Source: Eledone cirrhosa (taxonomy: Eukaryota). From it: DNA of 64,000 nt. Positions within the stretch are counted from its first letter, which is position 1. Every line of letters begins with the position of its first letter. Shown piece by piece: positions 1-64,000 of the stretch. The position numbers and the translations under genes are program-made. The notes beneath the pieces were generated by a model, which was not told where the DNA came from, made no database searches, and worked only from the letters and a program-made list of their open reading frames with translations. The DNA lies in contig OZ024742.1 of assembly GCA_964016885.1 (NCBI GenBank), positions 82,708,001 to 82,772,000 on the forward strand, in the 5' to 3' direction.

Positions 1-598
1 TATACATTTAAACATTGTTGCGAGGTACTATCAATATATACGTTTTAAGGCTCAAACCATTTTAATGTCCTCGACTGTAATTGAAGTAATTGAATAATAA
101 TGAAATGTCATTCTAGACAAGAGAAAGTCTATTCTTTTTTTAATAAACGCAACTCTTCAAACATGGGAAACCTACTACATTTTAGAGAGGTGTATAGCGG
201 TTTCAAAACTTTGACTACGTAACATTAAACAGACTAATAGGAATATAAATATATTGTTTGGCAAATAAATTTATATTCAGACACTAACTTCAGCAGTGAT
301 TTCTCTTTATATTATGAAAGATATAGCTACGTTCTTTTTTCACGTTTGTGTGATGTGCACTCCACTATATATAATACCTACTGGTGTCATGTCGGCTGAA
401 AAGTTTATAAGCTGATTATGAAGAACTGATGCTAGGTTTTTTAATAACTGCTAGATTTCTTTCTACAGACTATGTTTAAAAATAACTCTCATGTGGTTAT
501 TCCAAGAGAGTATCTTGTTCAATATATGACATTTTAAACCGGACCCCGTATCGGCATGATCATATAAAAACACATACATATACATCCAGTGACAGGTA

Positions 599-666
599 GG
601 CAAATATTTAGTTGAAAATATAAATAGATTATGGCAAATATTTAGTTGAAAATATATATAGATTAT
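599..666. repeat. 34-bp direct tandem duplication just upstream of the truncated Penelope-like element
   Basis: ggcaaatatttagttgaaaatata(a/t)atagattat occurs twice (599-632, 633-666). Confidence 0.85.
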
Positions 667-752
667 GGTGAGGATTAAATAAAATCAAATTACCGATCTT
701 GTGGGCCTCTTTCTTCTATTTAACATAAATTCTTCTTTTCCCCACCTTAAAG

Positions 753-1313
753 GTGGTTTATATTGTGATGACTGTCTTCTTTCCACTAATCTTAGCCTAT
801 CAGAAATTGAAAAAAATAAAAAAACTTATTAGAACTTTCCTCAAAGATTATTATAATCTCACTATTATATTTGAAAACACCAGTAAAATAGTTAATTTCT
901 TAGATATAACTTTAGACTTATCTACGGGTATCTACCAACTTTACCATAAACCTAACAAAAATTTACATTACATACACTCACAATCCAATCACCATAGATC
1001 TATCCTTAAAAACCTAGCATATAATATCTTACTCAGAATTTCTAACCTTTCATCTAACCAAGATATATTCGATAAAAATGCGCCCTTTTATAACGAAGCT
1101 TTAGCTAGAAGCGGCCACAAAAACAAATTAGTCTATATACCTTGCACCAATAATATTTCAAACATACAACCCAATATTACCAACAAACACCAAATGAAAT
1201 GTACACACCTAAATGCCACTCACACTACACCTAAAAATACCAACCTAAAACTTAATTTCTCTACCTCTTCTCACATAAAATATAATAACTTTCAAAAAAA
1301 CCATTCATCCTAA
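753..1313 (+). pseudogene. PLE reverse transcriptase C-terminal/thumb fragment
   Basis: VNFLDITLDL, YHKPN, SNHHRSILKN motifs typical of PLE RT; frameshifted from the upstream YxDD-like motif. Confidence 0.8.
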
Positions 1314-1798
1314 TATTCCAATATACGTTAATAACATTACTAACAAAATTCCTAATAATCAGACTAAAACACCTAAATCAGTTAATCTAACTAAACCTAT
1401 ATATAATAAATTCACTAATACTAACTCTCTTAGAAAACATCCTGATACATCGTATAAATATAAAAAACAACATCGAAACCGTAATAGACGAGTTACTTGG
1501 TATAATGCTCCATTAATCTACAAATTAAAGATAATATTCCTAAAATGGTATTACTATCCTAGAGAAAAACTTCCCGCCAAACCATAAATACCATCAAATT
1601 TTAAATAGATCAACTGTCAAATTTTCCTACTACTCTACCAAAAATATACAACAAAATATACGTGCGTACAACGCATATAAATGTAAAAAAAACACGAATA
1701 TACCACCAACACATCAAACCAACCATAATACTAACATAAACCGCAACAAACCACCATCTCCTTCACATATAACAAGTCGAGTAAATTCCACACCAAAT

Positions 1799-2240
1799 TT
1801 GACTAACTCCCCTGATATAATATTCACGAATGGTTGTAACTGTAGAAACAAAAGAAATTGCCCTCTAAAGGGAAATTGTCTTATTAATAACATAGTATAT
1901 AAATGTAAAATTAGCACTAAGGACTCAACTTATTCATATATAGGAGCTACGTCTAACCAATTTAAAGTAAGATTTAATACCCACAAACATAGTTTTAAAA
2001 ATGCCGCATTAGCTAATACTACATCCTTGGCTGAAACAATTAATAATTATAGAAAAAAGAATGTAGATTACAACCTGACCTGGAGTGTGCTCAAAATGGC
2101 CACCCCTTATCAAAATAACAGATACGAGTGTAGAACTTTTTGAAATAATGAAATCTAAGGATATCCTATTAAATAAGCGACAAGTATTAATTATATCTTG
2201 CAATCATAGAATTAGAAGAACTTTCAAATATTATAAACCT
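1799..2240 (+). pseudogene. PLE Cys-rich linker plus GIY-YIG endonuclease fragment
   Basis: CxC-x5-C linker followed by VY-x(n)-YIG and R-x3-H; reading frame broken after 2143. Confidence 0.85.
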
Positions 2241-2752
2241 AATTAATATACACTTTACACTTATATTTTACATATCATTATAATTAGTTTTTGTATTTAG
2301 TTAACCTATAATTAATACTTTACTACAGTATTAGTACTTTACTACTTCATAATTAATATAAAGTTATCCCTATAAGTATACCTATCAATTAATTTAATTT
2401 CTTGTTATAGATCTAAATTCCATGTGTTTTTAATAAGATTGGTATTTTTCACTAATACCTTTACCCTAAAATCTTACTCTCCTTCATTTTTAACTTTATT
2501 CTTTAATAACATCAAATGTTCGTGTACCCTTCACCGGCTTGACCTCTTTTCATCACCAAAGTATTCTTTTCATTCAAAGTATTCTTTCCATTCAAAACAT
2601 AATTCTGCATTCTTCTACTCCTAAATTAAATTTCTACTACTACTATTCTATCAACTTGACCTCTTACTACTTTTCTATTGGTCAATTCAAAACCTGTTCC
2701 CAAACAGACCTATTATATTAAATCTTTGTTGGCTTATTTCAATAAACAAATC

Positions 2753-2888
2753 TCATTATTTCTGAAGACGGCATATATATATGAAGGTAAGTATATTTCC
2801 TCTGATAGTTTGTAATATTTTTACATAGATCTATATGATATACATACCAACACACATATATATCCTAGAAACGATCGTAAAATGATGA
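2753..2888 (+). ncRNA. Type I hammerhead ribozyme with ~99-nt extended stem II
   Basis: Stem I tcattattt/aaatgatga; CTGAAGA 2762-2768; long hairpin 2769-2867; GAAA 2868-2871; palindromic stem III CGATCG; GUA cleavage triplet ending 2879. Confidence 0.75.
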
Positions 2889-3060
2889 ATTTTTTAATAT
2901 AAGGAACTTGTTCTTTGTTTTTATTCAATGTGTTTATTAATTTATCTTGACTCTGTTTTCCTGTGATTTTCATCGAAAATTTTTGAATGCATCTCTTTCA
3001 TGATATTTGGATTACATTGAGTTCTTCATACGGTTTGGACACTACCGTATATTTTGGTCG

Positions 3061-3198
<138 letters not shown>

Positions 3199-3771
3199 AT
3201 GAATATGTATTTATGCGTATGTATATTTGCATGTGTATATGTAAGTACGTATGTATGTGTGCTTGTATGCGTGTATGTATGTTTGCATATTAGTACTTCA
3301 TGGCGTGCACTAAATTATGTTGTGTGGATGGGAGTCTGTCACGAGGACGCTTTATATGAACATTCTTCAAAGCGATACCAACTAAACAATTATAAAACTG
3401 ACAGCCGTTAATACCATAGTAAGCATGTCTACATTACAAGTTAGTAAGATTCAGGGCAAACAATCGATTAAGATCACAAGAACCAGAGCAGAGAAGCAAA
3501 TTCCTATGGAAAGCAAATATAAATTAAATAGAAATATTAAACATCAAAACATCATTGAAGCCAACACATAACGCATACCGGAGGCACATATTACATATAC
3601 TCACATATGCCTACCCTGATACACACATTGAAACACGTCCAAACGCACAATGGCACACAGAGATACGTTCGTATATATTTGTCTATGTGTATTTACGTGT
3701 ATATATATATATATATACGTATGTATGTATATGTATCTATATGTACGTATATGTATGTATATGTACGAACG

Positions 3772-3891
<120 letters not shown>

Positions 3892-4172
3892 AAAGTTCTA
3901 TTTAAATTGTTGGGATACAACAAGCAAATATTGTTTATAACTGATATAAAGCACTCCACAAATTATTGGAGTAAAAATACGATATTAACAAATGGAAAGT
4001 ATATTTTTAAAACAATATTTATTTCATTATACATATTTCAAGGACACAAAGTTAAATTATGGTGTCCTTTCATCAGACAAAATATAATATAGATCAGTTT
4101 TATAAATAAATATTGACATAAAAAATGCAACCATTACTGTTGGAAGCTCCCGGATAGTCTGTTGGAAGCTCC

Positions 4173-4215
<43 letters not shown>

Positions 4216-4437
4216 ACACGCACACAGGTATATATGTATTCATGTATATATATTTATATATATCACGATAAATTAACGGAGGCATAGGCCCACGCTATCC
4301 CTGTAAATAATATATTTGTACGTATGGATTCACCGAACATTTTATATAATGCTCGGTGTGTTTGTCCACAAACATCCCATATTAAGCCGTAGTGTCTAGC
4401 AACCATCGTTACTCGTTTGTTCAACACTGACAAAGGA

Positions 4438-4480
4438 ATGCTGTACCAGTTTCAAGCTTATTAGCTATCGTCAGCAACGT
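4438..4480 (-). ncRNA. Minimal type I hammerhead ribozyme (unit 1)
   Basis: Minus strand: acgttg CTGACGA t-agc taataa gct-t GAAA ctgg TA cagcat. Confidence 0.7.
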
Positions 4481-4866
4481 ATACCTTCCTGCCAGATGAT
4501 TGAACCTCTGAAAGTATATACTTTCCTTATGCATACTAACGGCTGAGTAGCCCAATTTGCATATCGAGTGGTTTAATTGGCCGGGTGCACCGAAAACGAT
4601 AAACGGAAAAAATGAAACGAAATTTCATTTCCCACTCTTAGTACGGCTGTTACTTAAATATACGTATGTATACGTACATACATATATGTATACAGACGTA
4701 CAGTAGTATGTATATATATATACATACATGCACACATATATATATATGTACGTATGGGTTCACCGAACATTTATTATAATGCTCGGTGTGTTTGTAAACA
4801 AACATCCCGTATTAAGCCGTAGTGTCTAGCAACATCGTTGCTCGTTTGTTCAACACTGACAAAGGA

Positions 4867-4909
4867 ACACTGTACTAGTTTCAAGCTTATTAGCTATCGT
4901 CAGCAACGT
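4867..4909 (-). ncRNA. Minimal type I hammerhead ribozyme (unit 2)
   Basis: Minus strand: acgttg CTGACGA t-agc taataa gct-t GAAA ctag TA cagtgt; palindromic stem III loop CUAG; stem I extendable by aagg/cctt. Confidence 0.8.
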
Positions 4910-5666
4910 ATACCTTCCTGCCAGATGATTGAACGTCTGAAAGTATATACTTTCCTTATGCATACTAACGGCTGAGTAGCCCAATTTGCATGTCGAGTGG
5001 TTTAATTGGCCGGGTGCACCGAAAACGATAAACGCAAAAAATGAAACGAAATTTCATTTCCCCCTCTTAGTACGACTGTTACTTAAATATAAGTATGTAT
5101 ACGTACATACATATATGTATACAGACGTATAGTAGTATGTATATATATATATATATATATATATACATACATGCATACATATATATATCTACGTATGGAT
5201 TCACCGAACAATTATTATATTAGGCAATTATAGTACAAACTACGTAATTAGGCGTAGGGCCGTTTCGTCATCTGGAGGTCACCTCCCTGTTAAGGAAAGA
5301 TAGAACATTGCGTGTTAGCTCTTTCATTTGCAAGTAGCAAGTGATGGTAGTACTGTACCCTTATATTACGTCACATCAAAGTGGAGGTAAGCCAAGTCAA
5401 ACCATTATAGGGGACCACGTTGGCAAATAGAATTCGCATTAAAAAAACATGATTATTGTCATAAGCAAAGAGAAAACTGGTACGGCAAATAATGAGAAGT
5501 AAATCGAATTTGGTAAAAAAGTAAGAAAGATCAACTTATTGTTTAAATGGAGGAGAGATCACCTGGAGATAACATAATTGGGAGTAGAAGATAGTCGAAT
5601 AGAACAGACATAGGAGAATTATGTTCGTGCACACACACACACACACACACAGAGGCAGACACACAG

Positions 5667-5698
<32 letters not shown>

Positions 5699-5705
5699 AC
5701 ATATA

Positions 5706-5748
<43 letters not shown>

Positions 5749-5751
<3 letters not shown>

Positions 5752-6276
5752 TAAATCTACCAAAAGTTTACGGTAGTGCCCAATCCGTATAAAGAATTCA
5801 ATGTAATCCGGATATCATGAAAAGAGAAGATGCATTCAAAAACTACTTTCGGTGAAAAATAAACGGAAAACAGAGTCAAGATAAATTAATAAAATAATGA
5901 ATAAACAAAGAAACAGTGCCTTATATTAAAAAAATTTCATCATTTTACGATCGTTTCTAGGATATATATGTGTTAGAGTTGGTATGCATATTCTATAGAT
6001 CTATGTACAATATTTATACAAACTATCAGAGGGAATATACATACCTACACATATATATGCTGTCTTCAGAAATAATGATATTTGTTTATTGAAAAAAACA
6101 AAGATTCAATACAATAGGTCTGTTTGGGAACAGGTTTTGAATTGACCAATAGAGAGATAGTGAGGGTCAAGATAGTAATATAGTAGTAGAAGAACCTTAA
6201 ATTATGGGTAGAAGAAGGTAGATTTCAGTTTTGGATGGAAGAGAATATTATGAATGAAGGATGATTTTAGGGAAGA
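5749..6276 (-). mobile_element. PLE 3' terminal region (pLTR-like), same family as 685-3062
   Basis: Reverse complement aligns with ~2560-3062 (ggtcaattcaaaacctgttcccaaacagacc...gattacattga...ttttggtagattt); abuts (TA)n. Confidence 0.85.
5937..6078 (-). ncRNA. Type I hammerhead with ~105-nt stem II (copy 2)
   Basis: Minus strand: tcattattt CTGAAGA cagc-atatatatgtgt...acacatatatat-ccta GAAA CGATCG TA aaatgatga. Confidence 0.75.
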
Positions 6277-6383
6277 AATAGGGGGGAGACTTCGGAGGGA
6301 CATTTGTGTAGAAAGCCCAGTAAAAGGCCACAGTGACCTTGACCACCAAGGCAAGTGCCCTCTCCCAGTTTTCCACCTTTAAT

Positions 6384-9300
6384 TTACAGATACGTACTCA
6401 GAGTAGGCCCATTCACTCGGGCCATTCTTGCTCCTCTCACCCATCTTTCAACAAAATGCTGGGAAGAGAGCACTTCCCTCTCTACTCTGATTTCCCTTTT
6501 CAAATGAAATTTGAAAAAGTCAATCAGGGCATCAACGAAGAGGTAAGTGCTCGTCTTCAGCCCTTTCAAACGTGTCCACCATACTATCTCTTTCGCAATG
6601 GCCACCAGACAGATAAACACTGCCTGTCCTTCCCGGCTAAAGGAAGAGGGCGGGGCAATCCTCACGATGGTCTCAGATGATAGCCGGATCCGTCCTACAC
6701 ACGACAGCAGGTGTTCGACATAAATCCACAAGTCAGCAAATTTCGGACACTGGACGAGTGCGTGCAGGACGGTTTCGTCGCCCTGTGCGCATCTCAAACA
6801 TGCCCGGCTGACGGCACCTCCATGCCTGTAGAGTTTATCCCGAACTGGCAAGGCTCCTCGGTAGCACTGCCAGGCCAGAGATTTCTGGAAGTTGTCCATA
6901 GGTCCCGGCCCGAAAGTTCTTCCGAAGAGATTGGCTAGTTGATTTTCGTCGACGCCTAGAGTTTCCCCAAGTACGTCGTCGCTCTTCCCCTCCTCTAATC
7001 CTCTATAGAACGCCGAGGTGGAGTTTCCACCGATCACATTGCCCGATTGGTCAAGGGCTGTGAGCGCCTGAAGACATTCCAGTGTCCAGGCGCTCCCTCT
7101 CGGTGTTCGCTTGACCCAGGACTGCAGCTCCGTCAATGAAACAAGCTGGGGAAATACGTGTCTAGCAAACGGCAACCACACCTGATCACCGTCGAGGAAG
7201 AGGTGGAGATATCGTAGCCCGAGCGCGTGTATGCGCATCATCAGCCACGGCATGCCCAGCCCTCCACGTAGCGGGTGTTGACAGCTGATGGACCGCCTGA
7301 CCATCGGAGCGCGTCCCTTCCACAAAAAGCGAAAGAGCAATGGCTCCAGCACAGTCAGCCATGGCTTAGGACAAGGTACGACAGTCAGGCGGTAGCAGAT
7401 GACAGACGCGATGTACGCGTTAGCCACCTCCGCTCGACCTTTCCGGAATAGCTTCCTCTCCGCCGATTTCAGGGTTAGAGAAGCCACCCTGCTCGTCGCC
7501 TCGTCCCAGTTTTTGTCCGTCTGGAGGTCCGGACCGAACCAGACCCCTAGCAATTTAACCGGTCTGTCCGTCCAGCGTCCGACGACGCTGTTGGACGGCA
7601 TGGACATGCCTCTCCAGGTGCCGAGCTGCAGGCCCACTGACTTTTCCTGGTTGATCATTGCTCCTGTCACCGCTTCGTATTGTCTTAGTGTAGTGCCGAT
7701 CGCCCCGATGTGTTTCGCGTTCGACACCACTACGGTGACATCGTCCGCATATGCTGACACGGATCTTCTGCATCCTAGTTCGCGCCAGACGCCCCTCAAC
7801 GTCTCCAGTTTGTGCAGTAATGGCTCGAGAGTCAATACGTACAAGAGGGACGAGAGGGGACATCCTTTGCTGACCGAGCACATGATATTGAACGGTTCCG
7901 AAAGGTGACCGTTCACTCTCCCCACAGAGCAGATGTCGCTGTGCATGGCAGCGATCAAGCCTCTGAAGATGGGCCCAAAGCCAGCCACCCTCAGAACTGC
8001 CGCTAGGTAACGATGGTCGACCCTATCGAAAGCTTTCGACTGATCTAAATTGATCAAGGACCCACACGTGCCAGATTCCCTAGCTACCCTCTCTCCGATG
8101 TATCGCATGAGGTGGAGGTTGTCCTGGATGGATCTGTCGGGAATGGCGCATATCTGCGCCTCTCCACACCAGGCCACCAACGACAAGCGCCAACCTCTTT
8201 GCTAGCACCTTGGCCAAAATCTTGAACACTCTGTTTAGCAGAGTTATGGGCCTAAAATTATCTATGTTATCCCCCTTGTTCGGATCCTTTCTCAGCAGTG
8301 CCACCGCTCCTCGGCTCACAGACCTGGGAATTCTCCCATTCTGTTGCCAGTTGCAGTAGCCGTCCGCCAAGAGGCCTCCGAACAAGTCTAGCATCTGTAC
8401 GTAAAGTTCATAGGGCAGACCATCCAAACCAGGCGATTTACCCCTTGTGCAGCCAGTCATTGCCTCCCGTACTTCAGCGGCTGTTATCAGCTTTTCGCAA
8501 CACTCGGCCACAGTGGCCGAGATCCGCGGCAGTCCGTTGAGGTAGACACTAAAGTCCATCCCTCGACCCGGCCCACCGCTGCCGCCTAACAGCTGTGCGA
8601 GGTGTTGCTGAAAAGCTTCACACATTTGCCCGGATCGAGTAGCATGCGCCCGTCGTGGTCCACCAAAGACTGGATCGTGGCTTTGTTGCCACGACGCGCC
8701 TCCGCCACTCGGACCCATTGAACGGCTTTCGTCCCCTCGTGTCTGAGAGCACGCACCCTAGCTCTGAAAACGCAGCCTTCGTGCTTTGCATTAAAGAATT
8801 GGTCAAGGGCCAATTTCGCCGCAAGTACGTCGGTCGCGATGCCTTTGCTAAGCGCCTCGTCTAATTTTCTAACTACTTCTCCCTCTGCTCTATTTTTCTC
8901 TATTGCTAAAGCCTTACTAAACCTAATGGATTCTATTCTAATCGCTCTTTTCAGAGCAAACCACCACTTGTTGTTGATGATGGCCTCCGTCAACGCCCGC
9001 TTAACTAGTTCGCTAGTCCGGTCTCTGTAGGCCTTGCGCGTTGGTAAGGACGCGTTTAGCTTCCAGGAGCCGGGTCTTCATCTATGAAGTTTATCTAAGT
9101 CAAGCACACAGATCACAAATTTGTGGTCCGTGAGGCTGACTATCTTGAATTGTGGACAGCCTATGCTAGAGCTATCTATTTCCCTACAAAACACTCTATC
9201 TAGATATGATCTGGATGACCCTGTGCGATTTGTCCAAGTCCACATTGGCACATTCGAGATATCCAATCGGTACCTGTCAGACAGTTCAAATTGCCTGAGC

Positions 9301-9802
9301 AGATTGGTGAGACTCTTGCACACTCCACTCCTATCCGCTAATCCCACACAGTCCCAGCGTGCATCTAAGATCCAGTTCCAGTCGCCCACTAACACTAAAG
9401 AGCTGGACGTTCCAAGGAAGGTCTCCAGACGCCGGAAGAAATCAGGCCGCCATGATATGTCGGGGCATAGACGGCCACTAGCCTGAAAGCTTGCCCGTCT
9501 CCGCTGGTCACGTCCAGCACCACCAACTTACCCTCAGGGTCCAGGAAGATGGCCCGTATCGCGAGATCCAAACCTCTCCGAAAAAGCACAGCAACTCCTT
9601 CCCCCGATCCCGGACGGCTGGGAGATGCGTACACATCGTAGCCGCCGAAGATCGGTGCGGAGGCCCGTGATTCGGAGATTCTGGTCTCGCTGATGGCCAC
9701 AACATCTATGTTTAGTGACCTGAGGTCGTTGAGCAGGTGACCCTGCTTCCATGACGACCCCAAGCCACGCGCATTTATGCTGCCTATTCTGAGTGAGGTC
9801 AT
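6384..9802 (-). pseudogene. Tx1 ORF2 (APE endonuclease + RT + C-terminal Cys/His motif), disrupted
   Basis: Spread over ORFs 9395-9802, 9078-9395, 8586-8993, 8080-8718, 6384-8186; stop at 9078-9080 plus frameshifts. Confidence 0.92.
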
Positions 9803-11965
9803 GTTGAAAATAGAGTGGAAAAGATGCGAAAGACCACTTACCGTACTTTTCGTAGAGGAGGGATGGTTTTTCCATCCCTTTTCACTTGATCGTCTGGTGA
9901 AGGGACCGTTGAATCGTCCCTTCGGCTGGTCGTCGGCTCTTCTATGAGTATGTCCGAATATACTCTTCGATTGAGAGTCCCTCCTAGATCTCTGAAATCA
10001 CCAACTGCGTTGGGGAATTTCGTTTTAATGTTTGTGTATTGTTTCTGTGCTATTTTTAGCAGTCTTATGTTAGTTGGCGTTTTGATTGGTGCTGGTATTA
10101 TGTAGTCGTGTTGTGAAATGTCTGTGTGTTCAATTATGTAAGTCATTAGTTTCTTGTTGTGTGTATTTATTGCCGTGCATTTGTTTTTCTGGGGGTGGGG
10201 TGTGGTTCTGCTATTTTCTTGTCGTTGTTGCTGGGTGTGTGTGTTTTGTTGTTGTGTTTGCTATGTAGGTGCTTGTGGTGGTGGTGTTGAAGGTGTTGTT
10301 GTTGTTGGCGGTGGGGTTGTCGCCGGAGGTGATGGTGGTGATTGTGTGGGTGGTGATGGTGTTGGTGGTGTTGCTGCTGAGAGCCTCTTGGCAGTAGCCT
10401 TTACCCTTTTTTCATTTCTTTCCTTCCTTTTCGAAAGCGACGATGCGCTGCTTCTGCGTTTGTGCGTTCTTACGACCTTTTGCCATCCCTCTCCCACCTC
10501 ACGCTCCATGTCTGATTCTGTGAGGTCGGGGAGGGGTACCAGCTCCACTCTTTCACTTGTTGTTTTTGGTGCTGTTTGCACTAGAGTCTCTGTTGCAGCT
10601 GCATTTGGTATTGCTTCCACTGCTGCTGCTGTTCTTGATTTCCGTGGCGTGGGTATGGGTGCCACGGACCTATCGTTCCTGGTTGCCGCTTGTCCTGTTG
10701 CTGGTAGCCGTGGAGCCGGTTTCGGAAGGAGGGTTTTTTTTCCTTTTCAGGGTTTTCTCATTGAAGAAGGCCCTGAGGTGAGTCTTCGATCCATAGCGAA
10801 AGCATTTCGGGCGTTTGCCCTCAACACTTATGGGCAGTTGTGTGCCGTTATCGAAGTCTATCACATCCGGGATAGCTTCGATGCACTCCTGCTTAGTTTG
10901 GATTAACATCTCAATGGAGATGCCGACCCAATCTTCTCTTACTTTTTTCTGTACTTGCAGTACAGTTGTTTTGTCCTCGATTCCGACGAGGACAAACGCG
11001 GCCAGCCAAGAAGGGGCCATCCCGGAGGGGACGTGGGTCAGTTTGACCCTCACAATTTTTTGCCCGCTGTAGGAGCGCACCAACACCATTTCCTCGCTCC
11101 TTAGGGTCACTAATGATTGAGCCTTTGCCTCCTGGGGTGTGGCAAAAAGCACGTCTACGGTGGCATATTTCTTGCCTCGGGTGATGTGCGTTTTCCGCTG
11201 CCACACATATCCTAAGGCTTTTTGTATTTGAGTCTCTGTGGCTCTTTCAGCCCTGCGGGATTTTGTGCTTACCGTACGGTACGTGACCGTACAGTGCTGT
11301 CGGGTTTCAAAAAACATTTTGGCTGGCTTGCAGATTGCTCGGTGTCCGGTTTTAGTCACCATCTTCTTCGTTTCCTCTAATTCCTCATTTGTTATGAGGA
11401 TGGTTTCCAGATTCTTTGCGATACCTGCAAACGAGATTGGTTTTTCTTTGCTGCTGTTGTTGTTGCTGTTGTTGTTGTCGTCATAGCTGCTGTTACTTTT
11501 GTTGTTGCTGCAGGTACTACGACTACTGCCGCCGCCGCTGATGCTGTGGTTGTTGTTGTTGTTGCAGCTGCTGCTGTTGTTGTTGCTGTTGCTGCTTATG
11601 CTGTTGTTGTTTATGCTGCTGTTGTTGCTGTTGCGGCTGCTACTGTTCTTTTCCTCGTCACTGTTGCTGCTGCTGCTGTTATTACGGCTGCTACTGCTAT
11701 TATTCGTGACGTCAGACTAATGAAATGGGTTTTCGTATTTCCCGCACACCTTTTTCGTCGTTGTCGTCGTCGTCGTGGAGAAATCTTGCACGCTTTGCAC
11801 GTGATTTTTCTTTTCTGGCGTCGCTTGCCAAAGAGAAGGGAGGGAGAGAGACACATTTAGAGAAGGGAGGGAGAGAGACAATCTTCTCTCTGCTGTAGTG
11901 ACGATTGAGGAAGAAGAAGACGGAATGAGTGGGAGTGACCTATGAAAATTCTTTTTCGTAGCCAT
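9800..11965 (-). pseudogene. Tx1 ORF1 (low-complexity N-terminus, CCHC-type knuckle, Pro/Thr-rich C-terminus), disrupted
   Basis: MATKKNF start; ISFAGIAK motif; KCFRYGSKTHLRAF (degenerate version of CFRCGSKTHLRAFC in copy 2). Confidence 0.8.
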
Positions 11966-12179
11966 GTTTTTTTTTTGTTTAAAATAAATATTGGGCACAA
12001 CCCCCCAATAAGCGGTTATTTAACCCGAAGGGCCAAATAACGGGCAGAAAGACCTCTCTCTCGAGGAGGAGGGTGTTTTTGTCTACAATTTGGTTAAAGT
12101 TTTAAACAATTTACAATTGTTATAGCGGTCAAAATTTACAATACCTTACAGAGCCGAGCCTCCGTCAACCATAGCATTC

Positions 12180-12236
<57 letters not shown>
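12180..12236. repeat. (TAA)n/(TTA)n tract between tandem Tx1 copies
   Basis: Pure trinucleotide tract; 3' tail of copy 2 and 5' flank of copy 1. Confidence 0.97.
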
Positions 12237-12237
<1 letters not shown>

Positions 12238-15200
12238 CTTTCTTTATTAACCACAAGGGTCTACATAAAGTAGACATTAAGGACAGTACAGGACAATACA
12301 GGGCGGTACAAATGGGCATTTCTGCGTGTAAAAAACAAGAAACAGAGGATGTAATAATAGAACAATGCAAAAATTCCCCAATAGAGGGGAGACTTCCGAG
12401 GGACATTCGTGAATAAAGCCCATTAAAAAGCCACAGTTACCCTGACCACCAGGGCAAGTGACCTCTACCAGTTTTCCACCTCTAATTTACAGACACATAC
12501 TCAGAGTAGACCCATTCACTCGGGCCATTCTTGACTATCTCATCCATCTTTCAACAAAATGCTGGGAAGAGAGCACTTCCCTTTCTACCCTGATTTTCCT
12601 TTTCAAATGAAATTTGAAAAAGTTAATCAGGGCATCACCGAAGAGGTAAGTGCTCGTCTTCAGCCCTTTCAAACTTGTCCACCATACTATCTCTTTCGCC
12701 ATGGCCACCAGAAAGATAAAAACTGCCTGCCCTCCGGGCTAATGTAGAGGGCGGGGCAATCCTCACGATGGACTCAGCTGATAGCTGGATCCTTCCTACA
12801 CGCGACAGAAGGTGTTCGACATAAACCCACAAGTCAGCAATGCTCGGACACTGGACGAGTGCGTGCAGGACGGTTTCGTCGCCCTGCGCGCATCTCGGAG
12901 ATGCCCGGCTGACGGAACCTCCATGGATGTAGAGTTTATCCCGAACTGGCAAAGCTCCTCGGTAGCACTGCCAGGCCAGAGATTTCTGGAAGTTGTCCAT
13001 AGGCCCCGGCCCGAAAGTTCTTCCGAAGAGAGTGGCTAGTTGATTTTCGTCGACGCCTAGAGTTTCCGCAAGTACGCCGTCGCTCTTCCCCTCCACTAAT
13101 CCTCTATAGAACGCCAAGGTGGATTTTCCACCGATCACATTGCCCGATTGGTCGAGGTCTGTGAGCGCCTGAAGACATTCCAGTCTCCAAGCGCTCCCTC
13201 TCGGTCTTCGCTTGACCCAGGACTGCAGGTCCGTCAAGGAAACGAGCTGGGGAAAGTCGCGCCTAGCAAAGGTAGACCACACCTGATCACCGTCGAGGAA
13301 GAGGTGGAGATGTCGTAGCCTGAGCACGTGTCTGCGCATCATCAGCCACGGCATGTCCAACCCGCCACGTAGCGGGTGTGGACAGCACATGGACCGCCTG
13401 ATGATCGGAGCACGTCCCTTCCACAAAAATCGAAAGAGCAAACGCTCCAGCGCAGTCAGGAGGGGTTTACGATAAGGTACGACGGTCAGGCGGTAGCAGA
13501 TGACGGACACGATGTACGCGTTAGCCACCTCCGCTCGGCCTTTCAGGGATAGCTTCCTCTCCGCCCATTTCTGGGTGAGAAAAGCCACCCTGCTCTTCAT
13601 CTCGTCCCAGTTTTAGTCCGTCTGGAAGTCTGGACCTAACCAGACCCCTAGCAATGTAACCAGTCCGTACATCCAGCGCCCCACGACGCTGTTGAACGGC
13701 ATGGATCTGTCTGTCCGGGTGCCGAGCTGCACGCCCACTGACTTTTTCTGGTTGATTATTTCACCTGTCACCGCTTTGTAGTTTCTTAGTGTAGTGCCGA
13801 TCGCCTTGATGTGTTTGGCGTTCGACACCAATACGGTGACAGCGTCCACATACGCTGACACGGATCATCCGCATCCTAGTTCGCGCCGGACGCCCCTCAA
13901 CGTCTCCAGTTTGTGCAGTAATGGCTCGAGAGTCAATACGTACAAGAGGGACGAGAGGGGACATCCTTGGCGGACCGAGAGCATGATGTTGAACGGTTCC
14001 GAAAGGTGACCGTTCACTCTCACCAGAGAGCAGATGTCGCTGTGCATGGCAGCGATCCAGCCTCTGAAGACGGGCTCGAAGCCAGCCGCCTTCAGGACTG
14101 CCGCTAGGTAACGATGGTCGACCCTATCGAAAGCTTTCGACTGATCTAAATTGATCAAGGACCCACCCGTGCCAGTTTCCCTAGCTACCCTCTCTACGAT
14201 GTATCGCATGAGTTGGAGGTTGTCGTGGATGGATCAGTCGGGAATGGCGCATGGTATACACTAATGTCAATCCCTCGACCCTGCCCACCGGTGCCCCCGA
14301 ACCAGCTGAGCGAAGTGTCGTTGAAAAGCTTCACACATTTGCCCGGGATCGAGTAGCATGTGTCCGCTGATGGCTACTAGATCTATGTTTAGTGACCTGA
14401 GGTCGTTGAGCAGGTGGCCCTGCTTCCATGACGACCCCAAGCCACACGCATTTATGCTGCCTATTCTGAGTGAGGTCATGTTGAAATGGAGTGGAAAAGA
14501 TGTGAAAGACCACTTACCTAACTTCTCGTAGAGCAAGGATGGTTTCTCCATCCCTTTTCACTTGATCGTCTAGTGAAGGGACCGTTGGATCGACCCTTCG
14601 GCTGGTCGTCGGCTCTTCTGTGAGTATATCGAATATACTCTCCGGTTGAGTGTCCCTCCTAGGTCTCTGAAATCACCAACTGCGTTGGGGAATTTCGTTT
14701 TAATGTGTGTGTATTGCTTCTGTGCTATTCTTACCAGTCTTATGTTCCTTGGTGTTTTGATTGGTGCTGGTATTATGAAGTCGTGCTGAGAAATGTCTGT
14801 GTGTTCAATTATGTAAGTCATTAGTTTCTTGTTGTGTGTATTTAATGCTGTGCATTTCTTTTTCTGGGGTGGTGTGTGGTTCTGCTGTTTTCTTGTCGTT
14901 GTTGCAGGGTGTGTGTGTTTTGTTGTTGTGTTTGCGATGTTGGTGCTTGTGGTGGTGGTATTGAAGGTGATGTTGTTTGCGGTGGGGTTGCTGCCGGTGG
15001 TGATGGTGGTGCTAGTGTGGGTGGTGATGCTGCTGTAAGTCTCTTTGCAGTAGCCTTTACCCTTTTTTCATTTCTTTCCTCCCTTTTCGAAGGCGACGAT
15101 GCGCTGCTTCTGCGTTTGTGCATCTTGCGACCTTTTGCCATCCCTCTCCCACCTCACACTCCATATCTGATTCTGTGGGGTCGGGGAGGAGTACCCGATC

Positions 15201-16759
15201 CACTCTTTCACTTGTTGTTGTTGGTGATATTTGCAGTGGAGTCTCTGTTGCAGCTGCAGTTGATATTGATGTTGTTGTTGTTAATACTTCCACTGCTGCT
15301 TCTGTTCTTGATTTCCGTGGCTGGCATGGATATGGTTGCCGCCTGTCCTGTTACTGGTTGCAGTGGAGCCAGCTTCGGAAGGAGGGTGGTTTCTCCTTTC
15401 TCAGGGTCTTCTCATTGCAGAAGGCCCTGAGGTGAGTCTTCGATCCACAGCGAAAGCATTTCGGGCATTTGCCCTCAACACTTATGGGCAGTTGAGTGCC
15501 GTTATCGAAGTCTATCACATCCGGGATAGTTTCGATGCACTCCTGGTTGGTTTGGATTAACATCTCAATAGAGGTGCCGACCCAATCTTCTCGAACGTTT
15601 TTCTGTACTTGCAGTACAGTTGTTTTTTCCTCGATTCCGACGAGGACAGACGCGGCCAGCCAAGTGGGGCCATCCCGGGGAGGGAGGAGGGCGTGGGTCA
15701 GTTTGACCCTCACAATTTTTTGTCCGCAGTAGTAGGGCACCAATACCATTTCCTCGCTCCTTAGTGTCACTAAGGATTGAGCCTTTGCCTCCTGGGGTGT
15801 GGCAAAAAGCACGTCCACGGTGGCATATATCTTGCCTCGGGTGATATGCGTTTTCCGTTGCCAAACAGACCCTAAGGCTTTTTGTATTTGAGCCTCTGTG
15901 GCTCTTTCAACCCTACGGGATGTTGTGCTTACTGTACGGTAGGTGACCGTACAGTGCTGTTGGGTTTCGAAAATTGTTCGGCTGCCTTGCAGATTGCTCG
16001 GTGTGCGGTTTTCGTCACCATCTTCTTTGCTTCCTGTAATTCCTCAGTTGTTATAATGAGGGTTTCCAGTTTCTTTGCGATAACTGCAAACGAGATTGGT
16101 TTTTCTTTCTTGTTGTTGTTGTTGTCGACAGAGCTGCTGTTACTTTTGTTGTTGCTTCTGGTACTACGACTACCGCCGCCGCTGTTGCTGTGGTTGTTGT
16201 TGCTGCTGCTGCTGCTGCTGCTGTTGTTGTTGTTTATGCTGCTGCTGATGCTGTTGCGGCTGCTACTGTTATTTTCCTTGTCACTGTTGCTGCTGCTGCT
16301 GTTATTACGGCTGCTACTGCCATTATTCATGACGTCAGACGAATGAAATGGCTTTCCGTATTTACCGCACACATTTTTCGTCGTTGTCGTCGTCGTGGAG
16401 AAATGTTCCACGGTATGCACGTGCTCTTGGAAACTATCAGAAACTATATTTTTCTTTTTCTTTACTGGCGTCTGATGCAGTGACGATTGAGGAAGAAGAC
16501 GGAATGAGTGGGAGTGAGTTGTGAAAATTCTTTTTTGTAACCCTGTTTATTTTGGGTTTAAAATGAATATTGGGCACGAAACCCCAATAAGCGGTTATTT
16601 TACCCTGAAGGGCCAAATAACGGGCAGAAAACCCCCTCTCACGAGGAGGAGGGTGTTTTTATCTACAATTTGGTTAAAGTTTTAAACAATTTACAATTGT
16701 TATAGCTGTTAAACATTACTACACCTTACAGAGCCGAGCCTCCGTCAACCATGGCATTC
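12237..16759 (-). mobile_element. Tx1-clade element copy 2, both ends intact, two internal ORF2 deletions
   Basis: Same 5' end; AATAAA then (TTA)n tail; intact CX2CX4HX4C knuckle; deletion junctions near 14253 and 14363. Confidence 0.93.
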
Positions 16760-16772
16760 AATAATAATAATA

Positions 16773-19700
16773 GATATAGAAATTGATCAGATCAAGCTAT
16801 TAGCACAAAGTCAGCGAAGATGAAACATGTGTCAGTGAAAACGAGGTAAATTGTAACACTTCGAATCCCAGAGTTGGGGCGGAATCACTGAGAACAGAAC
16901 AAATTAAAGAAAGGGTCGAAAAAGTGGAGGGAGTGCATGCTCAAGATAAAACTCAAAATGAAAACAATGAGATCGTAAATGATAAAGAAATGAATGAGAA
17001 TGAACTTGCCAACTTGAAGGATGAAATTATGATCGAATGGATGAAAATGAAAGAATCTGACATGGGGGAACGAGACACTCTCCCTAAGTTTCAGAACTCC
17101 AAACAGAACCAAAACATAATACACAAGACAAACAGAATTCTCAAAAACATTATCATCACAAACAAACTAAAGATTACTGATTTAAATCATCTCTATTATG
17201 TATCGGCTAAAGTCACTACTCACTTATGTCGAGTTAAAATGAAAAAAATAAAGGAATTCTCACAAGAAATCTACTTGGCAATAGAACATCAATAGAACAT
17301 CAATCGCCAAATAAACCTTCTCCGATCTGACATAGAAATTTTAACAAAGTACAAAGTAGGTGAACATGTTAAACAAACTAAACTTAGAAAATTGAAAAGA
17401 AAATACAGTATAAAATCAACAATTGACATAGACATACTGATAGAAATAACCAAGCAAAAAGTGTCGGCCAAAGCTACTCGTATAAGGCGCTTTGAAAAAT
17501 GATCTACATTCTATAAGGACAAAAATATGATAAAAAAAAAAAAAAACTTCTACAGAAAAATTGGCAAGTCAACAATAACTGCTAAATTAATACCACCCAA
17601 GGAGGAAGTGCAAGAATTCTGGGAAAAGTGCAAGAATTGGATTAAAAAGTTCATAACATACATGCCCCATGGATAGATAGACAAATGAAAGATACAGCTC
17701 ACCTTGAGGAACAAATATGGGAAAATATAACAGTTGAACAGTTGCGTTTGGCTCTTAGAAAAAACCAGCAAATGGAAATCCCCTGGAAAAGAAAAAGTAC
17801 CAAATTTTTGGATAAATGTCTTCACAGAGTCTCATGAGCTGTTAGCCCAACTTTACAATGAAATAGTTAAGGAGCCAGAAAAGATACCATCATGGCTAGT
17901 TAACGGCATTACACTCCTGCTTCCGAAGAATGATGAGACAAACAATCCCCAAAATTACAGACCGATATCTTGCTTGATCACAATGTATAAAATTTTAACA
18001 TCAGTCCTAACTGAATATACATATGACCACCTGATAACAAATGATCTATTTCCCAATGAGTAGAAAGGGTGTAAACGAGGCTCATATGGCTGTAAGGATC
18101 AGCTTTTGGTTAACAAAATGATACTGGAAGGTTGTCATAATAGACACACGAATCTATCAATTGCTTGGATAGATTATTAAAAAGCATACGATAGTTTGCC
18201 ACACAGTTGCATTGAAAAGTGTATAGAGATTTTCAAAATATCTCCCGTTGTCAGGAGGTTCCTCTCTTTCAGTATGAAGACATGGCAAACGAGACTCCTT
18301 TGAATAGTGAAAAAAAAATCACTGGAAGCTGGAGAAGTTAATATTAATTGTGGAATTTTTCAGGGTGACTTTTTATCACCGCTTTTATTCTGCATCGCAG
18401 TTATACCATTCAGTAAAATGCACAATGAAAGAAAACATGGATATAGAGTCTATGACAAAACCCTTAATCACTTGTTCTACATGGATGACCTGAAAATATT
18501 TGCAAAAAATGATGAACAATTGGAAGGTCTATTATCCACTGTGGAGCAGTTTAGTTATGACATTAAAATGGAGTTTGGACTAGATAATTGCGTTCATGGA
18601 AAGCTGCTGAAAAGTTCAGACATTAATCTTGATCGGGGGAATGTGATAAGAGAATTTGCTCAATAGGAAACTTACAAATATCTAGGTGTTTGTGAAGGAG
18701 ACGGAATCAAGCATTCGACAATGAGGGAAAGGATAAGGAAGGAATGTTACCGAAGCGTAAGAGCAATCTTAAGAACGGAATTGAATGCAAGGAATAGGAT
18801 CGATGCCATAAACACGCTTGCCATACCAGTAGTAACCTACAGTTACAATGTCATCAACTGGTCAAGCACAGAGATCCGTAGGCTCGATACAAAAATCCGA
18901 AAATTCTTAACCATGCACAGAATGCATCACCCTAAGGCAGACATAGATAGAATATATCACCCTAGGAAAGAAGGAGGACGTGGGTTAATCCAGTTAGACA
19001 TTGCGTTGAAAACTGCAACAATTGGATTATCCACATATCTAAGAGAATCACATGATTGGATGATCAAACTCGTTTTGAAACACGAAAGCACCAAAAGATC
19101 ATATTCCATTACAAAAGATGCACAAAGATACAGTAATGGACTACAAATTTCAGAAGTCCCATTTACTGCTGAAATGGAAAACACAGAAAAAGCAAAGCAG
19201 GAAAAAGTAACTGCAAAGAAAGAACTGCTACAGAAACTGGCTAAGAAATGGCAAGAAAAGCCTCTGTATGGAAAATACCCAGAGCGAGCTAACAATCCTG
19301 ATGTTGACAAAACTTTAACCCATCAGTGGTTGGCATCCTCTGGACTGAAATCGGAGACTGAAGGACTGATTATATCCGCACAAGATCAGTGTCTGCCAAC
19401 AAAAAATTACCAAGCCAACATAATAAAAAATGGGTGCAGCCCATTATGCCGTGTATGCAAAAAACAACCAGAGACCATTGACCATATAATTTCAATGTGC
19501 AGTCCTATAGCTCCAACCGAATACCTAAACAGGCATGACAGAGCTGCACAATACATACATTGGATAATGTGTAAGCATTTTGACCTGCCCCATCAAAAGA
19601 ATTGGTGGGAGCATCAACCACCTCCCATACTTGAAAAAGATCACATCTCAATCTTGTGGAACTTTAGCATCCAAACAGACCGAAAAATAGATGCAAATAG

Positions 19701-20153
19701 ACCTGATATAATATTGAAGGACTTTCAAAGGAGGGTATGCCTGCTAATTGATATGTCTGTTCCAATAGACAAGAATGTATCTATAAAAACATTTGAAAAA
19801 TTGAGCAAGTATAAGGACCTGGAGATAGAAATTAGAAAAATGTGGAAATTGAGAACTAAAACAATACCAGTGGTTGTAGGCGCTCTGGGAATGATACCTA
19901 AGGGGTCTAACGACTACTTATCGCAAATCCCAGGAAACCCGCGTATAGGAGAAATACAAAAGATAGTACTAATGGGAACTGCCCATATACTAAGGAAGAT
20001 CCTGTCAATATAAGTACATCACAAGTCTAAACACTAAGGATGCATGTGTGAATATGTGTGTTCTTTCTTGAACATGGCGGACCTTGTTGTCTCTTGAGGT
20101 CACTGGTTGTGACTTGGTGATAACTCGTATAAACATAAAGCAAGATAAATGCA
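16773..20153 (+). mobile_element. R4/Dong-clade RLE non-LTR retrotransposon, family B, degraded copy
   Basis: WKSPG, NYRPI, GIFQGD.LSPLLF, HLFYMDD, CRVC..ETIDHIIS.C, RHD, RPDI..D..LIDMSVP..K..KY; (TAA)n tail 20154-20186. Confidence 0.92.
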
Positions 20154-20183
<30 letters not shown>

Positions 20184-20187
<4 letters not shown>

Positions 20188-21050
20188 CACGAGGTGACGG
20201 AGGTCATGAAATCGCTCCCGTAAGTTTTGAATTTTTAACATATTTAAATCATTTGTGAAATAACAACTCTTAGTACAAATGCTACGTAAAGCACCCGGCT
20301 TGAGCCCAAAAAAATTCGAACCCAAAATATATTGTTATAAGGCTCAAATATTCAAATATTCAACTTTGTATTGTACACTGTATATCCAAAAAAGAAAATG
20401 GCTATAAATGGAAGAAGACCCCCCCCCCTCCTCTCCTCTGTCTACACTATATAGGACAGCCAAACTCACCAACACCAGAAACTAGATACACCACCCACCC
20501 CATCATCTGTGTACACTAAACACAACAGCCAGATAACGGCATTTTCACCTCCACCACCACCGCTCACTACGGCCATCATTACCACCACTATCCCATCACC
20601 GCCGCCACCACCCCTTCACTCCTTCACTGCTGCCACCGCTACAGCACCATCACTACAGTAATACGGTCACATCACCGCCACCACTGCCTCGGTATCGACA
20701 CCACCACCACCACTGTCTCAGTATCGCTACCGTCGCCAGTCTCCCACTTCTCCCTGCTGGCTGCTACTTCCACATTATAGAATTCCTACTACTAACAAAG
20801 AGGAAGGCATCAAAATATATAGCTAGACTCAAAAGAAAAAAGAAAAAACAAACAACAAAACCAAAGCAGCACAGCCAGAACAGCAAAAACGAGAAAAACA
20901 AACAGAGGAAAACAAAAACAAAAAAAGAAACCCCAAAAACGTAAAGAAATAAGAATGAAGAGAGAAGCAGGCGGACGGACAGAGAAGAGGGGGAAAAACT
21001 AAAACTTAAAAAACAAAAACTAAGTCAGACATTCGAACACTACATTACAA
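20184..21050 (+). mobile_element. Probable 5' end (UTR + low-complexity ORF1-like start) of a Tx1-related element
   Basis: aatgcacgaggtgacggagg..gctcccgtaagttttgaatttt resembles the Tx1 5' end aatgctatggttgacggagg.ctcggctctgtaaggtattttaaatttt; ATGGCTA at 20398, a similar distance from the start; CCA-rich coding-like tract follows. Confidence 0.45.
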
Positions 21051-21119
21051 TGAAACTTATGCTTATTCATTTTTGGGGCCCTTTCTGCCTGTGTGTTTGT
21101 TTGTTTATGTGTGTTCGTA

Positions 21120-24100
21120 TACAGCGTGGTGATAATGCCACACAAGGGCCAAGTGGGATGGCGGATCCACAGATGGCTATGTAACCATACATTCGCCAAT
21201 CCTCTATAAGAGTGTTTAAATATCGAACATAAACAGTTCGAATAACGGTGAAATGGAGACTAGAACGTCATGTGACAGACTCTCACCCAACAGGTGCCCC
21301 CTGGCTCAGCAGCAGGAACCTGACTGTCAACCAAATACTGCTGATGTTGGAGGAAGAAGAAGAAGGAAAGGGGCCAGAATAACTGGACGAAAGAATTGAA
21401 TAGAACTGTTATGCAATGCTACCTGAAAAGTAACCCCAAGGAGAGGGGCTACATGAGACGGATGCATAACATCTGGAACGAGATTGGTTTATTTAAATTA
21501 GATGAACAAAAATCGGCCGGGCAGGCTCGGGTAATAAGAACTAATGGGTGGATAAGCGAGCTGGAACTGGAGGAACTGAGCAGAGAGAATGGCTTGGAGG
21601 TGGCGGGAGTAGTATGCCAGACAAGCGAGCCAGTGGGAAATGAAGGTGAAGAGGTCCTGAGAACGGAGGAACCACCCGAAGCAGACAATGATCTGAATAC
21701 TGAGATAAATAATACCTGGAACAGAGATACGGCCACTGAGGAGATAAATGCTGACGGGCTAGGACAAGATTTGGTTGACATCCTAAATTTAGTGGTAGAT
21801 GAATTGAACAATGATAGTGGGAGACCTATGAACCTAAGATTTGTAGACAGGAAAAAGTTAAAAGAAACAACAGCTAAGGTAAACAGAGTCATCCCATACC
21901 TTGAGGCGAGGAGCCTTCACCAGTGCAACAATATCCTCAAAGCAACAGCAAATACGGTGAGGAAACTACTTGGTATAAAAGCGAGAGGAATCAACTGACA
22001 TGAAAGAGCAGAGCCGTGGTGGAAGAGGCGACTGAGTGGGCAAATCGGGGAAATGAGAAATGACATAGGAAAGCTTGAGTCACTACTGAATGGGACACTA
22101 AAAAACATAGGCACTAAAAATAGACTGGAAATAAAATACAAAACTAGGAGTAAAAAGCTAAGTATTATCATAGAGGAATTGAAGCAACGCATTGTAGCAA
22201 AGAGTGCAAAAATCAGGCGATACGAGAACAGAGTCAGTCAGTATAAACAGAACCGCATGTTCGACAACAACCAGAAGATGCTGTTTGGACAGCTTGAGGG
22301 GAAAGAAAGAGGCAACGACTTGATCCCTCTGGCGGAACAAACTAAAACATTCTGGAGAGGAATATGGGAGCAGGATGTTAGACATAATGCCCAGGCAGGG
22401 TGGATTGAGACAGTACAGAGGGAGATCGGTGAGCAGGCACAACAACAAACTGATTTGAGTATCACAGTTGAAACTCTTAAGGGGCAGGCCAAAAAACTAA
22501 CCAACTGGAAATCACCAGGCCCAGATGGTGTGCAGGGGTATTGGATTAAACATTTAACATCCCTCCACCCGAAGCTGACGGCCATGTTCAATGACTGCTT
22601 GGTGTCGGGTGAGGTGCCAGAGTGGTTGACAAAAGGTACCACAGTTCTGATAATGAAAGACCGAATCAAGGGTAATGATGTTACCAACTATAGACCTATC
22701 ACATGTCTGTCCGTAATGTGGAAACTGTTGACGAGCATTGTGTCTGAGGAAATCTACCATCACCTCCACACAAACAACTTGTTACCGGACGAACAGAAAG
22801 GATGCCGAAAGAAGTCACGTGGTACAAAGGACCAGTTACTTATTGATAAGATGGTAATGGGGAATTGCAGGAGGAGACACACTGATCTTGCCATGGGATG
22901 GATAGACTACAGAAAGGCATTTGACATGGTGCCTCATTCTTGGATCACCAAAAGCCTGGAGATCTTCAGGGTGGCAGATAACATCAGACAGTTGCTGGGC
23001 AGGAGTATGGGGTCCTGGGAGACAGAGTTGACATCAACTGGAGTATCCTTGGGAAGCGTGAAGATCAAGAGAGGTATCTTCCAGGGAGATAGCCTGTCCC
23101 CTCTGTTGTTTGTCCTTGCCCTAATGCCCTTGACCATTATGCTGCGAAAAGTGAGAGCAGGATACAAGTTGGGAAGGGGAGAGCTTACCATCAATCACCT
23201 CCTCTTCATGGACGATCTTAAGCTCTTCGGGAAAAGTGAGAAGGAGTTGGATGTGCTTGTTGACACTGTACGTATTTTCAGCAGTGATATATGTATGCAG
23301 TTTGGTATTGGTAAATGTGGAGTCATTGTGATAAGGAGGGGTAGGTTGAGCAGAAGTAGCGGGATCCAGATACCAACAGGTGAGATGATAAAGGAAATTG
23401 ACTCTGAGGAAGGATACAAGTATTTGGGCGTTCTGGAGGCTGATGGCATAAAGAACAAAAAAATGAAGGAATTGTTAAGAACTGAATACATTCGGAGAGT
23501 AAGGAACGTATTGAAGTCACATCTGAACAGCAGAAATGCCATAAGCGCAGTAAATTCCCGAGCTGTGTCTATTATTAGGTACAGTGCGGGAATTCTGAGA
23601 TGGAATGTTGCTGAACAAAAAGAAATGGATAGGAAGACTAGGAAGCTATTGACTATCTACAACATGTTCCACAAGAGGAGTGATGTCGATAGACTCTACC
23701 TAAGGAGATCTGAGGGTGGAAGAGGTCTTATCAGCATAGAGGACTGTGTTCAGATGGAGAAAAACAACCTATACAAATACGTGACCTATAGTAAGGAGCC
23801 AATGCTCAAAACTGTACTGAAGGAGGGGACAGTAGGCCAGGGGATGTCCAAGGAGGAAATAACATCAAGGAGGAAGAGCAGCCTTAAGGGAAATTCCCTT
23901 CATAGTACCTTCTTTGAGAAAACTGAATTTAGAGATCCACAGACATGGAACTGGTTGAGAAGAGGAGACCTCAAAAAGGCTACAGAAGGAATGATAATGG
24001 CTGCGCAGGAGCAGGCCCTCAAAACGAAGTGGTTGAAGCACCATATTTACAAGGAGGAGGCTAGCCCACTGTGCAGGATCTGTGGAGAGAGAGAGGAGAC

Positions 24101-24720
24101 TGTGGCTCACATTGTGTCCGAGTGTAAACACCTAGCCCAGACCCACTATAAGGGCTGGAGACACGATGTGATGGGCAGGGTGATCCACTGGCACCTGTGC
24201 AAAGTAAACAATTTACCACATTCTGAGAAATGGTATGAGCATAGGCCGGAGGCGGTGATGGAGAACAATCAGGTGAAGGTGCTGTGGGATTTTAGGATAC
24301 AGACGGACAAAAAACTGGAACACAATAGACCTGACCTGGCGGTTGTGGACAAAGAAAAAAGATCGTGTCTGATTGTGGATGTGGCCTGCCCGTTCGACAC
24401 GAGAGTGCAAGAGAAGGAGAGGGAGAAAATTAACCGATACCATGACCTAAAGTGGGAGGTGAAAAGGATTTGGAACTGCCATGAAGTCAAAGTGATCCCG
24501 ATTCTCATAGGCGCACTGGGGACTATCTCCAAAAGTTTCCAGGGATGGTTAAAGAAAATCGGCCCCTTCACGCTTTTTGGAACGCTTCAAAAGGCATGCT
24601 TGCTTGGAACAGCAAGAACCCTCCGATACGTCCTGAATATCTGAGGCTGCAGGTAGTGACTTGATATTCATTCCAACGGACTTTCCAGTTAACCAACATC
24701 AATGACTGAGATTCAAGGAA
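21120..24720 (+). mobile_element. R4/Dong-clade RLE element, family C, near full-length
   Basis: N-terminal WTKELNRTVMQCY..P.ERGY..RM..IW domain; RT FMDD; CRICGEREETVAHIVSEC; RHD; RPDL..VD...IVDVACP; (TAA)n tail; 5' boundary approximate. Confidence 0.92.
21253..24644 (+). pseudogene. Family C polyprotein (N-terminal domain + RT + CCHC + RLE) with few lesions
   Basis: ORFs 21396-21998 and 22053-24644 are in the same frame, split by a TGA at 21996-21998; probable frameshift near 21380 from ATG 21253. Confidence 0.85.
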
Positions 24721-24727
24721 TAACAAC

Positions 24728-24775
<48 letters not shown>

Positions 24776-24778
<3 letters not shown>

Positions 24779-26544
24779 GCCTGGAGATCTTCAGGGTGGC
24801 AGATAACATCAGACAGTTGCTGGGCAGGAGTATGGGGTCCTGGGAGACAGAGTTGACATCAACTGGAGTATCCTTGGGAAGCGTGAAGATCAAGAGAGGT
24901 ATCTTCCAGGGAGATAGCCTGTCCCCTCTGTTGTTTGTCCTTGCCCTGATGCCCTTGACCATTATGCTGCGAAAAGTGAGAGCAGGATACAAGTTGGGAA
25001 GGGGAGAGCTTACCATCAATCACCTCCTCTTCATGGACGATCTTAAGCTCTTCGGGAAAAGTGAGAAGGAGTTGGATGTGCTTGTTGACACTGTCCGTAT
25101 TTTCAGCAGTGATATATGTATGCAGTTTGGTATTGGTAAATGTGGAGTCATTGTGATGAGGAGGGGTAGGTTGAGCAGAAGTAACGGGATCCAGATACCA
25201 ACAGGTGAGATGATAAAGGAAATTGACTCTGAGGAAGGATACAAGTATTTGGGCGTTCTGGAGGCTGACGGCATAAAGAACAAAAAAATGAAGGAATTGT
25301 TAAGAACTGAATACATTCGGAGAGTAAGGAGCGTATTGAAGTCACATCTGAACAGCAGAAATGCCATAAGCGCAGTAAATTCCCGAGCTGTGTCTATTAT
25401 TAGGTACAGTGCGGGAATTCTGAGATGGAATGTTGCTGAACAAAAAGAAATGGATAGGAAGACTAGGAAGCTATTGACTATCTACAACATGTTCCACAAG
25501 AGGAGTGATGTCGATAGACTCTACCTAAGGAGATCTGAGGGTGGAAGAGGTCTTATCAGCATAGAGGACTGTGTTCAGATGGAGAAAAACAACCTATACA
25601 AATACGTGACCTATAGTAAGGAGCCAATGCTCAGAGCTGTACTGAAGGAGGGGACAGTAGGCCAGGGGATATCCAAGGAGGAAATAACATCAAGGAGGAA
25701 GAGCAGCCTTAAGGGAAAATCCCTTCATAGTACCTTCTTTGAGAAAACTGAATTTAGAGATCCACAGACATGGAACTGGTTGAGAAGAGGAGACCTCAAA
25801 AAGGCTACAGAAGGAATGCTAATGGCTGCGCAGGAGCAGGCCCTCAAAACGAAGTGGTTGAAGCACCATATCTACAAGCAGGAGGCTAGCCCACTGTGCA
25901 GGATCTGTGGAGAGAGAGAGGAGACTGTGGCTCACATTGTGTCCGAGTGTAAACACCTAGCCCAGACCCACTATAAGGGCTGGAGACACGATGTGATGGG
26001 CAGGGTGATCCACTGGCACCTGTGCAAAGTAAACAATCTACCACATTCTGAGAAATGGTATGAGCATAGGCCAGAGGCGGTGATGGAGAACAGTCAGGTG
26101 AAGGTGCTGTGGGATTTTAGGATACAGACGGACAAAAAACTGGAACACAATAGACCTGACCTGGTGGTTGTGGACAAAGAAAAAAGATCGTGCCTGATTG
26201 TGGATGTGGCCTGCCCGTTCGACACGAGAGTGCAAGAGAAGGAGAGGGAGAAAATTAACCGATACCAGGACCTAAAGTGGGAGGTGAAAAGGATTTGGAA
26301 CTGCCATGAAGTCAAAGTGATCCCGATTGTCATAGGCACACTGGGGACTATCTCCAAAGGTTTCCAGGGATGGTTAAAGAAAATCGGCCCCTTCACGCTT
26401 TTTGGAACGCTTCAAAAGGCATGCTTGCTTGGAACGGCAAGAACCCTCCGATACGTCCTGAATATCTGAGGCTGCAGGTAGTGGCTTGATATTCAATCCA
26501 ACGGACTTTCCAGTTAAACAACATCAATGACAGAGATTCAAGGA
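24776..26544 (+). mobile_element. Family C, 5'-truncated young copy (open frame 24796-26469)
   Basis: Near-identical to 22951-24720; flanked on both sides by (TAA)n. Confidence 0.95.
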
Positions 26545-26555
26545 ATAACAATAAC

Positions 26556-26600
<45 letters not shown>

Positions 26601-26601
<1 letters not shown>

Positions 26602-29600
26602 TTTAGCATCGGCTAAAGTCACCACTCACTTATGTGGAGTGAAGATGAAAAAACGCATCGGCTAAAGTCACCACTCACTTATGTGGAGTGAAGATGAAAA
26701 AACAAAGGAATTCCCACAAGAAATCTACTTGGCAAGATAACATCAATCGCCAAATAAACCTTCTCCGATCTGACATAGAAATTTTAACAAACTATAAAGT
26801 AGGTGAACATGTTAAACAAACTAAACTTAGAAAATTGAAAAAAAAGTACAGTATAAGATCAACATGTGACATAGACATGCTGATAGAAACAATCAAGCAA
26901 AAAGTGTCGGCCAAAGCTGCTCGTATAAGGCGCTTTGAAAAACGATCTAGATTCTATAAGGACAATAATATGTTCAAAAACAACCAAAGAAACTTCTACA
27001 GAAAAATTGGTAAGTCAACAATAACTGCTAAATCAATACCACCCAAGGAGGAAGTGCAAGAATTCTGGGAAAAGATCTGGGCCGAAGAAAAAGTTCATAA
27101 CATACATGCCCCATGGATAGACAGACAAATGAAAGAAACAGCTCACCTTGAAGAACAAACATGGGAAAATATAAGAGTTGAACAGCTGCGCTTGGCTCTA
27201 AGAAAAACCAGCAAATGGAAATCCCCAGGAAAAGACAAAATACAAAACTTTTGTATAAATGCCTTCACAGAGTCTCATGAGCTGTTAGCCCAACTTTACA
27301 ATGAAATAGTTAACGAGCCAGAAAAGATACCATCATGGCTAGTTAACGGCATTACATTCCTGCTACCGAAGAATGATGAGACAAACAATCCCAAAAATTA
27401 CAGACCGATAACCTGCTTGACCACAATGTATAACATTTTAACATCAGTCCTAACTGAATACACATATGACCACCTGATAACAAATGACCTATTTCCCATT
27501 GAGCAGAAAGGGTGTAAACGAGGCTCATATGGCTGTAAGGATCAGCTTCTGGTTAACAAAATGATACTGGAAGATTGTCATAATAGACACAAAAATCTAT
27601 CGATTGCTTGGATAGATTATAAAAAAGCATTTGATAGTTTGCCACACAGTTGGATTGAAAAATGTTTAGAGATTTTCAAAATATCCCCCGTTGTCAGGAG
27701 GTTTTTGTCATTCAGTATGAGGACATGGAGAACGACACTCCTTTTGAATAGTGAAACAAAATCACTGGAAGCTGGAGAAGTTAACATTAATTGTGAAATT
27801 TTTCAGGGTGACTCTTTATCACCGCTTTTATTCTGCATCGCACTTATACCATTAAGTAAAATGCTCAATGAAACAAAACATGGATATAGAGTCTATGACA
27901 AAACCATTAATCACCTGTTCTACATGGATGACCTGAAACTATTTGCAAAAAATGATGAACAATTGCAAGGGCTATTATCCACTGTGAAGCAGTTCAGTGA
28001 TGACATTAAAATGGAGTTTGGACTGGATACATGCGCCAAAGCAACGTTCACCAGAGGAAAGCTGCTGAAGAGTTCAGACATTAATCTTGATCGGAGGAAC
28101 GTTATAAGAGAGCTTGATCAAGAACAAACTTACAAATATCTAGGTGCTTGTGAAGGAGACGGAATCAAGCACTCGACAATGAGGGAAAGGATAAGGAAGG
28201 AATGTTACCGAAGCGTAAGAGCAATCTTAAGAACGGAATTGAATGCAAGGAATAGGATCGATGCCATAAACACGCTTGCCCTACCAGTAGTAACCTACAG
28301 TTACAATGTCATCAACTGGTCAAGCACAGAGATCCGTAGGCTCGATACAAAAATCCGAAAATTCTTAACCATGCACAGAATGCATCACCCTAAGGCAGAC
28401 ATAGATAGAATATATCTCCCTAGGAAAGAAGGAGGACGTGGGTTAATCCAGTTAGACATTGCGTTGAAAACTGCAACAATTGGATTATCCACATATCTAA
28501 GGGAATCACATGATTGGATGATCAAACTCGTTTTGAAACACGAAAGCACCAAAAGATCATATTCCATTACAAAAGATGCACAAAGATACAGTAATGGACT
28601 ACAAATTTCAGAAGTCCCATTTACTGCTGAAATGGAAAACACAGAAAAAGCAAAGCAGGTAAAAGTAACTGCAAAGAAAGAACTGCTACAGAAACTGGCT
28701 AAGAAATGGCAAGAAAAGCCTCTGTATGGAAAATACCCAGAGCGAGCTAACAATCCTGATGTTGACAAAACTTTAACCCATCAGTGGTTGGCATTCTCTG
28801 GACTGAAATCGGAGACTGAAGGACTGATTATATCCGCACAAGATCAGTGTCTGCCAACAAAAAATTACCAAGCCAACATAATAATAAATGGGTGCAGCCC
28901 ATCATGCCGTGTATGCAAAAAACAACCAGAGACCATTGACCATATAATTTCAATGTGCAGTCCTATAGCTCCAACCGAATACCTAAACAGGCATGACAGA
29001 GCTGCACAATACATACATTGGATAATGTGTAAGCATTTTGACCTGCCCCATCAAAAGAATTGGTGGGAGCATCAACCACCTCCCATACTTGAAAAAGATC
29101 ACATCTCAATCTTGTGGAACTTTAGCATCCAAACAGACCGAAAAATAGATGCAAATAGACCTGATATAATATTGAAGGACTTTCAAAGGAGGGTATGCCT
29201 GCTAATTGATATGTCTGTTCCAATAGACAAGAATGTATCTATAAAAACATTTGAAAAATTGAGCAAGTATAAGGAGCTGGAGATAGAAATTGGAAAAATG
29301 AGGAAATTGAGAACTAAAACAATACCAGTGGTTGTAGGCGCTCTGGGAATGATACCTAAGGGGTCTAACGACTACTTATCGCAAATCCCAGGAATCCCGC
29401 GTATAGGAGAAATACAAAAGATAGTACTAATGGGAACTGCCCATATACTAAGGAAGATCCTGACAATATAAGTACATCACAAGTCTAAACACTAAGGATG
29501 CATGTGTGAATATGTGTGTTCTTTCTTGAACATGGCGGACCTTGTTGTCTCTTGAGGTCACTGGTTGTGACTTCGTGATAACTCGTATAAACATAAAGCA

Positions 29601-29612
29601 AGATAAATGCAA
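26601..29612 (+). mobile_element. Family B, 5'-truncated copy
   Basis: Near-identical 3' half to 16773-20153; (TAA)n on both sides; 49-bp duplication at the 5' junction. Confidence 0.95.
26688..29471 (+). CDS. Family B RT-CCHC-RLE polyprotein, uninterrupted 927 aa (N-terminus missing)
   Basis: Continuous ORF with YMDD, CCHC and PD-(D/E)xK motifs; GIFQGD reads EIFQGD here. Confidence 0.8.
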   Translation: MKMKKQRNSHKKSTWQDNINRQINLLRSDIEILTNYKVGEHVKQTKLRKLKKKYSIRSTCDIDMLIETIKQKVSAKAARIRRFEKRSRFYKDNNMFKNNQRNFYRKIGKSTITAKSIPPKEEVQEFWEKIWAEEKVHNIHAPWIDRQMKETAHLEEQTWENIRVEQLRLALRKTSKWKSPGKDKIQNFCINAFTESHELLAQLYNEIVNEPEKIPSWLVNGITFLLPKNDETNNPKNYRPITCLTTMYNILTSVLTEYTYDHLITNDLFPIEQKGCKRGSYGCKDQLLVNKMILEDCHNRHKNLSIAWIDYKKAFDSLPHSWIEKCLEIFKISPVVRRFLSFSMRTWRTTLLLNSETKSLEAGEVNINCEIFQGDSLSPLLFCIALIPLSKMLNETKHGYRVYDKTINHLFYMDDLKLFAKNDEQLQGLLSTVKQFSDDIKMEFGLDTCAKATFTRGKLLKSSDINLDRRNVIRELDQEQTYKYLGACEGDGIKHSTMRERIRKECYRSVRAILRTELNARNRIDAINTLALPVVTYSYNVINWSSTEIRRLDTKIRKFLTMHRMHHPKADIDRIYLPRKEGGRGLIQLDIALKTATIGLSTYLRESHDWMIKLVLKHESTKRSYSITKDAQRYSNGLQISEVPFTAEMENTEKAKQVKVTAKKELLQKLAKKWQEKPLYGKYPERANNPDVDKTLTHQWLAFSGLKSETEGLIISAQDQCLPTKNYQANIIINGCSPSCRVCKKQPETIDHIISMCSPIAPTEYLNRHDRAAQYIHWIMCKHFDLPHQKNWWEHQPPPILEKDHISILWNFSIQTDRKIDANRPDIILKDFQRRVCLLIDMSVPIDKNVSIKTFEKLSKYKELEIEIGKMRKLRTKTIPVVVGALGMIPKGSNDYLSQIPGIPRIGEIQKIVLMGTAHILRKILTI

Positions 29613-29632
29613 ATAATAATAATAATAAAAAT

Positions 29633-31908
29633 TTGGGACATGCCAGAAAACTAACCAACTGGAAATCACCAGGCCCAGATGGTGTGCAGGGGTATTGGAT
29701 TAAAAATATAACATCCCTCCACCCGAAACTGACAACCATGTTCAATGACTGCTTGATGTCAGGTGAGGTACCAGAGTGGTTGACAAAAGGTACCACAGTT
29801 CTGATAATGAAAGACCGAATCAAGGGTAATGATTTTACCAACTATAGACCTATCACATGTCTGTCCGTAATGTGGAAACTGTTGACGAGCATTGTGTCTG
29901 AGGAAATCTACAATCACCTCCACACAAACAACTTGTAACCGGACGAACAGAAAGGATGCCGAAAGAAGTCACGTGGTACAAAGGACCAGTTACTTATTGA
30001 TAAGATGGTAATGGGGAATTGCAGCAGGAGACACACTGATCTTGCCATGGGATGGATAGACTACAGAAAGGCATTTGACATGGTGCCTCATTCTTGGATA
30101 ACCAAAAGCCTGGAGATCTTCAAGGTGGCAGATAACATCAGACAGTTGCTGGGCAGGAGTATGAGGTCCTGGGAAACAGAGTTGACATCAACTGGAGAAT
30201 CCTTGGGAAGCGTGAAGATCAAGAGTGGTATCTTCCAGGGAGATAGCCTGTCCCCTCTGTTGTTTGTCCTTGCCCTGATGCCCCTGACCATTATGCTGCG
30301 AAAAGTGAGAGCAGGATACATGTTGAGAAAGGGAGGGCTTACCATCAATCACCACCTCTTCATGGACGATCTTAAGCTCTTCGGGAAGAGTGAGGAGTTG
30401 GATGTGCTTGTTGACACTGTCCGTATTTTCAGCAATGATATATGTACGCAATTTGGTATTAGTAAGTGTGGGGTCCTTGTGATTAAGAGGGGTAGAGTGA
30501 GCAGAAGTAACGGAATCCTGGTACCAACAGGTGAGATGATAAAGGAGGATGATAAAGATGATTCAGGACTCTGAAGAAGGATACAAGTATTTGGGTGTTC
30601 TGGAGGCTGATGACATCAAGAACAAAAAAATGAAGGAATTGATAAGAACTGAATACATTCGGAGAATAAGGAGCGTATTAAAGTCACATCTGAACAGTAG
30701 GAATGCCATAAGTGCAGTAAATTCCTGAGCTGTGTCTATTATTAGGTACATTGCGGGAATTCTGAGATGGAATGTTGCTGAACAAAAAGAAATGGATAGG
30801 AAGACTAGGAAGCTATTGACTATCTACAACATGTTCCACAACAGGAGTGATGTCGATAGACTCTACTTAAGGAGATCTGAAGGTGGAAGAGATCTTATCA
30901 GCATAGAGGACTGTGTTCAGATGGAGAAAAACAACCTACACAAATACGTGACTGATAGTAAGGAGCCAATTCTCAGAACTGTACTGAAGGAGGGGACAAT
31001 AGACCGGGGGATGTCCAAGGAGGAAATAACATCAAGGAGAAAGATCAGCCTTCAGGAAATATTCCTTCATAGTACCTTCTTTGAGAAAACTGAATTCAGA
31101 GACCCACAGACATGGAACTGGTTGAAAAGAGGAGACCTTAAAAAGGCTACAGAAGGAATGTTAATGTCTACGCAGGAGCAGGCCCTCAAAACGAAGTGGT
31201 TGAAACACCATATTTACAAGGAGTAGGCTAGCCCAATGTGCAGGATCTGTGGAGAGAGAGAGGAGACTGTGGATCACATTGTATCCGGTTGTAAACACCT
31301 AGCCCAGACTCACTATAAGGGCAGGAGACATGATGTGATGGGCAGGGTGATCCACTGGCACCTATGCAATGTAAACAATTTACCACATTCTGAGAAGTGG
31401 TATGAGCATAAACCAGAATCGGTGATAGAAAACGATCAGGTGAAGGTGTTGTGGGATTTTAGGATACAGACGGACAAGAAACTGGAACACAATAGACCTG
31501 ACCTGGTGGTTGTTGACAAAGAAAAAGATCGTGCCTGATTGTGGATGTGGCCTGCCCATTCGACACGCGAGTGCAAGAGAAGGAGAGGGAGAACATTTAC
31601 CGATACAAGGACTTAAAGTAGGAGATAAAAAGGATTTGGAACTGCCATGAAGTAAAAGTGGTACAAAGGACCAGTTACTTATTGATTAGATTGTCATAGG
31701 CGCACTAGGTACTATCTCAAAAAATTTCCAGGGATGGTTAAAGAAAATTGGCCCCTTCACACTGTTTGGAACGCTTCAAAAGGCATCCTTGCTGGGAACC
31801 GCAAGAACCCTCCGATACGTCCTGAATATCTGAGGAGCAGGTAGTGGCTTAATATTCATTTCAACAAACTTTCCAGTTAACTAACATCAATGACTGAGAC
31901 TCAAAGAA
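29633..31908 (+). mobile_element. Family C, 5'-truncated degraded copy
   Basis: Colinear with 22485-24720, several stops and frameshifts; (TAA)n tail to 31933. Confidence 0.93.
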
Positions 31909-31933
31909 TAATAATAATAATAATAATAATAAT

Positions 31934-32330
31934 GCTTTTTGTGCAGATTAACATATTAATTATATGTGACATTTGTGATAAAATGTCGCTTGGAGCGAAA
32001 AATATTGAAGATGCCAGCAAAGACTAAGCTTAAACTTAAGCATATCAATGCAAAACAGTAAAATATAAAATAATAGAAATAGTAAAAGAATACCAGATAT
32101 ATTAAACGTATTGTTTGTGAACACAATAAAATGTGAAAGTTCATGAAAGATAGATAGAAGACATTAAACTGCTATATTATTATTCGTGTTATCTTGCCTG
32201 AAAATATATATATGCATACGAATCCTCAGAAATTGAACAGCTTACATTATACGTATATACTTACTTACTTTATATATACACACAGATACATGCTAATTTT
32301 GTCTGGATGCACAAAGATATATATATATAT
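31934..32330 (+). repeat. ~400-bp non-coding segment duplicated in inverted orientation at ~51690-52078
   Basis: Shared sequence on opposite strands; the incidental ORFs MNFHILLCSQTIRLI and MPENIYMHTNPQKLNSL occur at both places. Confidence 0.9.
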
Positions 32331-32341
32331 ATATATATATA

Positions 32342-32487
32342 TAAGAACAAGTATGACCCCGACGGCAGAGCACTAGCTGTTCGACGGCTATTTCTGTAGT
32401 CCAGAAATACCCGTAGAAACGGCTTGAGTTCTGCCGTCGGGGTCATACTTGTTCCTATTACCCACTCTACTACCCTAAGTATTGACA
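32342..32487. mobile_element. (TA)n-associated short element with long terminal hairpin
   Basis: Perfect 25-bp arms 32345-32369 / 32430-32454 plus an inner stem; family motif cctattacccactctactacc..aagtattga also at ~47225 and ~49420 (rc). Confidence 0.7.
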
Positions 32488-32557
32488 ACACACACAAAAA
32501 CAAGATGGAGTAGGATAGAACAAAGGAAAGGCACAAACACAAAGAAAAGAATCCCCA

Positions 32558-32600
32558 GTCACTGAAGAGGTCACAGAATGTGTGACGAAAGAAATTTGAC
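32558..32600 (+). ncRNA. Candidate minimal hammerhead ribozyme
   Basis: gtca CTGAAGA g gtcaca gaatg tgtgac GAAA gaaa TT tgac. Confidence 0.55.
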
Positions 32601-32755
32601 AATATATGAACAACCGTTCAGTTGTGGAACCAACCAACCAACCAACCGGGAATTTATAAATTCTTAAATTTATAAATTTAATTTATAATAAATTGGAGTG
32701 AAAGCAACTGGTGCGTGTGTTTTTTATTGGCAACATGACCCTCCCAATATATACA

Positions 32756-32757
<2 letters not shown>

Positions 32758-32786
<29 letters not shown>

Positions 32787-32898
32787 AAGAAGAAGAAGAA
32801 GAAGAAGAAGAAGAAGAAGAAGAAGAAGAAGAAGAAGAAGAAGAAGAAGAAGAAGAAGAAGAAGAAGAAGAAGAAGAAGAAGAAGAAGAAGAAGAAGA
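32758..32898. repeat. (GAA)n microsatellite
   Basis: Pure tract; second (GAA)n tract at 36408-36499. Confidence 0.97.
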
Positions 32899-32899
32899 A

Positions 32900-33125
32900 T
32901 ACCGGGTACTTTTTGACAAGGAAAAAAGATCGTCCCTGATTGTAGATGTAGCCTGCCCATTTGACACGAGAGTGCAAGAAAATGAGCGGGAGAAAATTAA
33001 CCGATACCAGGATTTAAAGTGGGAGTTAAACAGGATTTCGAATTGCCATGAAATCAAGGTTGTCCAGATTTTCATAGGCGCACTAGGTACTATCTCAATG
33101 AGTTTCCAATGATGGTTAAAGAAGA
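32900..33125 (+). mobile_element. Diverged family C 3' (RLE) fragment
   Basis: Encodes DKEKRSSLIVDVACPFDTRVQENEREKINRYQDLKWE. Confidence 0.85.
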
Positions 33126-33130
33126 TTACT

Positions 33131-35102
33131 CCGCATATGCTGACATGGATCTTCTGCATCCTAGTTCGCGCGAGACCCCCCCACCACCCTCAACGTCTCC
33201 AGTTTGTGCAGTAATGGTTCGAGAGTCAATAAGTATAAGAGGGACGAGAGCGGACATCCTTGGCGGACCGACTGCATGATGTTGAACAGTTCCGAAAGGT
33301 GACCGTTCACTCTCACCACAGAGCAGATGTCGTTGTGCATGGCAGCGATCCAGCCCCTGAAGACGGGCCGAAAGCCAGCTGCCCTCAGGACTGCCGCTAG
33401 GTAACGGTGGTCGACCCTATCGAAACTTTCGACTGATCTAAATTGATCAGGGACCCACCCGTGTCAGGTTCCCTAGCTACCTTATCTACGATGTATCGCA
33501 TGAGGTGGAGGTTGTCGTGGGTGGATCTGTCGGGAATGGCGCACGTCTGCGCTTCTCCCACAAGACCACCAACGACAAGCGCCAACCTCTTTGCTAGCAC
33601 CTTGGCCAAAATCTTGAACTCTGTGTTTAGCAGACTTATGGGTCTAAAATTATCTATGTTATCTCCCTTGTTCGGATCCTTTCTCAGTAGCGCCACAGCT
33701 CCTCGGCTCACAGAGCTGGGAATTCTCCCGTTCTGTTGCCTTTTGCAGTAATACAAGTCCGCCAAGAGGCCTCCGAACAAGTCTGGCGTTGTACGTAAAG
33801 TTCATAGGGCAGACGATCCAAACCAGGCGATTTACCCCTTGTGCAGCCAGTCATTGCGTCCCGTGCTTCAGCGGCTGTTATCGGCTTTTGGCAACACTCC
33901 GCTTCAGTGGCCGAGAGCCGCGGCAGTCCGGCGAGGTAGACACTAAAGTCCATCCCTCCATCCAGCCATCCACTGCCCCCGAACAGCTGTGCGAAGTGTC
34001 GCTGAAAAGCTTCACACATTTGCCCGGGATCGAGTAGCATGCGCCCGTCGAATCCACCAAAGACCGGATCGTGGCTTTGTTGCCAGGACGCCCCTCCGCC
34101 ACTCGAGCCCATTGAGCGGCTTTCGTCCTCTCGTGTCTGAGAGCACGCACCCTAGCTCTGAAAACGCAGCCTTCGTGCTTTGCATTGAAGAATTGGTCAA
34201 GGGCCAATTTCGCCGCAAGTACGTTGGTCGCGATGCCTTTGCTAAGCGCCTCGTCTATTTTCTAACTAATTTTCCCTCTGCTCTATTTTTCTCTATTGCT
34301 AAAGCCTTACTAAACCTAATGGACACTAATCTAATTGCTCTTTTCAGAGCAAACCACCAATTGTTGTTGACGATGGCCCCCGTCAAAACCGCTTAACTAG
34401 TTCGCTAATCCGGTTTCTGTAGGCCTTGCGCGCTGGTAAGGACGCGTTTAGCTTCCAGTAGCCGGGTCCTCGTCTATGAAGCCTAGCTAAGTGAAGCACA
34501 CAGATCATGAATTTGTGGTCCGTGTAACTGACTATCTTAAATTGGGGACAGTCTATGCTAGACCTATCTATTTCCCTACAAAATACTTTATCTAGATATG
34601 ATCTGGATGACCCTAGCTATTTGACCAAGTCCAGATTGGCACATTCGGGAAATCCAATCGGTACCTGTCAGACAGTTCAAAACGCCTGAGCAGGTTGGTG
34701 AGGCTTTTGCACCCTCCTTACCTATCCGCTAATCCCACACAGTCCCAGTGTGCATCTAAGATCCCGTTCCAGTCGCCCACTAACGCTAAAGAGCGGGACG
34801 TTCCAAGAAAAGTCTCCAGACGCCGGAAGAAATCAGGCCGACCTGCCCCTGTCGGAGCATAGACGGCCACTAGACTGAAAGCTTGCCCGTCTCCGCTGGT
34901 CACGTCCAGTACCACCAACTTACCTTCTGGGTCCAGGAAGATGGCCCGTATGGCGAGATCCAAACCTCTCCGAAAAAGCACAGCAACTCCTCTCCCCGAT
35001 CCCGGACGGCTGGGAGATGCGTACACATCGTAGCCGCCGAAGATCGGTGCGAAGGCCCGTGATTCGGAGATTCTGGTCTCGCTGATGGCCACAACATCTA
35101 TG
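33131..35102 (-). mobile_element. Tx1 ORF2 internal fragment (APE to RT)
   Basis: IDVVAISET...VGDWNG...KSPGLD...NFRPISLLN...LDQSK; both ends fused to family C sequence. Confidence 0.92.
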
Positions 35103-35518
35103 GACAAAAAACTGGAACACAATAGACCTGACCTGGTGGTTGTGGACAAAGAAAAAAGATCGTGCCTGATTGTGGATGTGGCCTGCCCGTTCGACACGAG
35201 AGTGCAAGAGAAGGAGAGGGAGAAAATTAACCGATACCAGGACCTAAAGTGGGAGGTGAAAAGGATTTGGAACTGCCATGAAGTCAAAGTGATCCCGATT
35301 GTCATAGGCGCACTGGGGACTATCTCCAAAAGTTTCCAGGGATGGTTAAAGAAAATCGGCCCCTTCACGCTTTTTGGAACGCTTCAAAAGGCATGCTTGC
35401 TTGGAACAGCAAGAACCCTCCGATACGTCCTGAATATCTGAGGCTGCAGGTAGTGGCTTGATATTCAATCCAACGGACTTTCCAGTTAACCAACATCAAT
35501 GACTGAGATTCAAGGAAT
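35102..35518 (+). mobile_element. Family C 3' fragment with (TAA)n tail
   Basis: DKKLEHNRPDLVVVD...LRYVLNI* plus the 3' UTR. Confidence 0.93.
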
Positions 35519-35527
35519 AACAATAAC

Positions 35528-35567
<40 letters not shown>

Positions 35568-36352
35568 TATATCAGCACAAGATCAGTGTCTGCCAACAAA
35601 AAATTACCAACCCAACATAATAAAAAATGGATGCAGCCCATTATGCCGTGTATGCAAAAAACAACCAGAGACCATTGACCATATAATTTCAATGTGCAGT
35701 CCTATAGCTCCAACCGAATACCTAAACAGGCATGACAGAGCTGCACAATACATACATTGGATAATGTGTAAGCATTTTGACCTGCCCCATCAAAAGAATT
35801 GGTGGGAGCATCAACCACCTCCCATACTTGAAAAAGATCACATCTCAATCTTGTGGAACTTTAGCATCCAAACAGACCGAAAAATAGATGCAAATAGACC
35901 TGATATAATATTGAAGGACTTTAAAAAGATGGTATGCCTGCTAATTGATATGTCTGTTCCAATAGACAAGAATGTATCTATAAAAACATTTGAAAAATTG
36001 AGCAAGTATAAGGACCTGGTGATAGAAATTGGAAAAATGTGGAAATTGAGAACTAAAACAATACCAGTGGTTGTAGGCGCTCTGGGAATGATACCTAAGG
36101 GGTCTAATGATTACTTATCGCAAATCCCAGGAAACCCGCGTATAGGAGAAATACAATAGATAGTACTAATGGGAACTGCCCATATACTAAGGAAGATTCT
36201 GTCAATATAAGTACATCACAAGTCTAAACACTAAAGATGCATGTGTGAGTATGTAAGTTCTTTCTTGAACATGGCGGACCTTGTTGTCTCTTGAGGTCAC
36301 TGGTTGTGACTTGGTGATATCTCGTATGAACATAAAGCAAGATAAATGCAAC
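35568..36352 (+). mobile_element. Family B 3' fragment with (TAA)n tail
   Basis: SAQDQCLPTKNY...RHD...RPDIILKD; 3' UTR gtacatcacaagtctaaacac. Confidence 0.93.
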
Positions 36353-36353
36353 T

Positions 36354-36409
<56 letters not shown>

Positions 36410-36779
36410 AAGAAGAAGAAGAAGAAGAAGAAGAAGAAGAAGAAGAAGAAGAAGAAGAAGAAGAAGAAGAAGAAGAAGAAGAAGAAGAAGAAGAAGAAGG
36501 GACAGGGATAGGTGTGGCAGTAATACCAGGGCTATGGTAAGGAGGGGAAGACGGAGAATGGGTGGGTGAAGCTCAAGGGGACAACGGGGAGGTGTAGTAG
36601 TAATAGTATCACTGTTAATGGTAAAGGGAGCTATCCGTGGGATCGGCTTAAATGATTGAGGGACCTCAGATTTGACTGAGGAAGTAGTTCTTCCTAAAAA
36701 TATCTATATTTGTATTTCTGTCTGTAATGCTTAACAATTTACCTGACGTGTGAATGTTTCTACGAGATCTTCCAAGGTG

Positions 36780-37075
36780 CTAATTTTAAGATTGCGTCTC
36801 AGCTGCAGTTTTGCCTGAAGAAGATGCATTTATAAGGGGTTCGTATTTTGCGATAAAGTGTGATTCTTTGATAATACGCTGGATGTAGGAAGCTTTGTCT
36901 TTAAATTTGTAGAGGGGGACATTTCTGGAGTTCTGTTGTTCATTAGAGGCGCCTGTCGCAATGTGTTCACTGAGTGCTGTTTTTCTGTATTCCCGCATTT
37001 TAATTTGGGATCTATGAACGGTAATATGTTGACGGAGACTGCTTTTTGTCTGCCCTATGTAGACAGCGTGAACAA
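36780..37075 (-). pseudogene. GIY-YIG endonuclease fragment of a second PLE family
   Basis: Minus strand reads VYIGQTKSSLRQHITVHRSQIKMREYRKTALSEHIA...RIIKESHFIAKYEPLIN. Confidence 0.75.
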
Positions 37076-37079
37076 TTAT

Positions 37080-39610
37080 ATTTAAAAAATCAGATTTTAA
37101 ATGCTCGACTGGGACTCATAGACTAGACAATTTCGACGTAACTATTGGGTCAAGTGACTCTGCTCAGGTCACCCACCCCGTCGTATTCTACATCTTACAT
37201 AAACGTAAGGTAGTGTTCCGCCAAAATAAAGAGGTTTATATAGAGACGATGCGCTTTTTACAGTACATAGCTCCAACACACGTAGAATGGAAATCCTTAA
37301 AAATCACCTACATACATTCCTCAGAAACTATCGTCTTTCAATCACTATCGAACCGAAATATAATGTTGTTAATTTTCAAGATGTAACGTTAGATCCCAAT
37401 ACAGGTTTATACCACCCTTATCATAAACCTGGTGCAATCTTAATATATATTAATTACCTCTCTATCCCCTCCCCTCTTTTTCTTAAATCTGTTGTTAAAT
37501 CTATCTCACGTAGAATCTCAAAACAATCAGCTAATGAAAACATATTCAACAACACCGCCTGGTACTACAACGAAGCCCTCCCTAAAGCAGGTCATACTGA
37601 TAAAATATCTTACCCTCTACTCTACCTACCCACAAATCTAATCATAATAATGTAATCACACATAATACTTATACTAAGAATAGAATTATATATTACGGAA
37701 AATCACCATCATAATGCTAACGGCTTACTTCCTACTCCTAACAATAAATTTAGAATCAACAGTAATAGTAAACCCAACCAAATAAAACCTATAAATACTA
37801 AGAAAATATCGTCTACTAGCCTAAGTAATTTAGGGAATTGTCACGATTTACCTGTAAACAATTCTAATAACCACAATACCATCCGCCGGAGGAGGGCCCG
37901 TAATGTATCCTGGCTAAATCCACCCTTCTCGATTAATGTTGCTTCAAATATCCCCATAATGTTCCTCTCTATCCTGCGAAATAATTTCCCTCCCGATCAC
38001 ATATATTAAAGCTTTTCAATAACAATAATGTTAAGATCTCTTTCTCTGCCACCCCTAACTTGTCTGACTCTATTGCCTTTAGTAACCATAATAAATTGAA
38101 TAAACACAGGGAAAAATTATCTAATGATATAATTCAACATAATCATATACATATGAATATGTCTAACTTTAACTCTATTCCTCCTAAATTTTCTACATCC
38201 TCACCTATACCTCGTAATAATATACCTTCGCCTAAACCATCTACGTCTCTTAACACCAATTGTAATTGTAGAATACCTAGCAATTTCCCGCGTAAAGCAC
38301 AATGCCTTAGTAATAATGTAGTTTATAGGTGCACTATCAATACGTCTAAAGACAGTAAAACGTACATTGGAGCCACCCATATTCCTTCAAGACAGATTTT
38401 AATGCTCACACACATTCTTTTATGAATAGTAGCTTAAAATCTTCAACTTCTCTTACCAGACATATACATACTCTTAAACTATCGACGACTGAATACTCAC
38501 TTAATTGGGACATTCTAGCGAAATCACCCTCATACAAAGGCCTTAAGGACCACTGTGAACTTTGCTTATCAGAAGCGTACTTTATAACATTATCTAAGCC
38601 ATGCTCAATTAATGATCGAAATGAAATAGTTATTAATTGCCATCATCGACGCCTCATAATTTCTCCTAATTTAGTTATTCATCTCCCCTTCCCTTATTTT
38701 ACCTATTGTTATTTTATTTATAAATCCCTTTTTTCCTTTCACAAATGTTACACTTATACACTTTTCATACACCACCTTACTGGTTGTAGTTCCCTCCCTT
38801 ATCCATTCTAAGCCTAACTATTTCCAGATTTTACCTTGTCACATCATATACTATAGTACTGCTTCCAATCCCTAAACCTATTTTAATCTTTCTTCTTTTT
38901 TAATATATCCCCTTTAAAATAATATTTTAACTATATATTTCATATTCCCTTATGTAACTATTTTCTATTTTTTAATTTTCATTTATAATACAACCTCCTT
39001 TTACATTACACTCTATTACTTATATACACCTTCTACATTATACCCTTATTTAATTACCCATTAGGATCTCAATAGGTTAATTAAACTGTAACTATCTCCT
39101 GCTAATAGTTATTATTGATTTCTCTCTGATATTACAACTGCATATCTCCATATTATTAACTGGTTATAGTTTCAACTCATCTTCTCTAATATCATTAATC
39201 TTTATTTTAAAATGTATCCTTTTAACCTACTCAACATTTTAGTGTTCTCATTCCTTTTATAATTTTTAGAATCTTTGACTAAACAACTATACTTAATTAT
39301 CTCCCCTTTTAACTAATCATCTCCCCTTGAATATTATTTACTTTCTCAATTTTAAAAAAAACCCACAAAATGGCTGCTATAACTCTTTTTCACTTCCATC
39401 CTTTTAATATCAACATTCCACATTTAAAGTAGTTTCTCACTTCGGTGAAATGATATAATTTATGAATTAATATGTTAGATTTATTTTTAATGGACTAATA
39501 TCGATTTATATACGATGTCTCAACATCTCTGTCCAATCTTACTGTGCAATATTTGAAACAATTTGTGAGCCATTAAATATAGCTTGGTCGTTCTCTCCAC
39601 CATTTTAAAT
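37080..39610 (+). mobile_element. Degraded PLE related to the 685-3062 family
   Basis: FDVTIGSSDSAQV, GLYRDD, VVNFQDVTLD..G.YHPYHKP, CNCR..F..K.QCL.NNVVYRC...TYIGAT, CELCLSE; long AT-rich 3' region; right boundary approximate. Confidence 0.8.
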
Positions 39611-39632
39611 ATAATATATATATATATATGTA

Positions 39633-39698
39633 TAGGAAAAGCGTCAGGACCCCGACGGCGTTATGGTCCACCTAATATCTTACCACACCCTCTTTGTT
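39633..39698. mobile_element. Internally deleted member of the (TA)n hairpin family
   Basis: taggaa..gaccccgacggc joined to gttatggtccacct..cttaccaca..ttgttata, matching pieces of 32342- and 49368-; TA flanks. Confidence 0.55.
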
Positions 39699-40309
39699 AT
39701 ATATATACATATATATAGATATATATACATATATATAGATATATATACATATATATAGATATATATATATATACATATATCTATATATTGTTATATTTGG
39801 GAAGGGACATATTGTTAAAATATTGCCAGAAATAATAATAAACACAAACTGTTTGATTTGGATTGGTTTTGACTCATATCCCTATAGTTAATTTAGCTGG
39901 CAATGAATATTTATCATTGAGTGACTAACGGTTAAAAATATAGATATAAATATATATAATCTTTCATCACACACTTGTGACCTCATCAGTGCTGCTATTA
40001 TGTTCCCTCCCACTGTATTGCAATGTCTATTCCATTTTTATTTTTATTTTCATTTATTTATTTATTCTTGTCTCTGTTCGAGCATGCGTTTGTGTGCGTG
40101 TTTATTTTCTGAGTCTGTGTGTGTTTGTATTCTATCTTAGGTCACTAGTGTGTGTTTGTGTGTGGTAGATGTTGTTATTCTATTCATTATTTCTGTTCAA
40201 CTATATATATATATATATGGTGGCTGCCAACTCGTTTTCAAGTACGGCCACTACTTTATATCCATGTAGGAGAACCCCTACCGATGCGCTGAACGAGTGT
40301 GACATTTTA

Positions 40310-40610
40310 GTCCAGCCAGCGACTTGAAAACTTTGGTACAAACACTACACTTGTGACAATTATTGACACATAGTGCTGTGCCCATGGTACCATGTGACGA
40401 CAAGTACAGAGAGATCTCCAGATATAAAGCAATGCCTGTGCCCTGAAGCTTTTATAGTGAGCAAAGGCACTGCACAAAGCCAGTCCCACTCTCTTAACCA
40501 AGATGATATTTACCAAAAAGAAGAACAAGTCAACATCATTGGATACCATCAGGGTTGCAGGTGTTATATCAGAGTTTTCTTTCTCCTAGAATTCTGCCTT
40601 GACAAAGGCT
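40310..40610 (-). pseudogene. Possible highly degraded PLE-type RT fragment
   Basis: LMVSNDVDLFF..NI resembles motif A (VSFDVxSLFTNI); downstream HGTMGTAL resembles G.AMG; weak. Confidence 0.3.
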
Positions 40611-40626
40611 AATGGGTCATCTCTCC

Positions 40627-40661
<35 letters not shown>

Positions 40662-40670
<9 letters not shown>

Positions 40671-41220
40671 GTGTATTTTTCAATACACTGTATGCTTAAT
40701 TAAAAGCATTTCGAAGACCTTACGCTATTGTTTTAGAGTAGTGACAGTCTCACATACTTTAAATTTTCAGCAGACAGGGGAGATAAAGCTGACAGAGCTT
40801 TGTTTCGTACTGATTGGTACTTATCAAAGCCAATTCCTCCACCTGTTTGCTGAAAATCATGAATGTTTGATTCTTATAGTATTCTAGCAATAATCAGGAA
40901 CACAGTGGTTTCCGGTCAGGCAGAAATTGAAAATTAGAATCGGTGCTCTGAAATAGCGATATATATATGAATGTATATATAGTGTCTTTTGCAATACTCT
41001 GTATGCTTAATTAAAAGCATTTCGAAGACCTTACACTATTTTTTTTAGAGTAGTAACAGTCTCCCCTGTTTGTTGAAAATTTAAAGTAAGTGAGACTGTC
41101 ACTACTCTAAAACAATAGCATAAGGTCTTCGAAATGCTTTTAATTAAGCATACAGTGTATTGCAAAATACACTATATATACATTCATATATATATCGCTA
41201 TTTCAGAGCACCAATTCTAA

Positions 41221-41221
<1 letters not shown>
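40662..41221. repeat. Direct plus inverted repeat (fold-back) structure between (TA)n tracts
   Basis: ~130-bp arms 40933-41063 / 41092-41221; additional direct copy at 40662-40780. Confidence 0.85.
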
Positions 41222-41285
<64 letters not shown>

Positions 41286-41835
41286 AAGGGTTTTCGATAC
41301 CGCCGTTAGTGTCTTGGATATTTCCTATGGCTCTCTGCGCTTTGAGTTTAAATTCTGGTGATGTTGACTTTACATTTCATTCTTGCTGGTTTGACAATAA
41401 GGTGTCAGACTAGTGCTGCTGCAGCTATTTAACCTTCCATCAATTTCATCCTGAATATTCAACCTGAACAAGGGAGCCAGGGGTAAGATGATATATGCGT
41501 TTCACCCAAAACTATGGGCCCCTAAATCCCCTAGTGAAAGCATGATACATACTAACAGGTCATATTCGATTGCGAGTGATATCTAAAATGATATCCATCC
41601 ATACATACATACATACTTCTATTAAACAAGATGATAAATTTGGTTTCGATATATTTCCTAGTTTTGTTCGACATTAAATAATTGATGGATGATTTATTTG
41701 TGTTGGACGTAATTATATTCTGTTAAAAGTATTCTTTTTGTGAGTCTTGTTTGGTTCAGGTTTGTTGTATTACGTTGCTCGCATTCAGTTTCTGTGTGTG
41801 AATGTGCGGGTATCTTTATGCACATACAAATCCAT

Positions 41836-41854
41836 ACACACACACACGCACACA

Positions 41855-41940
<86 letters not shown>

Positions 41941-41962
41941 TGTGTGTGTGTGCGTGCGTGTG
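41836..41962. repeat. (CA)n/(TG)n microsatellite
   Basis: Dinucleotide tracts. Confidence 0.95.
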
Positions 41963-42301
41963 CACATGGATTTGTATGTGCAGTTTTTAAATTTATTTGT
42001 TTGGAGAATCTTTTCCCTTAATTCATTACAGTCGCAATAATAATTTAGAGACGCAATTTGTTGAAATATACAAATAACATTAAAAGTGCGATGTTTAAAT
42101 GAAATATTATTTAATATACAAAATATGTATATTCAGACAAATGTAAAATAGATATAGTCAACAAAAAGGCATTAGATTCTATTAAAGGCATAGGATTATC
42201 TTAATGCGATATAAATGTATTAATGCTACCATGAAGCGATTTGCTTGTATCTATGACAAACGTAACAGCAAGTGTTTTGAATTCATTATTAATGGAATTA
42301 A

Positions 42302-42492
42302 GGGCGGTGGATTGGCAGTATCAGTAGAGGGTCGGACGCCATGTTTTCCAGCATAGTTACGTCCCTTTACGATCTGAGTTCAAATCCCGCCGAGGTTGAC
42401 TTTGCCTTTCATCCTTACGGGGTCGATAAAATAAAGTACCAGTAATGCACTGGGTAATTGCTGGCCTTGTGCCTAAAGTAGAAACAATTATT
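42302..42492 (+). mobile_element. tRNA-derived SINE
   Basis: A-box-like tggcagtatcag, B-box gagttcaaatcc, central gcctttcatccttacggggtcgataaaataaagtaccag, short ATT tail; several copies in the window. Confidence 0.85.
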
Positions 42493-43536
42493 AATGGAAT
42501 TTGTATCAGTGGATTTCTAGTAATCCTCTACATAACATACATACTGCAAATTGCATACCGCAATAATAAAGATTAACAATTGTATAATGATCAACGTCCT
42601 AAATTCAATGTTTTCTGATAGTTTCTACTGGATCACGAATTGCATCGAATAGCTATTGGAATTAAGAACAATGAGATTTAATAAACTCCTCATAACACTA
42701 ACCTGTTTAATCTACAAATATCTTTATGTAAACAACATCCTATTGGATTTTTAAGTGATGAAAGCTCGGTATTGTACATAAAAGATTACAATATATTTGA
42801 AATGCAAAACAAATAACTACAGTATGCCACGGAATACTCAGTTGAAAAAAAAATCGTATACCTGTAGAGTCAGACTAACACTCGAATAGACATTCATGCA
42901 CTATGAATTACTCACAACATTCCATTGGCGCATTGATTTAACCACCCGACTTACCTAGATACGTGATATATTATTCCATGACGTTGTACGATTTGTCTCT
43001 CTATGAAGGTTAGTTAGTTATAATCTGTTTAAATTTCTCCTATGGAAGCAAGCCCATAATTAAGGATTATGGATGAGAGCTATAGCTGGCAACATTCATC
43101 AAGTGGAATAACTAGGAATACTGAAATTCTTTGCCCTTAATACCCAGCAATCATGAACTACATTAATACTTGGAATCCCTTTCTTCTCCGTGCCTTTACG
43201 TGTTTATACTGTACAGCATATATATATCTTTAATATCACTATACGACCATCAGTTTCCTGGTATATAAATGACGTTGAATAATCATATGCTGTCATAATC
43301 TTATTTTTTTCCGGTTTTCATTATTTTGGTCTTTGCTTCTCTTTTTCTATTTTTTTTATTATTTATTATAATTTTTTTAATCTTATTATTTTTTTCTGAG
43401 TATTTCATTTCTATGTATTTTTAAAGTTATATTTCATTGTTGGTTTTCTTTATTTGCTCCTTATTACTTTAGTCAAAATTTTTGATCATTTATAAAATCA
43501 GTCTTAATTCTCTTGTATGCATATCCTCCTGCATTT

Positions 43537-43912
43537 GGGTTGGCAGTATCGGTAGAGGGGCGGACGCCATGCCACCAAGCATAGAGTTACGCCCCTTTAT
43601 AGTCTGAGTTCAAATCCCACCGAGGTTAACTTAGCCTTTCATCCTTACGGGGTGGATAAAATAAAGTACCAGTAACGTACTGTGATAATTGCTGGCCTTG
43701 TGCCAATAATAGAAACAATTATTATATATTAGCTGTGGATTGGCAGAGAGTCGGACGCCATGCTTTGCAGCACGAGTTATGGCCCTTTATGGTCTGAGTT
43801 CAAATCCCGCCGAGGTTAACTTTGCCTTTCATCCTTACGGGGTCGACAAAATTAATCACCAGTGATGTACTGGAGTAATTGCTGGCTTTGTGCCAAAAGT
43901 AGAACCAATTAT
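43537..43912 (+). mobile_element. Two tandem copies of the same SINE (43537-43724, 43732-43912)
   Basis: Each has tggcag..cggacgccatg..gagttcaaatccc..gcctttcatccttacgggg..gctggc(c/t)ttgtgcc. Confidence 0.85.
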
Positions 43913-45169
43913 ATATTAACTATGCTGGGGCTCCTATTCTCATAATAATACTTCTAACACAACTACTACTGCTGATGCTACAACCTTTAATACCAATAGG
44001 CACTCCCTTCTATTTACTCGTTTTTGTTAATGTTGCTGATATCATCTTCCGCTACCACCGCATGGCATCTTAATTTACAACTGACCTCATACCACATTCT
44101 ATAGACGATCTCAGACCTTGACGCCAATGGGGCTTCCAAGGAGTCGAGGAATGTGAAAGGTTGGAACTATCTTGCAGCAATGACAGGGGTTGATTACACA
44201 CATTGTGATGCAGCTGTGCGTGTATTTGAACTAAATCAGTGCCAGTGAGTCTTTGAGAAACCAAAATCAATAAACCGCCCAAGGCGTATCACAGAATATA
44301 AACTGCATAAATAATGTTTATTATGCATAATTTTTATTTGTATTCTTGTACTGATTTGTTTATGGAATAACTGCCTGACGAGATCTCGTAACCGTAATTT
44401 TAATAGAAAATGAGAAAAAGAAACTATTAGCTTATATTCTATATATACAGGTTCACATGCACCTCAAATCCGCCATTATCAATATCGTAAACGGTAAACG
44501 AAAATTCATCATCCTCAATCTCTTCACCATCAACATAAATTTTCTTTTATTGTTATGTTAACTTAACTTTCAGCAATATACTTAGACAAAATCTATTACC
44601 AGTTGCAATGATTTTATATATTTACAATCTATTACAAGACTACGACAAGTAATCACATTGTCTCTCTGTTCATAAGAAAATATATTTACACCATCCTACA
44701 ACACTAATGTAATGTGTGGTGACGGTAAGTAGACTGAGACTTACAATGAATAATTGACGATTCATGAATAATTGTCAGATTATCGTTGAGGAGGCTGACG
44801 TTGATAATGACGAGTTTTAGTGGGAAAGCCTGGCTACATTTATGCACCCACACATATCTATGTCTTTATTATCTTACTCTATATATATATCTTTCACACT
44901 CTCTCCCTCCCCTCTCCCTCTCTCCTTTTTTTACTCACACAGACACTCTAGCTCTCACTTTCTTTGTGCGTGTATATCTCTCTCTACATAAAATACTTTG
45001 TCTCTCTGTCTGTCTTTTACTCATGCATTCTCAGATGGCTCGAACAAATCAAATCAAATTTTATTAAACCCCGGGATTAACAATATGTAATTTTTATTTT
45101 CATTTGGATTAAAACAATATAACATTTTTTTAAAAAACACCTCTGAATGGAAAAAAAAGTATGAGTATT

Positions 45170-45240
45170 GACGCACATAGGATACGATCCCGCATCTTTG
45201 GTTTGCTGGATCAGTGGGTTACCATCACACTAACTCGCTA
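45170..45240 (-). other. tRNA-like (pol III A/B box) fragment, probably a SINE head or pseudo-tRNA
   Basis: Minus strand: agcgagttagtgtgatggtaa...gcgggatcgtatcc; acceptor stem not convincing. Confidence 0.4.
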
Positions 45241-45249
45241 CTGACGGTT

Positions 45250-46611
45250 CTTTAAATAGGTTAGACGTAGCTCCTATATATGAATAAGTGAAGTCGTTAG
45301 TGCTAATTTTAGTCTATAAATGTAAAATTAGCACTAATGACTCCACTTATTCATATATAGGAGCTACGTCTAACCAATTTAAAGTAAGATTTAATACCCA
45401 CAAACATAGTTTTAAAAGTGCCGCATTAGCTAATACAACATCCTTGGCTGAAATAATTCATAATTATAGAAAGAAGAATATTGATTACAACCAGACCTGG
45501 AGCGTGCTCAAAAGGGCCACCCCTTATCAAAATAGCAGATACGAGTGTGCTCCCAGGAACTTTTTGAAATCAAGAAATCTAAGGATATCCTATTAAATAA
45601 GCGACAGGAATTAATTGTATCTTGCAATCATAGAATTAGAAGAACCTTGAAATATTATAAACCTATTTAATATACACCTTACTCTTATATTTTACAAATT
45701 ATTATCATTGTTTTTTTTTATTTAGTTAACCTATAATTAGTATTTTACTACAGCTCTCTTTTCCTAAAATTAATACCTAAAAGTATACCTATAAATTAAT
45801 TTAATTTCCTGTTATGTATCTAGATTCCTTGTTGTTTAAATAAGATTGGTATTTCTCACTACTACCCTTATCCCAAAATTTTACTTTCCTTCGTTTTTAA
45901 CAACACTCTTTAATAACATCTAATTCTTATTTATCACATTCATATGAATTTATATAACTTTTTCCCTATAAGTATACCTATCAATTAATTTAATTTCGTG
46001 TTATTTTAGGGTAAGGGTATTAGTGAGATCACTAATTTTATTTTCATTCGTTTTTAACATTATTCTTTAATAACATCAAATGTTCGTGTACCTTTGACTA
46101 TCTCCTTGGCTTGAACTCTTTTCATCCCCAAAGTATTGTTTTCATTCAAAACATAAGTCTGCGCTTCTCTACCTCTAAATTAAATTTCTACTACTACTAT
46201 TCTAACAACTTGACCTCTAATTATTTTTCCATTGGTCAATTCAAAACCTGTTCCCAAACAGACCTTTTATATCAAATATTGTTTGTTTTTTTCAATAAAC
46301 ACATCTCTTCATTTCTGAGGACGGCTTGTATATGTGAGGGTATATATATTTCCTGTGATAATTTGTAATATTTTTACATAGATCTATATGATATACATAC
46401 CAACACACATATACATCCCAGAAAAGATCGTAAAATTATGAATGTTTTAATATAAGGAACTTGTTCTTTGTTTTTATTAATTCATCTCGACTCTGTTTTC
46501 CTTTGATTTTTATCGAAAATGTTTGAATGCATCTTCTCTTTTCATGATATTTGGATTACATTGAGTTCTTCATACGGATTGGACACGACCGTATATTTTG
46601 GTAGATTTATC

Positions 46612-46613
<2 letters not shown>
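45250..46613 (+). mobile_element. PLE copy 3 (GIY-YIG + 3' region) with 62-bp inverted 5' end
   Basis: VYKCKIST.DSTYSYIGATSNQFKVRF; colinear with 1895-3062; arms 45250-45311 / 45323-45384; ends in (TA)n. Confidence 0.92.
46306..46441 (+). ncRNA. Long-stem-II hammerhead, degenerate copy 3
   Basis: CTGAGGA 46315-46321 ... GAAA aGATCG TA 46421-46432; stem I and stem III damaged. Confidence 0.55.
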
Positions 46614-46674
<61 letters not shown>

Positions 46675-46675
<1 letters not shown>

Positions 46676-47045
46676 CAAGGGAAAGCAAATAAAGAAAAGA
46701 TTTTAAAATAAATTTCAAAAAATTCACTGTACTTACTATATGCGCCGTTACCGCGGTTTTAGATCCGAAAACAAATAGATAATCCAAGCGGATTTCCATT
46801 GAGAACGAGATCCTCGTCAGAAGGCTTTTCTCTCTCGGGAAATATAAGATTCCCGAGTTGAAAATACAAACTGGCGCCATACAAAACTGCCCCAACAAAT
46901 TAATGATGAAACAATTTTGTCTAGTACCGTGTGAAAAGACTGAAAGCAAGGTGGAGAGGTCAACCGCGGTAAAGGCACATATTGTAAGTACAGTGAATTT
47001 TTTGAAATTCATTTGAAATATTTTTCTTTATTTGGTTTCCCTTGA
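46675..47045. mobile_element. MITE-like element with ~84-bp imperfect terminal inverted repeats
   Basis: tcaagggaaa..aaattcactgtacttac..taccgcggtt at 46675-46758 mirrored at 46962-47045. Confidence 0.7.
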
Positions 47046-47169
47046 CTTTATATTTTCTGCCTTGTTAATTTATTAACTTGCTATTGAACCACACTTGCAT
47101 ACGGTCGGACTATACTTGTATCCCTGTGTGTATTATTTACATGTATGAACACATGCTTTTATATATATG

Positions 47170-47305
47170 TCCAGAAATAGCCGTCGAAACGGCTTGAGCT
47201 CTAACGTCGGGGTCATACATTTTCCTATTACGCACTCTACTACCGTAAGTATTGAGTACTCTGGTGCGGTATGTACTCTGGTTCTTTACCACAACTCCTT
47301 CGTTA
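47170..47305. mobile_element. (TA)n hairpin family member lacking one hairpin arm
   Basis: ccagaaatagccgtcgaaacggcttgag..gtcggggtcatac..cctattac.cactctactacc..ttaccaca.ctccttcgtta. Confidence 0.65.
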
Positions 47306-47330
47306 TATATATATATATATACATATATAA

Positions 47331-47433
<103 letters not shown>

Positions 47434-47544
47434 CAGAGAGAGAGAGAGAGAGAAATAAAGAGAGATAGATGGATAGATAGATAGATATACACACAAACAT
47501 AGTCTCTCACACATACACACACACAGACACACACACACACACAC

Positions 47545-47641
<97 letters not shown>

Positions 47642-48432
47642 TGTATATACACGCAACTAACATCACTAACACCCCCCAACCCCACGCACACGTACCCACA
47701 CACCCTCGTACACCACCAACTCTACAAACAATACCACCACTAACCCCCACTCACACCTGTTTTCCACCCCTCCCCACCTCCCGTATACTAACACCCACTA
47801 ACACCTCTTCACCAAACTACACACACACCAGTACACCACACTCCCTCCATAGAACCACACACACACACACCCTCCTCACTCCAACTCTCACACCTACCCA
47901 TCCTCGCCTCCCTACCATTCCACCGACTGCTGCTATGCCCTTCCGACCACCTCTCAGCACCAACTGACCACAGCACTCCCACTGCTGACCACTTCCTGTT
48001 GCGCGCGCACCCCACATCTCTCCTCTTCCGACCACCGCTTCTTGGATTACCCACACGCGAAATTGACTTCTAACCAAATCTCCAAACATCCGTGGAAATT
48101 ACCAACTTTTCAACCATCCTCTTACGCCAGTGAATGCGTTCACTACCAGAAAGGGACACAGCAGTCAACCTGTTGTTGCTACCAAGATGAAAACTGCTAT
48201 GAAATCCCACAATGAATTTTATACTTGAATTTTCAAGTCTCAAATTTTAACTCTTCGTATTATTAATTTTTCTTAATATTAATCAACATTTGAAAAGATG
48301 GCTTTTGCAGACCCCTCGAAACCGGTCATTTTTAATACCCTTTATTATTTCCTTACCTTATAAAATTATGTTTTTTCACAAAAAAGTATTCTGTCTCTTA
48401 TATATTCCATGTGCCATTACCAACCTCAATTT

Positions 48433-48463
<31 letters not shown>

Positions 48464-48960
48464 GTAGATATATTAATTAGTGTATGTGTTAGTTTATCAG
48501 CGATACTTCATTATTGAGGGTAGAGCACTCGCCAGGTGGGTCTCTTCATTCTGGAATATAATTATAAACATCAAGTAGAAGCCAACAGGTTATAGCTCAC
48601 TTCATTTATCCCTAATCGCTGTTATATAAACATGGAAAACATAAAGAAGGAATAAGGTTTACCGGTGTTTTGAGAGAGCAACACCAAACCTCAGCCCAAG
48701 GCATATCAATGAATCAAATGTTTTTTCTGTTCAACTTGTAGCTGCCTGATGAAGTCATATCTGTTGCATAATTGCTATCGCCGAAATACATGTAACATGT
48801 ATTTCGGAAACTGATATTCAAATCTGGCTGATCACTGGATCTGATAATATGCAGATCTAACTGATCAACCAGTCTGCTAACATGCAAATCAAGTCGATCA
48901 GTCGCTGTGTATTTTTGAAAATAGCATATATTTTCACTAACTCTGACAATTTGGCAGGTG

Positions 48961-49020
48961 GACAGTGAGCTGTACTGATGAAGGGTGATACCCAGAAAGA
49001 TTAGTGTCTGCAGTTCTGTT
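48961..49020 (+). ncRNA. Candidate type I hammerhead ribozyme
   Basis: gagctgta CTGATGA a-gggt gat accc-a GAAA gattagtg TC tgcagttc; 8-bp stem I with wobbles; GUC triplet; stem III has a G.G mismatch. Confidence 0.6.
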
Positions 49021-49066
49021 AACATGCAAAAACAAGAGCAAATTCGAAAAACTCAGATTACATTGT

Positions 49067-49151
<85 letters not shown>

Positions 49152-49211
49152 GACTTGGCCAATACGGGAATTGAATAATGAAGACTGTAGCGGTATGTCA
49201 TATATCAAATC

Positions 49212-49284
49212 ATATATTTTGTCTGATGAGGACGCACTGAAAAAAACAGCAAAGTACCTTTGAAATATATATAATAAAGTATAT
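49212..49284 (+). ncRNA. Candidate type I hammerhead ribozyme
   Basis: atatattttgt CTGATGA [32 nt, imperfect hairpin] GAAA tatata TA ataaagtatat; 11-bp stem I and palindromic stem III. Confidence 0.5.
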
Positions 49285-49323
49285 ATTTTGCTTATGCGAA
49301 TATTTTTCATTTGTTACATTTTG

Positions 49324-49615
<292 letters not shown>

Positions 49616-50380
49616 TATATATATATTGGTATATATATATATATATATGTGTCAGTGCATATTCCTCTATTATTGCTGTCTTGTTTCACACACTATTGTT
49701 TAACACAACCACCAAACGTACAAACGTATCCTATAATTAACGACGATTGAATAAAAATACACAAAATACATATTTTGGTATCGTTTTGTTTACACAAGAA
49801 AGATCAATAGCCCTTCATTTAAGAGTTAGTTTCTCTTCTGCTTTATGTTTCTTCTTTCATCTTGTTTTGCATTTTCCTTTCCATTATTTGTTTATTTTTT
49901 GGCTTTCTTCTTTCAATCATTCATTTAGATCGTGTGACGCCAAATTCTCTGAACTTCATCAAGGAAACTATATTTCTACAGTATGTTATTTAACATTTTG
50001 AATGGAACTTGGGCGAAATTTCACTTACTTTTAATCTGAAATAAATAAAATATAAATAAACAAAACCATCACAAACCCTTAATGAAGATTTACCGTGTAA
50101 GTTGTTTCGTATTGAAGAAAATTTGATTGATTCTAATTAATTAACTTTACACCACTGTTATTGACATATTTTCATTTTCTTTGTCATTTTCTTTAACACA
50201 ACATTCGTGTTTTTTTAATGGGTGAGGGTATAATAATCTAAGTACTTCTGTTTTAAATTAGATACATTGATTGATCTTCATTGTCAAAAATCATCATCAC
50301 CGTCATCTTCGTTTTAAGCATCATCATCATGGACAAAATCAAGATAATTAGAAGAATGACGAACATTATGAAAAAGAACA

Positions 50381-50465
50381 TAATTGTTTCTACTTTAGGC
50401 ACAAGGCCAGCAATTAACCAGTGCATTACTGGTACTTTATTTTATCGACCCCGTAAGGATGAAAG
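50381..50465 (-). mobile_element. SINE 3' half
   Basis: Reverse complement of ctttcatccttacggggtcgataaaataaagtaccag...gtagaaacaatta. Confidence 0.85.
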
Positions 50466-51361
50466 ATAATGATGATAGATTATGATGGTGATGATGTTGA
50501 TCATCAACATCAGTATCATCATCATCATCAACATCTTGATAAACATAATCGTAAACATGGTCATCAAACGCATTACTTCCGAAGGAATTTATAACAGTTT
50601 GCCGGTTATTAAATACATTGTTTTTATATTTGTAAAGGACATGATTAATGCTGGTAATTTCTGATTAAGTTGAAATATATGAATGGTGTTCACTGAAATA
50701 AAAAAACATTTATGAAAAAGCTGTTTATGATTGGGTGGAGTGTGAGTTCTCTACATATATATAGGTGAGATATCGCTATTTAAATAGGTGTGGAGGTATA
50801 TTTGTAATTATCTAATATGTATTGCCCAAATACAGACGTAGATGAATGCATATATTCGTGTCAGTATATCTAATTTGTGTGTGCGTGTGTATATATGTGT
50901 GTAGGGCGTGAGCGCACATCTATGTATGTATGTATGTAATCCGTTTCACAATGAAAATGATTTTTTTAATATCAAGTCACGGAAGAAACAATATAGGAGA
51001 CTCTTTATTTAAAACAGAAGAGTCAACCGTCGTCGACTGTGAAAAGTCCATATATATAATTGGAGGAGGTTGCTCTGTTTTAATTTTTACCTTGCTGAAC
51101 AGACATTTGAACAAATATACTACATCCGTTTTCATGCGAATTTCCCTGAATACATACCATGTACATCCACTAGTTGAAGTTATGGTTTACTTTATTTACT
51201 TTATTGGTGAGAAGGAGATTTTCCCAACTGCTAAATACAGACAATCATTTATTTGTTCCTGTTAATTTTTCCTCTGATATCCACCCATGCACGATGTCTG
51301 CAGCTGTTCTATATCGTGGACTAATAGCATGGCAATTTTCTATGTAGCTACAAGCAAAAAT

Positions 51362-51423
<62 letters not shown>

Positions 51424-51622
51424 AGAGAGAGAGACACAACTATACAACAGCACTCACATGTATACAAGCACGTAAGCGCACTGAAACACAGACAACATAT
51501 GTACATATATCTATGCGGGAGTGTGCGTCTTTAAAGGTGTGAGGTGTTGCGCGGATGCCCGAGTGTATGTGCGAGCAGGTATGTACACATACACACACAT
51601 ATACACACGCACAACATACTTG

Positions 51623-51689
<67 letters not shown>

Positions 51690-51695
<6 letters not shown>

Positions 51696-52078
51696 TTGTG
51701 CATCCAGACAAAAGTTAGCATGTATCTGAGTGTATATATAAAGTAAGTAAGTATATACGTATGATGTAAGCTGTTCAATTTCTGAGGATTCGTATGCATA
51801 TATATATTTTCAGGCAAGATAACACGAATAATAATATAGCAGTTTAATGTCTTCTATCTATCTTTCATGAACTTTCACATTTTATTGTGTTCACAAACAA
51901 TACGTTTAATATTTCTGGTATTCTTTTACTATTTCTATTATTTTATATCTTACTGTTTTGCATTGATATGCTTAAGTCTTAAGCTTAGTCTTTGCTGTCT
52001 TCTTCAATATCTTTCGGTCCAAGCGATCTTTTATCAGAAATGGCTCATTATAATTAATATGTTAATATGCATAAAAAT
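51690..52078 (-). repeat. Inverted paralog of 31934-32330
   Basis: High identity on the opposite strand; same (TA)n and TAA/TTA flanks. Confidence 0.9.
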
Positions 52079-52088
52079 TATTATTATA

Positions 52089-52221
52089 ATCTGAGTTCAA
52101 ATCACGCCGAGGTTGAATTTGCCTTTTATCCATACGGGGTCGATAAAATAAAGTATCAGTAATGCACTGGGTATTTGTTGGCAATGAGCCTAAAGTAGAA
52201 ACAATTATTATTATTATTATT
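52089..52221 (+). mobile_element. 5'-truncated SINE with (ATT)n tail
   Basis: atctgagttcaaatc...gtagaaacaattattattattattatt. Confidence 0.85.
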
Positions 52222-55200
52222 GGCGACCTACGTAGGAAATCGTATCGTCGTGAGCTCCGCAAAGGTTTGTTGTTTTCAGTTGTTTCAAATGACCATTTAT
52301 GGAAACTTTTTGTTGTTAGGTATTTTGCTTTCGGAAAAGGACACTCAAAAAGATTGGGACGTTGAGGCCAAAATTTAAACATTTATAATTATCAAACAAA
52401 AAATTAGTTTGAAAAAAACATGGACGACTCACAGCTACACCAGGCTGAGAGCCTTCCTCACAAAGTAACATCTCACACCAACACCACCATTGTAACTATT
52501 ACTACGTTTGCCAACAGTAAAAATATAAACAGTAGCAATAATTTAAATTTGTCTCATGCAGACATTCATTTCCCGCCATTACCAATGACTGCAGGTGTTG
52601 AAGCCGCCACCCCCACTACCACCACAGTGACAACAGAAACAAAACAAAACAAAAATTATCTCGTGACATCGAAATGGATTCACCCAGAATCGACTCTTCC
52701 AGACCGAACACCACTGACGCCACCACCACCTCAACTGAAACTAAAAATAACAATAACAAAAATAACAATAACAACAACAGCAACAACAACAATGAGAATA
52801 ATAACACCGTGTCGTTTGCCAAAGCAGCCAAAAAATGCGATAAATCCAGGTAACACAGGAGGAATTAGATAAAGCCAAGAGAATGGTAAAGAAAGATGGG
52901 TACAGAGTCAGCCCCCCCCCCCCCCCACATACACACCTAATAAAATGGAGCATCGGCGCCTATGCACCGTGTCTTATCGGACGATTAACACAAAATCGCG
53001 CCTAGTGGAACGGGAATCCGAGTCCCAAATACAAAAAGCTTGGGGACATGTGTGGGCAAAAAAAACCCACATCAGACGTGGGCAGAAATATGGAACCGTG
53101 GACGTGTTCTTTGGAACACCACAGGAGGCTAGAGAGCATCGCATGGCCCCATTAAGAAGCGACGACTTGACACTCGTCCCAAGTAATTGTGGTCAGAGAC
53201 TCGTAAAGATCAGGATGAACCACGTTCCAGCTGCCATCGAAATTCCCTGGCTAATGGCTGCCGTCCTCGCCGGCATCGATACCAACACCAAAATAATCGA
53301 AATAGCAATAGAAAAGCAGGAGAACTGGTCCGGATCTGGGATGGCGCTCCTGATCCAAGCGGACCCAAAAAGCATTGAGGAGATCCCAAAGGTAATAGAC
53401 CTCACTGACGGCAGCCACCTCACCGTAATCGTCGAAGGTAGAACGCCTAGGTGTGTCGTTTGTGGGGAAGGAACCCAACTAAGGGCTTTCTGCCCTCAGG
53501 CTAAAAAATGAGGCCACCACTGTTACCTACCCCAGTGACTCAACCATCAACACCACCAGCAGCAGAAATGGCAGCAACAACTGTAGCAGCAACAACAGAA
53601 GCATCTTTAGCAGCAACAACCCCAGCTACAGTAGCAAAACCAACACCACCACTACCTATCGCGCCAGAACTAGCACCAGGGCCTACACCATCAACCACGC
53701 CACAACCAAAACCAACGCCTGTGGAGGATTCTCCACTCCCCGATCTATCGCAACTGGAGATAGATTGTGACGATGAAGAGTGGGAAACGGTATCAGGAAA
53801 AAAAAAAAAAGAAAACGAAGCGAAAAAAGAAAAAATCCCCTTCCTTCCCCCTCCAAAAATATACAGAGGGAAATATATAAACTATCAAACAAAAAAGTTA
53901 GAAGAGCTGTGCCACCATCCACACCAGCATCACCAACCCCATCACCACAAACACCAACACCATCACCATCATTAACCCCAACACCACCATCACCAACACC
54001 ACAAAAGCCACCAAAAAGCGAAACAGAAACAAACCCACAACAAACGCAAACAAAACAAAACATCCAAAACGATACACACTGCGCAGCATTAAATTTGAGC
54101 AACAAACAATTATTACACTACATCCAACACAACACCAGCATCACAGAAAAAGACTACACAACACCCCAAAAGTCCACACCACCTCCAGACATACAAATCA
54201 TTCTCATCACACAGAAAACGTACACGGCACTAAAAAGAAAATTCCCCAAAGACATCGAAGACTTCCGACAAGCACTCTCCAGGAGGATTTGAAAGGAAAT
54301 CCTTCCGGAGGAGGCCACAAGCGGTGAAAAGGATGGAGAAACCATACTTCCTCTACGAGAAGAAAGGTAAATGGTCATTCCCATCTTTTCCACTCCATTT
54401 CAACATCATCTCACTCAGAACAGGCACCATAAATGAGCGTGGATTGGGGTCGGCATGGAAGCAGGGCCACCTGCTCAACGACCTCAAGTCACTAAACATA
54501 GATGTAGTCGCCATCAGCCCAGATCAGAATCTCCGAAGAACGGGCCTTCGCACCGATGCTCGGCGGCTACGATGTGTATGCATGTCCCAGCCGTCCTGGA
54601 TCGTGGGGAGGAGTTACTGTGCATTTTCGGAGAGGTTTGGATCTCGACATACGGGCCATCTTCCTGGAGCCAGAAGGTAAGTTGGTGGTGCTGGACGTGA
54701 CCAGCGGAGACGGGCAAGCTTTCAGGCTAGTGGGCGTCTATGCTCCGACAGGAGCAGGGCGGCCTGATTTTTTCCGGCGTCTGGAGACCTTTCTTGGAAC
54801 GTCCAGCTCTTTAGTGTTAGTGGGCGACTGGAATGGGATCTTAGATGCACGCTGGGACTGTGTGGGATTAGCGGATAGGGGAAGAGGGTGCAAGAATCTC
54901 ACCGTTTTGAACTGTCTGACCGGTACCGATTGGATTTTCCGAATGTGCCAATATGGACGTGGACAAACCGTATCGGGTCATCCAGATCATATCTAGATAG
55001 AGTACTATGAAGAGAAATAGATAGATCTAGCATAGGCTGTCCACAATTCAAGATAGTCAGCTACACGGACCACAAATTTGTGATTTGGGTCCTTTACTTA
55101 GATAGGCTTCATAGACGAGGACCCGGCTACTGGAAGCTAAACGCGTCCTTTCCAGCGCGCAAAGCCTAGAGAGACCGGCTTAGCGAACTAGTTAAGCGGG

Positions 55201-58053
55201 CATTGACGGGGGCCATCGTCAACAACAAGTTATGGTTTGCTCTGAAAAGAGCGATTAGAATAGAATCGATTAGGTTTAGTAAGGCTTTAGCAATAGAGAA
55301 AAATAGAGCAGAGGGAGAACTAGTTAGAAATTTAGACGAGGCGCTTAGCAAAGGCATTGCGACCCACGTGCTAGCGGCGAAATTGGCCCTTGACCAATTC
55401 TTCAATGCAAAGCACGAAGGCTGCGTTGTCAGAGCTAGGGTGCGTGCTCTCAGACACGAGGGGACGAAAGCCGTTCAATGGGCCCGAGTGGCGGAGGCGT
55501 GTCGTGGCAACAAAGCCACGATCCGGTCTTTGGTGGACCACGAAGGGCGCATGCTACTCGATCCCGGGCAAATGTGTGAAGCTTTTCAGCGACACTTCAC
55601 TCAGCTGTTCGGGAGCAGCGGTGGGGCGGGTCGAGGGATGGACTTTAGTGTCTACCTCGACGGACTGCCGCGGCTCTCGACCACTGAGGCGGAGTGTTGC
55701 GAAAAGCCGATAACAGCCGCTGAAGTAAGGGAGGCAATGACTGGCTGCACAAGGGGTAAATCGCCTGGTTTGGATGGTCTGCCCTATGAACTTTACGTAC
55801 AGATGCCAGATTGTTCAGTGGCCTCTTGGCGGACGTCTACTGCAACTGGCAACAGAACGGGAGAATTCCCTGTTCTATGAGCCGAGGCGCGGTGGCACCG
55901 CTGAAAAAGGATCCGAACAAGGAGGATAACAGATGATTTCAGGCCCATAACTCTGCTAAACACAGAGTTCAAGATTTTGGCCAAGGTGCTAGCAAAGAGG
56001 TAGGCGCTTGTCGTTGGTGGTCTGGTAGGAGAGGCGCAGACATGCGCCATTCCCGACAGATCCATCCAGGACAACCTCCACCTCATGCGATACATCGGAG
56101 AGAGGGTAGCTAGGGTATCTGGCACTGGTGGGTCCTTGATCAATTTAGATCAGTCGAAAGCTTTCGATAGGGTCGACCATCGTTACCTAGCGGCAGTCCT
56201 GTGGGCGGCTGGCTTTGGGCCCGTCTTCAGAGGCTGGATCTCTGCCTTGCACAGCGACATCTGCTCTGTGGTGAGAGTGAACGGTCACCTTTCGGAACCG
56301 TTCAACATCATGCGCTCGGTCCGCCAAGGATGTCCCCTCTCGTCCCTCTTGTACGTATTGACTCTCGAGCCATACTGCACCAGCTGGAGGCGTTGAGGGG
56401 CGTCCCGCGCGAACTAGGATGCGGAAGAACCGTGTCAGCATATGCGGACGATGTCACCGTAGTCGTGTCGAACGCCAAACACATCGAGGCAATCGGCACT
56501 AGACTAAGAGAATACGAAGCGGTGACAGGAGCAATGATCAACCAGGAAAAGTCAGTGGGCCTGCAGCTCGGCACATGGAGAGGCAGGTCCATGCCGTCCA
56601 ACAGCGTCGTCGGACGTTGGGCGGACGGACCGGTTAAATTGCTAGGGGTCTGGTTCGGTCCGGACCTCCAGACAGACAAAAACTGGGACGGGTGACGAAC
56701 AGGATGGCTTCTCTCACCCAGAAATGGGCGGAGAGGAAGCTATCCCTGAAAGGTCAAGCGGAGGTGACTAACGCGTACATCGCATCTGTCATCTGCTACC
56801 GTCTGACCGTCGTACCTTGTCCTAAGCCTCGCCGGACTGCGCTGGAGCGTTTGCTCTTTCGCTTTTTGTGGAAGGGACGCGCTCCGATGGTCAGGCGGTC
56901 TATCTGTTGTCAACATCCGCTACGTGGAGGGCTTGGCATGCCGTGGCTGATGATGCGCAGTCACGCGCTCAGGCTACAACATCTCCACCTCTTCCTCGAC
57001 GGTGATCAGGTGTGGTTGACGTTTGCTAGACACATATTTTCCCAGCTCGTTTCCTTGACGGAGCTGCAGTCCTGGGTCAAGCGAAGACCGAGAGGAGCGC
57101 CTGGAGACTGTAATGTCTTCAGGCGCTCACAGCCCTCGACCAATAGGGCAATGTGATCGGTGGAAACTCCACCTCGGCGTTCTATAGAGGATTAGTGGAG
57201 GAGAAGAGCGACGACGTACTTGGGGAAAATCTAGGCGTCGACGATAATCAACTAGCCAATCTCTTCGGAAGAACTTTCGGGCCAGGGTTATGGACAACTT
57301 CCAGAAATCTCTGACCTGGCAGTGCTACCGAAGAGCCTTGCTAGTTCGGGATTAACTCTACAGGCATGGAGGTGCCGTCAGCCGGATATGCCCGAGATGC
57401 GCACAGGGCGACGAAACCGTCCTGCGCGCACTCGTACAGTGTCCGAAAATTGCTGGCTTGTGGGTTTATGTCGAACACCTGCTGTCGCGTGTAGGACGGA
57501 TCCGGCTATCATGTGAGTCCATCGTGAGGATTGCCTCGCCCTCCTCCTTTAGCCGGGAAGGGCAGGAAGTTTTTATCTGTCTGGTGGCCATGGCGAAAGA
57601 GATAGTATGGTGGATACGTTTGAAAGGGCTGAAGACGAGCACTTACCTCTTTGGTGATGCCCTGATTGACTTTTTCAAATTTCATTTGAAAAGAAAAATC
57701 AGAGTAGAGAGGGAAGTGCTCTCTTCCCAGCATTTTGTTGAAAGATGGGTGAGAGAAGCAAGAATGACCCGAGTGAATGGGCCTACTCTGAGTATATATC
57801 TGTAAATTAAAGGTGGAAAACTGGAGAGGGCACTTGCCTTGGTGGTCAGGGTCACTGTGGCCTTTTAATGGGCTTTCTCCACAAATGTCCCTCCGAAGTC
57901 TCCCCCTATTTGGGAAATTTTTCATTGTTATTTTTTGTTACATCCTCTGTTTTTGTTTATTTACACGCAGAAATGCCCATTTGTACCGTACTGTATTGTC
58001 CTGCACTGTCCTTAATAACTACTTTATGTAAACCCTTGTGGTTAATAAAGAAA

Positions 58054-58055
<2 letters not shown>
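52222..58055 (+). mobile_element. Tx1-clade element copy 3, full-length, with a divergent 5' UTR/ORF1
   Basis: ORF1 from 52420 (VSFAKAAK; LCTVSYRTINTKSR; RCVVCG) only protein-level similar to the other copies; ORF2 ~54405-57805 near-identical to them; AATAAA + (TTA)n tail. Confidence 0.92.
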
Positions 58056-58097
<42 letters not shown>

Positions 58098-61000
58098 GAA
58101 TGCTATGGTTGACGGAGGCTCGGCTCTGTAAGGTATTTTAAATTTTGACCGCTATAACAATTGTAAATTGTTTAAAACTTTAACCAACTTGTAGACAAAA
58201 ATAACCTCCTCCTCGTGTGAGGGGTCTTTCTGCCCGTTATTTGGCCCTTCGGGGTTACATAACCGCTTATTGGGGTTTTGTGCCCAATATTTATTTTAAA
58301 CAAAAAAAAAACATGGCTACGAAAAAGAATTTTCATAGGTCACTCCCACTCATTCCGTCTTCTTCTCCCTCAATCGTCACTACAGCAGAGAGAAGATTGT
58401 CTCTCTGACTCCCTTCTCTAAATGTGTCTCTCTCCCTCCCTTCTCTTTCGCAAGCGACGCCAGAAAAGAAAAATCACGTGCAAAGAGAGCAAGATTTATC
58501 CACGACGACGACAACGACGAAAAAGGTGCGCGGGAAAATACTAAAACCCATTTCATTCGTCTGACGTCACGAATAATAGCAGTAGCAGCCGTAATAACAG
58601 CAGCAGCAGCAACAGTGACAAGGAAAACAACAGTAGCAGCCGCAACAGCATCAGCAGCAGCATAAACAACAACAGCATTAGCAGCAACAACACCAGCAGC
58701 AGCAGCAACAACAACAACAACCACGGCAACAGCGGCGGCGGCAGTAGTCGTAGTACCTGCAGCAACAACAAAAGTAACAGCAGCTCTGACGACAACAACA
58801 ACAACAACAGCAGCAAAGAAAAACCAATCTCGTTTGCAGGTATCGCAAATAACCTGGAAACCATCCTCATAACAAATGAGGAATTAGAGGAGGCGAACGA
58901 GATGGTGATAAAAACTGGACACCGAGCAATCTGCAAGGCAGCCGAAACATTTTTCGAAACCCGACAGCACTGTACGGTCACGTACCGTACAGTAAGTACA
59001 AATCCCGTAGGGTTGAAAGAGCCACAGAGGCTCAAATACAAAAAGCTTTGGGGTCTGTGTGGCAGCGGAAAACGCACATCACCCGAGGCAAGAAATATGC
59101 CACCGTAGACGTACTTTTTGCCACACCCCAGGAGGGAAAGGCTCAATCCTTAGTTACCCTGAGGAGCGAGGAAATGGTGTTGGTGCCCTCCTACTGCGGG
59201 CAAAAAATTGTGAGGGTCAAACTGACCCCCCCCCCCGGGTTGGCCCCTTCTTGGCTGGCCTCGTCTGTCCTCGTCGGAATCGAGGATAAAACAACTGTAC
59301 TGCAAGTACAGAAAAAAGTAAGAAAAGATTGGGTCGGCACCTCCATTGAGATGTTAATCGAAACCAACCAGGAGTGCATCGAAGCTATCCCGGATGTGAT
59401 AGTCTTCGATAACGTCACTCAACTGCCCATAAGTGTTGAGGGCAAACGCCCGAAATGCTTTCGCTATGTATCGAAGACTCACCTCAGGGCCTTCTGCAAC
59501 GAGAAGACCCTGAAAAGGAAAATAAAAACCCTCCTTTCGAAACCGGCTCCACGGCTACCAGCAACAGGACAAGCGGCAACCAGGAACGATAGGTCCGTGG
59601 CACCCATACCCACGCCACGGAAATCAAAAACAGCAGCAGCAGTGGAAGTATTAACAACAACAACAGCAATACCAAATGCAGCTGCAACAGTGACTCCAGT
59701 GCAAACATCACCAAAAACAACAAGTGAAAGAGTGGAGCTGGTACCCCTCCCCGACCTCACAGAATCAGACATGGAGTGTGAGGTGGGAGAGGGATGGCAA
59801 AAGGTCGTAAGAAGGCACAAACGCAGAAGCAGCGCATCGTCGCCTTCGAAAAGGGAGGAAAGAAATGAAAAAAGGGTAAAGGCTACTGCAAAGAGACTCA
59901 CAGCAGCAACACCACCAACACCATCACCACTCACACTAGCACCACCATCACCACCGGCGACAACCCCACCGCCAACAACAACAACACCTTTAATACCACC
60001 ACCACAAGCACCAACATCGCAAACACAACAACAAAACACACACACCCAGCAACATACAAGAAAATAGCAGAACCACACCCCACCCCCAGAAAAACAAATG
60101 CACGGCAATAAATACACACAACAAGAAACTAATGACTTACATAATTGAACACACAGACATTTCACAACACGACTACATAATACCAGCACCAATCAAAACG
60201 CCAACCAACATAAGACTGCTAAAAATAGCACAGAAACAATACACAAACATTAAAACGAAATTTCCCAACGCAGTTGGTGATTTCAGAGACCTAGGAGGGA
60301 ATCTCAACCGAAGAGTATATTCGGACATACTCATAGAAGAGCCGACGACCGGCCAAAGGGACGATTCAACGGTCCCTTCACCAGACGATCAAGTGAAAAG
60401 GGATGGGAAAACCATCCCTCCTCTACGAAAAGTACGGTAAGTGGTCTTTCCCATCTTTTCCACTCTATTTTAAACATGACCTCACTCATGATAGGCAGCA
60501 TAAATGCGCGTGGCTTGAGGTCGTCATCGAAGCAAGGTCGCTGCTCAACGACCTCAGGTCACTAAACATAGATGTAGTCGCCATCAGCGAGACCAGAATC
60601 TCCGAAGCACGGGCCTTCGCACCGATCTTCGGCGGCTACGATGTGTACGCACCGATCTTCGGCGGCTACGATGTGTACGCATCTCCCAGCCGTCCGGGAT
60701 TGGGGGAAAGGAGTTGCGGTGCTTTTTCGGAGAGGTTTGGATCTCGCCATAAGGGCCATCTTCCTGGACCCAGAGGGTAAGTTAGTGGTGCTGGACGTGA
60801 CCAGCGGAGACGGGCAAGCTTTCAGGCTAGTGGCCATCTATTCCCCGACAGGAGCAGGGCGTCCTGATTTCTTCCGGCGTCTGGAGACCTTTCTTGGAAC
60901 GTCCCGCTCTTTAGTGTTAGTGGGCGACTGGAACGGGATCTTAGATGCACGCTGGGACTGTGTGGGATTAGCGGATAGGGGTGGGGGGTGCAAGAGCCTC

Positions 61001-63345
61001 ACGAACAGGCTCAGGCGTTTTGAACTGTCTGACAGGTACCGATTGGATTTCCCGAATGTGCCAATGTGGACTTGGACAAATCGCATAGGGTCATCCAGAT
61101 CATATCTAGATAGAGTATTTTGTAGGGAAATAGATAGGTCTAGCATAGGCTGTCCACAATTCAAGATAGTCAGCTACACGGACCACAAATTCGTGATCTG
61201 TGTGCTTGACTTATATAGGCTTCATAGATGAGGACCCGGCCACTGGAAGCTAAACGCGTCCTTACCAGCGCTCAAGGCCTACAGAGACCGGATTAGCAAA
61301 CTAGTTAAGCGGGCGTTAAGGGGGGCCATCGTCAACAACAACTGGTGGTTTGCTCTGAAAAGAGTGATTAGAATATAATCCATTAGGTTTAGTAAGGCTT
61401 TAGCAATAGAGAAAAATAGAGCAGAGGGAGAAGTAGTTAGACAATTTGACGTGGCGCTTAGCAAAGGCATTGCGACCGACGTGCTTGCGGCGAAATTGGC
61501 CCTTGACCAATTCTTCAATGCAAAGCTCGAAGGCTGCGTTGTTAGAGATAGGGTGCATACTCTCAGACACGAGGTTACGAAAGCCGGTCAATGGGCCCGA
61601 GTGGCGGAGGCGCGTCGTGGCAACAAAGCCACGATCCGGTCTTTGGTGGACCACGACGGGCGCATGCTACTCGATCCCAGGCAAATGTGTGAAGCTTTTC
61701 AGCGACAATTCGCTCAGCTGTTCGGGGGAAGCGGTGGGCCGGGGCGAAGGATGGACTTTAGTGTCTACCTCGACGGACTGCCGCGGCTCTCGGCCACTGA
61801 GGCGGAGTGTTGCGAAAAGCCGATAACAGCCGCTGAAGTAAGGGACGCAGTGACTGGCTGCACAGGGGGTAAATCGCCTGGTTTGGATGGTCTGCCCTAT
61901 GAACTTTACGTACTACGCCAGACTTGTTCGGAGGCCTCTTGGCGGACGTCTACTGCAACTGGCAACAGAACGGGAGAATTTCCAGTTCTGTGAGCCGAGG
62001 AGCGGTGGCACTGCCGAGAAAGGATCCGAACAAGGGGGATAACATAGATAATTTCAGGCCCATAACTCTGCTAAACACAGAGTTCAAGATTTTGGCCAAG
62101 GTGCTAGCAAAGAGGCTGGAGCGTTTGCTTTTTCGCTTTTTGTGGAAGGGACGCGCTCCGATGGTCAGGCGGTCCATATGCTGTCAACACCCACTACGTG
62201 GAGGGCTGGGAATGCCGTGGCTGATGATTGCAGACACGCGCTCAGGCTACGACATCTCCACCTCTCGCTCGACGGTGATCAGGTGAGATCGCCGTTTGCT
62301 AGACACGTATTTCCCCAGCTCGTTTCCTTGACGGAGCTGTAGTCCTGGGTCAAGCGAAGACCGAGAGGGAGCGCCTGCAATCTGGAATGTCTTCAGGCGC
62401 TCACAGCCCTCGACCAATAGGGAAATGTGATCGGTGGAAACTCCACCTCGGCGTTCTATAGAGGATTAGAGGAGGGGAAGAGCGACGACGTACTTGGGGA
62501 AACTCTAGGCGTCGACGAAAATCAACTAGACAATCTCTTCGGAAGAACTTTCGGGCCTGGACCTATGGACAACTTCCAGAAATCTCTGGCCTGGCAGTGC
62601 TACCGAGGTGCCTTGCCAGTTCGGGATAAACTCTACAGGCATGGAGGTGCCGTCAGCCGGGCATGTCCGAGATGCGCGCAGGGCGACGAAACCGTCCTGC
62701 ACGCACTCGTCCAGTGTCCGAAAATTGCTGACGTGTGGGTTTATGTCGAACACCTGCTGTCGCGTGTAGAACGGATCCGGCTATCATCTGAGTCCATCGT
62801 GCGGATTGCCCCCCCCCCCCCTCTTCCTTTAGCCGGGAAGGGCAGGCAGTTTTTATCTGTCTGGTGGCCATGGCGTAGAGATAGTATGGTGGACACGTTT
62901 GAAAGGGCTGAAGACGAGCACTCACCTCTTCGGTGATGCCCTGATTAACTTTTTCAAATTTCATTTGAAAAGGAAAATCAGGGTAGAGAGGGAAGTGCTC
63001 TCTTCCCAGCATTTTGTTGAAAGATGGGTGAGAGAAGCAAGAATGGCCCGAGTGAATGGGCCGACTCTGAGTATATATCTGTAAACTAAAGGTGGAAAAC
63101 TGGGAGAGGGCACTTGCCTTGGTGGTCAGGGTCGTTGTGGCTTTTTACTGGGCTTTCTCCACAAATGTCCCTCCGAAGTCTCCCCCCTATTGGGGAATTT
63201 TTCATTGTTATTTTCATTGTTATTTTTGTTACATCCTCTGTTTTTGTTTTTTTTACACGCAGAAATGCCCATTTGTACCGTCCTGCATTGTTCTGCACTG
63301 TCCTTAATGTCTACTTTATGTAAACCCTTGTGGTTAATAAAGAAA

Positions 63346-63347
<2 letters not shown>
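58098..63347 (+). mobile_element. Tx1-clade element copy 4, RT core deleted
   Basis: Same 5' end as copies 1 and 2; junction KVLAKR|LERLLF near 62115; 30-bp duplication at ~60619-60678; (TTA)n at both ends. Confidence 0.94.
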
Positions 63348-63384
<37 letters not shown>

Positions 63385-64000
63385 GTCTCACCCAGAAATG
63401 GGCGGAGAGGAAGCTATCCCTGAAAGGTCGAGCCGAGGTGGCTAACGCGTACATCGCGTCTGTCATCTGCTACCGCCTAACCGTCGTACCTTGTCCTAAG
63501 CCTCGCCTGACTGCGCTGGAGCGTTTGCTCTTTCGCTTTTTGTGGAAGGGACGTGCTCCGATGGTCAGGCGGTCCATCTGTTGTCAACACCCGCTACGTG
63601 GAGGGCTGGGCATGCCGTGGCTGATGATGCGCAGGCACGCGCTCAGGCTACGACATCTCCACCTCTTCCTCGACGGTGATCAGGTGTGGTCGCCGTTTGC
63701 TAGACGCGTTTTTCCCCAGCTCGTTTCCTTGACGGAGCTGCAGTCCTGGGTCAAGCGAAGACCGAGAGGGAGCGCCTGGAGACTGGAATGTCTTCAGGCG
63801 CTCACAGCCCTCGACCAATCGGGCAATGTGATCGGTGGAAACTCCACCTCGGCGTTCTATAGAGGATTAGTGGAGGGGAAGAGCGACGACGTACTTGGGG
63901 AAACTCTAGGCGTCGACGAAAATCAACTAGCCAATCTCTTCGGAAGAACTTTCGGGCCAGGGCCTATGGACAACTTCCAGAAATCTCTGGCCTGGCAGTG
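63385..64000 (+). mobile_element. Tx1-clade element copy 5, 5'-truncated, runs off the window
   Basis: Starts directly after (TTA)n with LTQKWAERKLSLKGRAEVANAYIASVICYRL; frame appears open to the window end. Confidence 0.92.

Follow-up and report, generated by a model that had tools for sequence, protein, structure and literature searches.

Hammerhead ribozymes in the terminal repeats of Penelope-like elements (PLEs) are already known, as are their dimer design and unpaired stem II edges. Those in the pseudo-LTRs (pLTRs) of Hydra-clade elements are of type I with a short, near-palindromic stem III, and often have an extra unpaired base flanking stem II on either side (Craig et al. 2021, PMC8557442). 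The hammerheads of minimal PLEs and of Penelope from Drosophila virilis have the same dimer design with a palindromic stem III; their helix II is enlarged, and stem II carries an additional base on its 5′ side (Cervera and de la Pena 2014, PMC4209133). Type I dimer-type hammerheads also occur in non-LTR retrozymes, in which a U–U mismatch has been described at the base of helix II (PMC7229834; bioRxiv 10.64898/2026.07.22.740005). The stems II tabulated for Hydra elements comprise 3–7 bp with loops of 3–10 nt, the longest insert in the table being one of about 53 nt in PLE-X1_sMoe, a spike-moss element marked non-canonical, and in the passages on Naiads 'half cores' 35–50 nt apart are noted, there not as folded arms (PMC8557442). 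The 'large' helix II of minimal PLEs measures 6–8 bp and has a conserved G10.1–C11.1 pair (PMC4209133).

As to transcription, Drosophila Penelope uses a TATA-less internal promoter with an initiator and the DPE RGACGTGY, situated inside the pLTR and upstream of the ribozyme, and its intron lies 46 nt past the start (Schostak et al. 2008, PMC2377424); the ribozyme overlaps this leader intron, which ends at helix I, outside stem II (PMC4209133). In the L1Tc element of Trypanosoma cruzi, a single 5′ stretch (Pr77/L1TcRz) is both internal promoter and ribozyme, the latter being HDV-like and cutting at +1, and the promoter stays on the RNA (PMC3383444). What hammerheads do in PLEs is posed as a question in PMC8557442.

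The family described here shares the type I, dimer-type design and the stem II edge features of the PLE hammerheads above, and has the (TA)n target and the C-terminal nuclease with CxCX5C of Hydra-clade PLEs. It differs in its stem II, which measures 99–116 nt and forms four helices with about 35 bp and a C–A edge; in its putative promoter, which we place inside stem II, so that one stretch would again combine internal promoter and ribozyme as in L1Tc; and in its predicted cut about 125 nt after the putative start, which, unlike that of L1TcRz, would remove the promoter. It is an autonomous PLE with an intact ORF, whereas two other families of the same genome, G and L163 (see below), share the tandem, ORF-less layout of retrozymes. 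In the mostly open-access literature covered, PLEs are described neither with a stem II of about 100 nt nor with a start site within their hammerhead, and the passages on retrozymes likewise contain no stem II of that length. We conclude that the arm is a real, selected and new structural variant of a known ribozyme class. The original prediction that length-limited descriptors would miss it holds, the core search of Craig et al. having used a spacer of 7–17 nt (PMC8557442).

Three hammerhead motifs and the element that carries them

The window, that is, the whole 64-kb stretch of DNA analysed, contains three hammerhead-type motifs with a long stem II insert, and a box search for the 3′ boxes gave no others. 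All three lie where they had been predicted, with the 9-bp stem I and inserts of 99, 105 and 99 nt. The features are as follows.

686–2246, plus strand: copy 1, ORF of a Hydra-clade PLE, 5′-truncated and frameshifted, with the RT YRDD region, thumb, CxCX5C linker and C-terminal GIY-YIG nuclease
2247–3066, plus strand: copy 1, 3′ UTR/pseudo-LTR of subfamily A, followed by (TA)n
2753–2761, plus strand: copy 1, stem I 5′ strand, TCATTATTT, containing an initiator-like TCA
A2755, plus strand: copy 1, putative RNA 5′ end at the A of TCA, 7 nt before C3
2762–2768, plus strand: copy 1, catalytic box CUGANGA, here CTGAAGA
2769–2867, plus strand: copy 1, stem II arm, 99 nt
2787–2831, plus strand: copy 1, sequence-conserved block of the arm, +33 to +77 of the putative transcript, ending at TACATAGATC
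2868–2871, plus strand: copy 1, GAAA box
2871–2878, plus strand: copy 1, stem III palindrome ACGATCGT, 8 nt, dimer-forming in folding predictions
A2879, plus strand: copy 1, H17, preceded by T2878, with CGATCG between GAAA and T2878; predicted cut after 2879
2880–2888, plus strand: copy 1, stem I 3′ strand, AAATGATGA, 9 bp with the 5′ strand including one U–G
2946–3066, plus strand: copy 1, optional tail of about 120 nt; copies stop near 2945 or near 3066
5698–6258, minus strand: copy 2, pLTR fragment of subfamily B, hammerhead at 5937–6078 with an arm of 105 nt
45310–46620, plus strand: copy 3, nuclease end and pLTR of subfamily C, hammerhead at 46306–46441 with an arm of 99 nt

The core (C3 U4 G5 A6 N7 G8 A9 / G12 A13 A14 A15.1 / U16.1 H17) is present in copies 1–3, and the layout is that of type I, with stem I open and stems II and III closed. 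Copy 1 carries two private changes, both weakening the arm, and copy 2 is bounded by a LINE at about 6276. In copy 3 a private C15.2-to-A change breaks the palindrome, and the active fold is calculated to cost 14.7 kcal/mol; for these reasons its hammerhead is probably dead. Rfam listed no hammerhead anywhere in the window when gathering scores were applied, and none in 2500–6300 even with E ≤ 1; it is also blind to two short-arm hammerheads of other families lying in that interval. These, at 4076 and 4903 on the minus strand and thus between copies 1 and 2, have inserts of 30 and 14 nt, respectively, and palindromic stems III. The window further contains a divergent, broken Hydra-like PLE (37132–38640, plus strand; about 34–39% identity), downstream of which the descriptor found no hammerhead, and nested LINEs with RT and zf-RVT at 6276–14253 (minus strand), 17200–36400 and 54324–64000 (both plus strand), in one family of which an ORF lying upstream weakly matches the methyl-CpG-binding domain (E about 0.004, short of the cut-off).

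ORF, pLTRs, core and palindrome together agree with the proposal that the hammerhead is of type I, terminal in a PLE and equipped with a palindromic stem III; as judged from these sequence features, all three motifs belong to type I and lie in the terminal repeat of a Hydra-clade PLE. Full-length copies, such as that at locus L061, have the motif in each pLTR and on the coding strand. An intact ORF of 813 aa in locus L247 encodes YRDD and VY...YIG, as well as RWR, DKT, CNCRNKTNC (CxCX5C), CRLC (CxxC) and CNH (CxH), with no CCHH, the RT preceding a C-terminal GIY-YIG nuclease in a single ORF. Hydra-clade elements are defined by an RWK-like motif, DKT, CxCX5C, CxxC and CxH around conserved E and N, and no CCHH (PMC8557442). 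Because the L247 motifs, the (TA)n targets, the inverted partners and the optional tail match this definition, we assign the family to the Hydra clade, an assignment based on motifs and 112 homologues. The Naiad clade is ruled out by the C-terminal position of the nuclease, and a Pfam search of the element ORF gave no useful match. The elements have pLTRs and occur as tandem and inverted copies; their optional tail, at about 120 nt, compares with the usual 30–40 nt, and the unit, at 4.0 kb (L061) to 6.2 kb (L247), exceeds the 3 kb below which such elements generally remain, because the UTRs are long. In B-type UTRs (L061, 2870–2905 and 6860–6905), an upstream degenerate duplicate of the ribozyme 5′ half forms a small hairpin of its own.

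Five subfamilies can be distinguished (A, B, C, D/D2 and E). In the 3.0-Gb genome, first-look searches returned 3,218 candidates for the repeat and 34,791 for the RT piece, and a 50-mer of subfamily D is matched exactly 3,186 times. Extrapolation from the nine copies present in 800 kb, sampled as evenly spaced stretches, suggests about 30,000 family copies genome-wide, with a wide error. Copies of D2 are 99–100% identical, and the long arm therefore belongs to a recently active element.

Fold, conservation and predicted catalysis of the stem II arm

The stem II inserts, 99–116 nt across the five subfamilies and at least 96 nt in 190 of 191 anchored copies, have a common layout, which in copy 1 runs from the C–A edge through 2 bp, a C–C mismatch, helix IIa (11 bp), an internal loop, helix IIb (12 bp) and distal helices to the apical loop. 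The inserts of copies 1, 2 and 3 each fold into one long interrupted hairpin, with z = −3.0, −5.3 and −4.2, respectively (200 dinucleotide shuffles each, none as stable as the native sequence), the corresponding values for the whole motif being −1.8, −4.4 and −4.0. Over the folded arms z ranges from −3 to −8, the arm of D being the most stable at −41 kcal/mol. Apical loop–tail pairing, a kink-turn and a SECIS fold, assessed by eye, fail across subfamilies.

Compensatory changes in the arm, noted between the window copies at the outset, were followed in an alignment of 97 copies of subfamilies A–D (23 of 120 were dropped for non-homologous flanks, and 29 E copies were handled apart). The changes are real and are subfamily-level rather than private: arm pair 7–93 is A–U in 65 copies and G–C in 29, and basal pair 2–98 is A–U in 72, G–C in 15 and G–U in 7. 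Defining a shared variant as one common to at least five copies, and counting variant types, not tree events, we find that pairing in the arm survives six of seven shared variants but 16 of 54 private variants (p = 0.007), in line with the proposed compensatory changes. Private mutation rates are alike across regions. The core, too, is better conserved than its flanks, as anticipated: shared-variant columns number 0 of 17 in core plus palindrome and 25 of 100 in the flanks (p = 0.02), and the 11 core columns show no shared variant, only N7 and H17 varying. In the 9-bp stem I both shared variants keep pairing, and in helix IIb all three lie on the 3′ strand. Comparison of E with the other subfamilies extends this pattern, five of the seven helix IIa pairs being changed on both sides, from AU-rich to GC-rich, and all still paired, with the C–C mismatch below the helix retained. 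These data show that the arm fold is under selection, and that fold and core sequence were kept in the lineages that transposed.

Conservation of sequence, as opposed to pairing, is confined to the 5′ and distal part of the arm. Between A and the 29 E copies, a 45-nt block from GTATGT to TACATAGATC is 0.92 identical (42 of 45 columns), against 0.98 for the core, 0.67 for the flanks, 0.58 for the basal 5′ arm and 0.50 for the 3′ arm. Between D2 and E the block stands at 0.74, a value lowered by a 10-nt duplication, and the flanks at 0.54–0.62. The block starts with a donor-like site, GTATGT in most copies and GTAAGT in copy 1. Pairing alone does not explain the asymmetry between block and 3′ arm, and the block is a candidate for promoter/leader or splice signals.

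With respect to catalysis, all subfamilies have C opposite A at 10.1–11.1, in place of G10.1–C11.1 or another pair. Unpaired stem II edges such as U–U occur in Hydra-clade motifs (PMC8557442), and U–U at this edge is reported to be tolerated (PMC3088659); the C–A edge thus lowers the expected rate and does not exclude membership of the class. No contact between loops I and II was evident by eye, and with both features taken together cleavage may be slow or absent. In folding calculations the intramolecular A15.1–U16.1 pair has a probability below 0.1, and a competing monomer fold pairs UUUCUG with AGAAA, from which poor monomer activity is predicted. The palindrome ACGATCGT shows no shared variant and forms a calculated duplex of −10 kcal/mol, suited to pairing between RNAs; for an A copy the double hammerhead is the optimal dimer fold, and for window copies 1 and 2 it lies at most 2 kcal/mol off the optimum. 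With an RNA beginning at −7, stem I would be only 7 bp long, and it did not form when dimers of D, D2 and E were folded under constraint. Low in vitro activity has been reported for PLE hammerheads (PMC4209133), and in vitro the RT of an Anolis PLE, which begins in the tail region, can do without ribozyme cleavage (PMC11167929).

Long arms are not confined to this family. A descriptor admitting inserts of up to 200 nt found 62 motifs in the 800 kb of evenly spaced stretches and none in each of three shuffles; the inserts form a continuum of 12–116 nt, plus a doubtful one of 156 nt, and 31 of the 62 are at least 46 nt long, 10 of these coming from one tandem array. Ribozyme censuses with short loop limits could therefore overlook roughly every second hammerhead in a genome of this kind. 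Family F (L276–L300), a second Hydra-type PLE with about 30% protein identity, has an arm of 88–92 nt, and family G (L301–L325), a young, ORF-less unit of about 998 nt that is often tandem and 98–99% identical, has a branched stem II of 94–97 nt and the palindrome ACAATTGT. Since the arms of F and G have no evident similarity to that of the present family, lengthening has likely occurred in parallel in several families. A retrozyme-like array at L163 (G000:C3:255000001-255010000, minus strand, 4212–9766) consists of tandem units of about 556 nt, ten of which have a hammerhead with a 51-nt arm. In related elements from other hosts (76 metagenome loci, many of which end too soon to show a downstream motif), inserts measure 12–29 nt in 26 motifs downstream of the ORF and 11–25 nt upstream, and a relaxed look at the 20 loci with room downstream gave no long folded arm.

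Copy 5′ ends at stem I and the proposed start site

Copies were picked by their 3′ part alone. Among 30 such D copies, 18 have a 5′ end between −14 and +2 relative to C3 (15 by automatic call and three on reading of the junction; 11 of 23 loci), as do 12 of 38 A/B copies from 36 consecutive loci, a numerator that leaves out five SINE insertions, with the mode at −7 in either set. In the control, a single family with a 30-nt arm, the count is 2 of 39 (Fisher p about 1e-5 on copies, pairs entering twice). Gaps between head-to-head copies show the same boundary. In D, where a pair with both ends at −7 should give 198 nt, 14 of 32 measure 186–229 nt, one is 367 nt and 17 are 4.4–11.3 kb, with none between 367 and 4368 nt; five of ten A gaps fall at 148–171 nt (170 expected) and four of five E gaps at 156–185 nt (184 expected), against 1 of 22 near the equivalent position in the control family. 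In family F (92-nt arm), short pairs imply ends spread from +24 to −29 (6 of 14 pairs), with no sharp point, and a second cluster of gaps is seen at 994–1248 nt (5 of 14).

At 12 junctions unexplained by the partner copy, G replaces the native C at −8 in five (p = 0.04, a small signal) and the native C is kept in four. The junctions of L433 and L443 contain short reiterated copies of the element 5′ end, resembling telomerase-like slippage by the RT. An extra G and a re-copied end are the expected trace of non-LTR RT run-off at a capped end. Counted from −7, subfamily E has AGACG at +28 to +32, the position of a DPE (consensus RGWYV), a match that A–D do not have there, and a donor-like GT is found at +32 to +34 in every subfamily.

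Part of the −7 excess in A/B was an artefact of a SINE that inserts there with target duplication, and such cases were excluded. The SINE is very abundant and tRNA-derived, with an ATTAT tail (42 tail matches in the 800 kb); seven cases plus two more were found at this one base of stem I, with 10–18-nt target duplications (L064, L072, L076, L057, L470, L474, L483, L485 and L494). A conserved start-to-cut distance of 125–140 nt across families was considered and dropped, only 3 of 39 control ends lying near −90. None of 53 listed boundaries, from loci mostly chosen for the whole motif, lies within 12 nt of the cut, where an end would have hinted at cleavage in vivo.

These observations are accommodated by a model to which we give about an even chance of being correct, and which the sequence data suggest: in this Hydra-clade PLE, whose type I hammerhead has a conserved 99–116-nt stem II, the RNA would start in stem I and the arm would carry an internal promoter/leader. 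Pol II would probably start at the A of TCA, 7 nt before C3. An RT primed at the tail of the 5′ pLTR would run off the RNA 5′ end; run-off at −7 would account for the many short copies and for head-to-head pairs joined at stem I. A retroposon starting at −7 would need a promoter downstream of its start, so that, about as likely as not, a promoter/leader at +15 to +113 came to lie in loop II, which of all sites in a hammerhead should best accommodate an insert. The 5′ and distal half of the arm would be held in sequence by downstream promoter elements and possibly by a splice donor at +32 to +34, and its 3′ half would evolve mainly as a pairing strand, reuniting CUGANGA and GAAA. Monomers are predicted to be mostly inactive, owing to a 2-bp stem III and the competing fold that pairs the core, and two RNAs could pair through ACGAUCGU as a double hammerhead, with predicted cuts after GUA/GUU. 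As copies run through the cut site, their template would be uncut RNA.

Several findings speak against this model. The DPE match is confined to E, the G signal is small, the ends in F are spread, and a 7-bp stem I failed to form in the D, D2 and E dimers. In the two full-length copies examined, the 5′ pLTRs reach at least 0.37 kb (L061) and 2.55 kb (L248) upstream of the putative start, and longer templates must therefore also exist. The 5′ boundaries of two D2 insertions, L246 and L248, coincide (query positions 710 and 711) about 2.55 kb before the hammerhead and possibly mark another defined end of the RNA. In addition, clustering is sharpest in D, whose arm is the most stable, as would be predicted if the RT stalls there.

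Alternative readings and what the family offers

Such stalling is part of the alternative that survives best, which we consider somewhat unlikely: loop II lengthened neutrally into the arm while PLE UTRs swelled generally in this host, the fold was kept only so that the ribozyme halves meet, and the RT drops off at the refolding hairpin. The distance from stop codon to ribozyme is 0.5–3.3 kb in this genome and 71–331 nt in the relatives from other hosts, the D2 UTR is built of degenerate tandem repeats, and both the 12–116-nt continuum of inserts and the dissimilarity of arms between families fit this alternative, as does the coincidence in D of stable arm and strong 5′ clustering. Neutral growth leaves unexplained why the block is 92% conserved and its pairing partner 50%, and why the mode stays at −7 across arm stabilities, with a sharp upstream edge, an extra G and, in E, a DPE.

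A more far-reaching version of the start-site model, which we regard as unlikely, holds that the transcript starts inside the hammerhead and that promoter and splice donor are folded into stem II, in parallel in several families, the hairpin masking the donor; with the same low expectation, the ribozyme could cut off the capped leader, and a single RNA module would decide whether the transcript becomes a message, a template for transposition or is destroyed. If true, this would provide a function for PLE hammerheads and a mechanism of intron retention.

An intron reading by itself, compatible with the start-site model, appears doubtful to us. It posits a spliceosomal intron in the arm whose donor is masked by helix IIb, so that unspliced RNA survives for transposition, with the donor GTATGT at +32 to +34 and as acceptor either TACATAG (42–54 nt) or a YAG overlapping G12 (82–98 nt). 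The conserved block begins at GT and ends 3 nt past TAG, with TGAT about 23 nt before AG; the shared variants of helix IIb avoid its 5′ strand; a host gene has a GTATGT donor-like site; and the Drosophila Penelope intron overlaps its hammerhead (PMC4209133). The near-universal retention of inserts of at least 96 nt in the anchored copies also fits an intron that survives unspliced. The shortest host introns, as estimated from exon matches, are 97 and 124 nt among 45 in dynein genes and 89 and 93 nt among myosin gaps, and because host introns are longer an intron of 42–54 nt is unlikely. One of 82–98 nt would have a weak pyrimidine tract, would destroy G12 in E and mismatches the conservation pattern, and the other long-arm families have, by eye, no clear GT–AG pair. 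Joints recorded for contigs of unrecorded type, from three runs of one sample, include no skip corresponding to either candidate intron, an outcome that carries no weight as to splicing.

That the distal arm is instead a protein-binding or docking module for the telomerase-like RT, or a dsRNA, small-RNA or editing substrate, as first suggested, is very unlikely: a sequence-specific ligand would explain the conserved block, the distal internal loop sequence is conserved in all subfamilies and the apical helix shows an A–U to U–G swap, but the helices are short and interrupted in A–C and E, the unrelated long-arm families with related RTs do not visibly share the module, the Anolis RT starts in the tail region, with cleavage dispensable in vitro (PMC11167929), and the suggestion of an editing substrate finds no support in the copies, A>G changes affecting 7 of 2325 A sites of the paired arm compared with 10 of 2973 for the flanks.

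Some elements reported with only 'half cores' may, in the light of the arm described here, carry long folded arms as well. The family has natural compensatory variants in its five subfamilies, one of them young, with an intact ORF and copies 99–100% identical, as well as a candidate start resolved to the base and a conserved 45-nt block open to mutation; it thereby gives a handle on what hammerheads do in PLEs and on how PLEs keep their promoters and introns through an RNA stage.
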